From an uncultured Thermodesulfobacteriota bacterium (GTDB lineage: Bacteria > Desulfobacterota > WTBG01 > CAIYCZ01 > CAIRTM01), in assembly GCA_964621615.1 (NCBI GenBank), contig CAZUMW010000001.1, positions 28,464 to 92,463 on the forward strand: a stretch of DNA of 64,000 nt, in the 5' to 3' direction. The notes under the pieces were generated by a model. That model ran no database searches. It saw nothing but the letters and a program-made list of their open reading frames with translations, and had not been told where the DNA came from. Position numbers and translations under genes: made by a program. Positions 1 to 64,000 of this stretch are shown here, piece after piece (within the stretch, counting starts at the first letter, position 1; each line of letters starts with the position of its first letter).

Positions 1-22
1 TTTCTTTTAATAAGCGTTGAAA

Positions 23-796
23 TCAAAAATTCCGGTCTCCTCCCAGCAGCCCCCCGAGCAGGTCGCCCCCGATCCCGCCGACACCGCGCTGCTCGCCGCG
101 CTGCTGAAATCTCGATGCGGCAAATACGCGGTCCGCAAGGCGGGAAAACGGCAGGCTTTGCAGAAACACGGTTCCCGGCCCGGTCATTTTCGCCAGAAAA
201 ATTCCCTCGCCTCCGAAAAGGGCGTTTTTAAACCCTCCGATAAACTGAATATCATAATCAACAGACGGGGCAAACCCCACCAGGCAGCCGGTGTCTACCC
301 GGAGCGTTTCGCCGGGGCCCAGGTCTTTTTTTACAATGGTGCCCCCGGCATGCAAAAAAGCCAGCCCGTCGCCCTGCAGGCGCTGCAGAATGAATCCCTC
401 TCCGCCGAAAAAGCCGGCCCCAAGGCGCTTGGTAAAGGCAATGTCGATATCGATGCCGTTTGCCGCGCACAGAAAGGCATCCTTCTGGCACAGGTACGTT
501 CCCCCAACTGTTTCAAGGTCAAGGGGAATAATCTTGCCCGGATACGGGGCGCCGAAGGCAACGTGACCCTTGCCGGAGCCGCTGTAGAGAAACGTGGTTA
601 TAAAGAACGACTCCCCGGTTATCATCCGCTTAAAGCCCTTAAACAGGCCGCCGCCGGTGGACGTCTGCATCTCGATGCCCTCTTCCATATACATCATGGC
701 GCCTGCCTCGGCCCTGATGCCCTCTCCCGGATCGAGCTCTATTTCCACAAGCTGCATATCGTCGCCGTGGATTGTGTAGTCTATTACATCAGCCAT
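23..796 (-). CDS. AIM24/TIGR00266 (DUF124) family protein
   Basis: 257-aa ORF, Gly-rich beta-strand-like sequence typical of the AIM24/DUF124 family (GGG..F, repeated G-x-G patterns). The + strand ORF 17..865 is a high-GC shadow ORF. Confidence 0.55.
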
Positions 797-828
797 TGTG
801 CTGTTCCTCCTGAAAAATTCTTTGTTGT

Positions 829-1560
829 TCAGCAGAATTGTATACTGGATTTCGTTGCCCGGTAAGACACCGCTATGCCGTTTGTGAGCATGGTATATTC
901 GATGGGGTCAAAGCCGGTTTTTTGCATCATATCACAGAGCGCATCCGGCAGCGGAAACGACCGGATTGAATCCGGCAGATACGCATATGCATCCCGGGAG
1001 CCGGCAAGAACAGAGCCGGTAAGCGGTATTACCGTGCGGGAGTACAGATTATACAGATACCTGAATACGGGATTTACCGGGCGCGAGAACTCAAGACACA
1101 GAAGCGTGCCGCCCGGCTTAAGCACGCGGTGTATTTCGCGAAGCCCCCGGCACATATCTGCAAGGTTTCTGAGCCCGAACCCGATCAGTACCGCATCAAA
1201 GGATTCGCTTTTGAGCGCAAGCTGCTGCGCATCACCGCACAGGTATGTCAGCGCAGCCCCGTACGGGTTTCGGTCTTTCTTTCCCAGTCCGGCACGAAGC
1301 ATGGCAAAGGAAAAATCATACACGGTCACCAGCCCCGATTTACCTGCAGCCGGGGCCGCCTGCAGGGCAAGATCGGCGGTTCCGCCGCACAGGTCAAGAA
1401 CCCGGTCGCCGGCTTTGATGCCGGCGTGCCTCACCGCATGGCGCTTCCAGCTGAAATGCAGCCCCATGCTCAGCAGCGTATTTATCAGATCGTATTTACC
1501 GGCAATATTTTCAAAATAGCGCTGTACGGTAGTGTGTTTTGACTTGATCATACGCTGCAT
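829..1560 (-). CDS. ubiE: demethylmenaquinone/ubiquinone C-methyltransferase (UbiE/MenG class I SAM methyltransferase)
   Basis: N-terminus [28 protein letters not shown] matches the UbiE/MenG signature. SAM motif [13 protein letters not shown]. Start chosen at an internal ATG (1560; alternative 1551) rather than the ORF maximum. Confidence 0.8.
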
Positions 1561-1923
1561 CTGCGAGTTGTTGTCCGGCAGGAAGTCTTTCCTTGAACAG
1601 GCCGGATTTTGGATCATCGTCCATCCAATGTATTGTCAAACCCAAAAATTGCTTAATTCTTTATCCTTTATTTGTACCAGAAAAACGGCACAGTGTCATG
1701 ATATTATACCGTAAACACCGGTATGGCATTTGTACAATCCGGACAACGTGGCGCCGTGCCATTTTTCGGATATTAACACCAATAAATAGTTCAAACCCTA
1801 AATTAAATAACAAAAATGTATTAAATCGAAAGCTTTTTCTTGCGCAAAAATTATTTTGACAGTAATATGTATACTGTTTGTACATATAAATAGTTCGTTT
1901 ACCGCATTTTCCACTATACATAA

Positions 1924-2030
1924 AAGGCCCGGCAGACATGGCGGCCAATCACTTTCTGCCGGGCGGGGACCCGTATTCATACACGCTGAGGCATACAATC
2001 CGCGGTGGTGTATGAATACGGCTTTTTTTG
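1924..2030 (+). repeat. copy 1 of ~105-nt intergenic repeat family (conserved 5' module GCCCGGCAGACRTGGCGGCCAAT..CTTTCTGC.GGGCGGGGA, 3' perfect hairpin 1971..2022 + T-run)
   Basis: Near-identical 5' module to elements at 13685, 16930 and 31131 (inverted). The 13-bp stem CCGTATTCATACA/TGTATGAATACGG followed by TTTTTTT is an intrinsic-terminator shape. Confidence 0.65.
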
Positions 2031-2095
2031 TGTGAAAAAAACAGGCTGCAGAAGAAAATACATTGACGGTTAACTGATATTAAAAGGAAAAAAGT

Positions 2096-5000
2096 ATGTT
2101 TGTGGCAATTGTGTCAAGAAAAAGAGGCAAACGGATTCTTAAAACCCTGTCCGTGCTTGTCTGCTTGAGCTGTTTTATGCAGTTCAGCGGGCTGGTTAAT
2201 CTTGCCGCAGCCGCAAAAATCGACCGCAACACCCTTAATCTGAAAAAACAACTTCCCGAACCGCCAACGCTGAAACCGCCGAAACGCTCCCCGCTGGGCG
2301 AAAAAATAATGCGGTGTACTGTGATGCTGATGCCTGCGGCGGTAAAAGAATACGTGTACAAGATCGAGTCCATCGAACAGCAGCTCGACCTGCTGGAGCA
2401 GAAGCTTGAAAGCGGTGAAGACATCAATATCGATTACCGCATTGTGCTTGCCAAACTCGCCGGTTTGAAATCGCTAAGAAAAGAAGTGCAGCGTAATTTC
2501 CGTATCAGAAGCCGGCGCCTTAAAGAGCGTCTTGCAAAAAAAGAGATGCCGGTTGTGCGGAATGCTCTTGATGCGCTTCAAAAACAGCGCCGGGAATTCC
2601 GTGAAGCAGCAGCGCCGGTTTTCGAAACACTTGAAGCATTCGGGATCGCCGATGCGGTTGACCGGGTAAAGATAAACCGGCTGCGACGGCTTGTAAAGCG
2701 TCTGAAGGTTTTTAAACGGCGGCTTCCCCGCAGCCACGACAATCCCCTTCCCTGGCGAAGCGTTGAGCGAAATCAGGTCAAGCCCGAAACTGAAAGTTCT
2801 GTTACTCCCGCCTATATGCGATCTTCTAAAAACAGGTATGCAGCGCGGATTACAAGAAAACCGGCTGGTTCAAAAAGCCTTTCTGCTGCGGCGACCGGCG
2901 CGCCGATGCCCGATGACCTTTCAGAAACACCGGATGTTGTCATAACCCGGCAGATGCGAGATATTGTTGAGCGGCTCGGACACTCCCCGGCCCGAATCTA
3001 TGAGTGGGTTAAAAACAATATCCAATCCGAATTCTACCACGGCTCTTTGCGCGGCTCCGCGGGCACCCTTGCCAAACGCGCCGGTAACGATACCGATACC
3101 TGCTCGCTGCTGATAGCGCTTCTTCGGGCAGCCGGTGTGCCGTGCCGCTACGTGCAGGGCACGGTGGAGATACCGATGCAGCGCGCAAAAGCACTTACCG
3201 GTATCGAGCATGAGCCCCATGTGGGCCGGTATTTTGCCAACGCAGGCATTCCCGTCTGGAACACCGGCACCGGCAGGATACGCTTTGAGCACACCTGGGT
3301 TGAAGCCTGGGTTGACTATATGCCCTACGGCGGTGCAAAAGCCGGGACCGGTGACACCTGGGTGCCGCTTTCCCCCTGGTACAAAGACTATGAAAACACC
3401 CCCGGCACCGACCTTGCCGGCCTGACAGGATTTGACCGTGAAATGTTTATCAACGATTATATGCAGACCGTGCGTACCGATGACCCGGCTGATGCATACA
3501 AAATGTATTTTGACAATTGGTTCAGAGAAAACGGGCCGGGCCGGAACTGGCAGGAAGGGCTGGGCAGCCGCAGCCTGAAGCCCGAGCACTTCAGAAAGCT
3601 GCCGGCGACGGTCAATTTCGAGGTCATTTCCTTTCTGGGTGAACATGCAGCCCTGCCGCAGGATCAGCGCCACACGGTGACTATTGAAGTGCCGGAAGCG
3701 GGCATTGCATACACTATGAATATCATGGATTGTATCGGCAAAAAAATTTCTTTTGCCTATCTTCCTGCAGACAACGAAACCCGGGATCTGATTAATGAAA
3801 GGGGCGGTATTGACCATATACACCCCTTAAGTGTCAATCTGCTGCCCACGCTTCTTGTTGACGGGAAGCGGACGGCAGCGGGTAAAACGGTTAACGCAGG
3901 TTTTGAGCACGCGATGCGCGTTACGTTTTATGTGCCCGGTTTCGGAAGCGATGCGGTTATCTATGAAATGGTTTCGGGCGTCTATTATGTTCTCGGGATC
4001 GATCCGCAGCATGTAACAAACAAACTGCTTTCCGACAGGCTTTCTGGCAGGTGTGCTCAGGCTGAAGAACCCGTTTCTGCTTATGAGAATATGGATGAAA
4101 CGCCTGGTGATGCATTATATGTTTCCGTCATGAAGTATTTTCGCGACCGGAATACGGCCGATTACGACATTGCCGCCCTGTCAAAGGTCCGGGTTCTGAA
4201 GGAAACAACCTGTGCATTAATCGGCCGGGACCCACAGGTGATTGTGGACCGGTTCGGCCTGCCGGTCTCACTTGATAGGGGGCTCCTGTTTATTGATTCT
4301 CAGCGCGATTTTGTAACCCCGGTTTCGGTTGCCGGTGACAGCACGGCTGAAAAAGATTTTTTGTATATACGCGGGTATAACGCTTCATATAATGAGCATG
4401 ACATGTTTGAAGATTATGTGGGTATTGAGGCGGTTTCAACGGTTAAGCTGCTTCAGATTGCACGGCAGCACAATATGCCGGTGTATACTATCGATGCAGC
4501 TAACAGCGACAGTATCATCCCGCTTCTGGGACATGATGAAGCGGTGAAGCAGGTGATCCGGAATGCCGTACACAGAGGCCGCATTGTTACGGTACACAAA
4601 GATCCGGTGACGGTTAAGCAGTGGCGGGGAGTCGGGTATATAGAACGTGACCCGGTAACCCATGCCGCCGGGTATTACGGCATCGGCAGGAAAGGGTTTG
4701 CTTCAGCGGTTTTAACCGATATACAAAGCGAGGTGATCTGGCAGACAGGCAAAGTCGGAACGACCTGCGGCAACCCGGTCAGCATGGCAAGCGGCAATAA
4801 ACTGCAAAAGGAAACCGACCTTGTGCTGCCTGCTGCGGGAAAGGATGTTGATATAACGAGATACTACAACTCACGTGGAGACTGGGTCGGGCTGTTCGGG
4901 CACGGCTGGACCTTCACCTGTGATGAGCAGTTGCATGAGCGCTCTGCTGACGGCCAGGTTGTGTACCGGACAGCAGACGGCAGGCTGTATACCTATACCC

Positions 5001-8000
5001 CCGATGCAGACGGCACCTATACGGCTGAGCCGGGAAATTATGCGGTGCTGACAAAAACTGACGAAGGGTTTGTTATCCGCAAAAAGGGCGGCACACGGCA
5101 TCTGTTTAACCCGGCCGGGAAACTGATGCAGATCGTCGACCGGAACGGCAACTCACTGAGTTTCAGCTACAGCGGTGATGCCCTGACCGGCATTACCGAT
5201 GCTGCCGGGCGCAGGATAGACGTTGAGTGCCGGGATGGTAAAATAACACGGATCACTACTCCTGATGACGATAACACGTGGACCTACACCTATAACGGTG
5301 ATGATCTTGTCAAAGCCGTCAATAATGCAGGACAGACTGTATCCTATACATACCGGGACCATAACATGACCTCCCGAACCGGGCCCGGGGGCAAAACGGT
5401 TGTATATGAATATTACAGCAGCGGGAAAGTGCACTGCGAGCTTTTGCCCAACGGTGCCGAAATGGTGTTCAGCTACAACAGCCCGCTCAGGATAGCAACC
5501 ATGCGCGGCGGATGCTGCTCGGTCTCGCATCATTATTACAACCGGTACGGGCTGAATACGGGGCATATGGACGCTCTGGGCTATGAAGAGCTTGTTGAGT
5601 ATGATGACCAATTAAATGTGGTAAAAGTGATCGACAAAAAAGGCGGTGTGGTGAAAAACACCTATGATGAAAACGGCAACCTGCTGACAAAAACAGATCA
5701 GCTGAATCATACGACCGCCTACACCCATGAGCCGGTATATAACCAGGTCCTGACCGTGACCGACGGGGAAGGAAATACCACCACAAACACCTATGATGAC
5801 CGGGGGAATCTGCTTGCCACGGTCGATCCGGAAGGGGTGCGCATTGAACATGCATATTATGAAAACGGTCTGATTAAGACGACCGGCAGAAACGGTATTA
5901 TAAAAGCAGGCTTTACCTATTATGCGGATGGCACCCTTGCAACCGTAACGGATGGGGATAATAATACCGCGCGCTTTACCTATAACGCGCTGGGCAGGCT
6001 CACCGGAAAAACCGATGCAAACGGCAACACAACGGCATACGAGCTTGATAAGGCAGGCAATATTATCACGACGACCGATGCGGAAGGAAACCGGACCGTT
6101 TTTACCTACAACGAACAGAACCTTCGCACCAGCATGACCGATGGGCGCGGAAACACCACCACTTATGAATACAATGCGTATGGCAAACTCATAACAGTGA
6201 CCGATCCCATGGGTTTTGAGAAGAGCTATACCTATACGCCCATGTATGAGCTTGCATCCGAAACGGATAAAAACGGAAACACTACTTTCTATGTATATGA
6301 TGAGCTGCGCCGGGTTGTTGAAAAGCAGTATGCGGACGGCTCCGTTGAAACCTTCACCTACGATCCTGAAGGCAGGCTGATCAGCGCCGCGAACAGTCAG
6401 GGTACCACGGTGCAGGAATATGATGCTGCCGGGCGGCTGGTGAAAACGATCGATACCTTTGGCCAGGAAATTTCCTATACCTATTATGCCGACGGCAGCC
6501 GGAAGTCCATGACAGATCCGCAGGGCGGCGTGACACAATATGACTATTATGCAAACGGACAGATCAAATCGATTACCGGTCCCTCGGGAAAGACAACCGC
6601 CTATGCGTATACGGACGGGCTGCTTGAAAAGATCAGTAATCCAAACGGCACAGAAACCGTTTACGGCTATGATACTGCAGACCGGGTACACAGCCTTATC
6701 ACCCGCAAACAAAACGGCGAGGTGATTTCAGACATCCGGTATGAGTATGACGGTGTCGGCAATCGCCTGAGCATGACCGATACCGAAGGGGTTCACACCT
6801 ATGAATACGACATGCTCGATCAGGTCGTACGGGTCGACTATCCGGACGGTACGTTTACTGAGTATACCTATGATCCGGCATATAACCGGGCGACAATGAC
6901 AACCCCTGATGCAGCCGTTCTGTATGTGTATGACGATAACAACCGCCTGATAGAGGCCGGTGATGTAACCTTCAGCTATGATGCAAACGGCAACCAGATC
7001 AGCAGGCTGGAGGACGGGGAGGTGACCGCCTACCGGTTTGATGCAAAGAATCAGCTCGCAGGAATCTCCTTCAGCAGCGGAACTGAAAATACATTTGCCT
7101 ATAATGCCTTCGGGCAGAGGATCACCCGGAAGGACGGCTCCGCTATCATGCATTATCTGTATGACGGCAGGCAGGTGCTCATGCAGACAAACGGACAGGG
7201 CGTAATAAGCAGCGCATTTGTGAACGGATCCGGGTTAATCGGACCGCTTTATAAAAAGAACGCAAGGGATGAATACACCTGGTATGTCAGGGATGCCCTG
7301 GGCACTGCAACCCATCTGACCGATGAGGCAGGTGACATTGCTGCCTCATACCGGTATGATATATTCGGCGCGGTGCGAAGCTCAACGGTTATTGATGACC
7401 GGGGAATCAGGAATCAATATACGGGAAAAGAGCTTGACGATGAATCGGGCCTCATGTATTTCGGAGCGAGATATTATAACCCGGAGATCGGCCGGTTTGT
7501 TTCTGCTGATACCTACACCTGGGGGCCGGATGATGAGAGGGGGATGAACAGTCGCGGACAGGATCACATTTTGACATATGTTGGTGCTACTCAAACATCG
7601 CAATTAAACCTTTATGTTTATACAGCCAACAATCCTGTCAAACAGATTGATCCAGACGGACATCTAGCGGGCCTTGCTGCAATAGTTGCGTTGATTATGC
7701 TCAGTTTAGTAGCTTCTTCATTGATGGTAATTGCTAGAACTTTTACGGGTACTATAGGAAATAATGCAGCGGAAGTTTTAAGCGGAATGGTTGCTGATTT
7801 CATGACAGCGTACGGTTTGCTTGGTGCGCTTCCTGGGATAGCAACTGCTACTTTGACTTCTTTGTTGGTAAATTTTGTTACTACCCTATGGACAGAGCTT
7901 TATCTTAACCGCACAATTAGAGCAGTAAACAAATTTTACAGTGCTATTGACAGTTTGTTAGCATATTATGAATCTCCGCGTGTACAATGTCCAATTTTTC

Positions 8001-8005
8001 ATTAG
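2096..8005 (+). CDS. Rhs/YD-repeat polymorphic toxin (1969 aa) with N-terminal signal-like segment and a transglutaminase-like cysteine-protease domain; C-terminal hydrophobic toxin tip
   Basis: AGGA-like RBS before ATG. The transglutaminase-like Cys-His core is CSLLIALLRAAGVPCRYVQG ... EHTWVEAWVD (nt ~3080-3330). Dozens of YD repeats (YTYDxxGNL, nt ~4900-7200). Rhs core motif RYYNPEIGRFVSADTY (nt 7471-7518), then DPDGHLAGL (nt ~7648). The last ~110 aa are hydrophobic and Gly/Ala-rich. GC drops sharply from ~7560 to the stop. Confidence 0.85.
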   Translation: MFVAIVSRKRGKRILKTLSVLVCLSCFMQFSGLVNLAAAAKIDRNTLNLKKQLPEPPTLKPPKRSPLGEKIMRCTVMLMPAAVKEYVYKIESIEQQLDLLEQKLESGEDINIDYRIVLAKLAGLKSLRKEVQRNFRIRSRRLKERLAKKEMPVVRNALDALQKQRREFREAAAPVFETLEAFGIADAVDRVKINRLRRLVKRLKVFKRRLPRSHDNPLPWRSVERNQVKPETESSVTPAYMRSSKNRYAARITRKPAGSKSLSAAATGAPMPDDLSETPDVVITRQMRDIVERLGHSPARIYEWVKNNIQSEFYHGSLRGSAGTLAKRAGNDTDTCSLLIALLRAAGVPCRYVQGTVEIPMQRAKALTGIEHEPHVGRYFANAGIPVWNTGTGRIRFEHTWVEAWVDYMPYGGAKAGTGDTWVPLSPWYKDYENTPGTDLAGLTGFDREMFINDYMQTVRTDDPADAYKMYFDNWFRENGPGRNWQEGLGSRSLKPEHFRKLPATVNFEVISFLGEHAALPQDQRHTVTIEVPEAGIAYTMNIMDCIGKKISFAYLPADNETRDLINERGGIDHIHPLSVNLLPTLLVDGKRTAAGKTVNAGFEHAMRVTFYVPGFGSDAVIYEMVSGVYYVLGIDPQHVTNKLLSDRLSGRCAQAEEPVSAYENMDETPGDALYVSVMKYFRDRNTADYDIAALSKVRVLKETTCALIGRDPQVIVDRFGLPVSLDRGLLFIDSQRDFVTPVSVAGDSTAEKDFLYIRGYNASYNEHDMFEDYVGIEAVSTVKLLQIARQHNMPVYTIDAANSDSIIPLLGHDEAVKQVIRNAVHRGRIVTVHKDPVTVKQWRGVGYIERDPVTHAAGYYGIGRKGFASAVLTDIQSEVIWQTGKVGTTCGNPVSMASGNKLQKETDLVLPAAGKDVDITRYYNSRGDWVGLFGHGWTFTCDEQLHERSADGQVVYRTADGRLYTYTPDADGTYTAEPGNYAVLTKTDEGFVIRKKGGTRHLFNPAGKLMQIVDRNGNSLSFSYSGDALTGITDAAGRRIDVECRDGKITRITTPDDDNTWTYTYNGDDLVKAVNNAGQTVSYTYRDHNMTSRTGPGGKTVVYEYYSSGKVHCELLPNGAEMVFSYNSPLRIATMRGGCCSVSHHYYNRYGLNTGHMDALGYEELVEYDDQLNVVKVIDKKGGVVKNTYDENGNLLTKTDQLNHTTAYTHEPVYNQVLTVTDGEGNTTTNTYDDRGNLLATVDPEGVRIEHAYYENGLIKTTGRNGIIKAGFTYYADGTLATVTDGDNNTARFTYNALGRLTGKTDANGNTTAYELDKAGNIITTTDAEGNRTVFTYNEQNLRTSMTDGRGNTTTYEYNAYGKLITVTDPMGFEKSYTYTPMYELASETDKNGNTTFYVYDELRRVVEKQYADGSVETFTYDPEGRLISAANSQGTTVQEYDAAGRLVKTIDTFGQEISYTYYADGSRKSMTDPQGGVTQYDYYANGQIKSITGPSGKTTAYAYTDGLLEKISNPNGTETVYGYDTADRVHSLITRKQNGEVISDIRYEYDGVGNRLSMTDTEGVHTYEYDMLDQVVRVDYPDGTFTEYTYDPAYNRATMTTPDAAVLYVYDDNNRLIEAGDVTFSYDANGNQISRLEDGEVTAYRFDAKNQLAGISFSSGTENTFAYNAFGQRITRKDGSAIMHYLYDGRQVLMQTNGQGVISSAFVNGSGLIGPLYKKNARDEYTWYVRDALGTATHLTDEAGDIAASYRYDIFGAVRSSTVIDDRGIRNQYTGKELDDESGLMYFGARYYNPEIGRFVSADTYTWGPDDERGMNSRGQDHILTYVGATQTSQLNLYVYTANNPVKQIDPDGHLAGLAAIVALIMLSLVASSLMVIARTFTGTIGNNAAEVLSGMVADFMTAYGLLGALPGIATATLTSLLVNFVTTLWTELYLNRTIRAVNKFYSAIDSLLAYYESPRVQCPIFH

Positions 8006-8203
8006 ATCAAAAGTTTTTTTAGAGTCGTGTCAAAAAAATTCAACAACTTTCATCCCGGGCGAATAAAGTGAGATTTGGAATTTATGTTCTGTTAGATTTT
8101 CCATGGATTCCGCATTAATAGAGGGGTGAAAGAATAGATAGTTTTTTGATGCTATGCCGACAAGTGTAAATCAATATCGTACATCATTTAGGGAGTTTTG
8201 AAA

Positions 8204-8578
8204 ATGCCGTTACTGGACATATTGTTAGCCATTTTTGGTTTTGGTTTAATGGTTTTATGTATGCTGTTCCCAGAAAAAGTTAAATCATTTTATTCCACTA
8301 ATAATGAGAAAGAAATAAAACCGCAATTAAAAAAAATTACAATAGGTTTATTTGTTCTTATTATCGATTTCGGAATATGGTCTATATGTTCTTTGGTAGT
8401 TGGAATAAATATTACTGATGAAGGAAAAATATTATTTAATTTTATAACAATAATTATTGTTCCTTTAATATCTTTCATCTTTATTTTCTTTGGGCTTATT
8501 GATTTGATTAAACACTTATTATCAACAAAAAAAACGAAGCAAAAGGAAGCAAGGAATAAACCAGGGGTTACATCTTAA
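8204..8578 (+). CDS. small multi-pass membrane protein, candidate Rhs immunity protein
   Basis: Immediately downstream of the Rhs toxin tip. AGGGAG RBS 8 nt before ATG 8204. 124 aa with about 4 predicted TM helices. Very AT-rich like the toxin tip. No recognisable family. Confidence 0.5.
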   Translation: MPLLDILLAIFGFGLMVLCMLFPEKVKSFYSTNNEKEIKPQLKKITIGLFVLIIDFGIWSICSLVVGINITDEGKILFNFITIIIVPLISFIFIFFGLIDLIKHLLSTKKTKQKEARNKPGVTS

Positions 8579-9660
8579 ATAATAACTATTGCATACAAAA
8601 AGAAGCGACAATAATGTCTCAAAGACACACGATTCAATCAGATTGTATTGTGGGGAGAGATCAATGACACGTGCATTGCGTGTTGAGTATGAAGGGGCGT
8701 TCTATCATATTCTTAATCGAGGCAACGGGGGAGAGAAAGTACTCAAACAAAAGCGGGACAAGGAAAGATTTCTTCAGTATGCAGGAGAAGCCGCTGAACG
8801 ATACAGCTTTGTCATTCACACCTATTGCCTGATGGATAACCATTTTCATGTGGTTGTAGAGACCCGTGAAGCAAATCTGAGTACAGCAATGCAGTGGCTC
8901 AATGTGAGCTATGCGACATGGTATAACAAAAAGCACAGCCGAAGCGGTCATGTATTTCAGGGAAGATTCAAATCATATTTGATAGATGCGGATGAATATT
9001 TGGCAGCGGTATCCCGTTACATACATCTCAATCCGGTTCGGGCGGGGATGGCAGAAAATCCTGCGGTTTATCAATGGAGCAGTTACGGGTGTTTTGTGGA
9101 ACAACGGGAAAAGCCCGGATGTCTGGAGACCCGGAAAGTGCTTTCATATTTCAGCCCAAAGACTTCTGAGGCAATAAAGGAATATAAGAGGTTTGTTGAA
9201 AATATAGAGATAAACGCGCTTGAAAATCCCAGCAAACAAGCTGTTGAGGGATTTATAATCGGGGGAGCTGGTTTTGCAGACCGGGTGCGGCAACAAATGG
9301 TTACAGCAAATCACGAACAGGAAAAAGAGATTCCCCAGCTTAAAAGGCTTAAGCCCAAACCGGCACTTGAAAGCATAATAGAAGCAGCGTCTTATGTGTT
9401 TTGCTGCAGGAGAGAAGATATTGTAAGAAGCGGAAAGAAACATAACCTGGCACGTGATATAGCGATATATATTGCACGAACGTCAACCGGTTTGTCATGC
9501 AGAGAACTCGGGGAGCATTTTGGCGGAATAACGGGTGCCGGGATTACTATGAAGTACAGGCAGATAAAAAATCTGGCGGAAAAGGAAAAAGGTATCAGGG
9601 AAAACATAGCGAATATCAGCAGCCGTATATTTAATATTTAAGATGTGACCCTTGACTATG
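8563..9660 (+). mobile_element. IS200/IS605-like (Y1 HuH transposase + DnaA_C-like HTH) element delimited by 16-bp inverted repeats GGGTTACATCTTAAAT / ATTTAAGATGTGACCC
   Basis: The left repeat at 8563-8578 overlaps the stop of the immunity ORF. The right inverted copy is at ~9639-9656 (15/16 match). Single transposase ORF inside. Low GC. Confidence 0.5.
8664..9641 (+). CDS. IS200-like Y1 (HuH) transposase / RAYT-type protein fused to DnaA C-terminal-like HTH domain
   Basis: HuH motif DNHFHVVVE and Tyr motif RYIHLNPV (Y1 transposase fold). The C-terminal ARDIAIYIARTSTGLSCRELGEHFG resembles the DnaA_C HTH. GGGGAGAGA RBS upstream of ATG 8664. Confidence 0.7.
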   Translation: MTRALRVEYEGAFYHILNRGNGGEKVLKQKRDKERFLQYAGEAAERYSFVIHTYCLMDNHFHVVVETREANLSTAMQWLNVSYATWYNKKHSRSGHVFQGRFKSYLIDADEYLAAVSRYIHLNPVRAGMAENPAVYQWSSYGCFVEQREKPGCLETRKVLSYFSPKTSEAIKEYKRFVENIEINALENPSKQAVEGFIIGGAGFADRVRQQMVTANHEQEKEIPQLKRLKPKPALESIIEAASYVFCCRREDIVRSGKKHNLARDIAIYIARTSTGLSCRELGEHFGGITGAGITMKYRQIKNLAEKEKGIRENIANISSRIFNI

Positions 9661-9801
9661 CTCAAAAAATATTTTTTGGCAAATTTCATTGTGTTTGCTG
9701 TTTTTGTTGTTACCCTGGGTGCAGCAGTTGTACTGATTATTATAGGTCTATTTGATTTGATTCGCCATTGGTTTAAGAAAAGGAAAAGGGTCACATCTTA
9801 A
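9658..9801 (+). CDS. 47-aa hydrophobic mini-ORF, orphan immunity-like fragment (C-terminus homologous to 8204..8578 product)
   Basis: Translation MLKKYFLANFIVFAVFVVTLGAAVVLIIIGLFDLIRHWFKKRKRVTS. The C-terminus (GLFDLIRHW...VTS*) parallels GLIDLIKHLL...GVTS* of the upstream protein. The nucleotide 3' end, including GGGTCACATCTTAAAT, is duplicated. No clear RBS. Below the ORF-track length cutoff. Confidence 0.35.
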   Translation: MLKKYFLANFIVFAVFVVTLGAAVVLIIIGLFDLIRHWFKKRKRVTS

Positions 9802-9886
9802 ATATTAAATATTTCACACAAAGAGAAGCACAAATGATGTCTCATAGGAACACGATTCAGGCAGATTGTATTTTGGGGAACGGTTA

Positions 9887-10131
9887 ATGACACGTGCGTT
9901 GCGGGTTGAATATGAAGGAGTGTTCTATCATATTCTTAATCGAGGCAACGGGGAGAAAAAGCACTCAAACAAAAGCGGGACAAGGAAATATTTCTTCAGT
10001 ATGCAGGAGATGCTGCTGACCGTTACAGCCTTAACATTCATACCTATTGCCTGATGGACAACCATTTTCATCTGGTCATAGAAACCCGAGCAGCAAACCT
10101 GAGTGCGGCAATGCAGTGGCTGAATGTGAGC
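9887..10131 (+). pseudogene. truncated, frameshifted duplicate of the IS200-like transposase 5' end
   Basis: nt 9788-10131 are ~85-90% identical to 8563-8945, including leader and MTRALRVEYEG..YHILNRGNG. A 1-nt deletion (GGGGAGAGAAAG to GGGGAGAAAAAG) shifts the frame. Homology ends abruptly at ~10131. Confidence 0.6.
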
Positions 10132-10162
10132 TGTTTAATTGAAGTTGAGTAGGTTATGAATT

Positions 10163-12190
10163 GTGAAAGTTGAGTTCATGAATAGAAACCAGGCAGAAAA
10201 TGCTTTGTATCGTATTTTTGGTCACAGAGAATTTTACGATGAGCAGTGGCAGACTATCGAAAGGCTCTTTCGCGGTGAGCGTTTGTTGATGATTGAGCGA
10301 ACCGGTTACGGGAAATCCCTTTGTTATCAATTCCCGGCAACGCAGTTTAAGTATACCACCGTTGTTTTTTCGCCGCTTATTGCATTAATGCGTGACCAGA
10401 TTGACTATCTGCAATCAAAAGATATTGCCGCAGAATGCATAAACAGCGAACAGACTCCTGAAGAAAACACCCGGATTATTGCCGAGGCAAAGCAGGGGAA
10501 GATAAAGATTCTCTATATTGCGCCTGAACGCCAGGAGAATCAGGAATGGATTGAAGCTGTTCAAAGCGGACAGATAAAAATATCAATGGCAGTTATTGAT
10601 GAAGCCCACTGTGTCTCTATGTGGGGACATGATTTTCGTCCCGCTTTTCGTCGGATCATAAGTCTTATAAAAATGCTTCCCCGCAATTTTCCTGTACTTG
10701 CCACAACCGCTACCGCAACAGATCGTGTTGCTCAAGACATTATAAAACAGATGGAAGGTCATGTTAGGCTGGTGCGCGGTGATCTCATGCGAAAGAATTT
10801 TCGTTTATCGGTTGTGACTTTTGATTCAGAAGATGCAAAATTTGCCTGGGTGGCTGAATTTCTACAAAAGCAATCTGCGGATGCAACGGGAATTATTTAT
10901 ACCGGCACCAGGGTCAATACGGAACTTTATTCCCGGTGGCTTGGGGCAAACGGTTTTTCCGTGGCAAGTTATAATGCCGGTCTTGATCCGGAATCACGTA
11001 AAGCCATAGAAGAAGGATTGCTCTTAAACAAATATAACTGTATTGTTTCTACAAATGCACTGGGCATGGGGATTGACAAATCAAATATTCGTTTTATCGT
11101 ACACACGCAGCTGCCGGCATCACTGATACATTATTATCAGGAAATCGGCCGGGCAGGCCGTGATGGACTGCCTGCACAAATAGCCTTATTATATAATCAG
11201 AAAGATAGAGAACTTCCTCGATCATTTATCGAAAAAAACCGACCTGACATTAAGCTGTACACAAGAGCTGTAGACGCATTACGCCGGGAGCCTCTGGGTG
11301 AATATGATTTAATGCGCAGAACAAACCTTACCCAGACCCAGATAAGAGTCATCAGAAGCGATCTCATTGATCAGGGTATAATAAATGAGGCTGCTTACGG
11401 GGGTAAAAAGAAATATGAATTGAAACACAATGCCCCGGCTTTAGATACCGAACCCTTCAAAAGACTCCGCGGTTTCAAAGAACAGGAGCTTCAAAAAATG
11501 ATCGACTATGCAGAAGCTGAAAAGGGCGGTATGAATATTTTGTGTGAGTATCTTGGTGATAATCCGGGTGCGGCAACTGACGGCTGTGAACGTTATACTT
11601 ATGCATTAAGTGAATCCTGGAGGAAAGCTATAGCTGCATTTCGAGACGATTATTTTCCGGAGTTGCCGGTCGAGACGAAAAACAGCATTCTTATTAATGG
11701 TGTTGCCGCTTCATATTATGGTGTTTCTAATGTTGGATCGGTAATACATCGTTGTAAATATGAAAATGGTGGTGATTACCCCGGGCATTTAATAAAGCAG
11801 ACGCTAAGGGCCTATAGGGCTCGACTGAGCCAAACCGCATTTGATTTAGTTCTATATGTGCCGCCGGCGGTATCCGGTGATTTGGTTAAGAATTTTTCTG
11901 TTGCTGTAGCTAAGTCATTGGGGCTGCATTTGTCACATGGTCTTGTTAAATTAAGAGAGACTAAACAGCAGAAAATTTTTCAAAACGGCGTTTTGAAACG
12001 TGATAATGTAAAAGATGCCTTTGATTATGCCGGTCCGGAAGATATTGAGGGGAAAAGTATTTTATTAATTGATGATATTTTTGACAGCGGAGCAACAATA
12101 AAAGAGATAGGACGAATGTTAAAGAAAAAAGGAACTGCAAAAGCCGCTCCGTTGGCAATTGCCAGGACGGTTGGGGGTGATTTGTCGTGA
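10163..12190 (+). CDS. RecQ-family DNA helicase fused to a C-terminal ComF/ComFC-type phosphoribosyltransferase (PRTase) domain
   Basis: Walker A TGYGKS. DEAH box VIDEAHCVSMWGHDFRPAF. RecQ motif YYQEIGRAGRDG. No RQC/HRDC. The last ~190 aa carry the ComF signature (LRETKQQKIFQNGVLKRDNVKDAF; PRPP-binding SILLIDDIFDSGATIKE...LAIAR). GTG at 10163 or ATG at 10178. Low GC. Confidence 0.8.
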   Translation: MKVEFMNRNQAENALYRIFGHREFYDEQWQTIERLFRGERLLMIERTGYGKSLCYQFPATQFKYTTVVFSPLIALMRDQIDYLQSKDIAAECINSEQTPEENTRIIAEAKQGKIKILYIAPERQENQEWIEAVQSGQIKISMAVIDEAHCVSMWGHDFRPAFRRIISLIKMLPRNFPVLATTATATDRVAQDIIKQMEGHVRLVRGDLMRKNFRLSVVTFDSEDAKFAWVAEFLQKQSADATGIIYTGTRVNTELYSRWLGANGFSVASYNAGLDPESRKAIEEGLLLNKYNCIVSTNALGMGIDKSNIRFIVHTQLPASLIHYYQEIGRAGRDGLPAQIALLYNQKDRELPRSFIEKNRPDIKLYTRAVDALRREPLGEYDLMRRTNLTQTQIRVIRSDLIDQGIINEAAYGGKKKYELKHNAPALDTEPFKRLRGFKEQELQKMIDYAEAEKGGMNILCEYLGDNPGAATDGCERYTYALSESWRKAIAAFRDDYFPELPVETKNSILINGVAASYYGVSNVGSVIHRCKYENGGDYPGHLIKQTLRAYRARLSQTAFDLVLYVPPAVSGDLVKNFSVAVAKSLGLHLSHGLVKLRETKQQKIFQNGVLKRDNVKDAFDYAGPEDIEGKSILLIDDIFDSGATIKEIGRMLKKKGTAKAAPLAIARTVGGDLS

Positions 12191-13362
12191 TTAATACGCA
12201 CGAGTACTCATATTGGATTGCATTGAGTCATTTACCGAAATGGCGTATCGAGCGTATCAATATGCTTATTGTTGAGATCCTTCATAATAAAAATATGCAG
12301 CTCGCAGAGTTTTTTGAGCTGAGTCCGCCATCCCGGGAAAAAGAGTTTCATTTGGATCATAAGGAAAGTGCAGATATACAAAAGGCCGGGGAATATTTGT
12401 CCAATTACTCTTTCCTTGCTGAACAATTGCTTGTACAAGGCTTTGATATAATTCCTATCAGCTCCCCTGACTATTCTCCAGTGCTGAAAAACAATCTTAA
12501 ACTCAAATATTCTCCGCCCCTGCTTTATGTCAAGGGGAACAGGCGGCTGCTTTACGAGCCATCAGCCGCAATAGTCGGCTGTCGAAAAGCATCTGACATT
12601 TCTTTGCACTTTACCCGTACGATTGCTGAGAAATGTGCCCATGAAGAAAAAGTAGTGGTGAGCGGATTTGCCAAAGGTATTGACCGGCAGGCGCTTGATT
12701 CGGTCCTTGCATATCATGGCAAAAGTATTATTGTTCTGCCGCAGGGGATTATGACATTTGGCAGTGGTATAAAAAAATATTATAAGCAGCTTGTTGACGG
12801 AGATGTGCTGGTTTTAAGCACTTTTTATCCGAAAGCCCCATGGAGCGTAGGCCTTGCTATGGCGCGAAATGTATATATTTACGGTTTAGCCGAAGAAATA
12901 TTTGTGGCCGAATCGGATAATAAAGGGGGCACGTGGTCCGGTGTTCTCGATGGGTTAAAAAAGGGGCGGACAATATTTGTTCGCAAGGCGGACATACAGG
13001 AAAAGAATACAAACAATATTTTGATAGAAAAGGGAGCCCGGGGAGTAGACTTGCAGGGAAATATAATTTCTTTAGAAAAAGAAGGTATGCACCAGCATAT
13101 CATTGCAGACAATGTTGCCGCCTACGGTCTGCAAGCAGAGAATAGTGATTCATTTGAAAGTAAAGTTATACAGTATTTAAATAAGACGAAAGAGCCAAGA
13201 ACCTCCAGGCAGATTAAGGAAGCCATTAACGTAGAGGAACCTGCACAAAAGATAACGCAGAAATTAAAAAAAATAACCGGTATCAATTATACCAAACATA
13301 AAAACAAAATCTTTTTTTTCACTGAACGAACAAATCCATTAAAACAGCAGGAGCTGTTCTGA
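12187..13362 (+). CDS. dprA: DprA/Smf-family DNA-processing protein (SLOG/Rossmann fold) with C-terminal winged-helix-like extension
   Basis: The GTG start overlaps the upstream TGA (GTGA), indicating translational coupling. DprA core PLLYVKGNRRLL...AIVGCRKAS...VVVSGFAKGIDRQA...IIVLPQGI...VYIYGLAEEIFVAESDNKGGTWSG. Low GC. Confidence 0.75.
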   Translation: MINTHEYSYWIALSHLPKWRIERINMLIVEILHNKNMQLAEFFELSPPSREKEFHLDHKESADIQKAGEYLSNYSFLAEQLLVQGFDIIPISSPDYSPVLKNNLKLKYSPPLLYVKGNRRLLYEPSAAIVGCRKASDISLHFTRTIAEKCAHEEKVVVSGFAKGIDRQALDSVLAYHGKSIIVLPQGIMTFGSGIKKYYKQLVDGDVLVLSTFYPKAPWSVGLAMARNVYIYGLAEEIFVAESDNKGGTWSGVLDGLKKGRTIFVRKADIQEKNTNNILIEKGARGVDLQGNIISLEKEGMHQHIIADNVAAYGLQAENSDSFESKVIQYLNKTKEPRTSRQIKEAINVEEPAQKITQKLKKITGINYTKHKNKIFFFTERTNPLKQQELF

Positions 13363-13414
13363 TAGTGATATTTGGCAGCACGCGGGCGGTGGCACATCTT
13401 AAATAAAAAAATTT

Positions 13415-13681
13415 ATGGATGCACTTATTCGTTTTGCAACGTCTGTTTTGTATGTTTTGGCCGGCTGGGGGACAAAGCAATTTTTCAGTGGGAATATAGA
13501 TAAGTATAAAATTCTATATATAGCAGTGCCGATATTATTGGCAATATATTTTTTGGCTATAGAAAAAATGTATGAGATACAAAAGCAAAACAGAAAGATA
13601 ATTGCCAAATCCAGGAATGCCGTGATTCAATTTTTGGCATTAGCAACAATATTTTATTTTTTTGGTCTAATATTTGTGTAA
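13415..13681 (+). CDS. small hypothetical membrane protein (88 aa, 3 TM-like segments)
   Basis: AT-rich ORF at the island edge. No family recognised. Weak RBS. Confidence 0.3.
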   Translation: MDALIRFATSVLYVLAGWGTKQFFSGNIDKYKILYIAVPILLAIYFLAIEKMYEIQKQNRKIIAKSRNAVIQFLALATIFYFFGLIFV

Positions 13682-13684
13682 ATA

Positions 13685-13786
13685 AGCCCGGCAGACGTGG
13701 CGGCCAATTACTTTCTGCAGGGCGGGGATCGGTATTTATTCACCTGAGGACAGCATCCTTTGTGTGCATGAATACGGCTTTTTTTA
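13685..13786 (+). repeat. copy 2 of ~105-nt intergenic repeat family with 3' hairpin + T-run
   Basis: First ~70 nt identical to copy 3 and ~90% to copy 1. Ends GCATGAATACGGCTTTTTTT. Confidence 0.65.
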
Positions 13787-13884
13787 TGAGATGAGCACAG
13801 GGGGGCAAAAAACCGTTATTTAACCTGTGTGTCCTTGTGGTTTTATAAAATGGACGGCGGTTACATGAGTCCCCGGAGCAGTAT

Positions 13885-15057
13885 ATGGATTATGGAAACG
13901 AATTTATAGCAAAAGCAAAGCGCCTTATTTTAGTCACTATTTGTACTGTGCTTGCAGGGATCGGTCTGGTTCTGTACGGGTCCTGGTTCGGCAACCAGCT
14001 GCTGGGCATCCGCGCGCTTTGTACAGACACTGCCGGCAATGTTTATATCATAGCAAATTATACGCTCTATAAGCTGAACCGGTCGGGTGAAATACTGCTG
14101 CAATTCGGCGGAAAGGGCAGCGGGCCGGGCCGGTTTGGACAGGGGATCCCGCTTGATATGTGGGTTGATGAAAAGGGCACTATGTATGTTGCAGACATTC
14201 TTAACTATCGCATTCAAAAATTTGGTTCAAACGGTTTGTTTATCGCCCAATTCGGAAAGGCGGGAACAGAGCCGGGCGCCCTTGGAGATGCTTTTGAGCT
14301 GGCGACGGACAGTGAGGGCTGTCTCTACACGGCTGAGAGCACAAACAACCGAATCCAGAAATTCAGCCCCAGCGGAGAGCTGCTGTGGCATATAGGGAGC
14401 AGTCAGTCCCGTGATTTTAACGCCCCGCATGACCCTTTTGTTGGGCCGGACGGCACTGTGTATATCTGCGACTTTCGAAAGCAGCGAATCCAGAGCTTTT
14501 CCGGCGACGGCGCCTTCATTGCAGAGTATCCCACACGCCCGCCTTCAGATAACAGCACGCTCGGCAGCCAGAAAGATAAAATCAGCGCGTTTTTGTATAT
14601 GCTGCGCTTTCCGCAGCGCATAACCCGGGACAGCAGCGGCAATTTTTATGTGCTCAATTATAATTCAGGCCTGAGTATAGGTGCAATAAACAAATATGAT
14701 TCCGGCTTTAATCTGATCGATATTTTCGATTTATCCGATAAGGGAATACCGTTTATCACGTATCCGGCTGAAATAGCCTGCACCGCCGATGACACCATAC
14801 TGCTTATTATGCATGGCAGCATGAGCATAGAGCAGATAGCAGCAGACGGCACCAGTCTCGGTTCTTTCGGCACCGAGCAGCTTATAGCCGAACTTGATCT
14901 GCTTGGCAAACGAAAGGACCGTTTTCAGCAATTACAGCTGGCAGGAAAGCTGCTGGCGCTCATCGGGCTTGTCATGTCGCTTTTTATTTACCGGCGGTAT
15001 AAAAAAGTGCGTGATAAGGATCGAATCGCCGGCTCTCTGGTTACAAGAATCGATTAG
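13885..15057 (+). CDS. NHL-repeat (six-bladed beta-propeller) protein with N- and C-terminal TM anchors
   Basis: Repeated NYRIQKF / NNRIQKF / KQRIQSF NHL motifs. Hydrophobic N-terminal and C-terminal segments. Confidence 0.7.
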   Translation: MDYGNEFIAKAKRLILVTICTVLAGIGLVLYGSWFGNQLLGIRALCTDTAGNVYIIANYTLYKLNRSGEILLQFGGKGSGPGRFGQGIPLDMWVDEKGTMYVADILNYRIQKFGSNGLFIAQFGKAGTEPGALGDAFELATDSEGCLYTAESTNNRIQKFSPSGELLWHIGSSQSRDFNAPHDPFVGPDGTVYICDFRKQRIQSFSGDGAFIAEYPTRPPSDNSTLGSQKDKISAFLYMLRFPQRITRDSSGNFYVLNYNSGLSIGAINKYDSGFNLIDIFDLSDKGIPFITYPAEIACTADDTILLIMHGSMSIEQIAADGTSLGSFGTEQLIAELDLLGKRKDRFQQLQLAGKLLALIGLVMSLFIYRRYKKVRDKDRIAGSLVTRID

Positions 15058-15069
15058 CTGCGAGAATCC

Positions 15070-15939
15070 ATGAATACCGTTAAAGCGTTTTTTGCCGTAA
15101 ACAGATCTCCGCTCATACAATATATGGCAAGGCGCAGGAGCAACAAAATCCTGAAGCGGCTTGCCCCGCATGTGAAGCGCCTTATGGCCCCGGATGAAGA
15201 GCCGCAGGCCCATTGCCTGCTTGTCCGGTTTGCCTATGATCTGATGTGGGTCGATATGCTGAACCCGCTTTTTGCGATGCTGGCACATATCATCAGAAGC
15301 TGTACGATTGAAAAAAAGCTGGTTCTCGCAACAGATAAAAGGCTGCTGATTTTTAAGCTGACCGTGCGAAGCCGCTATGCCCGGGAGGCATATGAGATTT
15401 TATATTCCTCAATTAAAACGGTTACTCTGTGGGCGCCGGTGCTTTTGCCCTCACAAAAGCTCAGCCTGAAACTGAAGGATAACACCGGCTATGTTCTTGA
15501 AACGGTCAAGCAGTATCCGCTCGACCGCATTTATGCTGCGGTTAGCAAGCGGATTGAAAGCGCCACGGCAGACGAGCCGCAGTATAATGCTGCGTATCAC
15601 CGGCGGTGCGCGGCCTGCGGTGCAGTTTATAATCGATCAGACGCCGCCTGTCCGCTGTGCGGGTTTAAAAACCGCAGTCCGGCAATTGCCGGGATACTGT
15701 CGTTTGTCATTCCCGGCCTGGGGCAGCTCTATCTTGGCCGTGCGGTTCTTGGAGCAGTTTTTATGGCCTATCATGTTTTAATTTTTTGCTTTGTGTACGT
15801 GTATGTTATCCAGTGGATCGGCCGGTGGCATGAAATAGCTTACCTGGTTTTAATTCAGATGGTGATACATATGATTAACAGCGCAGTAAATGCATGCATA
15901 CATACCCATGAATCAAACGTACTGGGAGGCGCACGATGA
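15070..15939 (+). CDS. hypothetical protein with zinc-ribbon (CAACGAVYNRSDAACPLCG) and C-terminal TM2-like membrane domain
   Basis: CxxC...CxxC pair. FVIPGLGQLYLGRAVLGAVFM resembles the TM2 domain motif. Confidence 0.45.
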   Translation: MNTVKAFFAVNRSPLIQYMARRRSNKILKRLAPHVKRLMAPDEEPQAHCLLVRFAYDLMWVDMLNPLFAMLAHIIRSCTIEKKLVLATDKRLLIFKLTVRSRYAREAYEILYSSIKTVTLWAPVLLPSQKLSLKLKDNTGYVLETVKQYPLDRIYAAVSKRIESATADEPQYNAAYHRRCAACGAVYNRSDAACPLCGFKNRSPAIAGILSFVIPGLGQLYLGRAVLGAVFMAYHVLIFCFVYVYVIQWIGRWHEIAYLVLIQMVIHMINSAVNACIHTHESNVLGGAR

Positions 15940-16886
15940 AATTAAAATACTCTATAATGCTTGCTCTCGTTCTTGTTGCTAACAGCTGCAGCCGGACTTC
16001 GCCGGAAGCGGTGTTTGAGTCAATGACGGCAGCAGAAAAAAAGGCCGGCGTCTGCATGGTGGAGCTTCTGTCTAACCATCAGTTTAAGCTGATTGAGCAA
16101 TGCATACGACGTGCTGTGGCGGCGTATGAAAAAGATTGTCAAAAGGAGCGACAGCTGGGGCTTTTGTGGGAAGCATTTCAAAGAAAGGATCCTTTCCTTG
16201 AGCCTCATTTTAATGCATATGTTGCCGCTTTTCCGGATTCCTATGTCGCGCATATGGCGCGGGGAGTATATTATATCGGCATAGCCTGGTTCAAACGGGG
16301 ATCGGCGCCGATAAGCCGGACCTCACAAAAGCAGCTCGAAGGGCTGAAAAAGTATCTTCGCCGTGCCGAGCAGGACCTGCTCAAAGTAAAACAGATGCAG
16401 CCCGGCCTGCCGCATGTGTATGCAGAATTGATAATTATCAAGATGCCCCGGGTAAAGAACAAAGAGCGCATAAAAGAAATAGCGCAAGAGGGGCTCAGGC
16501 ACAGCCCGGTCAGCGTTTCCATACGGCTCAGCTATTTAACGTCGCTGCTGCCGCGCTGGAACGGCTCGATTGAGGAGATGGAGGCGGTTGTCAAAAAAAC
16601 AAAAAAACATATTAAAGACAATCCGGCACTCAGTGTTGTGTGCGGGCGGGTTCTTGCTGAAAAAGGCGATACATATTTCTTTAATCGCGAATACAGCAAA
16701 GCCATTCAATTTTATAATGAGGCGCTTAAGCACGGCGAAACCGCGTTTGTCCTGTGCCAGAAATCGCGGGCCCTTCTGTTTAATGGCGAAAGGGAGGGGG
16801 CGTTAACATGTATTGAGCGGGCGATTGAGCTGCGGCCCTCCTATCAGCAGCTTCATGAGATGAAGATGGGCCTGACATCATCATAA
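15936..16886 (+). CDS. TPR/Sel1-like repeat lipoprotein
   Basis: Lipoprotein signal with lipobox LVANSC. TPR-like helical repeats near the C-terminus. The start overlaps the upstream stop (ATGA). Confidence 0.55.
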   Translation: MKLKYSIMLALVLVANSCSRTSPEAVFESMTAAEKKAGVCMVELLSNHQFKLIEQCIRRAVAAYEKDCQKERQLGLLWEAFQRKDPFLEPHFNAYVAAFPDSYVAHMARGVYYIGIAWFKRGSAPISRTSQKQLEGLKKYLRRAEQDLLKVKQMQPGLPHVYAELIIIKMPRVKNKERIKEIAQEGLRHSPVSVSIRLSYLTSLLPRWNGSIEEMEAVVKKTKKHIKDNPALSVVCGRVLAEKGDTYFFNREYSKAIQFYNEALKHGETAFVLCQKSRALLFNGEREGALTCIERAIELRPSYQQLHEMKMGLTSS

Positions 16887-16929
16887 CCGGCAGGATTTCA
16901 GAATAATGTAAAAAAATCATTGAATAATA

Positions 16930-17027
16930 AGCCCGGCAGACGTGGCGGCCAATTACTTTCTGCAGGGCGGGGATCGGTATTTATTCACCTGAGGACACAC
17001 TCCTGTGTGTGAAGGAGACGGCTTTTT
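16930..17027 (+). repeat. copy 3 of ~105-nt intergenic repeat family
   Basis: Identical 5' module to copy 2. 3' GGAGACGGCTTTTTTT. Confidence 0.6.
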
Positions 17028-17069
17028 TTGTGCCTGTAATCAAAATTTAATTTATAGGAGCAGGAAGAT

Positions 17070-20000
17070 ATGAAGCAGTTAATAAAGACGTGGTACGGTG
17101 TTTGGGGAGCGGTTATTATCTCTACAGTTCTGTTCACGGTGCAGGCACAGGCTCATGAGGCTGCCGTAGAAAGCGGGCTTCAGTGGCTTATAGACAGTCA
17201 GCATCCGGATAACGGCAGCTGGGGCACACTGCCGGAGCTTGATACCCCGGTTGTGCTCTCAGCCTTTCAAAAGCTCGGCGAAACGGGATATGCCTATGAC
17301 GAGGGCCTTTCCTTTCTGGAACAGACGCGGCCGGAGTGCATTGATTTTTTAAGCCGCAAAACGATCGCTTTGAGCGCTGCCGGGCGTGATGTTTCAGAAA
17401 GCCTTGAAAAAATTCTGGCGGCCCAGAATGAAGACGGCGGGTTTGGGTTTGCCCTGGGGTATTGCAGCTCTGTTATCGATTCCCTGATCGCAGCCCGCGC
17501 GCTGTCTGCTGCCGGAGTTGAGCAGCATGAAGTTATCGGCAGACTGGTATATTACATTACCGAATCGCAGAGCCAGGACAACGGCAGCTTTTCCTATGCC
17601 GCAGGCGGCCCGGAAAGCCTTGCAGTGACCTGCTGTGCAGCAATCGTGCTGAGTGACTTTTCACCCCGGTATGATGTTTCAGAACACCTGCGCAGTGCCC
17701 TTCATTTTATTTCAGGCTGTAAAAACCCTGACGGCGGGTACGGTGAGTCCGGAAGCACGGTGATCGAAACCGCGCTTGCGGTTCGGGCTCTGACTGCGGC
17801 AGGCGGCAGTGCACAGGACATTCTTTCCGGGCGGCGGTATCTGACTGCAATGCAGAATCAAAGCAGCGGAGCCTGGAATGATGCGGTTTATGAGACAGCA
17901 CTTGCCCTGCGGGCGCTTAATAATACCGATACAGTTGACCGGGCAAACCTGCAGGTACACCCCGAGGGAATCACCATGGAACCGCAGTACCCGGCCCAGG
18001 GGCAGACGGTGACCGTAACCGGTGAGGTGCGAAACACCGGCTCATCAGCTGCAGAGAATGTAGGGGTTTCTTTCTATCTCGGCGATCCGGAAAACGGCGG
18101 GGTTCATATAGACAGTGCTACCGTTTCAACCATTCTTGCCGGCGACAGCGAAGAGGTTCAGATTACGTTCACCCTTACCGGGGTAGTCGGCGAGCGGGAT
18201 ATGTATGTTGTCGCCGATCCGGATAACAGTATTCCCGAGATAAGCGAACATGATAATACAGCATCAAAAGGGTTTGTTAGCGGTACCATGCCTGATATTG
18301 CGGTGGTTGAGATTACACGGGATGTCGACACCCCTGCGGAAAACGAGCCGTTTACCATAAGCGCCGGGGTGCTCAACCTTGGTGAAAGCGATGCCGGGCC
18401 GGTTACGGTGTTTCTTTATGACGGCGATCCCGGGCAGGAGGATCCGCTGCTTAAGATCAGGCTTGACAACGTGTGCGGCGGCTGCAGCGGACAGGCTGAT
18501 TTTACGCTGCAGCTTTCAGCGGGTACACACACTCTGTATATTACCGCCTATCCGGATGATCCGAACGTAGAGGAGCAATCGCTTTCAAATAACCGGAGAT
18601 CATATACCGCTAATATTGATGGAGCCGTAATCCAGGGTATCGATCTTGCCGTCAGCCCGGCTGACATAGATTTTTCACCGCCCTATCCGCGCGACAACGA
18701 AACCGTAACCATTACCGCAACAGTGCGAAATAGCGGCAGTGAAACGGTAACCGATGCTTCTGTGGAACTGTTCCGTGCAGGTTCAGACGGAACCGGTGTA
18801 CTTATCGGGGAGCCATTTAGGGGCGTTACCGTCCCCGGAGCCGGTGCTGCCGACATTGTTATGCATGATGTGTCATTTGAAGCTGGACTTTTTGATATAT
18901 ATGTGAAGACTGACCCAGACAATACCTATGAGGAACACAGCGAGAATAACAATATAGCCGCAAAACAGCTGAGAGTATTAAGCTCAGCGGATGAGCTTGA
19001 TCTTTCAGTTGGCGAAATGTCATTTGACACTGCAACGCCGTTAGCAGGCGATCCGGTCCGGGTGAGCTGCCGGATAACCAATAACAGCACGGTTCCGCTT
19101 GAAGGGGTGAGCTTCGGCATATACGCAGGAGATCCCCGCTCGGGCGGTGCGCTTCTGATCCCCGAAGTACAGACGGTTTCAGCGCTCGGGATCCAAAGCA
19201 GTATATATATCGAAGGGACCATCGATACGGCCGGACGCGGCGGAGAGCAGCACATCTATATTATGGCGGATGTTGATAATGATATAGCCGAGCGCAACGA
19301 AGAAAACAATCTCGCATCCGCAGCGCTTGTGGTAACCGGTGAATCTGCTCCCGATCTAATCGCAACGGATGCAGATATTATAGTGGAGCCTGCAGACCCG
19401 GCTGTCGGTGACAACATGACCGTCACCTGCCGGATTACAAACGCAGGTTCTGTCGCCGTTTCAGATGATTTTCAGGTCAATGTTTACGACGGCCCGCCAT
19501 CGGAAGACAACCCGCCATTTGCCGGGCTGCCGGTAACCGGCGGTATGCCGGCAAACGGATACTATCTTGACATAACCCTGCCGATTCCTGCAGCACAGCT
19601 TGCCGGAACGCATACCATATATGTGGTGGCAGATGACGGCAATGCCGTCAGTGAGTTTAATGAATATAACAACACCGCAACAAAAGAGGTTACTGTTCAG
19701 GCAGCTGACCTGAGCATTGGTTCTGAGGATATCTCTTTCAGCCTGCCGGCCCCCATGGAAAACGAACTGTTTACCCTTACCGCTGTTGTGCACAATATCG
19801 GAATGCTCAATGTGGAGAGCATGCGGATCGCTGTATATACCGGCGACAACGACACAGCAAATCTCATCGGCGAACAACAGGCAGGGCCGATCGGTGCAGG
19901 AGAAAGCGTGAGTGTTGAAGTGGAAAATCTCGCATTTGATGCTGCCGGCTCCTATAATCTGCAGGTGAAACTCGACCCCGACAACCTGATTGCTGAGGCA

Positions 20001-23000
20001 AGTGAGGATAACAACGAGGCAGAAAAGAATATCACCATAGTATCAGCAGGTGTATGTATAACCGATGCCGACTGTGATGACGGAAATGTATGCAACGGCA
20101 GTGAAATCTGTCAGAAGGGTACCTGCACTGCCGGAGTGCCGCCTGATTGTGATGACAGAGATAACTGTACCACGGATACCTGTGATCCGGTAGAGGGTTG
20201 TAAACACGAACTCATTCCCGGCTGTGTTGTCGACGGAATCGATCTTGTTCCGCTCATTATTGATACAACAGGCGTGACTATGGATGCACAGGCAGGAGAC
20301 GTCGGCGGCACGGCTGCAATTGATATTGAAAACCGCGGCACGCTTCCGGCCGATGCGGGCTTTATGGTGACGGTGTTTGATGATGTGAATGAAAACAGCG
20401 ATTATGACAACGGAACCGATACGATGCTGGGAACGGCAGCGGCAACACAGAGTGTGGCTTCAGGAGGGACAATGTCGGTCACAATAGCCCTGAGCGGCAC
20501 ATTGAGCGGTAATAAAGTCTATGCAGCGGTTGATACGGAAAATCTTATTCCGGAGATAAATGAAGTAAATAATGTTACTGAAGCAGAAATCCTGAACAAA
20601 AAAGACAGCGCAGCCGCCTGCGGAGCAGAATGGCTTGTTGACCATCAGCATGAAAAGGGAGGATGGTCTATCAGTAAACCTGCACGAGGTAATGCTGCAT
20701 CACTACGGGCTCTTGCGGTTACCGGAAATATGCACCTACCCGTATTCGATATCATTAAAAACAGAGTATACGAGCTGCAGGCAACAAACGGAAGCTGGGA
20801 TAATGATGTGGAATCAACCTGTGAATCAATTATGGCGTTGCTGGCAGCAGGTGAAGACAGAAAATCGTCAGTCATTACAAATGCAGTCGCCTGGCTTAAA
20901 AGGATACAAAGAGAAAGTGGGAGCTGGAATAACGTCGCAAGGACAACCGGGATGGCAATTGCAGCGCTCATCGATGCTGGCGAAAATAAATTCTCAGCCG
21001 TTGTCCAGGAAGCAAAGCAGTGGCTGCTGAATACGCAAAATCCTGACGGGTTCTGGGGCCACCATCCGGGATATGATTCGCATGTGGGGCAATTATATTA
21101 TCCTATGACCGGCCTTGTTCTGGCTTTTTCTCCGTCTTCGGATACGGAACAGGTTGCAATAGATAATGCGGTAGCATGGTATACATCAAACTATTACAAT
21201 CGGACAAAATTAAAATACAGCTGTTTGAACATTCTTCGGTATGCCGGAGTGACAAATGGCGATATTGTTGATGATTTGAAGTATGATTTATTAGATGATC
21301 AATATGGTGATGGTGGGTGGGGGATTTCATATCCGCCAAATGCGCCTCTCAGTGAAGCATTGTCCACTGCAGAATCTATTATTACCCTGAGTTTTTTTGA
21401 TGACACAACTGATTCTATATCAGATGGGGTGAGCTGGATTGAAAACAACGTCAATAATATGGGCGATCTAACCTATCCGTATGAAAAGCCCTATCAAACC
21501 GCCATGACTTTACTTGCACTGAACAATAACAAATGGGCTAAATACAACCAGGAAACAGTTAAATCCTTAGAAAGAATAATTAATACACAGAACGATAAGG
21601 GGACCTGGCATGGTCGGTTAATAAAAGATCAAGGGGGGTCGCATACTCCAGGTTGTATATATTTGTTATGGTCCCTTGGAGAAACACACATTGATATTCC
21701 TGCTAAAAATGATGCAATAAGTATGGCAAGGCGCATTCTCATATCATCGCAGTTGGATAATGGAGGCTGGTGTACAAAAATAAGCAAAAACAGACCTGCA
21801 GAAATCGGTCTAACCTGCTATGCGCTCTTGGCTTTATTGTCTTCTGGAAGCAAAAGTAATGATAGCCATATTTACTATGGAATAAACTGGCTGCTTGAAC
21901 AAAGCAATAGCAACGGTTCATGGGATTCAGTTGAAAATACTGCCCTTGCTGCAATGGTTCTGGAAAAGGCTGGCGGGTACCACAGTGAGGTTGATGATGC
22001 AGCTGCCTGGCTGCTTGACAATCAGAATTATGACGGCGGCTGGGGAAACCCCTACAGTACTGCAAGCGACACCTCTTGGACGATTATTTCACTGAGTATG
22101 ACAGGAAACGAAGGGCTTGCACTGGGCAGAGGACTTGAATGGCTGCTTTCCTTGCAGAATGAAGACTGCGGCTGGGCATCTGTCCCTGGTATTCCGGCAA
22201 GTGATACAACCAGAACGGCTCTTGCTGTCTGGGCACTCTCGGTAGCTGACTACAGTCCTGACGTCGAGTTAAACATTTCTTTTGATAAAGAGTATTACTA
22301 TCCCGGTGAGACGGTGGGAATCACCGTAGCGCCACACAATCAGGATGCAGACATACAGTCCATTTGGGGAACGGTATCCGAGTACAATGCCGATACCCAT
22401 AATGTTTCCTTTATTAAACTGGGCAACACATTTATCGGTGAGCACAGGCTAAGCGACACCCATGCCGCCGGCACCGATGTTGTTTCAGTTGAAGCGGTAA
22501 GTGATAACAAAACCGGGCTTGCCGTAAACACCTTTGTGGTTAAAAACGCCCCGTCAGGGTTTGTGGACCTTAAAGCAGGGGATACAATAACGCTTAGTGA
22601 TGACAGCCCTGAGGAAGGCGATGTGCTGACCATAAGCACAGATGTATACAATATCGGCACCGACAACGTCACGGATGTTGTCGTCCGGTTCCTTGACGGC
22701 GCAGAGCAGATCGGCAACGATCAGGCTGTCGATTCTCTGGCCCCGGGTGAACACGCAGCGGCTTCTGTTACGTGGCATACCGTCGGCCAGGCGGGGCGCA
22801 ACTACATCCATGTGCAAATCGACCCGGATAACGAAACCAGGGATGTTAACCGGCTCAACAACGAAGCCATTACGGCTGTTGATGTCGGCAGTCCCGAGAT
22901 GCCGGACCTGGCAGTAAGCAAGACGGATATCAGCGTTTCAAAGCCTGATCCGGCAGAAGGAGAGGAAATAACGGTATCGGCCGTCATCCGCAACCGTGGC

Positions 23001-26000
23001 ACGGCTGTTGACGGCGTGGAGGTGTGTTTTTATGAGGGTGAGCAGACGCCTGAAACACTGATAAGCAGGCAGATCATCTACGAGAATCTTTCATTCGGCG
23101 CACAGCGGACCCTGTGCGCCGCCTATGACACCGCAGGTCGTGCCGGGCTGCACGATATTATTGTCACAGTGGATCCTGAAGACCTGATCGATGAGGAAAA
23201 TGAGTTAAACAACCGTGCACAGATCGGAATCGACGTTCAGGCTAGCGGGCTTTCAGTGGATGTTGCTGTCGGGCCCTGCCGGTATGAGCATGATGAAAAC
23301 GTGCTGATTGAAACGGTTATTACCAACAGCACTGATGCCGAGAGAGTGGTAACGGTTGACCTGACGGTAGTAGACAGTGTCGGCACCATCGTTTCGCAGC
23401 CGGTGCAGGGCTCGGTGGTCACCCTTGCTGCTTCGAGCTCTGTCGTGCTTGATGAACAGGTGTGGAACACCGGCACAAACCTGGCGGGTGATTACACCGT
23501 TGTCGCCGAGGTGTATGAAAATGACATAAAACGGGTTGTTGACAGTACCGGAATTGTGATCCTCGCCGATAAGACCGTTTCGGCGTCCGTGACCACCGAC
23601 CGGCAGTTTTACTATGACCATGAACAGGTCCGGATTGCAAGTCTCATCAAGAGCTTCTCGCCGAACTTTCTTTTCACCGGGCTTACCGCCGCGGTGACCC
23701 TTAAAAACAGTGCAGGAGAAGAGCTGTACAAAGACGAGCGTGATATACGGATTCTCTACTCACTGGGCAGCCGCAGCTGGGATCTGTACTGGAACAGCGC
23801 TCTCAGCCGGCCGGGTGTGTATCATGCCGGCCTGCGCCTTACCAGAGACGGCGAGCTGATCGCTGCCGATAACGCCACGTTCAGTATTCTGGCAAGTGTA
23901 TCAGGCGGGCGCGGCCTGGACGGCAGCCTGAGCGTACAGCCGCAGCAGGTATACCGCGGTATGGAGGCGACCCTGCACTACAGCCTCATCAACACCGGCA
24001 ACATCGCACTTGACCGGGTCCCGGTGCACCTGAAAGCGGTTTTGGTTGCAGATCAGCGTATCGAATACAGCTTTTCGGATAACTGCAGCCTTGCCTCGGA
24101 CACCTGCAATGAAACCATGCAGATGAATACCCTGGAGCTTTCCTGCGGCGACCATATGATAATTCTCAGCGCTGAGGCGGGCGGGGACAATCAAACCGTC
24201 GCCTTTGCACCGCTACGGGTGGTGAACCGCTGCCCTGCTGCCGCTGCAGGTGAAAACCGGCTGCAGCATGTGGGCGATACGGTGCAGGTTGACGGCTCGG
24301 CAAGTGTGGACCCGGACGGGGATTCGCTTACCTACCGATGGGAGCTTGCAGCAAAGCCGGAAACGAGCACTGCCGTGCTGTCACAACCGGATTCACACAA
24401 CCCGGTATTTCAGATTGACCTGCACGGTACCTATGAGCTGAGGCTGACCGTTTCAGACGGGAGGTGCGTGAGCGAGCCCGACACCGTGCTGGTGACCACC
24501 GAGAACCGCCCGCCGATCGCCGTTCCGGGGGAGGCACAGGCTGTGAATGTCGGCTCACTGGTACAGCTTGACGGTTCTGCAAGCCATGATCCGGACAACG
24601 ATACCATCGAGCAGTATGAGTGGACCATGGTGGTTCGGCCGCAGGGAAGCGGAGCTGCGCTGAACGATCGCACAATCGCCGATCCGCAGTTTACAGCCGA
24701 CATGCCGGGTGAGTACCGGCTGCAGCTGGTAGTACGTGATTTTGAATACGAAAGCGATCCGGCTGACATACTGATTACCACCACCAACCGCCGGCCGGTA
24801 GCGGATCCGGGAGCAGACCGCGAGGTCGATGTCGGGGATGTGGTGCAGCTTGACGGGTCCGGCTCATATGACCCCGATTGTGACGAAATCGGCTACCGCT
24901 GGTCCTTTGCAAGTGTTCCGGACAATGCGACCGCGCAGTTTGATAACAATACCATTGCGGCACCTGCCTTCACCGCAGACAAGCCCGGCACTTACATCGT
25001 GCAGCTTATCGTCTCAGACGGAGACATGGACAGTGAGCCGGTAACGTGTGTGATCACCACCCGAAACAGGGCGCCGGTTGCCGATGCCGGACCTGACCGG
25101 GACGTATATGTCGGCAGCGAGGTCACCCTTGACGGTACCGGGAGCTCTGATCCGGATGGAGATCAGCTGACATATTATTGGAAGATCCTTGAGCAGCCGC
25201 CCGGCAGTCAGGTGACGATTGTGGACGGTCATGCTGCGATAGCCCGCATCGTTCCGGATGTTTCAGGCGACTATATTATCGGTCTTACCGTCCATGACAG
25301 TGATGCATTGGATAATGCCACCCTCCTGATTTCAGCAGAAGCTGAGAACCCCCCGCCTGAATGTATGCAGGACCTGGGTGCTGCGGCCAATTACAACGTG
25401 TTTGTCAGTAACAGCTTCACATCGAGCTATTCCTATGCCGACGGACGGATTGCCGCAGGCGGCGATGTGGATCTTCTGTGTTATATTATCGGAGGCGAGC
25501 TGGGAAGTATCCACCCCGCGGAAACCGTATTGCTCTCAGGCGGTAATGTTGTATTTGATGAGGGGATCGTCTACGGCAGCATCCGCGCAGGCGGCAGCGT
25601 AGACGGGGTTGCAGATTCGGTTCGGTCAACCATGCCGTCAGGGGCGACCGTTACCGGACATGCAGAGGTTCCCGAGGATTTTACAGCTGAGCGAGTCCGT
25701 TTAAAGAGCCTGTCCGAACGGCTTGCTGGACTTGGTGCAACAGGAACGGTTAATTCCTTCTGGGGCACGCTGGTTTTAAGCGGAGATGAGGTCAGCGATA
25801 TTCAGATTTTTGATATTACCGGAAGACAGGCCGCGGGGTCGCACACCGTGTTTGTCTGTAACATTCCTGATGATGCAACGATTATCGTTAACATCGACGG
25901 CGAGGAAACCGGCTTTGATCACATGACCATGTGGTCGCTTGCTCTTCGCAATAACCGGGTGCTGTTTAACTTCCATGAGGCGATAACGCTGCGATTTGTT

Positions 26001-26153
26001 GCGGTTGAAGTTCAGGGCAGCGTGCTTGCCCCGCGTGCGGCGATTAACAGCATGGGAGGGGTAATATTCGGTACGGCAATAGCCCGGTCATGGGACGGGC
26101 CGATGTGTTTCGGCAACGAACCGTTCAGGGGAACGCTTCCCGAATGTGAGTAG
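17070..26153 (+). CDS. giant secreted surface protein (3027 aa) with 2 alpha/alpha-toroid prenyltransferase/terpenoid-cyclase-like repeat modules, multiple CARDB domains, Myxococcus-type cysteine-rich repeat, 4 PKD-like domains, and a C-terminal choice-of-anchor-A domain
   Basis: AGGAG RBS and signal peptide. QxxDGGW/F repeats (LAAQNEDGGFGF, DGGWGISYPPN, DGGWGNPYS) at nt ~17160-17940 and ~20600-22250. CARDB-like segments (DLAVSPADIDFSPPYPRDNETVTITATVRNSGSE etc.). Cys-rich CDDGNVCNGSEICQKGTCTAGVPPDCDDRDNCTTDTCDPVEGC. DPDGDSLTYRW x4 at ~24230-25320. C-terminal AANYNVFVSNSFTSSYSYADGRIAAGGDVDL is choice-of-anchor-A-like. Confidence 0.85.
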   Translation: MKQLIKTWYGVWGAVIISTVLFTVQAQAHEAAVESGLQWLIDSQHPDNGSWGTLPELDTPVVLSAFQKLGETGYAYDEGLSFLEQTRPECIDFLSRKTIALSAAGRDVSESLEKILAAQNEDGGFGFALGYCSSVIDSLIAARALSAAGVEQHEVIGRLVYYITESQSQDNGSFSYAAGGPESLAVTCCAAIVLSDFSPRYDVSEHLRSALHFISGCKNPDGGYGESGSTVIETALAVRALTAAGGSAQDILSGRRYLTAMQNQSSGAWNDAVYETALALRALNNTDTVDRANLQVHPEGITMEPQYPAQGQTVTVTGEVRNTGSSAAENVGVSFYLGDPENGGVHIDSATVSTILAGDSEEVQITFTLTGVVGERDMYVVADPDNSIPEISEHDNTASKGFVSGTMPDIAVVEITRDVDTPAENEPFTISAGVLNLGESDAGPVTVFLYDGDPGQEDPLLKIRLDNVCGGCSGQADFTLQLSAGTHTLYITAYPDDPNVEEQSLSNNRRSYTANIDGAVIQGIDLAVSPADIDFSPPYPRDNETVTITATVRNSGSETVTDASVELFRAGSDGTGVLIGEPFRGVTVPGAGAADIVMHDVSFEAGLFDIYVKTDPDNTYEEHSENNNIAAKQLRVLSSADELDLSVGEMSFDTATPLAGDPVRVSCRITNNSTVPLEGVSFGIYAGDPRSGGALLIPEVQTVSALGIQSSIYIEGTIDTAGRGGEQHIYIMADVDNDIAERNEENNLASAALVVTGESAPDLIATDADIIVEPADPAVGDNMTVTCRITNAGSVAVSDDFQVNVYDGPPSEDNPPFAGLPVTGGMPANGYYLDITLPIPAAQLAGTHTIYVVADDGNAVSEFNEYNNTATKEVTVQAADLSIGSEDISFSLPAPMENELFTLTAVVHNIGMLNVESMRIAVYTGDNDTANLIGEQQAGPIGAGESVSVEVENLAFDAAGSYNLQVKLDPDNLIAEASEDNNEAEKNITIVSAGVCITDADCDDGNVCNGSEICQKGTCTAGVPPDCDDRDNCTTDTCDPVEGCKHELIPGCVVDGIDLVPLIIDTTGVTMDAQAGDVGGTAAIDIENRGTLPADAGFMVTVFDDVNENSDYDNGTDTMLGTAAATQSVASGGTMSVTIALSGTLSGNKVYAAVDTENLIPEINEVNNVTEAEILNKKDSAAACGAEWLVDHQHEKGGWSISKPARGNAASLRALAVTGNMHLPVFDIIKNRVYELQATNGSWDNDVESTCESIMALLAAGEDRKSSVITNAVAWLKRIQRESGSWNNVARTTGMAIAALIDAGENKFSAVVQEAKQWLLNTQNPDGFWGHHPGYDSHVGQLYYPMTGLVLAFSPSSDTEQVAIDNAVAWYTSNYYNRTKLKYSCLNILRYAGVTNGDIVDDLKYDLLDDQYGDGGWGISYPPNAPLSEALSTAESIITLSFFDDTTDSISDGVSWIENNVNNMGDLTYPYEKPYQTAMTLLALNNNKWAKYNQETVKSLERIINTQNDKGTWHGRLIKDQGGSHTPGCIYLLWSLGETHIDIPAKNDAISMARRILISSQLDNGGWCTKISKNRPAEIGLTCYALLALLSSGSKSNDSHIYYGINWLLEQSNSNGSWDSVENTALAAMVLEKAGGYHSEVDDAAAWLLDNQNYDGGWGNPYSTASDTSWTIISLSMTGNEGLALGRGLEWLLSLQNEDCGWASVPGIPASDTTRTALAVWALSVADYSPDVELNISFDKEYYYPGETVGITVAPHNQDADIQSIWGTVSEYNADTHNVSFIKLGNTFIGEHRLSDTHAAGTDVVSVEAVSDNKTGLAVNTFVVKNAPSGFVDLKAGDTITLSDDSPEEGDVLTISTDVYNIGTDNVTDVVVRFLDGAEQIGNDQAVDSLAPGEHAAASVTWHTVGQAGRNYIHVQIDPDNETRDVNRLNNEAITAVDVGSPEMPDLAVSKTDISVSKPDPAEGEEITVSAVIRNRGTAVDGVEVCFYEGEQTPETLISRQIIYENLSFGAQRTLCAAYDTAGRAGLHDIIVTVDPEDLIDEENELNNRAQIGIDVQASGLSVDVAVGPCRYEHDENVLIETVITNSTDAERVVTVDLTVVDSVGTIVSQPVQGSVVTLAASSSVVLDEQVWNTGTNLAGDYTVVAEVYENDIKRVVDSTGIVILADKTVSASVTTDRQFYYDHEQVRIASLIKSFSPNFLFTGLTAAVTLKNSAGEELYKDERDIRILYSLGSRSWDLYWNSALSRPGVYHAGLRLTRDGELIAADNATFSILASVSGGRGLDGSLSVQPQQVYRGMEATLHYSLINTGNIALDRVPVHLKAVLVADQRIEYSFSDNCSLASDTCNETMQMNTLELSCGDHMIILSAEAGGDNQTVAFAPLRVVNRCPAAAAGENRLQHVGDTVQVDGSASVDPDGDSLTYRWELAAKPETSTAVLSQPDSHNPVFQIDLHGTYELRLTVSDGRCVSEPDTVLVTTENRPPIAVPGEAQAVNVGSLVQLDGSASHDPDNDTIEQYEWTMVVRPQGSGAALNDRTIADPQFTADMPGEYRLQLVVRDFEYESDPADILITTTNRRPVADPGADREVDVGDVVQLDGSGSYDPDCDEIGYRWSFASVPDNATAQFDNNTIAAPAFTADKPGTYIVQLIVSDGDMDSEPVTCVITTRNRAPVADAGPDRDVYVGSEVTLDGTGSSDPDGDQLTYYWKILEQPPGSQVTIVDGHAAIARIVPDVSGDYIIGLTVHDSDALDNATLLISAEAENPPPECMQDLGAAANYNVFVSNSFTSSYSYADGRIAAGGDVDLLCYIIGGELGSIHPAETVLLSGGNVVFDEGIVYGSIRAGGSVDGVADSVRSTMPSGATVTGHAEVPEDFTAERVRLKSLSERLAGLGATGTVNSFWGTLVLSGDEVSDIQIFDITGRQAAGSHTVFVCNIPDDATIIVNIDGEETGFDHMTMWSLALRNNRVLFNFHEAITLRFVAVEVQGSVLAPRAAINSMGGVIFGTAIARSWDGPMCFGNEPFRGTLPECE

Positions 26154-26887
26154 CATTATAATAAAAAGGTACCCCAATGATGGGTGTAACTTAATACATA
26201 AATTACCGACATATCGATATTTGGAGAGTGTATATCCGGGACAATTCCCCCTGTGATGCTTATGGAGGTTCTACATCCTCGTTTCAGCAAAATGACGGCC
26301 CAGTAGTGTTTAAAATAACTTACGAAGCCGGTTCGGGCGGGGCTCTGCAAAGCCCCCGCAACAAGTTGGACACGTTTGATGACGGCTAAAAAAATATAAG
26401 GATCAACTTGATACTAAAACTGCAGCGCTACCACAATGGGGCGTTAAGAACGGAATAGAGGTGGAGCGTCTGGTGAACGGTTTACACTGCTGCAAAAAAT
26501 GGTATGTTATTCAGGAAGGCATTAAGACGTTTTCTTTGATCAGCCGAATAGTCTTCAACTTTATACCGATTTTTAAAAAAACCAACAAAATATTGGAGCT
26601 TCAATTTGACTGTGCATCTTATGCAGCATAATGGACTTGCATCGCAACAAAGGTCAAACCTAAACCATTGCCTAACTCTTGATGTTTGATAGCAGATGAG
26701 ATATGCATTATGGAAATAAAGCATTAATTTAGCCTCTTAAATGTGCAGTGGTCGGTCAATATGCCAAGAGCATCAAGAATAAGATGATAAAAGCTTGGAA
26801 CATGCAAAACAGGTTAACAGCGTTCTAAAAAAAGCTGTTGCCAAAACAAAGTAAATAGTAAAAGTTTGACCCCATTGCCTTTATTTT

Positions 26888-28219
26888 GTGATTATGGTTC
26901 TTTTTAAAATTGTTTTGAACTACCTGTTCATTGCTACGGCCTGCGCCGTTGGTGCCGCGTGGACCTGCTGTGCCCCGGCAGCGGAACTGAGCGGCACCTG
27001 GAATACCTTTGACAGCTGCTTTCCGGACGACACTCCCTATACCTTTACGCTGACCCAGCAGGGAGCCGCGGTGACGCTTGTGCCCACGGTGGGAACCCGG
27101 CCCGCATGCAGCGGCAGGCTGGAGAATGACGGGCTTACGCTCAGCTGCAGCGACATGGCCGACCCTGCAGGCACCTACACAATGTCTGGAGAGATTATCG
27201 ACAACGCCACTATTGCGCTGACGCGCCCCGGGCAGGACAATGATACGCACTGCTGCACGTTCAGAAAACACACCGTGATCGACCCTGCTGTCGAAGAGAT
27301 GCTTACACGTGTCAACCGCGCCGAAGCACTCTATCCCATGAGTCAAAGAACCCCCCGACAGATGCGCCGCTATATGATGCGTTCGAATCTCTGGACCTAT
27401 TTGTTTCCGGCCACGCCGGTGGCATCCGTGAGCAAAGTATGCATCCCCGGCCCCGGCGGCAGTATACCTGCGCGCGTCTACGTACCCGGGGGCGATGAGC
27501 CGTTTCCTGTGGTGGTCTTTTTCCACGGCGGCGGCTGGGTGGTGGGCAGCTCGCGGGAGTTCGATCACTACAGCCGTATGCTCGCTGCCGAGGCATGCGC
27601 GCTGGTGCTGTCGGTGGACTACCGCCGTGCCCCCGAATATACCTTTCCGGCTGCTCACGAGGACGCCTTCGCCGCCCTGGAGTGGGCCGCTGAGAATGCT
27701 GCCCGATTCGGCGGCGACCCGTCGCTGCTGTGCGTGGCAGGCGAAAGCGCCGGCGGCAGCCTGGCCATAGCGTCCTGCCGCCGGGCCCGCGATGCGGGCA
27801 GCCCGCAGGTGATGCTGCAGGTGCTGATGAGCCCCATCACCAACGTTTCTGAAATGAACACCGATTCGTATTACCGTTACGCAACCGGCTACATGCTCAC
27901 GAAAGAGTGGATGGAGGCCTTCCGGGGCTACTACCTGCCCGACGCACGCGACTGGAGCGACCCCCTGGTTTCGCCGCTGCTGGCGAAGGACTTCGCTGAT
28001 CTGCCGCCAGCGCTGATCATAACGGCCGAGTACGATGTGCTGCGCGACGAGGGCGAGGCCTTTGGCCGGCTGCTGGCGGATGCGGGTGTCGCGGTACGGC
28101 ACTACCGCTGCGGCGGTGTTATCCACGGCTTCACCACCGCGATGGTGGATTTTATTGAGCAGGCCCGCCATGCCGTTCGCCTGACAGCAGATGAAATCGA
28201 ACTCGCCGTCAGCCGGTGA
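26888..28219 (+). CDS. secreted alpha/beta-hydrolase fold-3 esterase/lipase (HSL/arylesterase family) with N-terminal extra domain
   Basis: Signal peptide. Oxyanion motif HGGGW. Nucleophile elbow GESAGG. The antisense ORF 26825..28171 is a shadow. Confidence 0.75.
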   Translation: MIMVLFKIVLNYLFIATACAVGAAWTCCAPAAELSGTWNTFDSCFPDDTPYTFTLTQQGAAVTLVPTVGTRPACSGRLENDGLTLSCSDMADPAGTYTMSGEIIDNATIALTRPGQDNDTHCCTFRKHTVIDPAVEEMLTRVNRAEALYPMSQRTPRQMRRYMMRSNLWTYLFPATPVASVSKVCIPGPGGSIPARVYVPGGDEPFPVVVFFHGGGWVVGSSREFDHYSRMLAAEACALVLSVDYRRAPEYTFPAAHEDAFAALEWAAENAARFGGDPSLLCVAGESAGGSLAIASCRRARDAGSPQVMLQVLMSPITNVSEMNTDSYYRYATGYMLTKEWMEAFRGYYLPDARDWSDPLVSPLLAKDFADLPPALIITAEYDVLRDEGEAFGRLLADAGVAVRHYRCGGVIHGFTTAMVDFIEQARHAVRLTADEIELAVSR

Positions 28220-28328
28220 TAGGCACCGGCCGACATGTCCACCTGCAGGGCAACCCGGTGTTGTCCGCTTCGGCCAGCAGCAATATTCCGCTTGACCCGC
28301 TCGCAGCCAGCTCCTATGGTGGTATGTA

Positions 28329-28772
28329 TTGAGGAGATTTGCGGTGAATGGAAATAAAAAAAGTATAAAGACAATATTTTTTCATACGTTAAAAAGCTTC
28401 GGGAATATAATGCCGGTTTTGACAGGTGTTGTTTTTTTAATAGGGCTTGCGGATATAATAATTACAGAAGAAACATTACAGGCATTCTTCCGTGGAGGTG
28501 TGCTTGATCTTCCTGTTGGAGTTCTTTTCGGGACGGTCATGGCAGGCCATGCATTAAACAGCGTAATTATAGGGGAGCAGCTTTTTGAAACCGGCGTGGG
28601 GCTTATGGCAGTTTCTGCGTTCATGGTATCGTGGGTAACCATAGGGGTAGCATATATTGCAATGGAAGCTGCCTTTCTCGGTAAGAAATTTGCATTTATA
28701 AAAAATATTCTGAGCATACTGTTTGCGATGATCATAAGCTTTCTGACAGTTGTCACTCTGGGTGTATTTTGA
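28329..28772 (+). CDS. predicted permease (DUF318/ArsP-like), N-terminal half of split two-gene permease
   Basis: Polytopic membrane protein. Resembles split two-component membrane permease pairs. Confidence 0.45.
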   Translation: MRRFAVNGNKKSIKTIFFHTLKSFGNIMPVLTGVVFLIGLADIIITEETLQAFFRGGVLDLPVGVLFGTVMAGHALNSVIIGEQLFETGVGLMAVSAFMVSWVTIGVAYIAMEAAFLGKKFAFIKNILSILFAMIISFLTVVTLGVF

Positions 28773-29293
28773 AAGAGGCGAGCAATAACAATAAAAAGCG
28801 GGGCGCCAGGGGGAAAAGCTCAAAGGGCGGTTATGTTTTTTCAGGCACTGTTGCCCTTGTATACATAATCATTTATTGTGCTGCGCCCGAAATTGCCTCC
28901 CGTGCATTTGTATCAGCTATCAACATAATACAGCATATAATACCGATCCTTGTGCTTGTGTTTTTTCTGATATTCGGGATAAATCTTATTCCGGTCAGTA
29001 TGTTGAAAAAACTATTCCATGAAAGACGCCGGAAGCGAGCGTGGCTTATGAGTATTATTGTGGGCGTTTTCAGTCACGGTCCGGTATTTGTATGGTACGC
29101 TTTGCTGGCGGATTTGAGACAGAAGGGCATGACGAATGGTATGGCAGCAACCTTTATATATGCAAGAGCAGTGAAGCTGCCGATAATTCCCGCTCTCGTT
29201 GCAGTGTTCGGTGTTAAGTTCACGGTTATTTTTTATTGCTATATCCTGATAGGGGCGCTTGTTCAAGGCATCATTATTGACAGAATCGTTTAA
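28769..29293 (+). CDS. predicted permease (DUF318/ArsP-like), second half
   Basis: The start overlaps the upstream stop (ATGA). Polytopic membrane protein. Confidence 0.45.
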   Translation: MKEASNNNKKRGARGKSSKGGYVFSGTVALVYIIIYCAAPEIASRAFVSAINIIQHIIPILVLVFFLIFGINLIPVSMLKKLFHERRRKRAWLMSIIVGVFSHGPVFVWYALLADLRQKGMTNGMAATFIYARAVKLPIIPALVAVFGVKFTVIFYCYILIGALVQGIIIDRIV

Positions 29294-29445
29294 AGAAAAA
29301 GCCGGGCTCAGAGAGCCCGGCTCGGGGGGCGTCCTGAGGCTCAACAGCGCCTCAGGCAGGCATAAAGGACGATGCCAAGGGGGCACCGCCTTTGTGCCGT
29401 ACTTAGCACAGCGTGCACGGCTTTCGTAAATAATTAAGCTTTTGT

Positions 29446-29928
29446 TCACTCATTCCTCTTTTGTCCCACCACGTTCGTGTCTTTCAGATTATTTGTCCGG
29501 CTTAACAGTGCATCAACTGAACCGTCTGCCTCCTGGAAGCAATCAGATTTTCGCGCATTAAAAATTCTTCTAAACCATTGATACATATGGTGCATGTAAT
29601 TTTCATCCCCACAGAACATCCTTCTGCCGTTCTTATAGATACATGCATTCTTAATCTCTATTTCGCCGGATGCAATATCTTCATATGAAAAAGACATCTC
29701 TCTGGGATAAAACGTGGGGTTACTTTTGATGTAGAAAAGATCGTCCTGTATACCGTATGCTCTGGGAACATACAGATAGCAGCCAAAAACACCGTCATCT
29801 ATACAGGGAAACGCAGTTAACCAGTATTTAAATTCATAAATGACATCATCGGTGCATTCTGCACTAACAGGAGATGCAGTCAATGAGAGCAATATAAGAA
29901 TGGTGCCGGTTAAATAAAATTTTTTCAT
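29446..29928 (-). CDS. secreted hypothetical protein (Cys-containing, 160 aa)
   Basis: Signal peptide MKKFYLTGTILILLSLTASPVSA. AGGAGGGGGG RBS. Confidence 0.45.
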   Translation of the reverse strand: MKKFYLTGTILILLSLTASPVSAECTDDVIYEFKYWLTAFPCIDDGVFGCYLYVPRAYGIQDDLFYIKSNPTFYPREMSFSYEDIASGEIEIKNACIYKNGRRMFCGDENYMHHMYQWFRRIFNARKSDCFQEADGSVDALLSRTNNLKDTNVVGQKRNE

Positions 29929-29994
29929 ACCCCCCTCCTTTCTGCCGCTTCTTTTTGGTTGAATGTGTTTACCTGTTCGCCCCCCTAAAAAAAA

Positions 29995-30055
29995 CCGGAC
30001 TGGCTGTATAGAGAAGGGATACTCTATCAGGCAGTCCGGCTATCCGCTTTTGTAG
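29995..30055 (-). terminator. hairpin + U7 on minus strand in the leader of 29446..29928 (terminator/attenuator-like)
   Basis: Minus-strand reads CCGGACTGCCTGATAGAGTATCCCTTCTCTATACAGCCAGTCCGG then TTTTTTT, about 65 nt upstream of the start codon. Confidence 0.35.
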
Positions 30056-30479
30056 CGGACCCGCGGCTTTCCGCCACCCGATCACTCGGGATTCGGTTTT
30101 TTTCTGATATCAGTTCACAAATGAAATGTTAAACATATAACAAAGCATATTTTGCCACCATTTAAATTGTTATGTACTAATTATTTCTATTAGTGATATA
30201 TAACAAAAATTCAAGTGCATAATTGAGCTTTGCCGAATAAAGGCTTATAAAAAGCAGCGCCTATGTAACTGTAATAAAGGATATAATCAGCGAAAATGAA
30301 CGGTAAATACGGGGGCAGTGTCCGGAAATGCAGCGCAAAAAAGGTACGAGCTCTCGAGGGTGCACACAAATTTTTTTGATTTGACGTAACGAAACAATTG
30401 ATGACAAACGGTGTTTCATATTAATATAGGCACATAGCATTAAAGCATATATCCATTAACCCGTTCGAGGTGCCCTGTT

Positions 30480-31001
30480 ATGACACGCTTATTCACGCGT
30501 TCACGTTTTAGTGTTGTAATGATATGTCTTTTCAGTATTCTTTATTCAGGAACTTTTGCTTTTGCCGGCGCTCCTTCCCGGGCCGTCATCCACCCGGAGC
30601 TGCTGTGCAGCCTGCTCAAGGCTGCAGGCCTTCAGGCCGAGACACTGCGCAGCGGCGACGAGCGCGGCGTTTCTATCAGCAGCCTGCATGGCAGGCAGCT
30701 TTATATCGGGTTCCCGGAATCCGGGCTGGTTCGCAATCAGCCCTTTTTTCTCCAGATAGATCAGACGGGCATGTACGTGGAACTTACCGACGGGTCAGGC
30801 CTTCTCATCGTTTCGCGTGAGTGTGGTGCGTATGACGCAGCGGATGATGTGGCATATTCTGGCGTGCTCGGCATGGTAGCCTGTATCCTTGATGCCGTAT
30901 TTGATATGGTTGAGGGGATTCTCGCCAATCCGCTCAATGTTCTCGGCATACTGAACGCAGTGTTTGAGGGTGTTCTGGAGATAATGGATTGTGTGCTGTG
31001 A
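30480..31001 (+). CDS. hypothetical secreted protein
   Basis: N-terminal hydrophobic signal-like segment. No family recognised. Confidence 0.4.
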   Translation: MTRLFTRSRFSVVMICLFSILYSGTFAFAGAPSRAVIHPELLCSLLKAAGLQAETLRSGDERGVSISSLHGRQLYIGFPESGLVRNQPFFLQIDQTGMYVELTDGSGLLIVSRECGAYDAADDVAYSGVLGMVACILDAVFDMVEGILANPLNVLGILNAVFEGVLEIMDCVL

Positions 31002-31130
31002 AATCCAGCAATGTGCTCAATCCACCATTGTTTCGCCGGAAACCAATTAAACGTATTTATCAAAATCACCGCCCATAGCCGGTTCACTTTTTCTTTTGCT
31101 TTTTAGCGTATCGGTGCTATTATTTTTAAT

Positions 31131-31232
31131 AAGCCGTATTCATGTACACACGGGATTTTGTCCCCAGTGTATGAATACCGGTCCCCAGCCCGGCAGGAAG
31201 AGCTTGGCCGCCACGCCTGCCGGGCTTTTTTT
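31131..31232 (-). repeat. copy 4 (inverted orientation) of ~105-nt intergenic repeat family
   Basis: The reverse complement matches AAGCCCGGCAGGCGTGGCGGCCAAGCTCTTCCTGCCGGGCTGGGGACCGGTATTCATACAC... It lies just downstream of the minus-strand gene 31262..31531. The plus strand also shows a CCCGGCAGG..CCTGCCGGG hairpin + T7. Confidence 0.6.
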
Positions 31233-31261
31233 ATGTGCAGGCTACTTTTTTTAACAGACAG

Positions 31262-31531
31262 TTATTGCTGAATTGAGCCCCGCCGTGAAGAGATGTTTTT
31301 GCGCATGATGCGATAGCGGGTATAGCCGAATATCGCAACAGCTGCAGCCAGCGGAAGCAGCGCATAGCCGAGAAGCATGATGTGGTAATTGTGGGGGAAC
31401 ACTTTGAGGATGGTTACCCCTGATACCCCGAGCATAATAGCGGTGCGGATATATGCAAGAAATGTGCGCTCATTTGCCAGAAGGGTCCTGTCGGCCGAAA
31501 GATCATCACGCAGGTAGGTCTGATCCGTCAT
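31262..31531 (-). CDS. DUF202/YidH-family small membrane protein
   Basis: LANERTFLAYIRTAIML motif typical of DUF202. Two TM helices. Confidence 0.6.
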   Translation of the reverse strand: MTDQTYLRDDLSADRTLLANERTFLAYIRTAIMLGVSGVTILKVFPHNYHIMLLGYALLPLAAAVAIFGYTRYRIMRKNISSRRGSIQQ

Positions 31532-31563
31532 GGTAATGCGATGGTTGTATTTTTAAGTAGCGT

Positions 31564-33237
31564 TCAGGAGCTTACCTGTTTTTTTGCCTGAAGGTATGCG
31601 CCGCAGGACAGGTAGATCAGCACAAATCCGCTCATCAGAATAAGCCCGCCCACAACCGTCAGAATCCAGTTGCTGTCCCGTATATAGCTTATGATGTTCC
31701 ATATCATAGCGTATATTGTCGTAATTGCCACCAGCACCAGCGGAATAGTGATAAACCATCGCTTTGTCTTGCGCTTCACCAGATAGATTGTGATGGTGGC
31801 AAAGACAAGCGAGGCCAGAAGCTGATTTGTGGTGCCGAACAGCGGCCAGAGCAGAAGTCCCGCGGGCTTGCCGCCGTAAGTGCCCATGGCAAGCATGAAT
31901 GCCAGGCCCGCACAGATCCCGGATCCCACATAGCGGTTTTTCAGGACCGGCGTTTTGTGCTGATCCCCGAACTCGGCGACAATATAGCGCCCGAGGCGGC
32001 ACGCGGAGTCGAGTGTGGTCATGGCAAATGCAATAATAATGAGCGCGATAAAGGTTTTTCCGATTTTGACCGGTATGCCCAGCGGAGCAATGAACAGTGC
32101 CGAGCCGTCGACAAAGGCAGTCAGCTTTGCACCAAGGCCTGCGGCTGCGGTCCAGCTTTTGTAATGCCCCATCCAGTCCCCTGTGCTGTCAAAGCCCGCT
32201 GTGCAGGCGACAACCGCACACAGCGCAAGTGCCGATTCGCCGATCATTCCGCCGTACGCGACAAAGGGCGCATCCTGCTCGCTGTTCAGCTGCTTTGAGG
32301 ATGTTCCGGAAGACACGATCGAGTGAAATCCTGACAGAGCGCCGCAGGCGATGGTGATGAATAAGAAGGGCCACATAGGCGGTGCGCCGGGTACGCTGAG
32401 CCGTATGGCCGGGGCATCCATTGCCGGAGCGGACACGATAATCCCCACAAAAAGAAGCAGCAGGCCGGCATACAGCTTGAATGACTCCAGATAATCCCGG
32501 GGCTGGAGCAGCAGCCAGACGGGAAGAACCGACGCGACCAGGCTGTATACCGCAAGCAGCATAATCCATGTCGATTTTGCAGAGCCGATAATGCAGCTTT
32601 CAGGCAGTTGGTACGGATGATCTGCTCCCCACCAGATGGCAAGCGCCATCAGTATAATGCCTACCGTGCTTGCCGGCCCCAGGCCGATATTTGTTCGGTA
32701 TATCAGCACCCCGATGGCGATGGCGATCACCATGAGGGAAAATACGGGAAAGACCACTTCCGGGTATTCGATCAGCAGGCCGGCGATAACCAGAAGAAAC
32801 ACGGCAAGCACCAGCACGAGCACGAAAAACATGATAATCATGTAGGCGGTTGTTGCCTTTCTGCCGAGCATTTCCCCGGCGATATCACCGATTGAGCGGG
32901 CGCGGTTTCTTACCGACAGTACCAGAGCGCTTAAATCATGGACGCAGCCCATGAGCACGGCTCCGAATACCACCCACAAAAAAGCAGGAACCCATCCCCA
33001 TATGACGGCAAGCGCCGGCCCCACAATCGGTGCGGCGCCGGCAATAGAAGCAAAATGATGACCGAACAGCACGTACTTATTGGTTGGAAGATAGTCGACA
33101 CCATCCTTCATAGTATGAGACGGTACCGGGGCCGACGGGTCGAGCCGGAAGATTTTATCGGCAAGATACCGGGCATACAGCCGGTACCCCAGGACGTATA
33201 ATATAAGACCGCTGACGGTGATGAGTATTGCCTTCAT
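31564..33237 (-). CDS. cstA: carbon starvation protein A (CstA-family peptide/pyruvate transporter)
   Basis: N-terminal ILYVLGYRLYARYLADKIFRLD...VLFGHHFASIAGAAPIVGPALAVIWGW is the CstA signature. Polytopic. Confidence 0.85.
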   Translation of the reverse strand: MKAILITVSGLILYVLGYRLYARYLADKIFRLDPSAPVPSHTMKDGVDYLPTNKYVLFGHHFASIAGAAPIVGPALAVIWGWVPAFLWVVFGAVLMGCVHDLSALVLSVRNRARSIGDIAGEMLGRKATTAYMIIMFFVLVLVLAVFLLVIAGLLIEYPEVVFPVFSLMVIAIAIGVLIYRTNIGLGPASTVGIILMALAIWWGADHPYQLPESCIIGSAKSTWIMLLAVYSLVASVLPVWLLLQPRDYLESFKLYAGLLLLFVGIIVSAPAMDAPAIRLSVPGAPPMWPFLFITIACGALSGFHSIVSSGTSSKQLNSEQDAPFVAYGGMIGESALALCAVVACTAGFDSTGDWMGHYKSWTAAAGLGAKLTAFVDGSALFIAPLGIPVKIGKTFIALIIIAFAMTTLDSACRLGRYIVAEFGDQHKTPVLKNRYVGSGICAGLAFMLAMGTYGGKPAGLLLWPLFGTTNQLLASLVFATITIYLVKRKTKRWFITIPLVLVAITTIYAMIWNIISYIRDSNWILTVVGGLILMSGFVLIYLSCGAYLQAKKQVSS

Positions 33238-33338
33238 CTGTATATTCCTTTTGTAAAAATGATTTTTTTTACTATCTTTGATATACTTTATATGCAGTCA
33301 ATAATATTGTCAATATTCAATGAAAAGCTGGAGCGATT

Positions 33339-35012
33339 ATGAAACCATGTCTGTTTTGTATCATTGCGTGTGCAGTATGGGGGCTGTGTCTCAGTTCGTG
33401 CATCCTGTCACCTCCCCTGGTTCCGGAAGAGCCGGGACCGCCTGCCGCGGCAGAGCCGCTGCCCGCCACGGTGACTGTCGAGGCGATATCCATTCCTGCA
33501 GAGGCTCCCCGAGGCAACGGCACTCCCCCGGATGCCTGCGACAGCATAACCTTTCTGCGGTTCCGCCCGGAAACGCAAACGGGTGACCCGAAACCGGTTC
33601 GGGCGGTTCTTCTGATGATACCCGGTTATCTGGGCGGCGCGAACAATTTTTACTCATTCGGCAGACATCTGGTCGCTCTGGCCGAGCAGGCGGGTGAGGG
33701 GTCTGTTGAGGTGTGGGCGTTTGAGCGGCGCCCGAACTGCCTTGAGGATCTGACCGGAATGAACGCCGCCGAACAGCTGGGGGACCCCGATGTTGCACTT
33801 GATTATTACTACAACGGCCGGACAATCAACGGCTCCGCATTCGCCGGCTTTCTCCAAAGCGGCGAGGCGCCGTATCTGTCAGAATTCGGTCTGCAGCTCG
33901 TTATGGAGGACATCTACCGGATAGCCGTTCATATGATGCCCGACCGCGAGGACCGCGCGCGGTGTCTTTTTGTGGGCGGCCATTCGCTTGGCGCCTATCT
34001 GAGCGCGCTGTTTGCCGGGTGGGATTTTGACAATAACACTGAAACGACAGCAGATGCCGGGTTTAAAAACTGTGCCGGGCTGATAGGGCTTGACCGGCCG
34101 CTGGAAACGATAGCGGGCAGCATAGAGGAGTCGCAGTATGTGCTGGAGCTGGCGGCTCTGCGCCAGGGAACCGCGGGGCGCCTTGATGTGCTGCCCGGGA
34201 TAAGCTTTCCGCCGGAAGCGCTTGCCATTCCGGAAATGCTGGGCCTTTATGCGGCGCGCTTTCCGGACAATGAGTCCGGCTTTTTTCAGAAGGCCGCCGT
34301 TTCTTCTGAAACGGAGGCGCTCGTCCGGCTGTTTCAGTCACAAAGCATTGCCGGCTATTTTGCCGGGCCCGATAATTTTTATGAGCGCAGGTTCACCAAT
34401 GAAGCGATGCTCGGCATATTTCTCGATGACAATTTTCAGCCGGTAACTATCGGCAGGATGAGCATGGGGTTTCTTGCCGGCGGCCCTGTTGCACGGCGTC
34501 GATTCCCGGGGCAGCTGCTTGAAGAGCTCAGGCTGAACACCCTTTTTGACGCCGAGAACATTTTTGTGGCTTGCGGGGATAACGAGTCACTGTATCGGTG
34601 GGCCAATTTTGATACTGTCGGCACAAGCGCGGACCCGCTATACCAGGACTGCTCAGGGATGGTTACGCTGACGACTGTGAACGAGGAGGTAACGGATATA
34701 CAGGAGGCCGCCGCTGCGATGTATGCCGGCCCGCTTAATTTTTTCGAGTGGTATTTTCCCGCGCGGCTGCGCCTTGATATAGAGGCGGCCGGAGCCGATT
34801 ACAGCAAAAGCTACGGCCTGTGGCTCTGTTATGCGGATGCGCTTGACGGAGTTCCGAAATATGAGCTGCTGGAGGAAGATGTCGAGGGGTATGATCATCT
34901 TGACTTTCTTCTGGCCGCTGCCGACCGTCCGCAGCGGCGGGAAAACGAGGTCCTGAAGCCGTTGCTTGAATTTGTGCTTTCCCTCAGCGACGGCACCGTT
35001 ACTGTGCCATGA
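33339..35012 (+). CDS. secreted lipoprotein with alpha/beta-hydrolase (lipase-like GHSLG) motif
   Basis: Lipoprotein signal (LSSC). Nucleophile elbow VGGHSLGAY. Confidence 0.5.
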   Translation: MKPCLFCIIACAVWGLCLSSCILSPPLVPEEPGPPAAAEPLPATVTVEAISIPAEAPRGNGTPPDACDSITFLRFRPETQTGDPKPVRAVLLMIPGYLGGANNFYSFGRHLVALAEQAGEGSVEVWAFERRPNCLEDLTGMNAAEQLGDPDVALDYYYNGRTINGSAFAGFLQSGEAPYLSEFGLQLVMEDIYRIAVHMMPDREDRARCLFVGGHSLGAYLSALFAGWDFDNNTETTADAGFKNCAGLIGLDRPLETIAGSIEESQYVLELAALRQGTAGRLDVLPGISFPPEALAIPEMLGLYAARFPDNESGFFQKAAVSSETEALVRLFQSQSIAGYFAGPDNFYERRFTNEAMLGIFLDDNFQPVTIGRMSMGFLAGGPVARRRFPGQLLEELRLNTLFDAENIFVACGDNESLYRWANFDTVGTSADPLYQDCSGMVTLTTVNEEVTDIQEAAAAMYAGPLNFFEWYFPARLRLDIEAAGADYSKSYGLWLCYADALDGVPKYELLEEDVEGYDHLDFLLAAADRPQRRENEVLKPLLEFVLSLSDGTVTVP

Positions 35013-35020
35013 GAAAAGGG

Positions 35021-38000
35021 CTACGGGCACGCCCGGCTGCCGGCTGCCGACCGGTCGCGGGCGTGGGATGCCTGATGCATGAATGCCTCAATGCGCGTCT
35101 GGTCCCCGGACTGCCTGGTTCCGTCATATACCATTTTGAGTATGGGCAGATGGGGGTAGTCCCGTGCAAAGCGGCACAGCAGCGTGTTCACGATGGTGCC
35201 CGGCATGCAGTTGAAAGGAATGACATTCACTATGCCGTGGCACCCATGCTGGGCATATTCCACGCAGCGGCCCATGCTCAGCGTCGCCTCTCCGCGGATA
35301 TCTTCCGGCAGGTAGGGCCCGCACAGGTGCATGACTTCTGCCGTCGCCGGCTCTGAGAAAAAGTGAGGTATAGCGCCGGCGAACGCCTTTTTGATTTTTT
35401 TAACCTCTCGATTTTGAATGCCGCCCTTAAATAGCTCCAGCAGGAAGCGGCTCAGCGGTCCGTCGCGCCTGAAATCCTTTCGGCGCTCCCAGTCCGTGTA
35501 GGATACCCATTCCTGCAGCGTGGGCATAACAACCTCTCCGCCGCACTGCTCGATCCGCTTGATGATAAAGTCGTTGCTGAACCTGTTTGAGCGGACAAAG
35601 ATCTCCCCCACGATGCCGATAAGCGGCTTTTTTCGGGACCGGTCTGCAGGGATTGCTGTAAACCGCCGGGCGGCATCCTGCGCACAGGAGCCGATTGTGC
35701 CGGCTTGTTCCACGCATGAAACAAGAGCATCAAGGCACTGTGCATATACGGCATCGGTTTCGCCGGGATTGATCTCATAGGGCCGGGTGTGCAGCTGCAG
35801 CTTTTTCAGGTAGTCAATAACGATGAGCCCCTGCCAGCCGAGCAGCCTGAAGCCCGGGCCGAGCGCGCTCAGCGTGCTGTCATAATCGGTAGTCTGATCC
35901 AGCACAAGCAGCTCAACCGAGCCGAGCCCCAGCTCGTTGAGCACATGCCGGTGAAATCGGTTGTACTGGCCGAATCGGCAGGGGCCCATGGCGGAGGGCA
36001 TAAAAAAGCATGAGCGCTCGGGGCTGAAATCATCTGCCAGGGCCTTTCGCACGATGTCGCCGGTGGTGATAATGCAGGGATAGCACTCTTTTCCGGTGGT
36101 GTACCGCCGGCCGAGCGCTATGGAGCTTTCATCGGCCATGGGCAGCGCTTCCGCGTCTATGCCTCTGTGACGCATGGCAGCAGCGAGCATCAGCCCGTGG
36201 TCGTCCATATAGGGTATGTAGACTGTGCGGTGGTTTGTGTTGTTCCGGGCTATGGGCGCAGCGGTGACTTTGCGCCGCCCCGCGCCCGGAGCGGCTGCAG
36301 GGCGAATGCTGTCAAGATAGGCCTCAAGGCGGGTTATGATTCCGGCGTCGGCGCTGTGCTCATCAAGCTCTATGGACAGATACGGCTTTCCCGCCATTTC
36401 CCGGTCAAAATACTTGGTAATAAAGGAATCCGGGCCGCATGAAAAATTGGTAATATACACCGCATGAAGCCGCCGGTCACGGGAAACAGTCCGTGCGGCG
36501 GAAAGAATTCGCTGGCCGTAGCGCCAGTACATGGAAGACATTTCAGGGCCGAAATCATGGTGTACGGGAAGATAGTCAAGGGGAATCGGAAAGGCGCCGA
36601 GCGCGCGGAGCTTGCCGGGTATGTCGAAGTTAAGGCCCGGGTCGCAGCCGTTGTACGGCCTGCTGACAACCGCAATGCAGGGGCGGTCATCGGGCAGGCG
36701 GTCAAGCACCTCCCGGCCCCGCCTGCTCACGTCCGCTCGAAACGAGCGCAGTGAGTCAAACGCTGCTTCGGTGGCTCGGTTTACCGCCTTTTTGCCCCGG
36801 CCGAGCATTTTCCCGAGCCTGTGCAGCTGCGGGGTGTAGACACGCGCACCCCACTCAAAGTGGAGGACAGGGCTGAGCACCCGGCAGCGCGAAGAGCTCT
36901 TTTTTAGCGCGGCGCCGACCAGGTACGGAAGGCTCTGCACAAACGGGCAGTTATAGGACACGCGCGCATCTTTGCTCAGGTGCTCCATGTTTACGATACA
37001 GGGCAAAAACAAAAAATCGACCTCCCGGTCTATCAGCTCGCTCACGTGTCCGTGAGCAACCTTTATGGGAAAGCATATTTCCTCCATGACCGACTCACAC
37101 CCCCGGTTGACAATGCGGCGGGTGGTTTTGGGAGAAGAAACTACACAAAACCCGAGCTCGCTGAAAAAGGCGTTCCAGAACGGATACAGCTCAAAAAAAA
37201 GAGTTGCCCGGGGTATGCCGACTGTGGGGGCATCAGGGGGCACCGGCGCAGAGGGCGTGTACGGGTTGTTCAGGAGCGAGCTGCGCTCGGCAAACAGGTC
37301 GGGTCCGTCCGCGCACGCGGCCTCGCGTTTTTTCTCGTCATATTTGCCGCACCTGCTTCCGTAATATAGCGGGGGCTCACCTTCGATAGATACCTTTCTG
37401 ATTTCACAGGTGTTGGGACAGTCGTGACACTCGAAAGACTCAACCGTATATTGCCGCTGGGCAAGATCGAAGCCTTTAAACCGTGATGGGCCGTCTGAGC
37501 TGTGCTCGAGTGCGATAAGTGCGGCACCCAGCGCCCCGAGAACATCGTGATGCTCGGGAACGGTGATTTTTTTTCCGCATATTTTTTCGAATGCGGCTTT
37601 GACCCCCCGATTGTACGCGGTTCCTCCCTGAAAAAATATAACGTCGCCGATCCGCCGCTCCTCAACAACCCTGTTCAGGTAATTCAGTACGATTGAATAG
37701 CATAGCCCGGCCACCAGATCCTGCTTTTGCAGGCCCTGCTGCTGATAATGGTTGAGGCTCGACTCCATAAACACGGTGCACCGCTCGCCGAGGTTGACCG
37801 GGGCCGTAGAGGACAGGGCCAGTGCGCTGAAATCGTTCTTTATATCAAGGCCGAGCTTCTCGGCCTGCTCTTCAAGAAAAGAGCCGGTTCCGGCAGCGCA
37901 GACCTTGTTCATCGTAAAGTCAACGACCGCACCATGGTCCAGGCTTATGTATTTGGAGTCCTGGCCGCCGATTTCAAAAATGGTATCCACCTGCGGGTTG

Positions 38001-39220
38001 ACAGCTGTAGCGCCGCGGGCGTGTGCGGTGATTTCGTTTTTTACACAGTCCGCTCCGACAAAGTCGCCGATAAGATACCGGCCCGATCCGGTGGTCGCGG
38101 CGCCGTTGATAATCACGCTGTCGCCGACTTCGCTGCCGATTTCCCGCAGACCTCTGCAGACGGCTTCTATCGGGCGACCGCCGGTCATAAGATAGCGCCG
38201 GGCGATAACGCGGCGGGACTCATCGATCACCACCAGGTTGGTGCTGATTGAGCCGACATCAATACCAAGAAACGCGCTGATCGGAGCGGAGCCGCGGACA
38301 GGGGCGGGGTCGATGGTAATGGGGTAGCCGTCGTCTTCAAGGGGCGGATGCCTGCCGCAGTCAAACGATCGGTTGTGCAAATAGGTTTCCAGCGGCTCTG
38401 TGCCGCTGAAAGCGGCAGCCGCTCCGGCCTCCAGCATGGAGATCACCGCGCCGATCGCACCCATGCTGCAGAAGTGCCCGGGTATGACAAGCTCACCAGG
38501 CCGCAGCTCAAGCACGCTTTCAAAGGCGCGCACCATGCCGCGGTTAGCCGCCACCCCTCCCTGGAAGGCAATGGGCTTTTGCAGCTCGATGCCCTTTGCC
38601 TCGTTGCTTTTGAAATTTCTGGCCATTGCCATGCACAGGCCCATAATTATGTCATGGTCCGGCGTGGCTATTTGCTGCAGGTGAATCATGTCTGATTTGG
38701 CAAACACGCTGCAGCGTCCGGCTATGCGCGGCGGGTGCTGGGATTTCAGGGCCAGCCTGCCGAATTCCTCTTCTATGCTTACCCCCAGCCGCGCAGCCTG
38801 CTGGTCGAGAAACGAGCCTGTCCCGGCTGCGCAGACCGTGTTCATGGCAAAGTCTTTAATTCTGGATGTGCCGGTAACCGGGTCCGGCTCCAGCTGTATG
38901 AGCTTTGCGTCCTCGCCGCCTATTTCAATTATTGTTCTGATTTCGGGGCACAGCCGCGCTGTGGCCGTGCTCTGGGCGATTATTTCGTTGACGCAGTGGC
39001 ACCCCAGAACCCCTGCGATCAGCGGGCCGCCGCTGCCCGTAACAGCAGCGGCCTGTATTGCGCCGGTGCCGTGCCGGGTACACATATCCTCCAGCAGCCT
39101 CAGCAGGGTTTCTACCGGCTGGCCGTGCGTGCGCACATAATGCTCCTCCCGGATATGAGCGTCGGCTGTCATGAGAACAGCGTTTATGCTGATTGATCCG
39201 ATATCAATTCCCAGAAACAT
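35021..39220 (-). CDS. 1399-aa fusion of two BadF/BadG/BcrA/BcrD (HgdC-like) ATPase activase domains with an HgdB/DUF2229-like 2-hydroxyacyl-CoA dehydratase D-component-like domain
   Basis: Two ASKHA activase repeats (LGIDIGSISINAVL...CAAGTGSFLDQQAARLG and LGIDVGSISTNLVV...CAAGTGSFLEEQAEKLG). Cys cluster CHDCPNTC...CGKY. C-terminal dehydratase-like region. Confidence 0.8.
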   Translation of the reverse strand: MFLGIDIGSISINAVLMTADAHIREEHYVRTHGQPVETLLRLLEDMCTRHGTGAIQAAAVTGSGGPLIAGVLGCHCVNEIIAQSTATARLCPEIRTIIEIGGEDAKLIQLEPDPVTGTSRIKDFAMNTVCAAGTGSFLDQQAARLGVSIEEEFGRLALKSQHPPRIAGRCSVFAKSDMIHLQQIATPDHDIIMGLCMAMARNFKSNEAKGIELQKPIAFQGGVAANRGMVRAFESVLELRPGELVIPGHFCSMGAIGAVISMLEAGAAAAFSGTEPLETYLHNRSFDCGRHPPLEDDGYPITIDPAPVRGSAPISAFLGIDVGSISTNLVVIDESRRVIARRYLMTGGRPIEAVCRGLREIGSEVGDSVIINGAATTGSGRYLIGDFVGADCVKNEITAHARGATAVNPQVDTIFEIGGQDSKYISLDHGAVVDFTMNKVCAAGTGSFLEEQAEKLGLDIKNDFSALALSSTAPVNLGERCTVFMESSLNHYQQQGLQKQDLVAGLCYSIVLNYLNRVVEERRIGDVIFFQGGTAYNRGVKAAFEKICGKKITVPEHHDVLGALGAALIALEHSSDGPSRFKGFDLAQRQYTVESFECHDCPNTCEIRKVSIEGEPPLYYGSRCGKYDEKKREAACADGPDLFAERSSLLNNPYTPSAPVPPDAPTVGIPRATLFFELYPFWNAFFSELGFCVVSSPKTTRRIVNRGCESVMEEICFPIKVAHGHVSELIDREVDFLFLPCIVNMEHLSKDARVSYNCPFVQSLPYLVGAALKKSSSRCRVLSPVLHFEWGARVYTPQLHRLGKMLGRGKKAVNRATEAAFDSLRSFRADVSRRGREVLDRLPDDRPCIAVVSRPYNGCDPGLNFDIPGKLRALGAFPIPLDYLPVHHDFGPEMSSMYWRYGQRILSAARTVSRDRRLHAVYITNFSCGPDSFITKYFDREMAGKPYLSIELDEHSADAGIITRLEAYLDSIRPAAAPGAGRRKVTAAPIARNNTNHRTVYIPYMDDHGLMLAAAMRHRGIDAEALPMADESSIALGRRYTTGKECYPCIITTGDIVRKALADDFSPERSCFFMPSAMGPCRFGQYNRFHRHVLNELGLGSVELLVLDQTTDYDSTLSALGPGFRLLGWQGLIVIDYLKKLQLHTRPYEINPGETDAVYAQCLDALVSCVEQAGTIGSCAQDAARRFTAIPADRSRKKPLIGIVGEIFVRSNRFSNDFIIKRIEQCGGEVVMPTLQEWVSYTDWERRKDFRRDGPLSRFLLELFKGGIQNREVKKIKKAFAGAIPHFFSEPATAEVMHLCGPYLPEDIRGEATLSMGRCVEYAQHGCHGIVNVIPFNCMPGTIVNTLLCRFARDYPHLPILKMVYDGTRQSGDQTRIEAFMHQASHARDRSAAGSRACP

Positions 39221-41141
39221 ATGCAGCGCCTTTCTGAACGAAGGTCGAACACGCGTCGTTTTCCAGAAAAAGGTGATGCCACAGCTGTACGAAAAAACAG
39301 GTAATCACAAGACCGGAATAGTCAACCTGGCCCTTTTTGCCGGGGGCTGCAAGCATAGTTTCGATATAGCGGGGGTTGAAAATCCCGGCTTTTTTGATTT
39401 GTGCAGGCGAAAGCATATCGCGGAGCATATCCCCTGCGGCTGAGATGAGCACAGAAGCGGGCGGCTGCAGGGGCTGCTTTCTGCGCGTGCACACACCGTC
39501 AGGAAGAAGGCGGCGCATGCTTTTTTTGAGGATGTATTTTTCGGTAAGGCCGCGGATTTTGACGTGGTGGGGCAGCGTAAAGAAAAAATCAACCAGCTCG
39601 TGGTCAAGAAAAAGCGGCCGCATTTCAACCCCGTTTGCCATGCTCATTTTGTCAGAAAGCGGCAGCGTAAGATTTAAAAGACGCATTTTAGTGTCTATAT
39701 ACAGGGCCTGGTCTATGAGGGGGCGGCATGCGCACCTGCTCAGGTCAAAGAAAAACGGGCTGCTGCCTGCAGAATGAGCGTGCATAGCTGCATCATAAAA
39801 ATCAGACGTCAGCAGCTGGCTTTTTTGCTGAAAAGCCTGAAAGCGGTATGGGACGGCAGGGTGTGAAACCGGAAACGCGCTGCCGGATTGCTTGAGGCGC
39901 TCATACAGCGCCTCCGCATCTCGCGGTGTGTTAATAAACGGAAACAGAGACTGCAGTATGTTTTTTCGGAACAGGCTCTCTGTTTTTTTTATAAAATCCA
40001 TAGCCTTGATGATTTTGAAATACCGATAGCCGCCGATGGTTTCATCTGCCCCGTCCCCGGAAAGCACGACGCGGATGCCCAGCTCGCGGGCCTTTTTTGA
40101 GAGCAGAAACAGGGGCAAATTCAGCAGGGATACCAGCGGGTTCTCAAGGTGATAGACAAGCCGGGAAATGTCATCGCGGCCTATGGTGCAGGGGAACTCG
40201 ATATTGTTTGTGTTGAACAATGAGGCAACCTGCCGCGAATATGCGGTTTCATCATAATCTGCTCCCGCAAAGGTGATCGTAAGCGCAGTGACCGGATCGT
40301 CGCGCAGGCCAGAGTACAGCCCTGTTATGACGCTCGAGTCAATACCGCCGCTTAAATAGGCAGCAACCGGCACATCTGAGACAAGGCTGTTTTGAACGGC
40401 GCGGGTGACTGCATCCCGGGTTTTCTCCGCAAGCTCGTTATCGTCCTCGGTGCTGATTGGGGCCTCAAGATTGATGTCCCAGTATTCAACGGTTTTTTCG
40501 CCGCCCGGGGTTTTTTTAAGCCAGTGTCCGGGAAGCAGCTGATCTATTGAGTCAAAAAATGTGTGCGGCGCGGGGTTGAAGCCGTAGGTTAACAGGTGGT
40601 CGACAGCTTGTGGGTTGAGCCGGCGGGGGACCTTGGGATGCTGCAGCAGCGATTTTATTTCGGACGCAAAAAGGAACGTCCCGTCCGGCAGGCAGGTTGT
40701 ATAGACCGGCTTGATGCCGAACCGGTCACGCGCAAGAAACAGCTCCCGGCTTCGGGTGTTCCAGATTGCAAAGGCAAACATCCCGCGAAAGCGCTCAAGG
40801 CAGGAGGGGCCCCAGGTGACATAGGCGGCCAGCACCACCTCGGTATCCGTGCCGGTGGAGAATGCATAGCTGCGCCCTGCGAGGTGCTCTCTGATCTCGC
40901 GGTAATTGTACAGCTCTCCGTTATATACGATGCAGTGGGATCGGTCAGGTGAATAAATGGGCTGCGCACCTTCCTGGAGATCGATGATGCGCAGCCTGCG
41001 CGCGGCCAGGTGGATGGACGGGTCGATATGGAAGCCTTCCTGGTCCGGCCCGCGGTGTTCAAGCGCCGCCGACATATGTGTAATGAGCCGTGCGTCGGTA
41101 TCCAGTCCGTTTTTGTTATATATGCCTGCGATTCCACACAT
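39204..41141 (-). CDS. asparagine synthetase B-like glutamine-hydrolysing amidotransferase (class II GATase + PP-loop ATP pyrophosphatase)
   Basis: N-terminal MCGIAGI nucleophile. PP-loop SGGIDSS. Its 3' end overlaps the start of 35021..39220 by 17 nt. Confidence 0.8.
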   Translation of the reverse strand: MCGIAGIYNKNGLDTDARLITHMSAALEHRGPDQEGFHIDPSIHLAARRLRIIDLQEGAQPIYSPDRSHCIVYNGELYNYREIREHLAGRSYAFSTGTDTEVVLAAYVTWGPSCLERFRGMFAFAIWNTRSRELFLARDRFGIKPVYTTCLPDGTFLFASEIKSLLQHPKVPRRLNPQAVDHLLTYGFNPAPHTFFDSIDQLLPGHWLKKTPGGEKTVEYWDINLEAPISTEDDNELAEKTRDAVTRAVQNSLVSDVPVAAYLSGGIDSSVITGLYSGLRDDPVTALTITFAGADYDETAYSRQVASLFNTNNIEFPCTIGRDDISRLVYHLENPLVSLLNLPLFLLSKKARELGIRVVLSGDGADETIGGYRYFKIIKAMDFIKKTESLFRKNILQSLFPFINTPRDAEALYERLKQSGSAFPVSHPAVPYRFQAFQQKSQLLTSDFYDAAMHAHSAGSSPFFFDLSRCACRPLIDQALYIDTKMRLLNLTLPLSDKMSMANGVEMRPLFLDHELVDFFFTLPHHVKIRGLTEKYILKKSMRRLLPDGVCTRRKQPLQPPASVLISAAGDMLRDMLSPAQIKKAGIFNPRYIETMLAAPGKKGQVDYSGLVITCFFVQLWHHLFLENDACSTFVQKGAAYVSGN

Positions 41142-41357
41142 ACGAACAAATCTGCAACAGGTGAGCGGTAATGTATATTAATGGTAACGGGTCTGTCAGG
41201 ATGCTGACGTCTTAGAATCGTTCAGAACGGCAGGGGCAGTCCCTGTGGGATGAAAGTATAGGTAAATGCACGGGGGGTGTCAAGCGCTTGTGTACAACAA
41301 AAAAGCCCTGCAGAAATACTGCAGGGCTTTTTTGCATATTTATGCGGCCCGCATACA

Positions 41358-42911
41358 TTACACGGGGATGTTGCCGTGGCGTTTGGCCGGCCTGGTCTCC
41401 CGCTTGTTTTTGATTGCATCAAGCGACCGGGACAGAATTTTACGCGTTTCCGAGGGAAGAATAATGTCGTCCACATAGCCCCTTGATGCCGCGATATAGG
41501 GGTTTGAAAAAAGATCCTCGTACTCTTTGATTTTTTCTTCGCGCTTTGCCTTGGGGTCATCGGCTTCCTTGATCTCACGCCGGTGAATGATGTTTGCGGC
41601 ACCTGCTGCGCCCATAACGGCAATTTCAGCGCTGGGCCAGGCATAGACAAAGTCCGCGCCGAGATGCTTGCTGCACATTGCAATGTAGGATCCGCCGTAT
41701 GCTTTGCGGGTGATCAGCGTCATTTTAGGGACAGTTGCCTCGGAGTAGCACCACAGCAGCTTTGCGCCGTGTCTGATGATCCCGCTGAATTCCTGATCGG
41801 TGCCGGGAAGATAGCCGGGCACATCCATTATCGTCAGGAGGGGAATGTTAAACGCATCGCAGAAGCGGATAAACCGGGTTGCCTTATCAGAGGCGTTGAC
41901 ATCCAGGGCGCCGCCCAGATTGGACGGCTGATTGGCAATGATGCCGATAACGTTGCCGTTGAGCCGGGCGAAGCAGATAACCATATTCAGGGCATAATAT
42001 TCATGCGGCTCAAAGAAAACGCCCTTGTCAACGATTCCGGCGATAACCTGCTTTATATCGTAGGGCTGATTGGGATTGTCGGGGATGAGATTTTCCATCT
42101 CCGGCGTTTCGCGGTCGGCGGGATCCCCCGTATCAACGTATGGCGGGTCCTCCATGTTGTTGTTCGGGAGGTAGCTGAGCAGCTCCTTTATCAGATCAAG
42201 GGCATGCTTGTCGTTTTCAGCGGCGAAGTGGGCAACGCCGCTTTTTGTGTTGTGTACCATGGCGCCGCCGAGCTCGTTGTGGGTAACCTCCTCACCGGTA
42301 ACCGCCTGAATAACCTGAGGGCCGGTAATGTACATATAGCTTGAGTTTTTCACCATGACGATCCAGTCGGTCATTGCCGGGGAATACACAGCGCCGCCCG
42401 CTGTCGGGCCCATGATGCAGGTGATCTGCGGAATAACACCGGATGCTGCGGAATTTCTGAAAAAAATTTCACCGAACCCGCACAGGGCATCGATCCCCTC
42501 CTGGATGCGTGCGCCTCCCGAGTCGTTCAGACCGACGCAGGGACATCCGGCTTTCATGGCAAGATCCATGATTTTTGTTATTTTTTTTGCGTGCATTTCA
42601 CCCAGAGATCCGCCGCGGGCTGTGAAATCCTGTGCAAAAATATACACGGTACGGCCGCTTACCTTACCGTATCCGATAATGACGCCGTCTGCGGGAATCT
42701 GGTTTTTTTCCATATTGAAATAGGTGCAGCGGTGCTTTACAAACATGTCTATTTCCTGGAAAGTGCCGGCATCAAAAAAATAGTCTATTCTTTCGCGCGC
42801 GGTCATCTTGCCCTTCGCATGCTGGCTGTCAATGCCTTTCTGGCCGCCCATTGCCTGCAGTTTTTCTTTTGTTTGTTTCAGTTCCTCTATTTTGTCATTA
42901 ATAACACCCAT
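41358..42911 (-). CDS. acyl-CoA carboxyltransferase (methylmalonyl-CoA decarboxylase alpha / propionyl-CoA carboxylase beta family)
   Basis: 517 aa. N-terminal EELKQTKEKLQAMGGQKGIDSQHAKGKMTARERIDYFFD typical of the family. Confidence 0.85.
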   Translation of the reverse strand: MGVINDKIEELKQTKEKLQAMGGQKGIDSQHAKGKMTARERIDYFFDAGTFQEIDMFVKHRCTYFNMEKNQIPADGVIIGYGKVSGRTVYIFAQDFTARGGSLGEMHAKKITKIMDLAMKAGCPCVGLNDSGGARIQEGIDALCGFGEIFFRNSAASGVIPQITCIMGPTAGGAVYSPAMTDWIVMVKNSSYMYITGPQVIQAVTGEEVTHNELGGAMVHNTKSGVAHFAAENDKHALDLIKELLSYLPNNNMEDPPYVDTGDPADRETPEMENLIPDNPNQPYDIKQVIAGIVDKGVFFEPHEYYALNMVICFARLNGNVIGIIANQPSNLGGALDVNASDKATRFIRFCDAFNIPLLTIMDVPGYLPGTDQEFSGIIRHGAKLLWCYSEATVPKMTLITRKAYGGSYIAMCSKHLGADFVYAWPSAEIAVMGAAGAANIIHRREIKEADDPKAKREEKIKEYEDLFSNPYIAASRGYVDDIILPSETRKILSRSLDAIKNKRETRPAKRHGNIPV

Positions 42912-43074
42912 TAACGTCTCCTTTCCTCTAAAGCCGATTTGGTCATTGACTGTGAGTAATATGCGTGGTCAGACTCATTAGTTTATCGTTATTCTGGGTT
43001 TTTTGTCAAGAAAAAGGGACCGGTAAAAGGGGGTCTTCCAGGGAGCGACCCTGTCTCCGGGAGGCCTGATACAG

Positions 43075-44016
43075 CTACTGAAAAGCAGGCGGCGGCGGAT
43101 CAGCATCCGGCTGCTCCCGCAGGGTTTCCTGCTGCTCCCAGTCGAGCAGGCGCTGCCTGGTTTTTCGCTTTTTGTGAACATAGCATACAATAAAAACAAT
43201 GCTTGCCACAAACCACAGAAACCCTGAGCTGGTCAGCAGGGGAATCCAGCTGAAGCGAAGGTGGACATAGCGCAGCCAGCGGTCCTCCATGCGGTGCCAG
43301 CTCATATGGTAGGTGCTTTGAACAGCACGCCCGAAATCACGGTTCCTGCTGTATGAGCCCAGAAAGGCCTTGAACGTATCGGCGCCGAACTCGCCTTTCA
43401 GAAAGGATATAAAATAAAAGCTCTGGCAATACGCGATCCTGGCCTTTCTGAGGTCAACAGGGAATGATTTGGCGATCTCATCCATGGGAAGCAGCGAATC
43501 GGTCAGGGCTGCGAAGGTAAGGGTTGACAGGCGGGAAAGCGTCCACTCGTCGGCGAAAATAATTGCCAGGCCCTCATCGAGCCAGCGCGGAATCCGGTGC
43601 TTTGACCCGAAGGCATGGCCCAGGATAATGTGGCTCAGCTCGTGCCTGAATGTTTTTAGAAGATCGACTCGCTCCTTGTGGAGCAGGATTATGCTGTTGT
43701 GTGCGGGATAGGCTACCCCTATCGCCCAGTCCGGAATGTAGGTTCCCTCAGGCTGAGACCGGTTGAATTGTTCCCGGTTGGAGACAATGGTAACGGAGAC
43801 TCTTGCCGGGAGTGAAAAGCCGGTTATGCTGCAGATACGATCCGCAGCCGGCCGGGCCTGCCTGGCAAGAAACCGGGCTGCTTTTTTTTCTGCCGGGGGG
43901 AAAATAAAGCAAAACGGGCCGGCTTCCAGACGCTGAAGCGAGGCTGCCCGGCAGGGAAAGGTACAGCAGAGAACGAGCAGCACTGTGCCTGTGAATGCGC
44001 GTGTTTTGTTATTCAT
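43075..44016 (-). CDS. secreted/membrane-anchored HExxH zinc metallopeptidase-like protein
   Basis: Signal peptide. HELSHIILGH + downstream Glu (WLDEGLA). C-terminal TM helix then basic tail. Confidence 0.45.
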   Translation of the reverse strand: MNNKTRAFTGTVLLVLCCTFPCRAASLQRLEAGPFCFIFPPAEKKAARFLARQARPAADRICSITGFSLPARVSVTIVSNREQFNRSQPEGTYIPDWAIGVAYPAHNSIILLHKERVDLLKTFRHELSHIILGHAFGSKHRIPRWLDEGLAIIFADEWTLSRLSTLTFAALTDSLLPMDEIAKSFPVDLRKARIAYCQSFYFISFLKGEFGADTFKAFLGSYSRNRDFGRAVQSTYHMSWHRMEDRWLRYVHLRFSWIPLLTSSGFLWFVASIVFIVCYVHKKRKTRQRLLDWEQQETLREQPDADPPPPAFQ

Positions 44017-44423
44017 TACATTTATCCGGAATATGGGTAAGGGGTTCTGCTGAGCATCCTGTCGGCACTTTCCCGGGAATACACAATCACCGCGCCATGG
44101 CTTTTCGCTTATTTTCGCCCGCCGTCCATGGCGGCATCCGGGGGGATCATTTCATGTGACCCTCGTGGTGAAGCTGATCAGATTTTTAAATCCGCTCCAT
44201 ACCATAGAGGTGCCTGTTCAGCAGCCAAAACTCCAGATGAAAAAGCATTAATTTTTTTGACTGCTCCGGGGTTTTGATATAAGGTGATCTCTGTTTACAT
44301 AAGTATACCGCTATTATCACCCGGCCTGCAATGGTATTGTGCCGGGCGGCTATCTTCCTGCGCTGTATGCTTTCCGTATTGCGCAAAGCGTTTTTTTCAG
44401 CACCATATGAGCGGTTGTGATTT

Positions 44424-47084
44424 ATGAGCCAAAAGCCGAAGCTTTTTTTGATAGACGCGAGCTCCTATTTTTATCGGGCATTTTTTGCGCTGCCGCCCCT
44501 GAGCACTGCTTCCGGGTTTCCCACCAATGCGCTGTACGGTTTTATTACCATGCTCAGAAAGCTCATAAACGATCATGCGCCGGAGTATCTTGCAGCCGTT
44601 CTTGACCGCCCCGAGCCCACCTTCCGCCACGAGGCATATGAGCACTATAAAGCCCACCGGGAGGAAATGCCGGATGACCTTGCAGCGCAGCTTCCCTGTA
44701 TGAAAGACGTGCTTCAGGCATTTAATGTTGCAGCGGTAGAAAAGCCGGGCTATGAGGCAGATGACGTTATCGGCACGCTGGCCCTGCAGGCTGCGGCAGA
44801 GGGAGCCGATGTGGTGATTGTGACCGGCGACAAGGATATGTTTCAGCTGGTGAGGCCGGGCATATTCATACTGGATACTCTGAAAAATGCCTTCTATGAC
44901 CGCGAGGCCGTTGTCAGAAAATATGACCTTGAGCCTGACCGCCTGGTCGATATGTTCGGCCTTATGGGAGACGCCTCCGACAATGTGCCCGGCGTGCCCG
45001 GTATCGGGCCGAAGACTGCGGTAGGCCTTCTGAAGCAGTACGGCAGCATTGATAATATTTATTTGCATGTGGAAGAATTAACAAGAAAAAAGCTCAAGCA
45101 GTCCCTGATCGAGAATAAGGGCCAGGCGCTGCTGAGCCGCGACCTGGTCCGGATCGATGCAGGCGTTGCGCTTGACTGCACCTGGAAGGATTTCCGTCTT
45201 GACGGCTGTGATGAGCAGCAGCTCAGGCAGCTGTATAAGCGCTTTGAGTTCACAAGCCTGCTGCGCGAGCTGGGGCCGGGCGAGCAGAAGCAGGCAAACT
45301 ACCGGCTGCTTACCGATATGCAGGATATACAGAATTCTCTTGCTGCATGTGCAGGAAAAAAGCGCTTTGCCGTGGACCTTGAAACCACCTCGGAGCGCCC
45401 TATGGAAGCCGCAATAGTGGGTATTGCGTTGTGCTGTGAGGAGGGCGAGGCGTATTATATTCCTGTGGCACATACAAGGCTTGGTGGCCAGCCGGACCGT
45501 GACGCCGTGCTGTCGCTTCTCAAGCCGCTTCTTGAGGATCCTGCTATAGAAAAAATCTGCCACAACATGAAATATGAATATGTGCTGTTTGCCAGAAACG
45601 GCATTCAGCTGCGCGGCATGGCCTGTGACACCATGGTTGCATCATATGTTCTCAACCCCTCAAAATACCGCCACAGCCTTGACGAGGTCGCCCTCGATCA
45701 CCTGGATTACCGGACCATTTCTTATAAGGATGTGGTCGGGTCCGGCAAGAAGGCGCTTCGGTTCGATGCGGTGCCGATAGAAAAGGCGGTCCGGTATGCC
45801 TGTGAGGATGCCGATATAACAGGGCGGCTTGCGAATCTCCTTCTGCCGAGAATTGACCGTGAGGGGTTCCGGAGGCTGTTTTCCGGCATAGAAATGCCGC
45901 TTGTACCCGTGCTTGCGCAGATGGAAATGCACGGCGTGCGCATCGATACGGGTCAGCTTGCCGAGCTTTCCCGCGAGTTCGCCGGGAAGCTTGCAGTAAT
46001 CGAGCAGGAGATATTTTCCCTGACAGGCGTGACCTTCAATGTGAATTCTCCCAAACAGCTCGGAGAGATACTGTTTGAAAAGCTTCAGCTCCCGGTGGGC
46101 AAGCGAACCAAAACGGGGTATGCCACGGATGTGACCACGCTGACCGGCCTTGCAAAAGTTCATCCGCTGCCGGCGAGGGTGCTTGAGTACCGCAGCCTGG
46201 CAAAGCTTGTGTCAACGTATGTTGACGCCATGCCCGCTTTGATAAACCCCGAGACGGGGCGCATTCACACCTCATACAATCAGACCGTGACCGCAACCGG
46301 GCGGCTGAGCTCAAGCGACCCGAATCTGCAGAATATACCCATCCGCACCGAGGAGGGCATCCGCATCCGCGAGGCTTTTGTCCCGGAGCCGGGATGGAGG
46401 ATGCTTGCAGCCGATTACTCTCAGATCGAGCTTCGCCTTCTTGCACATCTTTCCGGTGACCGGACGTTGATCGACGCGTTCTTGAACAATGAGGACATAC
46501 ACGCCCGGACTGCAGCCGAGCTGTGGGCGGACGGCGGCCCGGTGAGCTCCGGCATGCGGCGGGATGCAAAAGTGATTAATTTCGGGATTATTTACGGCAT
46601 GAGCGCCTACGGCCTCAGCAACGAGCTGGGTATCGACCAGCAGACCGCACAGGAATATATTGATGCCTATTTTGCTCGATACCCGGATGTGCGGCGGTTT
46701 CTTGACAGCATTCTTGAGCAGGCTCGCCGCGAAGGCTATGTGGAAACGCTTATGGGGCGCCGCCGGTATCTTCCTGATATCAATGCGCGAAGCGGTGCCG
46801 CGCGGAAGTTTGCAGAGCGCATGGCAATCAACGCACCTATTCAGGGCGCTGCTGCCGATATGATAAAAATAGCCATGATCCGCATTCACGACGCCCTTGT
46901 CAGCGGCGGCATGCAAAGCCGCATGATCATGCAGGTTCACGACGAGCTTGTTTTTGAAGTGCCCGGGCGCGAGGTGAAAGCGCTGACAGAGCTTGTTCGC
47001 CGGGAGATGGAGGGCGTGGCCGATCTGCATGTACCGCTGACGGTTGATATCAGCACGGGTGATAACTGGCGCCAGGCGCATTAG
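44424..47084 (+). CDS. polA: DNA polymerase I
   Basis: 886 aa. 5'-3' exonuclease N-terminus, 3'-5' exonuclease, and family A polymerase motifs (RRxAKxxNFGxxYG, QVHDELVFE). Confidence 0.95.
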   Translation: MSQKPKLFLIDASSYFYRAFFALPPLSTASGFPTNALYGFITMLRKLINDHAPEYLAAVLDRPEPTFRHEAYEHYKAHREEMPDDLAAQLPCMKDVLQAFNVAAVEKPGYEADDVIGTLALQAAAEGADVVIVTGDKDMFQLVRPGIFILDTLKNAFYDREAVVRKYDLEPDRLVDMFGLMGDASDNVPGVPGIGPKTAVGLLKQYGSIDNIYLHVEELTRKKLKQSLIENKGQALLSRDLVRIDAGVALDCTWKDFRLDGCDEQQLRQLYKRFEFTSLLRELGPGEQKQANYRLLTDMQDIQNSLAACAGKKRFAVDLETTSERPMEAAIVGIALCCEEGEAYYIPVAHTRLGGQPDRDAVLSLLKPLLEDPAIEKICHNMKYEYVLFARNGIQLRGMACDTMVASYVLNPSKYRHSLDEVALDHLDYRTISYKDVVGSGKKALRFDAVPIEKAVRYACEDADITGRLANLLLPRIDREGFRRLFSGIEMPLVPVLAQMEMHGVRIDTGQLAELSREFAGKLAVIEQEIFSLTGVTFNVNSPKQLGEILFEKLQLPVGKRTKTGYATDVTTLTGLAKVHPLPARVLEYRSLAKLVSTYVDAMPALINPETGRIHTSYNQTVTATGRLSSSDPNLQNIPIRTEEGIRIREAFVPEPGWRMLAADYSQIELRLLAHLSGDRTLIDAFLNNEDIHARTAAELWADGGPVSSGMRRDAKVINFGIIYGMSAYGLSNELGIDQQTAQEYIDAYFARYPDVRRFLDSILEQARREGYVETLMGRRRYLPDINARSGAARKFAERMAINAPIQGAAADMIKIAMIRIHDALVSGGMQSRMIMQVHDELVFEVPGREVKALTELVRREMEGVADLHVPLTVDISTGDNWRQAH

Positions 47085-47115
47085 GAAATCTTGTTAGATT
47101 TTGCTGATAGGCTTT

Positions 47116-47883
47116 TTACTCGAAGTCGGCGATAACCGGCGCGTGATCGGAGGGCTTTTTCCCCTTCCGCTCCTCCCTGTCAATTATAATTTCCCGGCAC
47201 CGCTCGGCAAGCGGCTGCGTTGCCAGTATGTGATCAATCCGGAGCCCGTTGTTTTTGGGGAATGCCAGCTGACGGTAATCCCACCATGAGAACGCGCCCC
47301 CCTCAGGATGCCGGCGGGCAAACAGATCGATCAGCCCCCAGTCGCATATGCGCTGCAGGCGGTCGCGAACCGCCGGAACGCACAGCACCGATCCGGACCA
47401 CTGGTCCGGATGTGCCACGTCGGCGTCGGAAAGCGCGACATTGGTATCCCCGCACACCAGAAGAGGTTCGTCGGCTGTGTGCGCCTTTTCAAGATACTGC
47501 CTGAAGCGATCAAGCCAGGTCAGCTTGTACAGAAACTTGTCACTTTCAGTTGTTCCGCCGTTCGGCACATATATGCTGATGACGCGGCTGCTCCCTATTG
47601 AAGCAGCTATGAAACGCGCCTGGCTGTCGCCCTCATTGTCACTAAGGCCTTTTTGCACCTGCGCAGGCGGGGTGCGGCTCAAAACGGCAACGCCGTTGTA
47701 TGTTTTCTGACCGAATACACAGCAATGATAGCCCAGTGACTGCAGATGCTCATATGGGAACGAGCTTTCGCCGGCCTTGAGCTCCTGGAGGCATACAATA
47801 TCGGGCTTCCGGCGCTCAAGCCATCGGCTCACGCGCTCAAGGCGAGCTTTTATGGAGTTGACGTTCCAGGTAGCCACGCGCAT
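47116..47883 (-). CDS. xthA: exodeoxyribonuclease III (AP endonuclease)
   Basis: MRVATWNVNS...CLQELK..., typical ExoIII/EEP family, 255 aa. Confidence 0.9.
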   Translation of the reverse strand: MRVATWNVNSIKARLERVSRWLERRKPDIVCLQELKAGESSFPYEHLQSLGYHCCVFGQKTYNGVAVLSRTPPAQVQKGLSDNEGDSQARFIAASIGSSRVISIYVPNGGTTESDKFLYKLTWLDRFRQYLEKAHTADEPLLVCGDTNVALSDADVAHPDQWSGSVLCVPAVRDRLQRICDWGLIDLFARRHPEGGAFSWWDYRQLAFPKNNGLRIDHILATQPLAERCREIIIDREERKGKKPSDHAPVIADFE

Positions 47884-48010
47884 GGAACCGCTTCCTGATC
47901 GGGATCGTTTCGTGCATACTCCGCACGGCAGTGCGGAGTTAATCGGAATGTATCAAGATAAATAAGAAATGATTGCCGAAACACACCGCAGCGCGCTGCG
48001 GGGAGTATCA

Positions 48011-49996
48011 TTACTGCTGGTTGCTTTTTTTGTCCAGTGCCGCACGAATAGTGTCGGCAAGCTCTGTTCGGCTGAACGGTTTTGTGATAATGGTGCTTAC
48101 ACCGATGTCCCGGGCTTTGCGCATGTCCTCATCGCTTTGAAAGCCCGTGCATATTACCACGGGGATGCCCCGGTGAAGCGTTCGTATGCGGCCGGCAAGC
48201 TCAAAGCCGGTCATGCGGGGCATTGTCTTGTCGCTGATAACAAGGTCATAGGAGTCGGGATCAGCTGAAAATGCCTGCAGGGCTTCCTCGGGAGACTGCA
48301 CTGCCATGACCCTGTAGCCCAGGCTTTTCAGCATTTGTCCGCCCATATCACATACATCAGGCTCATCTTCAACAAAAAGAATGCGCTCGCTGCCGCATGG
48401 GTCACGAGAAGCGTCTTCCTGCGGCAGCTCGCCGGTTATGTCAATCAGGGGCATGTACAGATGAAATGCGGTCCCCGTGCCCGGCTCGCTTTTTACGGTA
48501 ATCGCGCCGTTCAGCGATTTTACAATGCCGTGCACCACAGCAAGGCCCATGCCGGTACCTTCGGCTTTCGGCTTGGTGGTGAAGTATGGCTCAAATATGC
48601 GCTCGACGATGTCGGTGCTCATGCCCGGACCCGTATCGCTGACGACAAGGTGAACGTACCGGCCCGGATCGAGATCGGGAAGAGGTGCTGCCATGCCCCC
48701 GTCGAGCTCGATTTCAAATAGCGATACTTCAAGCGTTCCGCCTGAGCTGTGCATGGCGTGGGAGGCATTGGTGCACAGGTTCATGAGTATCTGGTGGAGC
48801 TGAGTCGGCGCAGCTATAATTATGTCGTGCTTTGCAGTGAGGTTACACCTGATGTCAATAGTTGCCGGGACAGAGGCCCGTATCAGCTTAATGATTTCCT
48901 TGACGATCGGCGTAACGGCAACGGGCTTCATTTCCTCTTCGGTTTGTCTGCTGAAGGTCAGTATCTGCCGCACAAGATCCCGTGCCCGGCTGCTGGCTTT
49001 CAGCACCATGCTCAGATTGTCGTGCTGTTTCGAGTTTGCTGCGGCCTCGGCACGGGCAAGTTCGGTGAATCCCATGACCGCAGAAAGAATATTGTTGAAA
49101 TCATGAGCGATGCCGCCCGCCATGGTCCCGAGCGCCTCCATTTTCTGCGCCTGCCGGAGCTGCTGCTCGAGCCGTGTTTCCCGGGTTGCATCTCTGCCGA
49201 TGGAAACATATCCGGTAATGTTCCCTTCGCTGTCGCGAATGGGCGAAAGCGTTGCTTCAAACTCGATCAGGGCCCCGTCATTTTTGCGGTTTTTCAAACG
49301 GCCGCTCCAGACACAGCCTCGGGAAATAGTTTCCCAGATATGCTGATAAAAACTGTTGCTGTAAATGCCCCTTTCGGTAAAAAAGGGGTTAAGGCCCACG
49401 ACCTCTTCGCGTGTGTATCCCAGAATCTGCGTCATCGCAGGGTTTATATATCCTATTGTGCCGTCGGCGCCCATGATCATTACTGTTTCAGTGGTCTGCT
49501 CGATAGCGGATATCAGGCGGTTATATTTCCGCTCTGCCTGCTTGCGCTCGGTGATATCTCTGATGATTGCGACGGAACCGATCCGTTCCCCGCTTTTATC
49601 GTGCATAAACGTTATATTCAGCTCAACCGGAACCACGCGGCCGTCTTTGCGAAGCACGTAAATGGCCCAGTTTTTTATGTACCCTTTTTCAAAGAGGCTG
49701 TCTATTATGCCTGCGGCTTTTGTCATATACTGGTCGTCTATGTGAACCTGCTCCCCGGAGGCCGTTTCATAGACCCCTTTTTCTAAAACGGAAAAAACGG
49801 AGGGTGTTGCGCCGAGTATCTCCTGCCGGGAATAGCCGAGCAGCCGGTCGAAAGCTGCATTGACACGGGTTATGCACCCTGACATATCGCCGACTACGAT
49901 GCTGTCAAATGAGCTGTCGATAATATTGTCCAGATAATCGCTTATACGGCAGGGGCCATCATGCAGCGGCTGTTTGTTTCCTTTATCAGGTGCCAT
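48011..49996 (-). CDS. PAS-domain sensor hybrid histidine kinase with C-terminal receiver domain
   Basis: Multiple PAS repeats. H-box GGIAHDFNNIL. HATPase G1/G2 motifs. Receiver with ILFVEDE...D...K. Confidence 0.8.
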   Translation of the reverse strand: MAPDKGNKQPLHDGPCRISDYLDNIIDSSFDSIVVGDMSGCITRVNAAFDRLLGYSRQEILGATPSVFSVLEKGVYETASGEQVHIDDQYMTKAAGIIDSLFEKGYIKNWAIYVLRKDGRVVPVELNITFMHDKSGERIGSVAIIRDITERKQAERKYNRLISAIEQTTETVMIMGADGTIGYINPAMTQILGYTREEVVGLNPFFTERGIYSNSFYQHIWETISRGCVWSGRLKNRKNDGALIEFEATLSPIRDSEGNITGYVSIGRDATRETRLEQQLRQAQKMEALGTMAGGIAHDFNNILSAVMGFTELARAEAAANSKQHDNLSMVLKASSRARDLVRQILTFSRQTEEEMKPVAVTPIVKEIIKLIRASVPATIDIRCNLTAKHDIIIAAPTQLHQILMNLCTNASHAMHSSGGTLEVSLFEIELDGGMAAPLPDLDPGRYVHLVVSDTGPGMSTDIVERIFEPYFTTKPKAEGTGMGLAVVHGIVKSLNGAITVKSEPGTGTAFHLYMPLIDITGELPQEDASRDPCGSERILFVEDEPDVCDMGGQMLKSLGYRVMAVQSPEEALQAFSADPDSYDLVISDKTMPRMTGFELAGRIRTLHRGIPVVICTGFQSDEDMRKARDIGVSTIITKPFSRTELADTIRAALDKKSNQQ

Positions 49997-50197
49997 GAAA
50001 TACCATAAGGGTGGTGTGCTTTTTCAAAGGCCCTGCCCGCGCAGTGGGGGGCATCCGGTACTACTTTGTTTTCGGATATAAATGAAATATGTTGAGTTTT
50101 TAAATGTCTGAAATTATTTGACGCATCCAATTGTTTCGTATATATATATCAAACATTCGACATTATCCTTTCTTTTTTTATCCTTGGAAGTTCAGAG

Positions 50198-50551
50198 ATG
50201 AGTATACAGCGGAAAGCGCCGCGTGTCAGGCCGGCCGACAATGAACCCATTGAGATTCAGATAAACGGTGCCGGCTTCATGGAAATTCTTTACGCCCGGG
50301 ATATCAGTACCGAGGGCGTCGGTATATGGGTTCCGCACAAATTCAAAGGCTGCCAGATTCCGGGCGAGGTTGCCGTGGTGGTTACGCTTCCCGGCATTGA
50401 GCCCTTTATCGGTATCGGCATGCTGCGGCACCGGACTCCTGACGAAGAGCAGGAAGTGTTCGGTATCGAGTTCACTCAGATAGCAAACCTTGATCGCTCG
50501 CACATCGATGCCTATGTGAAGCGCCGGCTTGCTGAACAGTGCGATGAGTAA
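50198..50551 (+). CDS. PilZ-domain (c-di-GMP binding) protein
   Basis: RKAPRVRP ... ARDISTEGVGI fits the RxxxR / DxSxxG PilZ motifs. Confidence 0.55.
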   Translation: MSIQRKAPRVRPADNEPIEIQINGAGFMEILYARDISTEGVGIWVPHKFKGCQIPGEVAVVVTLPGIEPFIGIGMLRHRTPDEEQEVFGIEFTQIANLDRSHIDAYVKRRLAEQCDE

Positions 50552-50598
50552 GCCTGGGGCGTTCTGAAAGCGGCACGGTCGGCTTTTTTCTGGTTGCA

Positions 50599-51138
50599 GT
50601 GCCCCGATTTCTGTGCGGATACACGCTCATGTATCGTTTCCGGAACACAGAAACCTTCCGTATTTGCTCTTATGCCTGCCGGGCAGGAGCGTCAGCGCTG
50701 GGGCTTTTTTTGTTTGTAAGCGGATGTATGCACGGGAGCTCCGGAGCGGATGTTCCACCTGAAAAAGCGGCGCGGCTTCTGATCGGCGGCGGCATAGTGG
50801 TCAAGAAAATCGATGGGCGGACACACACGCGCATCAGCCTTGACACCTTTGATCGCTCCTGGCGCTATCCTGATACAGTTCCCCTTCCCCCGGGAACCCA
50901 TACGCTTACCGTATCCTGCGAAGGCGGCTTTCTGGATTCGCAGCCCGCGGCCGGCATGACGCTTGAGGCACAGCCGGGGCACACCTATGTGCTTGGAAAG
51001 GTTGTGTATGTGGACCGGAACGGCAGCAAAAAAGCCTGGCGCGCCGTCATTATCGATAAGGGCCTGAACTATGCCGGCGGTGTCAGTGAGCGCCCGGCCT
51101 ACCGCATAAGAAAAAGCGATGGAACAGATGCTCCCTGA
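50599..51138 (+). CDS. hypothetical lipoprotein
   Basis: Hydrophobic N-terminus with Cys. No family recognised. Confidence 0.35.
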   Translation: MPRFLCGYTLMYRFRNTETFRICSYACRAGASALGLFLFVSGCMHGSSGADVPPEKAARLLIGGGIVVKKIDGRTHTRISLDTFDRSWRYPDTVPLPPGTHTLTVSCEGGFLDSQPAAGMTLEAQPGHTYVLGKVVYVDRNGSKKAWRAVIIDKGLNYAGGVSERPAYRIRKSDGTDAP

Positions 51139-51234
51139 CGGAGCGCTGAGCATCCGTGAGGCGGCGTCATTTTTTGAAGAGAAGCCGGCGTGTATTATGC
51201 AGGCGGGCATGCGCCTGCTCATCAATGAGAGGAG

Positions 51235-52230
51235 ATGCATGTGGAAACGCGTGAGGAGGTATTACAGCTCATCGGCTGCTATATGAAAGCACGGGCGGTG
51301 CTGACAGCAGCGGAGCTTGATGTATTCGGTGCTCTTGAGCAGGGTCCGCTCAGCGCCGAGGCTGTCGCCGGCCGGGTCGGGGCAGAGACCCGCGCGCTCA
51401 CCCGGCTGCTTGACTGCCTTGCTGCTATGGGGCTGCTCACCAAGGACGCAGGCGATTACGCTCTTGCCGGCTCCGGGGCGCTGCTTGCGCCGGGCAGACC
51501 GGACACTGTGAACCCGATGGCAATGCACATGAATGCTGTATGGAAAAACTGGAGCAATCTGACGGAGGCTGTTCGGCAGGGCGCTAATCCGGCGCTTCAG
51601 CCGGTGATCGGCGAACATAATCTTGAGGATCTCGATTCGTTTATCGGGGCTATGCACACTATCGGCAGCAGGCTTGCTCACACGATTGCAGCGGCGTATA
51701 ACGCGGAGTCGCGAACGCACCTGCTTGATGTCGGCGGCGCGCTCGGAACCTATACGGTAGCGTTTCTGGAGCGCTACCCGGGCTTGCGGGCAACGCTTTT
51801 TGACTTTCCCGCGGTAATCGATCGCGCCCGGAGCGCGCTTGGATCCTCGCCGTACCGCGACCGCATCGAGTTTGCTGCGGGCGATTTCTATCGCGATCCC
51901 CTTCCCCGGGGCAGCGATCTGGCCCTGCTTTCAGCCATTATCCACCAGAACAGCCCTGAAGAAAACCGTGCTCTTTTCGAGAGCGTGTATCAGTGCCTTG
52001 TTCCGGGCGGAAGCATTCTCATTCGTGATCATGTTATGGATGAGTCCCGCACAGAGCCCGCTGCCGGTACGGTTTTTGCTCTGAATATGCTGGTAAATAC
52101 TCCCGGCGGCGACACCTACACGTTCCATGAAATCAGCGATATGCTTCAGGAAGCTGGATTTGTCGAAGCCAGGCTTCTGCGGCGCGGGGATGCAATGGAC
52201 TGCCTTGTGGAAGCCTGCAAGCTCTCCTGA
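51235..52230 (+). CDS. SAM-dependent O-methyltransferase (family 2, dimerisation + MTase domains)
   Basis: LLDVGGALGTYTVAFLERYPGLRATLFDFPAVI and later motifs typical of PF00891-type OMTs. The true start may be an internal ATG. Confidence 0.75.
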   Translation: MHVETREEVLQLIGCYMKARAVLTAAELDVFGALEQGPLSAEAVAGRVGAETRALTRLLDCLAAMGLLTKDAGDYALAGSGALLAPGRPDTVNPMAMHMNAVWKNWSNLTEAVRQGANPALQPVIGEHNLEDLDSFIGAMHTIGSRLAHTIAAAYNAESRTHLLDVGGALGTYTVAFLERYPGLRATLFDFPAVIDRARSALGSSPYRDRIEFAAGDFYRDPLPRGSDLALLSAIIHQNSPEENRALFESVYQCLVPGGSILIRDHVMDESRTEPAAGTVFALNMLVNTPGGDTYTFHEISDMLQEAGFVEARLLRRGDAMDCLVEACKLS

Positions 52231-52454
52231 ACGCATCGTGCCATAACCAGGTCCCCGGACATGTCAGCCGGCACCCCCTTGCAGCCGGCTTGAGGGATGT
52301 TTGACGATGGCATGCAATAACAAATATTTTTACCGCGACCGGTAAAGTCTTACCCGATTTGTCCGAAAACTAAGCAGTAGATCTTGGAAGCGGCTTTTTT
52401 AAAAAAACACCGGTAGCATACGTAAATCCGGTAACGCGTTAAGCGGATCACTGC

Positions 52455-52781
52455 ATGCCCAGAAAAACAAAGCCGAGCAAGCCGCCAGCTGATAGAGTTA
52501 TTAAAGCGGGGATTATCTCTTCGCCTAAAGCGCCCGCCGCTGCCCCACACCTCACCGGAAAGATCATTTTTTTCCCCGGGTGGTGTAAAAGATGCGGAAT
52601 GTGTTCGGTGATCTGTCCCCGGGAAGCGATTCGGCCCGGACCGGACGGAACACCTGTTCTGGCCGCTCCCGAAAAATGCACCCTGTGCTCGCTGTGCTGG
52701 CGGATCTGTCCGGACTTCGCTATCATAAAAAACCCGAATTACCGCGAGGAAAAGGATGGTTCTGCAGAAAACGACACCTGA
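52455..52781 (+). CDS. 2x[4Fe-4S] ferredoxin, delta subunit of 2-oxoacid:ferredoxin oxidoreductase (N-terminally extended; start uncertain)
   Basis: Two CxxCxxCxxxCP clusters (CKRCGMCSVICP, CTLCSLCWRICP). Overlaps the alpha subunit start. Confidence 0.55.
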   Translation: MPRKTKPSKPPADRVIKAGIISSPKAPAAAPHLTGKIIFFPGWCKRCGMCSVICPREAIRPGPDGTPVLAAPEKCTLCSLCWRICPDFAIIKNPNYREEKDGSAENDT

Positions 52782-53925
52782 TGGATATCCCCTTACGTTT
52801 ATTCAGGGAAATGAAGCCTGCGTATTCGGAGCGCTTCATGCGGGGTGTAATTTTTTTGCAGGGTACCCCATTACCCCCTCAACGGAAATAGCGGAGGGTA
52901 TGGCCTGGGATTTGCCGCAGACCGGCGGCAGCTTTATCCAGATGGAGGATGAAATCGCCTCGATAAATGCCGTGATTGGGGCTTCGGCCGCAGGCGCGGT
53001 TGCAATGACGGCAACATCCGGCCCCGGCTTTTCGCTTATGCAGGAGGCTGTCGGGTATGCATATATGACGCAGCTTCCCCTGGTAATCGTTGACGTTCAG
53101 CGCGGCGGGCCGTCAACGGGGCTTCCCACCAGGCTTTCTCAGTCAGATACCATGCAGTCGCGGTGGGGCACGCATGGCGACTATGTCGCAATAGCGCTGG
53201 CCGCCTCATCCGTCCAGGAAACCTACGATACCACGCTGCGCGCGTTCAGGCTGGCAGAGCGCTTCAGCACGCCGGTCATCGTGCTGCTTGATGAGCTGAT
53301 CGGGCATATGCGGGAAAAAGTCGTTCTGCACGAAGCGGGGAACACCGTTGCCGTGCAGCGGCGCTATCCGGAAATTCCTCCCGAGTGGTATGTGCCCTAT
53401 AAGCAGTCGCTTGACATGGTGGCGCACCCCGCACCGCTGGGCAAGGGATTCAGGTATAACATTACGGGGCTTGTCCACGACAATTCCGGCTTCCCCACTG
53501 CGGTGCCTCATGAAATAAACGAGCGCCTCGAAAGCCTGAGAAACAAAATAATGATGCACTGCCAGGAGATCTGGGACTGGCGGGAATATTACACCGGTGA
53601 TGCGCGCTACCTCATTATCGGATACGGGAGCGCCGCACGTGCGGCGCGCGGTGCGGTTGAGGCGCTGCGGAAAAAAAGAGTTAAAGCGGGCCTGATGGAT
53701 CTTAAAACAATATGGCCATTTCCCGTCAGGCCGCTGGCTCAGCTTGCTGAAAGGGCCGGGGTGAAAGCCGTTGTCGTAGCTGAAAACAACATGGGGCAGC
53801 TGATTCATTCAGTGCGCGAAGCGCTGCCCCACAGCGTTGCCGTTCGCGGGGCTAACCGCTATGACGGGCACTGTCTGGATGTTTCCATGATAACAAATGC
53901 GGTAAAGGAAGCTATATATGCATGA
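52756..53925 (+). CDS. 2-oxoacid:ferredoxin oxidoreductase alpha subunit (Kor/Vor/Por-type)
   Basis: GNEACVFGALHAGCNFFAGYPITPSTEI N-terminal signature of OFOR alpha. Confidence 0.85.
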   Translation: MVLQKTTPDGYPLTFIQGNEACVFGALHAGCNFFAGYPITPSTEIAEGMAWDLPQTGGSFIQMEDEIASINAVIGASAAGAVAMTATSGPGFSLMQEAVGYAYMTQLPLVIVDVQRGGPSTGLPTRLSQSDTMQSRWGTHGDYVAIALAASSVQETYDTTLRAFRLAERFSTPVIVLLDELIGHMREKVVLHEAGNTVAVQRRYPEIPPEWYVPYKQSLDMVAHPAPLGKGFRYNITGLVHDNSGFPTAVPHEINERLESLRNKIMMHCQEIWDWREYYTGDARYLIIGYGSAARAARGAVEALRKKRVKAGLMDLKTIWPFPVRPLAQLAERAGVKAVVVAENNMGQLIHSVREALPHSVAVRGANRYDGHCLDVSMITNAVKEAIYA

Positions 53926-54757
53926 GCTGTCAGAGGTATACGGGTACCTGCGGTGGAGCAAGCGCTTTCCCGCAGTGTGGTGTCCGGGCTGCGGTATCGG
54001 CACGGTTATGGGTGCGCTTATCCGCGCGATCAAAGACCTCGGCATTGAAAAAGATGCTGTGGCCGTTGTTGCGGGGATCGGCTGCGCGGGCCGCATGCCG
54101 GTGTATCTTGACTTTAATACCATGCATACCACACACGGCCGGGCCCCGGCTGTTGCGACCGGGATAAAAATGCACCGCCCCGACATGATGGTTATTGTTG
54201 TGTGCGGGGACGGAGACGCTCTTGCAATCGGCGGAAACCACTTTATTCATGCAGCGCGCCGTAACATCGATATAAACATCTTACTGGTTAACAACGGTAT
54301 TTACGGAATGACGGGAGGGCAGACCGCTCCCACGACACCAAGCGGGGCGTTTTCTCACACGATGCCCTGGGGAAACATTGAGCCCCCGTTTGACGCAGTG
54401 GCGCTTGCCTGCACTGCCGGGGCGACCTTTGTTGCGCGCGGGACGATCAGCGGCATCGTGCAGACAACAAACTACATGAAGCGCGCTTTCAGCCATAAAG
54501 GCTTTTCTCTTATGGAGGTTCTTTCGCCCTGTCCGACACAGTACGGGCGCCTTAATAAATCCGGCAGCGCCGCCGATATGCTTCGCCGGCAAAAAGAGCT
54601 TTCTATATCACGCGAGCGGGCCGAGCGCCTGCCGGAAGAACAGCGAAGCGGTAAAATTATAACCGGTGTGTTTAAAGACGAGCAGCGGGCTGAATATACC
54701 GATGCATACCGCGATTATGTAAAGCGCGCACAAAAATATACTCAGCAGAGCACATAG
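53918..54757 (+). CDS. 2-oxoacid:ferredoxin oxidoreductase beta subunit (TPP-binding)
   Basis: WCPGCGIG ... GDGDALAIGGNHFIHAARRNIDINILLVNNGIYGMTGGQ TPP motif. Confidence 0.85.
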   Translation: MHELSEVYGYLRWSKRFPAVWCPGCGIGTVMGALIRAIKDLGIEKDAVAVVAGIGCAGRMPVYLDFNTMHTTHGRAPAVATGIKMHRPDMMVIVVCGDGDALAIGGNHFIHAARRNIDINILLVNNGIYGMTGGQTAPTTPSGAFSHTMPWGNIEPPFDAVALACTAGATFVARGTISGIVQTTNYMKRAFSHKGFSLMEVLSPCPTQYGRLNKSGSAADMLRRQKELSISRERAERLPEEQRSGKIITGVFKDEQRAEYTDAYRDYVKRAQKYTQQST

Positions 54758-54759
54758 CC

Positions 54760-55353
54760 ATGCCGCGAACGGGTTCGAAAAAAAATGTTTCCCGAAAGCC
54801 GCGCCTGTCTTTTCCGCTCAATATACGTCTTTCCGGATCGGGCGGACAGGGTATTATTTCTGCGGGCATGCTTCTGGGAGAGGCGGTTGCAATCGGGGAT
54901 GGAAAAAATGTTGCGCAGAGCCAGTCATATGGCCCGGAGGCCCGCGGCGGGGCAACCCGTGCGGATATTATTGTGAGCAGCGAGGAAATATTTTTCCCTG
55001 AGTGCAGCAGCCTGGACATTCTGGTTGCCCTGACCCCCGAAGCCTATGAAAAATATGCCCCGGCGGTTATCCCGGAGGGGCTTATTCTTGTTGAAGCCAG
55101 CGCGATTGATGTCCTGGTGGGCAGTGCGTCCACTGTGCGTGCGCCATTTCTCGAGCAGGCTTCAAAGACGCTTGGCAACCCCCTTGCTGCAAATATGATG
55201 GCTCTGGGGTTTTTTGCAGCATATACGGAAATCGTGACAAGGCAGGCGCTCAGAAATGTTGTCGCGGCTCAGTTCTCAGGGACCAGATACAAAGAGGTCA
55301 ATCTTAAAGCTCTTGAGGCAGGCTTTCGGATGGGTGCACACGCTGGGCAATAG
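54760..55353 (+). CDS. 2-oxoacid:ferredoxin oxidoreductase gamma subunit
   Basis: LSGSGGQGIISAGMLLGEAV...YGPEARGG signature. Confidence 0.8.
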   Translation: MPRTGSKKNVSRKPRLSFPLNIRLSGSGGQGIISAGMLLGEAVAIGDGKNVAQSQSYGPEARGGATRADIIVSSEEIFFPECSSLDILVALTPEAYEKYAPAVIPEGLILVEASAIDVLVGSASTVRAPFLEQASKTLGNPLAANMMALGFFAAYTEIVTRQALRNVVAAQFSGTRYKEVNLKALEAGFRMGAHAGQ

Positions 55354-55401
55354 GTGCCGCGCCCGCATAAGCGGTGAACAATTTTATATGGAAAGGCGCC
55401 A

Positions 55402-56541
55402 ATGGCAGACAAGCCTTCATTTGCCGGCGATAAAAGAAAGGGGCCCGGAGCGCTGCTGCTGCTGTGCTTTTTTGCGGGCACAGCGGTGGTTGCTGTGCTG
55501 CTGTTCGGCGAGCGGCTGATGCTGTTCAATCTTGGGCTTTCAGCGGTTTTTACGGGCTTTTTGTGGGCATGCGCGATATTGATTGATTCCTCGCGCAGCA
55601 CCGGATTCAGCCTAAACGACGAGAGCCGCTGCATTATCACTGCAAAAGGAGAAACAATTCCCTACAGCGCTGTGCGGGCTGTAACCATCGCCCGCGCTGC
55701 CGACGGCGTGTGCGCCTATGTTGTTGTCGGCGGACTCGGCTTGAAAAAGCATATATTTTATTCACGCGATCCGTCCTGCGGTGACTATCTGAAAGAGCAG
55801 CTTCGGGCCCGGTTTGAGAGCCTTCGGGTAAAGCATGCGACCCTGCGGCTGGCAACCCTTGACTTTCTGCCACTTGCTGTTGTCCCGCTTACCGCAGTCA
55901 TTCTTGCCGGAATGAGCGGCTATTTTTACTGGTCCTATCCGTCCCTTTCGGTTTTCCCGCAGGAGCTGGTGCTTACTTACGGCGGGCAGGCCGATCCGGT
56001 ACATCAGAAGCGCTTCAGGCTCGGCAGGATATTCTTTAGCCTGCCGGATACGTTTCTGCCGGTCCAGAAGGGCCAGGGCACGCTGCTGCTGCAGTCATAC
56101 AGTACCGGAGCCACGCTGCTTGCCGATACGACCCGTATGATTGTCCGTCAAAACAAGGCTCCTCTGCTTGTGCCGGTTTTATATGCGGCGGGACTGCAAA
56201 GCGATTATGCTTTTATTGAAATGGCGTACTGCAGCCGGCTGGGACTCGTGCCCCTGGTTTTTAAGGCGGCGCTGCTGTCAATGATAGAGCCCGAAACACT
56301 GCATATTTACCGGGTGCGAAGGGGTCCGTGGACGGGTTTTGTGACGCAGGGGCTGTGCGATTCGGCGGGCAGCCGCTTGTGCAAGACAGACATAGTGCTT
56401 ACACACGATCAGGGCTCCGGCCATATGTATATGTCACTGCGCACGTCCGGCCGCTGCCCGGACAAGAGCCGAGTTGCTGATATTGTATATGGAATTAACA
56501 CGGCCGGCAGTAAATCTGATACGCCGGAAGATATGCTGTGA
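55402..56541 (+). CDS. hypothetical integral membrane protein
   Basis: Several TM segments. No recognised family. Confidence 0.4.
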   Translation: MADKPSFAGDKRKGPGALLLLCFFAGTAVVAVLLFGERLMLFNLGLSAVFTGFLWACAILIDSSRSTGFSLNDESRCIITAKGETIPYSAVRAVTIARAADGVCAYVVVGGLGLKKHIFYSRDPSCGDYLKEQLRARFESLRVKHATLRLATLDFLPLAVVPLTAVILAGMSGYFYWSYPSLSVFPQELVLTYGGQADPVHQKRFRLGRIFFSLPDTFLPVQKGQGTLLLQSYSTGATLLADTTRMIVRQNKAPLLVPVLYAAGLQSDYAFIEMAYCSRLGLVPLVFKAALLSMIEPETLHIYRVRRGPWTGFVTQGLCDSAGSRLCKTDIVLTHDQGSGHMYMSLRTSGRCPDKSRVADIVYGINTAGSKSDTPEDML

Positions 56542-56762
56542 TGCGTCAGGGAACACATCCATTGCATTCCGGTACGTAAGATGGATATTTCCAATTGTGC
56601 CCGCGGCGGCAGGCGAAATTCTGTGAACCACAACATATGGGAGCATTTTTCTGTTGACACACAATTAAGGGTTTTTTATACTGTGCCCAAACAAATCAAA
56701 TAGAATATATTTTTTTTGTTTGAATTATATATCACTATTATTTAGCCCTTTTCCCGACGAAA

Positions 56763-57605
56763 ATGCATCGCCGCGATTTTTTAAAAGCAGCGCTCTCCGG
56801 GCTGGCATTGTGTCAGTGGCTGCCGGTTCGGTCTTTTGCTGCCTGCGTGCATCCTCCTTGTTCACACCCCTATCCGTATGATGAGCACCTCCGGGAATAT
56901 CTTATCAAAATGCGTAACTTTGATAAGCCCCACAAAGGCGATTTCTGCCTCGAGCCGGAACTGCTTCCTGTGCTGAGCAGAACGGTGAATCGTCTGAAGC
57001 GACTGCAGCGTATTGTCGGATACGGTAATTTTCATCTGCTTGATTTTGATTATGCCCTGCTGTATGCCCGCAACTATTCCTCTATCGGAGATTTTCCGAA
57101 AGAGGAGCTTGATTTTCTTGAAATGATTTTTTACACGGACGCACGAACCTACGGATTTTACGGAGAAAAGCCGCTCAAGAATCTGAGCGACCGGGTGCAG
57201 GAACAAAACGTGACCAAAATTCCGGGAACCGGGCACTATATTTACCGCGGGGAGTCTCTTGAGCTGTATAGAAAAATCAAAAAAGAAATCGGCGATGATC
57301 TGATTTTGACCTCGGGCGTTCGGGGCGTTATAAAGCAGTTTTTATTATTTCTGAACAAAGCCGACAAAAACAGAGGGAACCTCTCCCTTGCCTCGCGGCA
57401 GCTGGCACCTCCCGGGTATTCCTTTCATGGTACAGCCGACTTTGATGTCGGGAAAGGCGGATTCGGCGCTGCTAATTTTACCGCCCGCTTTATGAGAACC
57501 GATGTGTATAAAAGTCTCAAGGAGCGGGGCTATCTCACGCTGCGCTATCCGCAGGACAATATGCTCGGGGTGCGCTTTGAGCCCTGGCATATAAAAGTAA
57601 GCTGA
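56763..57605 (+). CDS. Tat-exported peptidase M15-like (D-Ala-D-Ala carboxypeptidase/VanY-like) protein
   Basis: Twin-arginine signal MHRRDFLKAALSGLAL. SFHGTADFDV and EPWHI zinc-binding motifs. Confidence 0.55.
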   Translation: MHRRDFLKAALSGLALCQWLPVRSFAACVHPPCSHPYPYDEHLREYLIKMRNFDKPHKGDFCLEPELLPVLSRTVNRLKRLQRIVGYGNFHLLDFDYALLYARNYSSIGDFPKEELDFLEMIFYTDARTYGFYGEKPLKNLSDRVQEQNVTKIPGTGHYIYRGESLELYRKIKKEIGDDLILTSGVRGVIKQFLLFLNKADKNRGNLSLASRQLAPPGYSFHGTADFDVGKGGFGAANFTARFMRTDVYKSLKERGYLTLRYPQDNMLGVRFEPWHIKVS

Positions 57606-57832
57606 TGCCGCCATATAGCTGTCTGTACCTGCTCCGGCAGGCACTTTTATGTACACGTCTATAACGTGTTTCATCAGGGGATTGGCTGTCTTTTCGGGCT
57701 GTGAAAGAATAATCAACGAAAAGCGCAGACGGAATGACCGGGCTATGCCCGGGAGGTAATGAGGTCATTTTTCCGCGTTTGTTTTTTGCAGCTCCTTCCA
57801 GCCATATCGCAGTGGCCGGTGGCGACGCCCAT

Positions 57833-58897
57833 TTAGTCGCTGCCTGACGCTGAAGAGCCCGCTCCGTCAGCGTCCTTTTTCGTCTGCTGCTGTTTGCCGA
57901 GCACTCCGGCGCACGCCTCCATGACAGCCTCTACCGTAATGGCGCTCATGCATTTGCGGTCCCTGCATTTTTTCAGATAGCAGGGAATGCAGTCAAGTGC
58001 GGTGTTTCTGACCACACGGCTCTGTGCATTCTGCGGTCCGACATAAAAGGGGTCTGTGGGGCCGAAAAGCGCAACAACCGGAATGTCGGCGCAGGAGGCA
58101 AGATGCATGACCCCGGAATCTATGCCCACAAAAAGCCGGGCTTTTTTAAGCACAGCACACAGGGTGATCAGGCTGACGCTGCCGGTCAGGTTTATGACAG
58201 GAGCAGGGGGGACATCCGGGGACGGTGTTTCAGCAATTTTCCGGATCGCGACGTTTGCCGAAGCATCGGCGGGGCTTCCTACCAGAACGGGTGTAAGCCC
58301 CCATCGCCGGTACACCTGCTGCATTACAGCAGCAAATTTCTCCGGGAGCCATGCCTTGGCAGTCCGCCGTGCGGACGTGGCCGGAGATATTACGGCATAG
58401 CCGGGGGGAAGCTGCAAAGAGGAAACATCTTCATCCATATCAAGCAGGCCGACGTAGTCGTTTTTGACGGTCGGAATACCCAGCCTGTGCAGCAGGGCGG
58501 CGTTGTTCTTCCAGCTGTTGTGGCCGTGAAGCGGCTCTGTGATGTTCAGGAATGCGTCCCAGGGGCTGCGTGCAAATCCTGCTTTTATCCCGGCCCGGCT
58601 TGCTGCAGCAAGCAGCATGGCCTCTTCGGAGCGGGGAAGCGAGATAAGCAGGTCGTAGCGTTCGTTTCGAATTGTTCTGAGCAGGCGCATTTTTTCTCTC
58701 AGCCCGTGCTTTCGTATTATCGTGCGCGATATCCAGGGCGCCCTGGCGAAAAGCTCCTGAAGGTTGGGGCGTACGACGGAGTCAATGGACGCATGGGGAA
58801 ATTGATCGCGAAGCGCCTTGAGCAGCGGCAGGGAAAACACAAAATCGCCGATCTGGTTTAAGTGGATAATGCATATTGAGCTAACGGGGTGTTTCAT
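57833..58897 (-). CDS. glycosyltransferase family 9 (LPS heptosyltransferase-like)
   Basis: ICIIHLNQIGDFVFSLPLLKALR N-terminus and overall GT9 pattern. Confidence 0.75.
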   Translation of the reverse strand: MKHPVSSICIIHLNQIGDFVFSLPLLKALRDQFPHASIDSVVRPNLQELFARAPWISRTIIRKHGLREKMRLLRTIRNERYDLLISLPRSEEAMLLAAASRAGIKAGFARSPWDAFLNITEPLHGHNSWKNNAALLHRLGIPTVKNDYVGLLDMDEDVSSLQLPPGYAVISPATSARRTAKAWLPEKFAAVMQQVYRRWGLTPVLVGSPADASANVAIRKIAETPSPDVPPAPVINLTGSVSLITLCAVLKKARLFVGIDSGVMHLASCADIPVVALFGPTDPFYVGPQNAQSRVVRNTALDCIPCYLKKCRDRKCMSAITVEAVMEACAGVLGKQQQTKKDADGAGSSASGSD

Positions 58898-58932
58898 GGG
58901 CGTTTGTGTCGAACCCTTTTAATAAAGATCAA

Positions 58933-59886
58933 TTAATCATTGTGCACGTATTTTTGCGGCTGCGTGTTGTGTGCCCGGGCGCAGGTAAAAATTTCATGCA
59001 GCAGGGCGTTATTGCACGATATATGGTCGGGGGCGATGCCGGGCGAGGTGCCGCGCTCAACCGATGCAATAAAATCGCACACCGACAGCTCAAGCGGGTC
59101 GGGCACGCGGCGGCAGGTGCTGCCGCAGGAAAAAGAAATGGCGTACGACTCCGGATCAAGCTCGCGGTTGACGGTTTTTCCGTCAAAGCCGAACGCAAAT
59201 GCCCGTGGCTGCTCATTCTTCTGCGTGAGCGTGATGTTTGCTGTACACCGGACCCGATCGGTTGTATAGCAACAGCGTATGGCTGCAGCATCGGATCCGA
59301 AGGCGGTTTCTATATCGCATATAGTTCCGGGACCGAACACGCAGTAAAGCAGGCTGAGCGCGTGCGGAACAGCATCCGGTATCATATCGATACCTGTGCA
59401 GGCAGGCTGCATGATGATGCTAAACGTGTGATCGCCCGTTTCAGTCACGTGTCCGCACAGCTTGCTGTATGACGGCAGCGCAAACGGCCACTGCGAGTTC
59501 ATGGCAACGGTTATGTTTTGCTGTTTTGCCGGGCGGAATATCTGCTCTTCCAGCTCGCCATGAGAAGCGGGCGGCCACACAAACGGCTTTTCACAGAATA
59601 TGTGTGCCCCGGCATTGAGGGCCCTGATAATATAATTCCGGTGGGTGTGCGCCGGCGAGGCGATCACTACGGCGTCGGGGCGGTGCCGGCGGATCATGCT
59701 GTCAAAATCGCTGAAGGAGGCGGCACGAATGCCGTATTGTGAAAGGCTCTCGGCGGCATGCCGGGCAGACTCATCCGTGCTGCCCACCACGGCGGCGACC
59801 TGCACGCCGTGTAGGTGAAAATATTTTGCTATGTATTGTCCGATTCCGTTTCTGGTGCGCCCCGCACCAATAATGGCTATGTTCAT
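58933..59886 (-). CDS. Gfo/Idh/MocA-family NAD(P)-dependent oxidoreductase
   Basis: MNIAIIGAGRTRNGIGQ Rossmann motif. Start set at the internal ATG 59886. Confidence 0.75.
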   Translation of the reverse strand: MNIAIIGAGRTRNGIGQYIAKYFHLHGVQVAAVVGSTDESARHAAESLSQYGIRAASFSDFDSMIRRHRPDAVVIASPAHTHRNYIIRALNAGAHIFCEKPFVWPPASHGELEEQIFRPAKQQNITVAMNSQWPFALPSYSKLCGHVTETGDHTFSIIMQPACTGIDMIPDAVPHALSLLYCVFGPGTICDIETAFGSDAAAIRCCYTTDRVRCTANITLTQKNEQPRAFAFGFDGKTVNRELDPESYAISFSCGSTCRRVPDPLELSVCDFIASVERGTSPGIAPDHISCNNALLHEIFTCARAHNTQPQKYVHND

Positions 59887-60488
59887 ATAAGGGGAAAGAT
59901 AAATTTTTTCTATATGCGGGGGAATTATAGTATCGGACGTGCCCTGGGTCAAGAAATTCGCGAACGGCTCCGGCGCAGACGATATTCCGGCACCTGCGGT
60001 GTGCGCCGGTGGACTATAAAAAAAGGCTCGTTATTTGCCGGATACCGCGCGCTGTGGGCGCGAAGGCAAAATGAAACCATCCGCTCCCGTGGAGTTTTAT
60101 TTATGTCCATAAAAACAGGGACGCCAGGAAAAATCCGAAGCAGACAAAAGCCAGGACCAGAAACACCCTTTTTGCGGATACTGTTTCCATTTCTACCGTC
60201 TCATATGTGCTGTTCGGGGATGTCCGGTGCCAGAGATATAGAAACAAAACAGCGCCGATAAGGCTTATTTTTGTTATTATGGAAATATTTTCCACGGCAT
60301 GCTTTGTGTCAGTACTCTTTTTGTTGATGTAGCGGTGAAAGATGCTCAGATTACATCAGCATATCTTATTGCGTGATTTCCGAAGGCGTACCTTTTCGTG
60401 CTCTTTATAAGCCCCCTCTTTTTTTCCGCAGAGAACCATAGCACCGTTATAATGGTGCGTTCATTAGAAGAATGATACGAATTCGTGC

Positions 60489-61385
60489 CTAGAAATAGCA
60501 GCCCAGGGCCAGGGCAAAATAGTGGCCCGTTAAATCAATGTCCATTCGCTGGCTTTTGGTCACATCGATTCCCAGAGGTCTCCCGCCCAGTTGCAGCCCG
60601 TCCGTAAGGTGCATGCTGGAATGACCCTTGAGCCGGTTCCATATAAGAAATGTCGAAAAGGTGACGACCCATCCCTTCAGCCGCGGTGTGGCATTCCCCA
60701 GGTCCAGGTTGAAGCCGGTCATAAGCTTGGTGGCCCACTCGCCACCGTTCCAGTTGTTTCTGATCCGGTTATAAAAAAGGTTTTTCCTGCGGAGCTTAAA
60801 GACCGACTCGCTTCTGAAAAATGTATATCCGAAACCAATTGCAATGAACGGTTCAAAAATATGGCCGGCCTCATATACGCCGTTTACGTCTGTTGTAAGG
60901 GGGTAAAAATAAAGGTTGGACCACAGCTCAAGGACTGTGTATCGCTGCCGCATTCGGATGCCCATCTCAAAGGGCGTCCCCTTAAAGCCGCTGCTGGAGG
61001 AAAGCAGCGAGCCTGAGGAAAAAGCGGCCGCGACATCGATTTTAAAATATTTTGAGAGATCCTTCCACAAAACAAGATCAAGCGTTTGAATCGTTATGGT
61101 GTCCCAGTCTCTCAGGCTGCTGCCGGTGAGCCGGTTGATGTCCCCGATCATGTGGTTGGCATTGGTAAGCTTGGGATGGCAGTTTGTGCTTTGAAGCTTA
61201 ACCCCGTCAAAGAAGGGAATTTCAAAATGCGGGTCTCTCCCGTTTTTGTCTTCGACGCCGTTTGCCGGTCCGCTGCCGCCATAAGCGCTCGGCCGGGGAT
61301 CGGATAATACACATAAAAACGCAAGCAGGATGACAGCTGTGAAGGTGAAATATTTTATGGCGGGCTCCTTTTTCAGTTTTTTCAT
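60489..61385 (-). CDS. putative outer-membrane beta-barrel protein
   Basis: Signal peptide after MKKLKK. C-terminal ...GCYF aromatic terminus typical of OMPs. No family. Confidence 0.4.
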   Translation of the reverse strand: MKKLKKEPAIKYFTFTAVILLAFLCVLSDPRPSAYGGSGPANGVEDKNGRDPHFEIPFFDGVKLQSTNCHPKLTNANHMIGDINRLTGSSLRDWDTITIQTLDLVLWKDLSKYFKIDVAAAFSSGSLLSSSSGFKGTPFEMGIRMRQRYTVLELWSNLYFYPLTTDVNGVYEAGHIFEPFIAIGFGYTFFRSESVFKLRRKNLFYNRIRNNWNGGEWATKLMTGFNLDLGNATPRLKGWVVTFSTFLIWNRLKGHSSMHLTDGLQLGGRPLGIDVTKSQRMDIDLTGHYFALALGCYF

Positions 61386-61437
61386 AAATATCAATTCCGG
61401 ATCGGGGGCAGACCGGTAGGACACAAAAGCAGCAGCC

Positions 61438-63429
61438 CTAATGCGGCTTTTCAAAGCGGGTGTCGTGATATCCGCCCGGGTCATTGACGTTGTCCAGGGC
61501 GCTGCGAACCATCTCTGCCATATCCCGCATCACAAACGGTTTGTGTATTATCGCTCGAAGGCCCATTGATTCGGCCCTCATCTCTTCGGCTTCATTGCTT
61601 GCACCTGAACAGAGCAAAACAGGCACCATGGGGCGAATTTTAAAGACTTCCTCCGCGAGCTCGAACCCCGTCATCCCGGGCATGTTTTTGTCTGTAATCA
61701 CTAAATCGAATTGAGACGGATCAATTCGAAATCGCTCCAGTGCCTCAAAGGGGTCAGTTACCGTATCCACCCGGTACCCGAACTCCTCGAGCATCTCAAA
61801 GGCAATATCCGCGACCGCCCTTTCGTCATCAACAAAAAGCAGCCGCTCGCTGCCCCCCCGCGGCATCGGCCCGGACTGCTCCTGTGCAGACGTGCCTGCG
61901 TTTTCCAGAACCGGGAAGAGCAGCTCAAAGACCGATCCGTGTCCCGGCCGGCTTTGAACGCGGATATCGCCGCCGTTGCTTTTCACGATTCCATGGGCTG
62001 CCGACAGGCCCAGCCCGGTTCCCTCCCCCGGACGCTTGGTTGAAAAAAAGGGATCAAAGATTCGCTGCCTGGTTGCCTCATCCATGCCGGTCCCTGTGTC
62101 TTTCACGCTGACACGAATATATGTTCCGCTTTGAAGGCAGCCCGCGTGGTCCCCGTTTCCATTGCCGAAGAATATATCGTCAACGATTACGTCCAGCGCC
62201 CCCCCCTTCCCGCTCATGGCATGGACGGCATTGGTGCATAGATTCATAAGAACCTGGTGTACCTGCGTGGGATCCGCCAGGATCATGTCTTTGGCTGTAT
62301 GAATTTCATAGGAGATAGTAATGTTTTTGGGCTGTGTTGCTTTCATGAGTTTGAGTGTCTCTTTGACAAGAGAAGACATGCTTACAGCGATGCGCTCCTG
62401 CTCCTGATGGCGACTGAAGGTCAGGATTTGCCTGATCAAATCTTTTGCCCGGCTGCTGGCCTGGATGATCTGCTGAAAACAGTATTTGATTCTGCTTTGA
62501 TCGATATTCTTTTTGTGCAGCCCTATCTCTGAATAACCCATGATGCCCGTGAGAATATTATTGAAATCGTGAGCGATCCCGCCCGCAAGCGTCCCGATAG
62601 CCTCCATTTTATGTGTATGCATCAGCTCCTGCTCCGCTTTCTTGCGCTCTTCCATTTCTCTCAGGAGCGCTTTGTTTTTTTCCTGGAGCTCGGCGGTGCG
62701 CTCCCGAACCCGCTGCTCAAGCTCGCGGTTGACCGCTTTTACTTTTTCCTGTTCCTGCTCAAGCAGCCGGGCCAGAAAGAAGTCCCTGCGCGCATAGAAC
62801 TCAATGGAATAACAGGCAAACATGCCGATTATGTTTGCGGTTATGAAGAAAAAGTTGTTGTTAATGAACATTGTTACGGGCGTGGTGCTCATGGCGGCAA
62901 CTTCATAGAACATCACTATTGCCCAACCTGCAGCGGATGCCCATATAAACCGGGCCTGCATTAATGTATATCCAAAAATAAATACAATGATAAGGCCGGC
63001 ATAGTAGGAAAAGGTGATCGGCGGCGGAGCGATAATAATCATATAAATGATACCCAGACCGGTCAGGAACATCATCAATGCAAAAACCGGCTGCATGAAT
63101 TTTTTAAAATTTTTATGAAAGCTCAGCAGCATGAGCCCGAAAAGGCCGGGACATATCCCGGCATAGCGGATCGTCCATAAACGGGCTTTCATCTCGGGAA
63201 CCAGAAATGCATCCAGTATCCCGAATATGACCCAGACAAAAATGGCCAGCACAAGCGATAACCGGAAAAGCGGCAGTGATTTGCGAAAGTAGTGCTCTAA
63301 AAATTTTGATTCAAGCTCTTCCGGAAATGAGAGCGTGAGCGGGTTTAATCGCATTTCGCGAATACCGGGAGTGGCAAAGAACAAAATGGATTCTTCTGAT
63401 TTCATCATAGCAATCTTCCGGTTTTGCAA
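61438..63429 (-). CDS. membrane-anchored hybrid sensor histidine kinase with C-terminal receiver
   Basis: About 6 N-terminal TM helices. Coiled coil. H-box GGIAHDFNNIL. HATPase. Receiver LLFVDDE. Confidence 0.8.
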   Translation of the reverse strand: MQNRKIAMMKSEESILFFATPGIREMRLNPLTLSFPEELESKFLEHYFRKSLPLFRLSLVLAIFVWVIFGILDAFLVPEMKARLWTIRYAGICPGLFGLMLLSFHKNFKKFMQPVFALMMFLTGLGIIYMIIIAPPPITFSYYAGLIIVFIFGYTLMQARFIWASAAGWAIVMFYEVAAMSTTPVTMFINNNFFFITANIIGMFACYSIEFYARRDFFLARLLEQEQEKVKAVNRELEQRVRERTAELQEKNKALLREMEERKKAEQELMHTHKMEAIGTLAGGIAHDFNNILTGIMGYSEIGLHKKNIDQSRIKYCFQQIIQASSRAKDLIRQILTFSRHQEQERIAVSMSSLVKETLKLMKATQPKNITISYEIHTAKDMILADPTQVHQVLMNLCTNAVHAMSGKGGALDVIVDDIFFGNGNGDHAGCLQSGTYIRVSVKDTGTGMDEATRQRIFDPFFSTKRPGEGTGLGLSAAHGIVKSNGGDIRVQSRPGHGSVFELLFPVLENAGTSAQEQSGPMPRGGSERLLFVDDERAVADIAFEMLEEFGYRVDTVTDPFEALERFRIDPSQFDLVITDKNMPGMTGFELAEEVFKIRPMVPVLLCSGASNEAEEMRAESMGLRAIIHKPFVMRDMAEMVRSALDNVNDPGGYHDTRFEKPH

Positions 63430-63707
63430 TAATAAGCCGGATAAGCCATTGCAAAAAAAACAAAAAAACCTCGTACAGGTTTTTTTAAGTTAATAATATT
63501 TTAGTACAAAAAAGTATAGGCTTAATAATTATCGGAAGAAAAAGTAAATTCTTAAAGGTAAATTTTAAATAGATGTCAAGCACACGTTTGGCAGGATTGT
63601 GCAGAATCGGTAAGGATAAAAAAGACCGGGAGGGCCGGTATCAGAGAAACAGCTCGGCCGGGGAGAAATCCGGTAACGTGTCGCGCACGACTGGGCTTCG
63701 ATGGTTT

Positions 63708-63992
63708 TTAACAAGCAGAAAGGTGCTTATACGGCATATCGTTATGCGGCAAGGGTTGACGGCTGTCCATTGCTTCGCCTGCGGTGCCGACAGCAATATT
63801 GTATATGCCCCATTTGTCCGTCGTGCATCGTATGTTATTGAACAAGGGTTCCATGAGCGCTTTCATTTCCGCTTCGGAGCGATACCTGAGCTTCCATGAA
63901 GTGCCGCTTGTCGTCTGGCACACTTTTTCCATCAGCTTACGGCTGGGGTTGTCAAGCTGATTGTCAACCAGAATTGTTCCATGCGGCCGCAA
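63708..63992 (-). CDS. hypothetical protein (possibly 5'-truncated by window end)
   Basis: ORF only. The upstream part may lie beyond position 64000. Confidence 0.2.
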   Translation of the reverse strand: MRPHGTILVDNQLDNPSRKLMEKVCQTTSGTSWKLRYRSEAEMKALMEPLFNNIRCTTDKWGIYNIAVGTAGEAMDSRQPLPHNDMPYKHLSAC

Positions 63993-64000
63993 AAGGGCTG

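Follow-up and report, generated by a model that had tools for sequence, protein, structure and literature searches.

A probable PsyrTA (RqlHI) toxin-antitoxin module in a low-GC island of an uncultured Desulfobacterota-like bacterium

Identity of the gene pair

Two overlapping genes, psyrT and psyrA, found in the 64,000-nt stretch of DNA analysed here (the window), very probably constitute a PsyrTA (RqlHI) toxin-antitoxin/anti-phage module that was acquired horizontally by a Desulfobacterota-like chromosome. The pair combines membership in this family, intact catalytic motifs, a strictly conserved operon and a foreign nucleotide composition. The initial annotation held that no system with such an architecture had been described. 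This was wrong: RqlH, in which a RecQ-like helicase is joined to a ComF-like phosphoribosyltransferase (PRTase), was reported in M. smegmatis by Ordonez, Unciuleac and Shuman in 2012 (PMC3378886), RqlHI was described as a toxin-antitoxin pair, along with its operon structure, by Russell and Mulvey in 2015 (PMC4670107), and heterologously expressed PsyrTA led to phage resistance in the screen of Millman 2022 (bioRxiv 10.1101/2022.05.11.491447). According to papers citing it, psyrTA was first found as a toxin-antitoxin pair by Sberro 2013. The window pair is a routine instance of an already described system, whose architecture was published between 2012 and 2015. It carries little weight as a discovery, since standard annotators (PADLOC or DefenseFinder) would label it PsyrTA, and the value of the check is a negative one, namely the removal of a high-scoring "novel system" call.

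The two open reading frames were confirmed as initially called (Table 1). The 3' end of psyrT reads ...TTG TCG TGA and psyrA starts with GTG ATT AAT, the 4-nt GTGA overlap being, to judge from the sequence, a translational coupling of the two genes. Homologs of PsyrT begin at the residue aligned with M6, and hence the true start of psyrT is probably the ATG at position 10178, which would give a protein of 670 aa. No promoter or terminator signals above chance were found at the pair.

Table 1. Features of the gene pair and its surroundings (positions in the window).
Feature	Position	Strand	Details and basis
Rhs protein gene, upstream of the pair	2096-8005		9 RHS repeats
Y1 (IS200-like/RAYT-like) transposase element with DnaA_C-type HTH	8562..9654	+	gene 8589-9641; Pfam, inverted repeats
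Partial second copy of left-end repeat and 5' third of Y1-transposase gene	9786..10132	+	85-88% identical
psyrT/rqlH toxin gene	10163..12190	+	675 aa as called; RecQ-like SF2 helicase and C-terminal PRTase
PsyrT helicase core, two RecA lobes, aa 27-335	10241..11167	+	Pfam, alignments, PDB, Foldseek
PsyrT winged-helix-like unit, aa 363-420	11249..11422	+	AlphaFold secondary structure: H363-375, H380-387, H391-403, E407-412, E415-420
PsyrT degenerate RecQ zinc-binding region, aa 430-476	11450..11590	+	alignments; 5-aa deletion
PsyrT ComF-like type I PRTase domain, presumed toxic effector, aa 476-670	11588..12172	+	Pfam, profile, alignments
GTGA start/stop overlap	12187..12190	+	psyrA GTG start, psyrT TGA stop; read from sequence
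psyrA/rqlI, DprA-like antitoxin gene	12187..13362	+	391 aa
PsyrA N-terminal helical (SAM-like) domain, aa 4-83	12196..12435	+	AlphaFold pLDDT >95 there
PsyrA Rossmann/SLOG DprA domain, aa 84-290	12436..13056	+	conserved S159-G-F-x-x-G164-x-D166
PsyrA C-terminal winged helix-turn-helix, aa 323-379	13153..13323	+	AlphaFold H323-333, H340-347, H353-362, E366-371, E374-379, pLDDT 85-89
18-nt copy of island-specific motif (CACATCTTAAATAAAAAA)	13393..13410	+	direct orientation with 9792-9809

Both products match the corresponding PADLOC profiles over nearly their whole length: PsyrT aligns with PDLC03928 (E=1.9e-239, 794.6 bits) over aa 6-673 and profile positions 1-688 of 689, and PsyrA with PDLC03927 (E=2.1e-77, 259 bits) over aa 4-370 and positions 5-386 of 398. 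The second PADLOC match of PsyrA is ShosA (1.7e-33, 114 bits). The sister system ShosTA was nevertheless rejected as an identity of the pair, since a RecQ-like helicase is part of the toxin, whose best profile is PsyrT, and the PsyrA profile outscores that of ShosA.

The closest canonical families were also rejected. PsyrT exceeds the NCBIfam recQ_fam subfamily cut-off (335 bits vs 219.8), yet it falls far below those for RecQ itself (362.6 bits vs 640.2 for TIGR01389, 300.1 vs 1015 for PRK11057) and matches over aa 12-365 only. The scores for ComF/ComFC (33.5-36.2 bits vs 233.55 for TIGR00201) and GntX (35-38 vs 304 for PRK11595) are lower still, and it is only the last ~80 positions of the ComF profile that match, so that ComF is the closest PRTase family but does not include PsyrT. 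PsyrA, despite its DprA-like fold, is not a canonical DprA (112.4 bits vs 191.15 for TIGR00732, 76.9 vs 495 for PRK10736).

Domain architecture of PsyrT and PsyrA

The helicase half of PsyrT is represented by the Pfam domains DEAD (aa 27-192, 2.1e-21) and Helicase_C (aa 226-335, 8.7e-21), with no match to RQC or HRDC among Pfam and NCBIfam profiles. The initial description of a RecQ-family core with a DEAH box, without these two domains and with a ComF-type PRTase end, is supported. RecQ cores are its best matches in PDB (1oyw, E=5.7e-72) and Foldseek (4tmu, E=1.7e-32). Motifs I (T47-G-x-G-K51-S), II (DEAH, 146-149), III (TAT) and VI (QEIGRAGRDG) are intact, and their residues are invariant in alignments of 15 and of 59 sequences. 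The AlphaFold model of the fusion (pLDDT 82.5) comprises a RecQ core and an alpha/beta PRTase domain.

The domain order of PsyrT is that of M. smegmatis RqlH (RecQ-like ATPase, RqlH-specific linker, RecQ-type Zn-domain region and ComF-like PRTase). The two proteins are of similar length (675 and 691 aa), and the motif residues mutated in the mycobacterial protein, K49 and D148, correspond to the conserved K51 and D146. The winged-helix-like unit of PsyrT occupies the region named "RqlH-specific linker" in this prototype (PMC3378886). The tetracysteine site, which is a feature of the prototype but does not define PsyrTA, is degenerate in PsyrT: alignments leave C461 and C475 of the four consensus cysteines, although the helices of the zinc-domain region are still predicted in the AlphaFold model.

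Judging from the alignments, PsyrT of the window belongs to a subclade without the tetracysteine zinc site. Precomputed Pfam annotation of RecQ_Zn_bind is absent from its closest relatives, and of the 120 nearest homologs 85 have at least four cysteines in this region and 35, PsyrT of the window included, have one to three. That so many homologs share the reduced state argues against PsyrT being a pseudogene. Since a truncated M. smegmatis RqlH without the zinc domain was insoluble (PMC3378886), the loss of the site could have altered the helicase function. The PsyrTA family extends to uncultured Desulfobacterota, and a sizeable subclade of it has dropped the RecQ zinc site; this zinc-less subclade could serve structure-function work.

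The C-terminal domain of PsyrT scores above the gathering threshold of Pfam Pribosyltran (aa 614-659, 29.8 bits vs 26.3), and a search of PDB with its profile retrieves type I PRTases, PurF and ShosT. For all 11 family members compared, this domain scores best with comF and GntX among the NCBIfam families, though far under their cut-offs. The PRPP loop reads L-L-I-D637-D638-I-F-D641-S-G-A-T; D637, D638 and D641 are invariant in both alignments and fall on DDIVDSG in the protein of the E. coli plasmid pair. The loop corresponds to DIVD663 of E. coli RqlH, where its aspartates are required for toxicity.

PsyrA was initially annotated as a full DprA homolog with SAM-like, Rossmann/SLOG and winged-helix domains, and this domain layout was recovered by Pfam DNA_processg_A (aa 84-286, 1.2e-38) and by the AlphaFold model (pLDDT 88.3), in which a disordered linker (aa 298-320) precedes the C-terminal winged helix. 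The best folds in Foldseek are DprA (3uqz, 2.8e-16) and ShosA (8zva, 1.2e-15), the latter being the third-ranked chain and the second distinct structure; PsyrA aligns with full-length S. pneumoniae DprA and with ShosA over 289-301 columns. A C-terminal HTH has also been reported for RqlI (PMC4670107).

Spread of the family and the low-GC island

The helicase-PRTase fusion is very common, a homolog search having returned at least 8000 matches. PsyrT and PsyrA matches fall on shared contigs, and wherever related genomes offered sequence downstream of the toxin gene, which was the case for 79 loci, a PsyrA-like gene came next on that strand; in 72 of them the two tblastn matches lay at most 24 nt apart. 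The rqlI partner is missing for many Gram-positive rqlH genes (PMC4670107), whereas in the window it is present and translationally coupled. The described PsyrTA/RqlHI system is likewise a two-gene operon with overlapping stop and start codons and a DprA-like Rossmann antitoxin ending in an HTH, and the RecQ-family-helicase/DprA pair of an E. coli plasmid also overlaps by 4 nt. This plasmid pair differs from the window pair in sequence, with 31% identity end to end between the toxins (DDI(V/F)DSG PRPP loop included) and 37% over the Rossmann domain of the antitoxins. Further differences of the window copy are the loss of two of the four zinc-ligand cysteines, a shorter PsyrA (391 vs 462 aa) and its host, an uncultured Desulfobacterota-like bacterium. 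Type I R-M operons enclose the pair in E. coli and Terrimonas; in most of the related loci examined it lies between housekeeping genes and not in obvious defence islands.

In the window the pair is part of a low-GC island (~7600-13800). The GC content of psyrT and psyrA is 0.43 and 0.41, and their GC3 (0.37 and 0.41, respectively) contrasts with 0.54-0.58 in the flanking genes. The low GC noticed in the initial annotation is thereby confirmed. PolA of the host groups with Desulfobacterota, and the nearest named relatives of PsyrT come from KSB1, Cloacimonadota, Neomarinimicrobiota and Bacteroidota. The GC3 gap and this taxonomic mismatch support the suggestion, made initially, of horizontal transfer, apparently into a Desulfobacterota-like host.

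The IS200-like neighbour and the Rhs gene named in the initial annotation are both real. The former encodes a Y1 transposase (Pfam Y1_Tnp 1e-14, Bac_DnaA_C 1.5e-06), which remains under the NCBIfam REP_Tyr_transpos cut-off (73 bits vs 80); a pair of 28-nt inverted repeats encloses the gene (8562-8589 and 9627-9654). Direct repeats D1 and D2 (8565-8910 vs 9788-10132) relate this element to its partial second copy, which stops 30 nt before psyrT. A 13-nt core, CACATCTTAAATA, occurs four times in 64 kb, with 0.09 copies expected by chance. The claim that the island is bracketed by repeats holds only in part: two copies of the core in direct orientation (9792 and 13393) flank the pair, but all four copies lie within the island. 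The second of these belongs to the 18-nt motif copy, located 30 nt after the psyrA stop codon.

The cassette stands in place of the 3' two-thirds of the tandem second copy of the Y1 element and is bounded by the island-specific motif of this element, and it is for this reason that PsyrTA might be regarded as cargo of the Y1 (IS200/RAYT-like, DnaA_C-HTH) element. Taken jointly with the proposal that the zinc-less "GGM...C...C" PsyrT subclade has a differently working helicase/sensor module, this is decidedly unlikely to be correct. If true, the cargo reading would provide an example of a defence module moved by a single-strand Y1 transposon.

Mode of action and competing explanations

In PsyrT, a RecQ-like helicase that would unwind DNA in the 3'-5' direction is covalently joined to a ComF-like PRTase, while PsyrA, a DprA-like protein ending in a winged helix, would bind ssDNA. 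By analogy with characterised relatives, the GTGA coupling would fix the PsyrT:PsyrA ratio and, as with RqlI and RqlH of E. coli, PsyrA would hold the PRTase domain in check. If a phage infects the cell or the locus is lost, the balance would be upset and the PRPP-dependent PRTase activity would become genotoxic. A candidate trigger is the shut-off of host expression together with antitoxin decay; alternatively, invading ssDNA may titrate the DprA-like protein, as proposed for ShosTA. The helicase module is probably the DNA-sensing or DNA-targeting part. The expected outcome is SOS induction, filamentation, growth arrest or death, by which the infection would be aborted or the island stabilised.

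ShosTA (Kimelman 2012; Rousset 2022; Pu 2025; Yang 2026) resembles the pair in having a PRTase-domain toxin and a DprA-like antitoxin. The PRTase of ShosT (8zvb) weakly matches the profile of the PsyrT C-terminal domain (E=0.0035). In ShosT, however, an N-terminal hydrolase/pyrophosphatase domain is found where PsyrT has a helicase (PMC11961720, PMC12961424), and ShosA is reported to neutralise its toxin without direct binding (PMC12961424), while RqlI binds RqlH (PMC4670107).

In E. coli F11, RqlH is toxic without RqlI, which neutralises and binds it; D663A in the PRPP loop abolishes the toxicity, helicase-dead mutants remain toxic while PRTase mutants do not, and RqlI co-immunoprecipitates with RqlH only if the PRTase domain is present (PMC4670107). 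For PsyrTA, a psyrA deletion could not be transformed (bioRxiv 10.1101/2022.05.11.491447). The same molecular parts might serve a purely selfish addiction module, which keeps the low-GC island and has no phage-defence role in the host. This explanation seems rather unlikely, even though the discovery of psyrTA as a toxin-antitoxin pair (Sberro 2013, as cited by others), the toxicity of unpaired RqlH, the position of the pair in a mobile-looking islet adjoining the Y1 transposase and the native PsyrTA of E. coli NILS69, for which no protection against the tested phages was detected, all speak for it; the phage resistance obtained in the heterologous screen of Millman et al. and the location of the pair inside type I R-M operons in some genomes speak against it. 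Addiction and phage defence are not mutually exclusive, and, as NILS69 shows, PsyrTA does not act as a defence in every case. The initial view that the pair serves against foreign DNA and has no housekeeping role is supported.

A DNA-repair or recombination role, with RqlH substituting for RecQ, RqlI as its cofactor and the toxicity a side effect of imbalance, is highly unlikely. M. smegmatis RqlH is indeed an active 3'-5' helicase in a species without RecQ (PMC3378886), Russell and Mulvey proposed a beneficial cooperative DNA function for RqlHI (PMC4670107), ShosA promotes recombination and binds RecA (PMC11961720, PMC12961424; Pu 2025, Yang 2026), and the helicase motifs are invariant. Such a role is hard to reconcile with the foreign composition and a patchy taxonomic distribution crossing phyla, with strict coupling to an antitoxin-like partner, with the loss of the zinc module in the window PsyrT subclade and with the dependence of E. 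coli toxicity on the PRTase instead of the helicase.

The initial framing of the pair as a competence-like cassette, in which a helicase-ComF fusion and a DprA homolog process incoming ssDNA for transformation, can hardly be upheld. Its parts share the fold families of ComFA/ComFC/DprA (SF2 helicase, ComF-type PRTase and DprA Rossmann), a likeness already discussed by Russell and Mulvey in 2015 (PMC4670107), and ComF/GntX and DprA are the best named families for the PsyrT C-terminal domain and for PsyrA, the latter also by fold. Nevertheless, the helicase is of the RecQ and not the ComFA/DEAD type, the comF, dprA and recQ equivalog cut-offs are widely missed, and neither the window nor the scanned neighbourhoods showed competence genes (ComEC, ComEA, pilins) next to the pair. 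Moreover, a canonical DprA exists separately in E. coli strains that carry RqlI (PMC4670107), and the characterised relatives act as toxin-antitoxin systems, which is at odds with an uptake function.

There is next to no chance that psyrT is DpdF, a fragment of a Dpd (7-deazaguanine DNA modification) system: several PADLOC DpdF profiles match its helicase half (best E=3.8e-110, aa 8-375), but these matches are confined to the generic RecQ-like region, NCBIfam NF041063 yields 172 bits against a cut-off of 550, no other dpd genes were detected near the pair in the ORF list and Pfam search, and the PsyrT profile covers the full length of the protein with more than twice the score of the DpdF profiles.

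The PsyrTA gene pair and its known relatives

The two genes are a routine instance of the known PsyrTA (RqlHI) system, which consists of a RecQ-like helicase-phosphoribosyltransferase (PRTase) toxin and a DprA-like antitoxin. In PADLOC, the product of psyrT covers positions 1-688 of the 689 in the PsyrT profile (E=1.9e-239) and that of psyrA positions 5-386 of the 398 in the PsyrA profile (E=2.1e-77), end-to-end matches in both cases; the second-best profile for the latter protein is ShosA, from the sister system ShosTA. The initial annotation took this architecture to be undescribed, which is not borne out, the same arrangement having been published in 2012-2015. The two overlapping ORFs that it reported are confirmed by their coordinates, and the GTGA overlap by the junction, which reads ...TTG TCG TGA over GTG ATT AAT. 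The called GTG start of psyrT adds five residues (MKVEF) missing in essentially all homologs; since these begin, with MNR or MTR, at the residue aligned with M6, translation probably begins with the ATG at 10178.

Features of the psyrTA region (nucleotide positions are those of the window)
Feature	Position	Strand	Size	Remarks
psyrT (gene 1)	10163-12190	+	675 aa	called GTG start
psyrA (gene 2)	12187-13362	+	391 aa	
DEAD	PsyrT aa 27-192			Pfam
Helicase_C	PsyrT aa 226-335			Pfam
Winged-helix-like unit	PsyrT aa 363-420 (11249-11422)			predicted, AlphaFold model
Degenerate zinc site	PsyrT aa 455-476 (11525-11590)			
Pribosyltran	PsyrT aa 614-659			Pfam, barely over gathering score
DNA_processg_A	PsyrA aa 84-286			Pfam, 1.2e-38
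Rhs region	2096-8578			Rhs protein of 1969 aa
Low-GC island	~7.6-13.8 kb			
Membrane-protein ORF	8198-8578		126 aa	26% GC, after Rhs tip
Small membrane ORF	9658-9801		47 aa	within 27-nt inverted pair
Partial second Y1 copy	9788-10132			85-88% identical
Motif copy	13393-13410		18 nt	
Large ORF	17070-26153		3027 aa	3.7 kb downstream of island

As can be seen in the table, the helicase, PRTase and DprA domains anticipated by the initial annotation were all found, and RQC and HRDC, sought in PsyrT with Pfam and NCBIfam profiles, gave no match. PsyrT falls within the RecQ subfamily of NCBIfam (335 bits vs a cut-off of 219.8), far under the RecQ equivalog cut-offs. The C-terminus, described as ComFC-type, is indeed a PRTase domain, and ComF and GntX are the closest NCBIfam families in 11/11 members tested; however, its scores of 36-38 bits lie far under the respective cut-offs of 233 and 304, and by this measure the domain is ComF-like, outside the ComF family proper. 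PsyrA has the fold and domains of a DprA-like protein, as initially described, and its 112 bits miss the dprA equivalog cut-off of 191.

RqlH of Mycobacterium smegmatis comprises a RecQ-like ATPase, a linker, a tetracysteine zinc domain and a ComF-like PRTase domain, its 3'-5' helicase activity residing in residues 1-505 (Ordonez et al. 2012, PMC3378886). RqlH of E. coli, encoded in one operon with rqlI, is genotoxic via its PRTase domain, toxicity being removed by the PRPP-loop substitution D663A; the downstream DprA-like RqlI neutralises it and co-immunoprecipitates with it only if the PRTase domain is present (Russell & Mulvey 2015, PMC4670107). The ComFA/ComFC/DprA analogy, also drawn in the initial annotation, was already discussed in that paper (PMC4670107). 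According to citing papers, PsyrTA was first found as a toxin-antitoxin pair by Sberro (2013), and it is listed among phage-protective toxin-antitoxin systems by Millman et al. 2022 (bioRxiv 10.1101/2022.05.11.491447). No mechanistic work on PsyrT after 2015 was found in the literature searched.

Three other identities were considered. ShosTA likewise combines a PRTase toxin with a DprA-like antitoxin, but on gene 2 the score of the ShosA profile is less than half that of the PsyrA profile, and the toxin has a helicase. The competence-like cassette of the initial annotation is not supported, as the comF, dprA and recQ equivalog cut-offs were all missed and competence genes were absent from the neighbourhoods scanned, including the related loci examined for such genes beside the pair. 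A Dpd (7-deazaguanine DNA modification) system can be dismissed: DpdF, its helicase, is matched in PADLOC by no more than the helicase half of PsyrT, the score against it in NCBIfam stays under the cut-off, and dpd neighbours are absent.

Homologs, predicted structures and a possible mode of action

The PsyrT-type fusion is very common, with at least 8000 matches in the homolog search. Among the 120 matches listed, proteins are mostly ~670 aa long, and DEAD, Helicase_C and Pribosyltran occur together in 119, the exception being the homolog P0098. Across 59 homologs no variation is seen in Walker A, DEAH, motif VI or the aspartates of the PRPP loop. A few homologs are larger: four of 850-926 aa (P0011, P0028, P0050, P0073) carry an added HRDC domain, plus RQC in some, by Pfam, HRDC being located in an N-terminal extension in both aligned examples (P0028, P0073); another (P0018, 879 aa) has an LRR domain at its C-terminus, and an ORF of 1588 aa with a large N-terminal extension occurs in an Altarchaeum MAG (L011, 3250-8016).

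Reference genomes were scanned with an alignment of PsyrT proteins and each locus was then searched for a PsyrA-like gene. Such a gene was present on the same strand in all 79 loci having downstream sequence, with a gap of ≤24 nt in 72 of them. Many related loci sit between housekeeping genes, and some are found in defence contexts. An E. coli IncF plasmid harbours an overlapping PsyrTA-type pair within a type I R-M operon, the order at the plasmid locus (L082, NZ_OX030731.1, 1-8118) being hsdM-hsdS-pair-hsdR; in Terrimonas ferruginea (L019, 3484-12472) the pair lies in or beside such an operon, with an AbiEii-like AAA_21 ATPase upstream. A general tie to type I R-M was rejected: the association is occasional, since only 2/80 related loci have R-M genes at a distance of ≤6 kb from the pair. 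The window toxin is 31% identical end to end to the E. coli plasmid toxin, DDI(V/F)DSG loop included, and the antitoxins share 37% identity over the Rossmann domain.

Both proteins gave confident AlphaFold models, that of PsyrA showing the domains described in the initial annotation. In it (pLDDT 88.3) the Rossmann domain comes after a helical N-terminal domain and is joined by a disordered linker to a winged helix at the C-terminus; the closest folds are those of Streptococcus pneumoniae DprA and ShosA, then those of MoCo-carrier and LOG SLOG proteins. In PsyrT (pLDDT 82.5, pTM 0.79) the RecQ core is predicted to be succeeded by a winged-helix-like unit, by helices belonging to the former zinc domain and by an alpha/beta PRTase domain. 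Because RecQ cores dominate the whole-chain Foldseek search, no separate match to the C-terminal fold was obtained, and a sequence profile of the domain was used instead, which found type I PRTases and PurF in the PDB, and ShosT weakly. The predicted winged-helix-like unit consists of three helices and a beta hairpin; in the M. smegmatis RqlH literature the equivalent segment is described as an "RqlH-specific linker" that RecQ lacks. It precedes the zinc-domain helices in PsyrT, whereas in RecQ it comes after them.

The zinc-site segment of PsyrT reads GGMNILCEYLGDNPGAATDGC vs a family consensus of CRMxFLCxYLGDxxVxxCGKCDND, and thus represents a degenerate tetracysteine site. While the consensus has four cysteines, as in RecQ, only one to three are found in 35 of the 120 nearest homologs, the window protein included. 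As the reduced site is common to so many of them, these proteins form a distinct zinc-less subclade, and the cysteine loss is a clade-level trait rather than a lesion. It may change the helicase module.

The window pair belongs to the family, has intact active sites, is coupled as an operon and is of foreign origin; its mode of action is inferred from RqlHI and ShosTA. PsyrA would hold the PRTase domain of PsyrT in check, probably through direct binding. A phage-induced disturbance, be it expression shut-off with antitoxin decay or titration of the DprA-like protein by ssDNA, could release the PRPP-dependent activity and harm DNA metabolism, with SOS induction, filamentation and abortive infection as the likely outcome. 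The helicase would presumably serve as a DNA-sensing or DNA-targeting module, and the same toxin-antitoxin logic could stabilise the island.

Horizontal origin and the surrounding island

GC3 drops to 0.37 in psyrT and 0.41 in psyrA vs 0.54-0.58 in flanking genes, in agreement with the low GC noted initially. The window is chromosomal (polA, asnB and a carboxyltransferase are present). The nearest named relatives of the host PolA are Desulfobacterota, an approximate host placement, whereas those of PsyrT are KSB1, Cloacimonadota, Neomarinimicrobiota, Bacteroidota and even Altarchaeum. This mismatch, together with the GC3 drop, supports the horizontal acquisition already suspected in the initial annotation. 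No second dprA or recQ homolog and, by tRNA scan, no tRNA as integration site was found within the window; Rfam gave no matches to an RNA antitoxin or other ncRNA at 7-15 kb. Promoter and terminator sites around the cassette were no more frequent than in shuffled sequence, and hence uninformative.

The IS200-like element and Rhs neighbours are real. The upstream Rhs protein has nine RHS repeats, DUF6531 and an N-terminal transglutaminase-like core; its C-terminal tip, past the DPDGH motif, is hydrophobic and low in GC (GC3 0.29), and the multi-pass membrane protein encoded after it is a candidate immunity protein, with no family assigned to either. There follows a Y1 transposase (IS200/RAYT-like) that carries a DnaA_C-type HTH and has 28-nt inverted repeats at both sides. 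The partial second copy, which retains the Y1 left end and one third of the gene (5'), ends 30 nt before psyrT, and at 30 nt past the psyrA stop codon there is an 18-nt copy of an island-specific motif that is also present in this left end. The 13-nt motif core occurs four times, all within the island, vs 0.09 expected. With motif copies on both sides of the pair, "repeat-bracketed" holds for the pair in a modest sense, the brackets being short direct repeats. It is possible that PsyrTA took the place of the 3' part of the second transposase copy.

Between the Y1 transposase and its truncated tandem copy, a perfect 27-nt inverted pair surrounds the 47-aa membrane ORF, and the motif (27 nt, AAGGGTCACATCTTAAATATTAAATAT) overlaps the stop codons that follow "...VTS" in small membrane-protein ORFs. 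The protein encoded by the large ORF downstream of the island begins with a signal-peptide-like segment and carries numerous repeated modules, and a local GC dip is seen in its region at 21-22 kb.

Follow-up and report, generated by a model that had tools for sequence, protein, structure and literature searches.

What does a very large redox-enzyme fusion do when its gene begins inside the end of an amidotransferase gene, and do the two proteins, together with a carboxyltransferase encoded just upstream, serve one pathway? This question is raised by three minus-strand open reading frames, 41358-42911 (517 aa), 39204-41141 (645 aa) and 35021-39220 (1399 aa), in a stretch of 64,000 nucleotides from an uncultured Thermodesulfobacteriota bacterium, which we call the window. 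The original prediction read them as an operon for an acyl-CoA carboxyltransferase (CT), an AsnB-like amidotransferase and a double-activase/dehydratase fusion of a functionally uncharacterised kind, coupled in a radical (de)hydration or amidation pathway on a CoA ester or carboxylate. Our analysis leads us to consider it likely that the 1399-aa protein is instead a member of the PlsA/Ger family, that CT is a separate unit, and that the AsnB-like gene next door reflects a gene order inherited within one clade.

Layout of the locus

The open reading frames and a Pfam domain scan bear out the three genes at these coordinates and on this strand, with the domains first assigned to them; all features given below likewise lie on the minus strand. 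A spacer of 216 nt lies between the CT stop and the AsnB-like start, and the AsnB-like stop codon (TGA, 39206-39204) falls 17 nt within the 1399-aa frame, which starts at ATG 39220, so that the predicted overlap (39204..39220) is confirmed from the coordinates. The start codons of both genes were set by homology: the AsnB-like protein begins MCGIAG, which gives an N-terminal nucleophile cysteine, and the large protein begins MFLGIDIGS, the N-terminal consensus of its homologues. Independent assemblies of the same organism (L086-L088) have the identical arrangement, overlap included. In relatives the junction is a gap of 11-256 nt, as against the overlap here, which arises because the AsnB-like protein carries a 17-aa C-terminal extension, NDACSTFVQKGAAYVSGN, found only in this genome and absent from 11 relatives.

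The 1399-aa protein and its family

The large gene (35021..39220) is a 4200-bp frame whose product, of 153.5 kDa, we read from its domains and from published architecture as a candidate PlsA/Ger-family ATP-dependent glycerolipid ester reductase, in the order Act1-Act2-Cys4-Red1-Red2 (PMC13159169, PMC12838417). Ger2 of D. alkenivorans has the same size. The double activase and dehydratase-like fold of the original prediction are indeed present, with BcrAD_BadFG in two stretches (2e-70), DUF2229, and modules of the HAD/BCR fold. The first HgdC-type ATPase domain, Act1 (38399..39220, approximately residues 1-274), is found by Pfam and by a PDB profile search, in which 4EHT matches positions 2-274; the second, Act2 (37496..38269, residues 318-575), is found by phmmer against 1HUX, 9GAI_D and 4EHT, and its C441 and C481 align with C127 and C166 of HgdC, which are [4Fe-4S] ligands. 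C130 and C170 of Act1 sit in equivalent motifs, and each of these four cysteines is invariant in 80/80 homologues. Between the activases and the catalytic part lies a Cys4 knuckle (37331..37453; C598, C601, C605 and C624, invariant in 80/80) with three short beta-strands in an AF2 model (model residues 12-41, pLDDT 55-70).

The catalytic part consists of two modules. Red1 (36305..37225, residues 666-972) comprises DUF2229 at residues 666-883 (3.3e-59) and an HGD-D-like tail, where PF06050 matches weakly at residues 897-972 (E 7.5e-5; 22.9 bits, under the 28.4 cut-off); precomputed PF06050 matches are present in many homologues. Red2 (35024..36223, residues 1000-1399) was delimited by hhalign, conservation and a model with pLDDT mostly >85. 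When the two modules are aligned by hhalign (probability 89%, E 2.3e-7, 284 columns), the invariant cysteines C716, C758 and C928 of Red1 pair with C1046, C1081 and C1338 of Red2, and by this profile alignment the two modules are paralogues whose Cys triads correspond. In all, 14 cysteines are invariant in 80/80 sequences from many phyla, among them the Fe-S cysteines of the dehydratase-like part, whose lack would have counted against the original prediction. Two traits of the BCR/HAD superfamily are thus recognisable: an HgdC-type ATPase with two cysteines per protomer to bridge one [4Fe-4S] cluster, and an HgdA/B-BcrB/C fold in paired paralogous modules with a Cys triad each. The PDB searches done here found no structure of a PlsA/Ger-family catalytic part.

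This layout places the protein among known enzymes. Two BcrAD_BadFG domains followed by DUF2229 ('BBD') are common to all alkyl-ether producers (PMC13159169), and the 1399-aa protein has this architecture. The C-terminal part of Ger holds a small HGD-D (PF06050) and further DUF2229 pieces, written BBDHDDH or BBDHDHDH, and in the Ger proteins of T. maritima and D. alkenivorans, as in single-gene PlsA, BBD and HGD-D are combined in a protein of ~1400 aa (PMC13159169, PMC12838417). The 1399-aa protein is therefore no orphan, since its layout is the published one of single-gene PlsA and Ger, and the label 'functionally uncharacterised' does not hold for fusions of this size and architecture, which include the PlsA/PlsR plasmalogen synthase and the Ger glycerol ester reductase; nor does the proposed CoA-ester substrate fit, as published family members act on membrane glycerolipids (PMC13159169, PMC8788747, PMC11150832, PMC12838417). 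By its sequence, the protein is a further member of an already characterised family. It has >8000 full-length homologues, and 1076 representatives of 50%-identity clusters, mostly ~1400 aa long, match the catalytic part at E<=1e-30. Homologues from the anammox bacteria Brocadia (L010) and Scalindua (L012) are 52-53% identical over ~1390 aa, and their Kuenenia counterpart has been named 'modified PlsA' (PMC8788747). The likeness to tested enzymes was drawn indirectly, through these homologues and published descriptions; the published criterion for likeness to T. maritima Ger is E<=1e-50 with at least 30% coverage.

The anatomy, fold and cysteine conservation can be read directly from the protein and its homologues, and from published heterologous expression we infer a lipid substrate and the corresponding chemistry: when Ger is the only gene supplied, anaerobic E. 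coli makes mono- and di-alkyl ethers of glycerol (PMC13159169, PMC11150832). Possession of two activase domains is correlated with producing alkyl ethers rather than plasmalogens, so that the double activase would favour Ger over PlsA; according to the same authors the two are indistinguishable by sequence, and an assignment on that basis is not yet possible (PMC13274423).

It is unlikely, in our estimate, that the protein is a paralogue within the PlsA/Ger superfamily with another substrate (another ester, or a small molecule as for DCCP), or one inactive on common phospholipids in the manner of Ger2. HAD has one Cys triad per module, and DCCP a six-Cys [8Fe-9S] double-cubane site. The 1399-aa protein has the former pattern, 3+3, and its full architecture and 14 cysteines are invariant across a family that holds validated enzymes. 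In favour of such a paralogue, D. alkenivorans Ger2 (153 kDa) gave no ether lipids in E. coli, so architecture alone does not guarantee ether-lipid activity, although its authors suggest possible inclusion bodies as the cause (PMC11150832).

The upstream genes and their transcription

CT (41358..42911, 517 aa) belongs by Pfam, TIGRFAM and PDB comparison to the propionyl-CoA carboxylase beta / methylmalonyl-CoA carboxyltransferase 12S family (Carboxyl_trans, 5.7e-201; full-length PDB matches 1VRG, 3.6e-217, and 1ON3, 2.3e-189). It shares 72-85% identity with the methylmalonyl-CoA carboxyltransferase common in Desulfobacterota, relatives at 78-85% bearing that name. A narrower assignment as the mmdA equivalog (TIGR01117, methylmalonyl-CoA decarboxylase alpha) was rejected, the score of 866.7 bits being under the 998.8 cut-off, and the general family assignment stands. 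Among the neighbouring ORFs examined around CT we identified no biotin-carrier or biotin-carboxylase partner genes.

Directly after the CT stop lies a predicted intrinsic terminator (41298..41334), a hairpin whose 17-bp stem has a T-run on either side, hence bidirectional in form; its fold of -31.2 kcal/mol (z -5.19) was equalled by 0/200 shuffles. A sigma-70-type promoter-like site, TTGACA-17-TATACT (41255..41283; an 11/12 consensus match), follows ~105 nt upstream of the AsnB-like start and is the top-scoring site within 33000-45000. Because the hairpin, with its U-tract, and the near-consensus promoter both lie in this spacer, CT is, as read from these signals, a separate transcription unit ending in its own predicted terminator, and the three-gene operon gives way to two units: a stand-alone CT, and a unit that would run from the spacer promoter through the AsnB-like gene into the 1399-aa gene. 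The two signals are not evident in the relatives L002 and L090. The part of the original prediction that joined the AsnB-like gene to the large gene fares better, for with a 17-nt overlap and a junction without a terminator their co-transcription in this genome is probable.

The AsnB-like protein (39204..41141, 645 aa) is an AsnB-family glutamine amidotransferase / PP-loop adenylating enzyme with GATase_7 (3e-44) and Asn_synthase (4.2e-70) domains. It scores 446 bits against TIGR01536 (asparagine synthase, glutamine-hydrolysing), over the 267 cut-off, and has the motifs Cys1, SGGIDSS (the PP-loop), SGDGADE and RRKQP. We also considered the XrtA/PEP-CTERM amidotransferase (TIGR03108) and set it aside, with 470.9 bits under the 816.9 cut-off and no exosortase context seen. 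Throughout the subfamily Glu348 of E. coli AsnB aligns with Asp363 (in SGDGADE), and the E. coli region 361-387 is replaced by a non-aligning insertion of about 120 aa; Lys376, Asp384 and Arg387, which we take to be the aspartate-binding residues of E. coli AsnB, fall within this region. Orthologues with and without a linked Ger gene have the same catalytic motifs, and the protein is most simply an ordinary glutamine-dependent enzyme of the asparagine-synthase family.

Gene neighbourhood and rival readings

In the window and in six relatives (named loci of this clade, with Ger at least 62% identical, are L002, L089, L090, L174 and L175) the AsnB-like and Ger genes are neighbours and share a strand; Ger of the relatives is 62-68% identical, and the junction ranges from -17 to +256 nt. 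Among 80 loci from other phyla, AsnB is adjacent in 0/80 and CT in 0/80, and there is no conserved neighbour; from the other side, Ger is linked in 0/79 of the AsnB-family loci examined. Even close relatives depart from the arrangement: L001 has CT-Ger without AsnB, L004/5 has Ger alone, L171 and L173 have CT-AsnB without Ger, and in L091 and L172 the AsnB orthologue stands alone near flagellar genes. Conservation of the neighbourhood therefore holds for the six relatives and fails in other phyla and in parts of the clade, which undercuts both the operon and the coupling to an amidotransferase: an AsnB-like gene unlinked to the large gene, an outcome that the original prediction had itself named as counting against it, is largely what relatives show. 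As a control for neutral synteny, the polA-peptidase-CT adjacency is kept in four of the clade genomes, with PolA 64-66% identical. Since polA and the peptidase are kept about as often, neutral synteny can explain the AsnB-Ger adjacency, and the AsnB and CT neighbours most simply reflect a gene order that a single clade of uncultured Desulfobacterota-like bacteria has retained, with no new pathway. The trio does persist with three different upstream flanks (window/L002/L090; L174; L175), somewhat beyond minimal synteny, which leaves room for co-regulation.

Could the AsnB-like protein and the large enzyme nonetheless share a pathway, one that couples an ATP-driven radical reduction or dehydration to amidating a carboxylate or CoA ester, or one that amidates a lipid-related carboxylate in ether-lipid remodelling? 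Same-strand adjacency in the window and six relatives, survival of the trio when flanking genes change, and the altered aspartate-binding region of the subfamily all speak for this. Yet the adjacency is confined to one clade and lost or separated inside it, the solitary orthologues have identical motifs, the overlap stems from an extension found in a single genome, polA and the peptidase are about equally syntenic, no paper among those searched links the AsnB and PlsA/Ger families, and in E. coli a single gene is enough for family members to function (PMC13159169, PMC11150832). We therefore hold this reading to be improbable. About as doubtful is a version in which CT, the AsnB-like gene and Ger form a co-regulated envelope-remodelling module of the clade, kept by selection, with the AsnB-like protein amidating a lipid- or envelope-linked carboxylate or depending on ether-lipid formation. 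That CT carboxylates an acyl-CoA, the AsnB-like protein amidates the new carboxylate (as OxyD does in malonamyl-CoA formation) and the big enzyme acts on the product is very improbable, for although CT-AsnB adjacency recurs even without the big gene (L171, L173), a predicted terminator and promoter part the two genes here, in relatives they lie 176-817 nt apart, with genes on the opposite strand intervening in L090 and L173, CT closely resembles the common methylmalonyl-CoA carboxyltransferase of Desulfobacterota, and the context is not one of polyketide or other tailoring genes.

Discussion

How might the 1399-aa protein work as a PlsA/Ger enzyme? We propose that Act1 and Act2 would form an intramolecular HgdC-like pseudo-dimer holding one [4Fe-4S] cluster on C130/C170/C441/C481, from which ATP hydrolysis would push a low-potential electron into Red1 and Red2, each of which may use its three invariant cysteines to bind a [4Fe-4S] cluster that leaves one iron site open. 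There a membrane phospholipid would be reduced at the carbonyl of its sn-1 (possibly sn-2) acyl ester via a ketyl-type intermediate, whose dehydration would give a vinyl ether and hence a plasmalogen (the PlsA outcome); a further reduction might then yield a saturated alkyl ether (the Ger outcome). The AsnB-like protein would be no required partner.

As enzymes of the PlsA/Ger family in anaerobes form ether lipids from the ester lipids of the membrane (PMC13159169, PMC8788747, PMC11150832, PMC12838417), the gene makes it likely that this uncultured anaerobe produces alkyl glycerol ethers or plasmalogens. This has a modest bearing on the 'lipid divide' and on the question of where ether-lipid biomarkers in sediments come from. 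For work on the mechanism, the analysis offers a residue map of 14 cysteines, the Cys4 knuckle, and the Red1/Red2 paralogy with its aligned triads; the AsnB adjacency is of minor interest, at the level of the clade.

Comparison with known systems

The AsnB-like protein shares with E. coli AsnB (1CT9) and the hydroxyamidotransferase TsnB9 (7YLZ) the N-terminal cysteine, the R/N/D glutaminase residues, the SGGxDS PP-loop and the equivalent of Lys449, and differs from E. coli AsnB as a long form of ~625 aa with a ~95-aa insertion at the aspartate-binding place and Asp for Glu348. CT resembles propionyl-CoA carboxylase beta and transcarboxylase 12S over its full length, with no biotin partner gene identified among the neighbouring ORFs examined. 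Compared with the 2-hydroxyacyl-CoA dehydratases and their activators (HadBC/HadI, HgdAB/HgdC), the catalytic part of the 1399-aa protein is only 9-14% identical, four components are joined in one chain with an extra Cys4 knuckle, and the PlsA/Ger substrate is a membrane glycerolipid ester rather than a 2-hydroxyacyl-CoA. Class I benzoyl-CoA reductases (BzdNOPQ, MbdNOPQ) and DCCP/DCCP-R show no sequence-level similarity in the catalytic part and act on other substrates.

The closest likeness is to PlsA and Ger. With PlsA-PlsR (C. perfringens CPE1194-1195) and single-gene PlsA (E. faecalis EF1327, L. cremoris, B. longum) the protein shares the Act1-Act2-Red1-Red2 order and, in prediction, a BCR/HAD-type chemistry that is sensitive to oxygen and acts on the sn-1 ester; in C. 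perfringens the enzyme is divided between two genes, whereas here there is one, comparable in length to the single-gene forms (4248-4311 bp, with conserved Fe-S cysteines). Like Ger (T. maritima Tmari_0479, D. alkenivorans SHJ90043), which occurs in anaerobes including Desulfobacterota, it is one chain of ~1400 aa in which DUF2229 follows two BcrAD_BadFG domains, here with a single HGD-D-like match under the cut-off. Ger is usually a stand-alone gene, whereas here an AsnB-like gene precedes and overlaps it.

Results

Our analysis recovers, to the nucleotide, the three minus-strand ORFs of the original prediction together with the 17-nt overlap between the second and the third, and its domain calls hold up in a domain scan in which Pfam and NCBIfam agree (Carboxyl_trans, GATase_7/Asn_synthase, BcrAD_BadFG twice, DUF2229). 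A carboxyltransferase gene (CT, 41358-42911; 517 aa; Pfam Carboxyl_trans at 5.7e-201) is separated by a 216-nt spacer from an AsnB-like amidotransferase gene (39204-41141; 645 aa; GATase_7 plus Asn_synthase), whose TGA stop (39206-39204) lies 17 nt inside a third gene (35021-39220, ATG at 39220). This third gene encodes a 1399-aa protein with two BcrAD_BadFG stretches and DUF2229 at residues 666-883, while its last 516 residues gave no Pfam or NCBIfam match at default thresholds. Other, independently made assemblies of this organism (L086-L088) carry the identical arrangement. A plus-strand ORF (33339-35012; 557 aa, with a hydrophobic segment at the N-terminus) converges on the big gene, the stop codons being 8 nt apart; even at E<=1 neither Pfam nor NCBIfam matches it, and none of the related loci has a counterpart.

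Fusions of this kind had been taken as functionally uncharacterised, a view that published work has put out of date, since a protein that combines two BcrAD_BadFG domains with DUF2229 and small HGD-D pieces is known as "modified PlsA" (PlsA, plasmalogen synthase), renamed glycerol ester reductase, or Ger (PMC13159169). Matched to Ger and PlsA by their published architecture, the big gene is, as far as its sequence can tell, an additional member of this known family, an assignment made from its architecture, fold and cysteine pattern together with indirect similarity. At least 8000 homologues share its length and architecture, with a best identity of 68% among the matches listed. The catalytic part defines a large family: at E<=1e-30 it is matched by 1076 representatives (50% identity level), most of them about 1400 aa long and some of them stand-alone forms of 800-850 aa.

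The protein consists of two activase domains, Act1 and Act2, followed by two HAD/BCR-fold modules, Red1 and Red2. The activase domains match MbdQ, HgdC, HadI and DCCP-R at 1e-35 to 1e-27; C441 and C481 of Act2 align with the cluster ligands C127 and C166 of HgdC, and C130 and C170 of Act1 lie in the same motifs. Neither sequence nor profile searches against the PDB matched the C-terminal 820 aa, for which structural relatives were reached by fold comparison only. The comparison gave values of 13.9 for BzdN, 13.7 for HadC, 13.4 for MbdN, 13.2 for DCCP, 10.9 for HadB, 9.8 for BzdO and 9.2 for MbdO. Red1 and Red2 are paralogous (profile-profile comparison, probability 89%, E 2.3e-7), and in the same comparison three cysteines of one align with three of the other.

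The protein has 43 cysteines, and 14 of these are invariant across 80 aligned sequences drawn from many phyla (44-68% identity): the four of the activase domains (C130, C170, C441, C481), three each in Red1 (C716, C758, C928) and Red2 (C1046, C1081, C1338), and C598, C601, C605 and C624. The pattern in Red1 and Red2 is what one would expect of two three-Cys [4Fe-4S] clusters, as in HadBC/HgdAB. A lack of conserved cysteine ligands in the dehydratase-like part was to have counted against the enzyme reading; with both triads invariant in all 80 sequences, that reading is not refuted on this point. The remaining four cysteines form a CxxCxxxC...C knuckle between the activase pair and Red1 (residues 590-630, window 37331-37453), of which the portions of the published PlsA/Ger descriptions available to us contain no mention.

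The linkage of the AsnB-like gene to Ger is confined to one clade. CT, AsnB and Ger follow one another in L002 and L090, beside polA and a peptidase gene (Ger 68% and 62% identical to the window), and in L175 and L174, with other flanks (65% and 62%), while the contig of L089 begins at AsnB-Ger (66%). L001 has polA, peptidase, CT and Ger without AsnB (67%), and in L004/L005 Ger (67%) stands alone, adjoining an epimerase gene. Conversely, AsnB orthologues of 57-59% identity follow CT without Ger in L171 and L173, the L171 sample carrying a Ger (P0007) alone on another contig. In L172 and Desulforhabdus amnigena (L091), orthologues stand by themselves near flagellar genes. Whether linked to Ger or not, the orthologues have identical catalytic motifs. 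Outside the clade, neither AsnB nor CT adjoins Ger in any of 80 loci (Ger 44-61% identical) from Planctomycetota, anammox bacteria, Chloroflexota, Bacteroidales, Nitrospirota, Armatimonadota, Zixibacteria and other Desulfobacterota. All-against-all clustering of the flanking ORFs of these 80 loci yielded no conserved Ger partner, the largest cluster (11/80) being a generic histidine kinase. A metagenome scan found Ger at 0 of 79 AsnB-family loci, a weak reciprocal test since these are mostly distant AsnB (33-36% identity).

The overlap itself is peculiar to this genome. In close relatives AsnB and Ger are separated by 11-256 nt and never overlap; the 17 nt are shared here because AsnB carries a 17-residue C-terminal extension, NDACSTFVQKGAAYVSGN (39204-39257, minus), which is absent from all 11 relatives compared and likely arose by loss of the ancestral stop codon.

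Directly 3' of the CT stop lies a terminator-like perfect 17-bp hairpin with a U-run (41298-41334; -31.2 kcal/mol, z -5.19; none of 200 shuffles was as stable). Fifteen bases beyond it comes TTGACA-17-TATACT (11/12), which scores best of all promoter-like sites in the 12-kb region and precedes the AsnB-like start by about 105 nt. With both sites in the spacer, CT is most likely a separate transcription unit, and a single transcript is predicted as the most likely one for AsnB and the big gene in this genome; of the three-gene operon first proposed, the last two genes would then remain and CT would drop out. No comparable hairpin or promoter sites were found in two relatives (L002, L090). With no Rfam match in the AsnB 5' region, a riboswitch or leader there was considered and set aside.

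CT belongs with the ordinary homologues of propionyl-CoA carboxylase beta / transcarboxylase 12S (3.6e-217 against PDB 1VRG; 72-85% identical to Desulfobacterota MAG proteins named methylmalonyl-CoA carboxyltransferase). The AsnB-like protein has the Cys1 nucleophile, the glutaminase residues, an SGGIDSS PP-loop and the Lys449 equivalent, and it scores above the cut-off of TIGR01536. An XrtA/PEP-CTERM amidotransferase can be dismissed, as the protein scores below the TIGR03108 cut-off and has no matching context. It differs from E. coli AsnB in being of the long form (about 625 aa), in having Asp in place of Glu348 and in an insertion over the aspartate-binding region. Asparagine synthesis is thus the default reading, not a proven one. 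Orthologues of 52-57% identity adjoin FlaG, FliS, FliD, flagellin and Uma2 genes (L091 8001-9887, L172 7001-8887), in L172 also glycosyltransferase and sugar-modification genes, and these neighbours hint at a possible non-asparagine role of the subfamily, for example in flagellin or glycan modification.

Elsewhere in the window, a toxin-like 1969-aa RHS-repeat protein with Transglut_core and DUF6531 (2096-8005, plus) is followed by a block of low GC (8000-14000, 0.38-0.43 vs about 0.53 elsewhere) that holds a DEAD-helicase/phosphoribosyltransferase fusion (10163-12190) and has the look of an acquired island, either toxin/immunity or defence. A 3027-aa surface protein (17070-26153, plus) has seven CARDB repeats, four PKD domains, prenyltransferase / squalene-hopene-cyclase-like alpha-alpha toroid (TED-like) repeats and a C-terminal pAdhesive_15. 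A 160-aa ORF (29446-29928) with no Pfam match even at E<=1 has a c-di-GMP-I riboswitch upstream (30027-30107, minus; 49 bits vs a gathering score of 35). In L004/L005 (1-7728), where Ger is divergent from the epimerase gene, there follow farther on a faint NAD_synthase-like gene and an NRPS-like protein of 1925 aa (Formyl_trans_N, AMP-binding, two PP-binding, Nitroreductase), possibly related to lipid or aldehyde chemistry.

Discussion

The original prediction, which holds in part, drew from these neighbours an unusual ATP-driven pathway coupling AsnB to the fusion. The gene neighbourhoods speak against it: AsnB adjoins Ger at none of the 80 outside loci, and the genes are found apart even within the clade (L001, L004/L005, L171-L173, L091). 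PolA of the window shares 64-66% identity with that of L001, L002 and L090, the same divergence as for Ger (62-68%) and AsnB (57-60%), and the adjacency of polA, peptidase and CT, functionally unrelated genes, is kept in four genomes, so that gene order conserved to this depth needs no functional reason. AsnB-Ger adjacency is thus probably the inherited gene order of one clade, with losses and translocations. Since the trio persists with three different upstream flanks, we leave a small probability to co-regulation of CT, AsnB and Ger. On the reading as inherited order, the gene is a further PlsA/Ger member whose neighbours define no new pathway.

How might the protein work? Act1 and Act2 would pair within the chain as an HgdC-like dimer, bridged by one [4Fe-4S] cluster; ATP hydrolysis would lower the potential of this cluster and send an electron on to those of Red1 and Red2. 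At an open iron site the enzyme would bind a membrane phospholipid by its ester carbonyl and reduce this via a ketyl-type radical, and the reduced intermediate would be dehydrated to a vinyl ether, which Ger-type enzymes would reduce on to an alkyl ether. Substrate and products are assigned here from published family members. The protein could still be a non-lipid or silent paralogue, as Ger2 of D. alkenivorans, closely paralogous and equal in size to this protein, was inactive in E. coli (PMC11150832).

The Ger of T. maritima and that of the sulfate reducer D. alkenivorans, each alone in anaerobic E. coli, yield 1-O-alkyl glycerol ethers (PMC13159169) and, under more sensitive detection, diethers too (PMC11150832). 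As these family members work as single genes, AsnB is not needed for Ger chemistry. Ger and PlsA are as yet indistinguishable by sequence, although the presence of two activase domains correlates with alkyl-ether production (PMC13274423). The plasmalogen synthase of C. perfringens, homologous to Ger, is a two-gene plsA-plsR operon, while E. faecalis and L. cremoris encode it in a single gene (4248-4311 bp) with the order Act1-Act2-Red1-Red2 (PMC12838417, PMC8788747).
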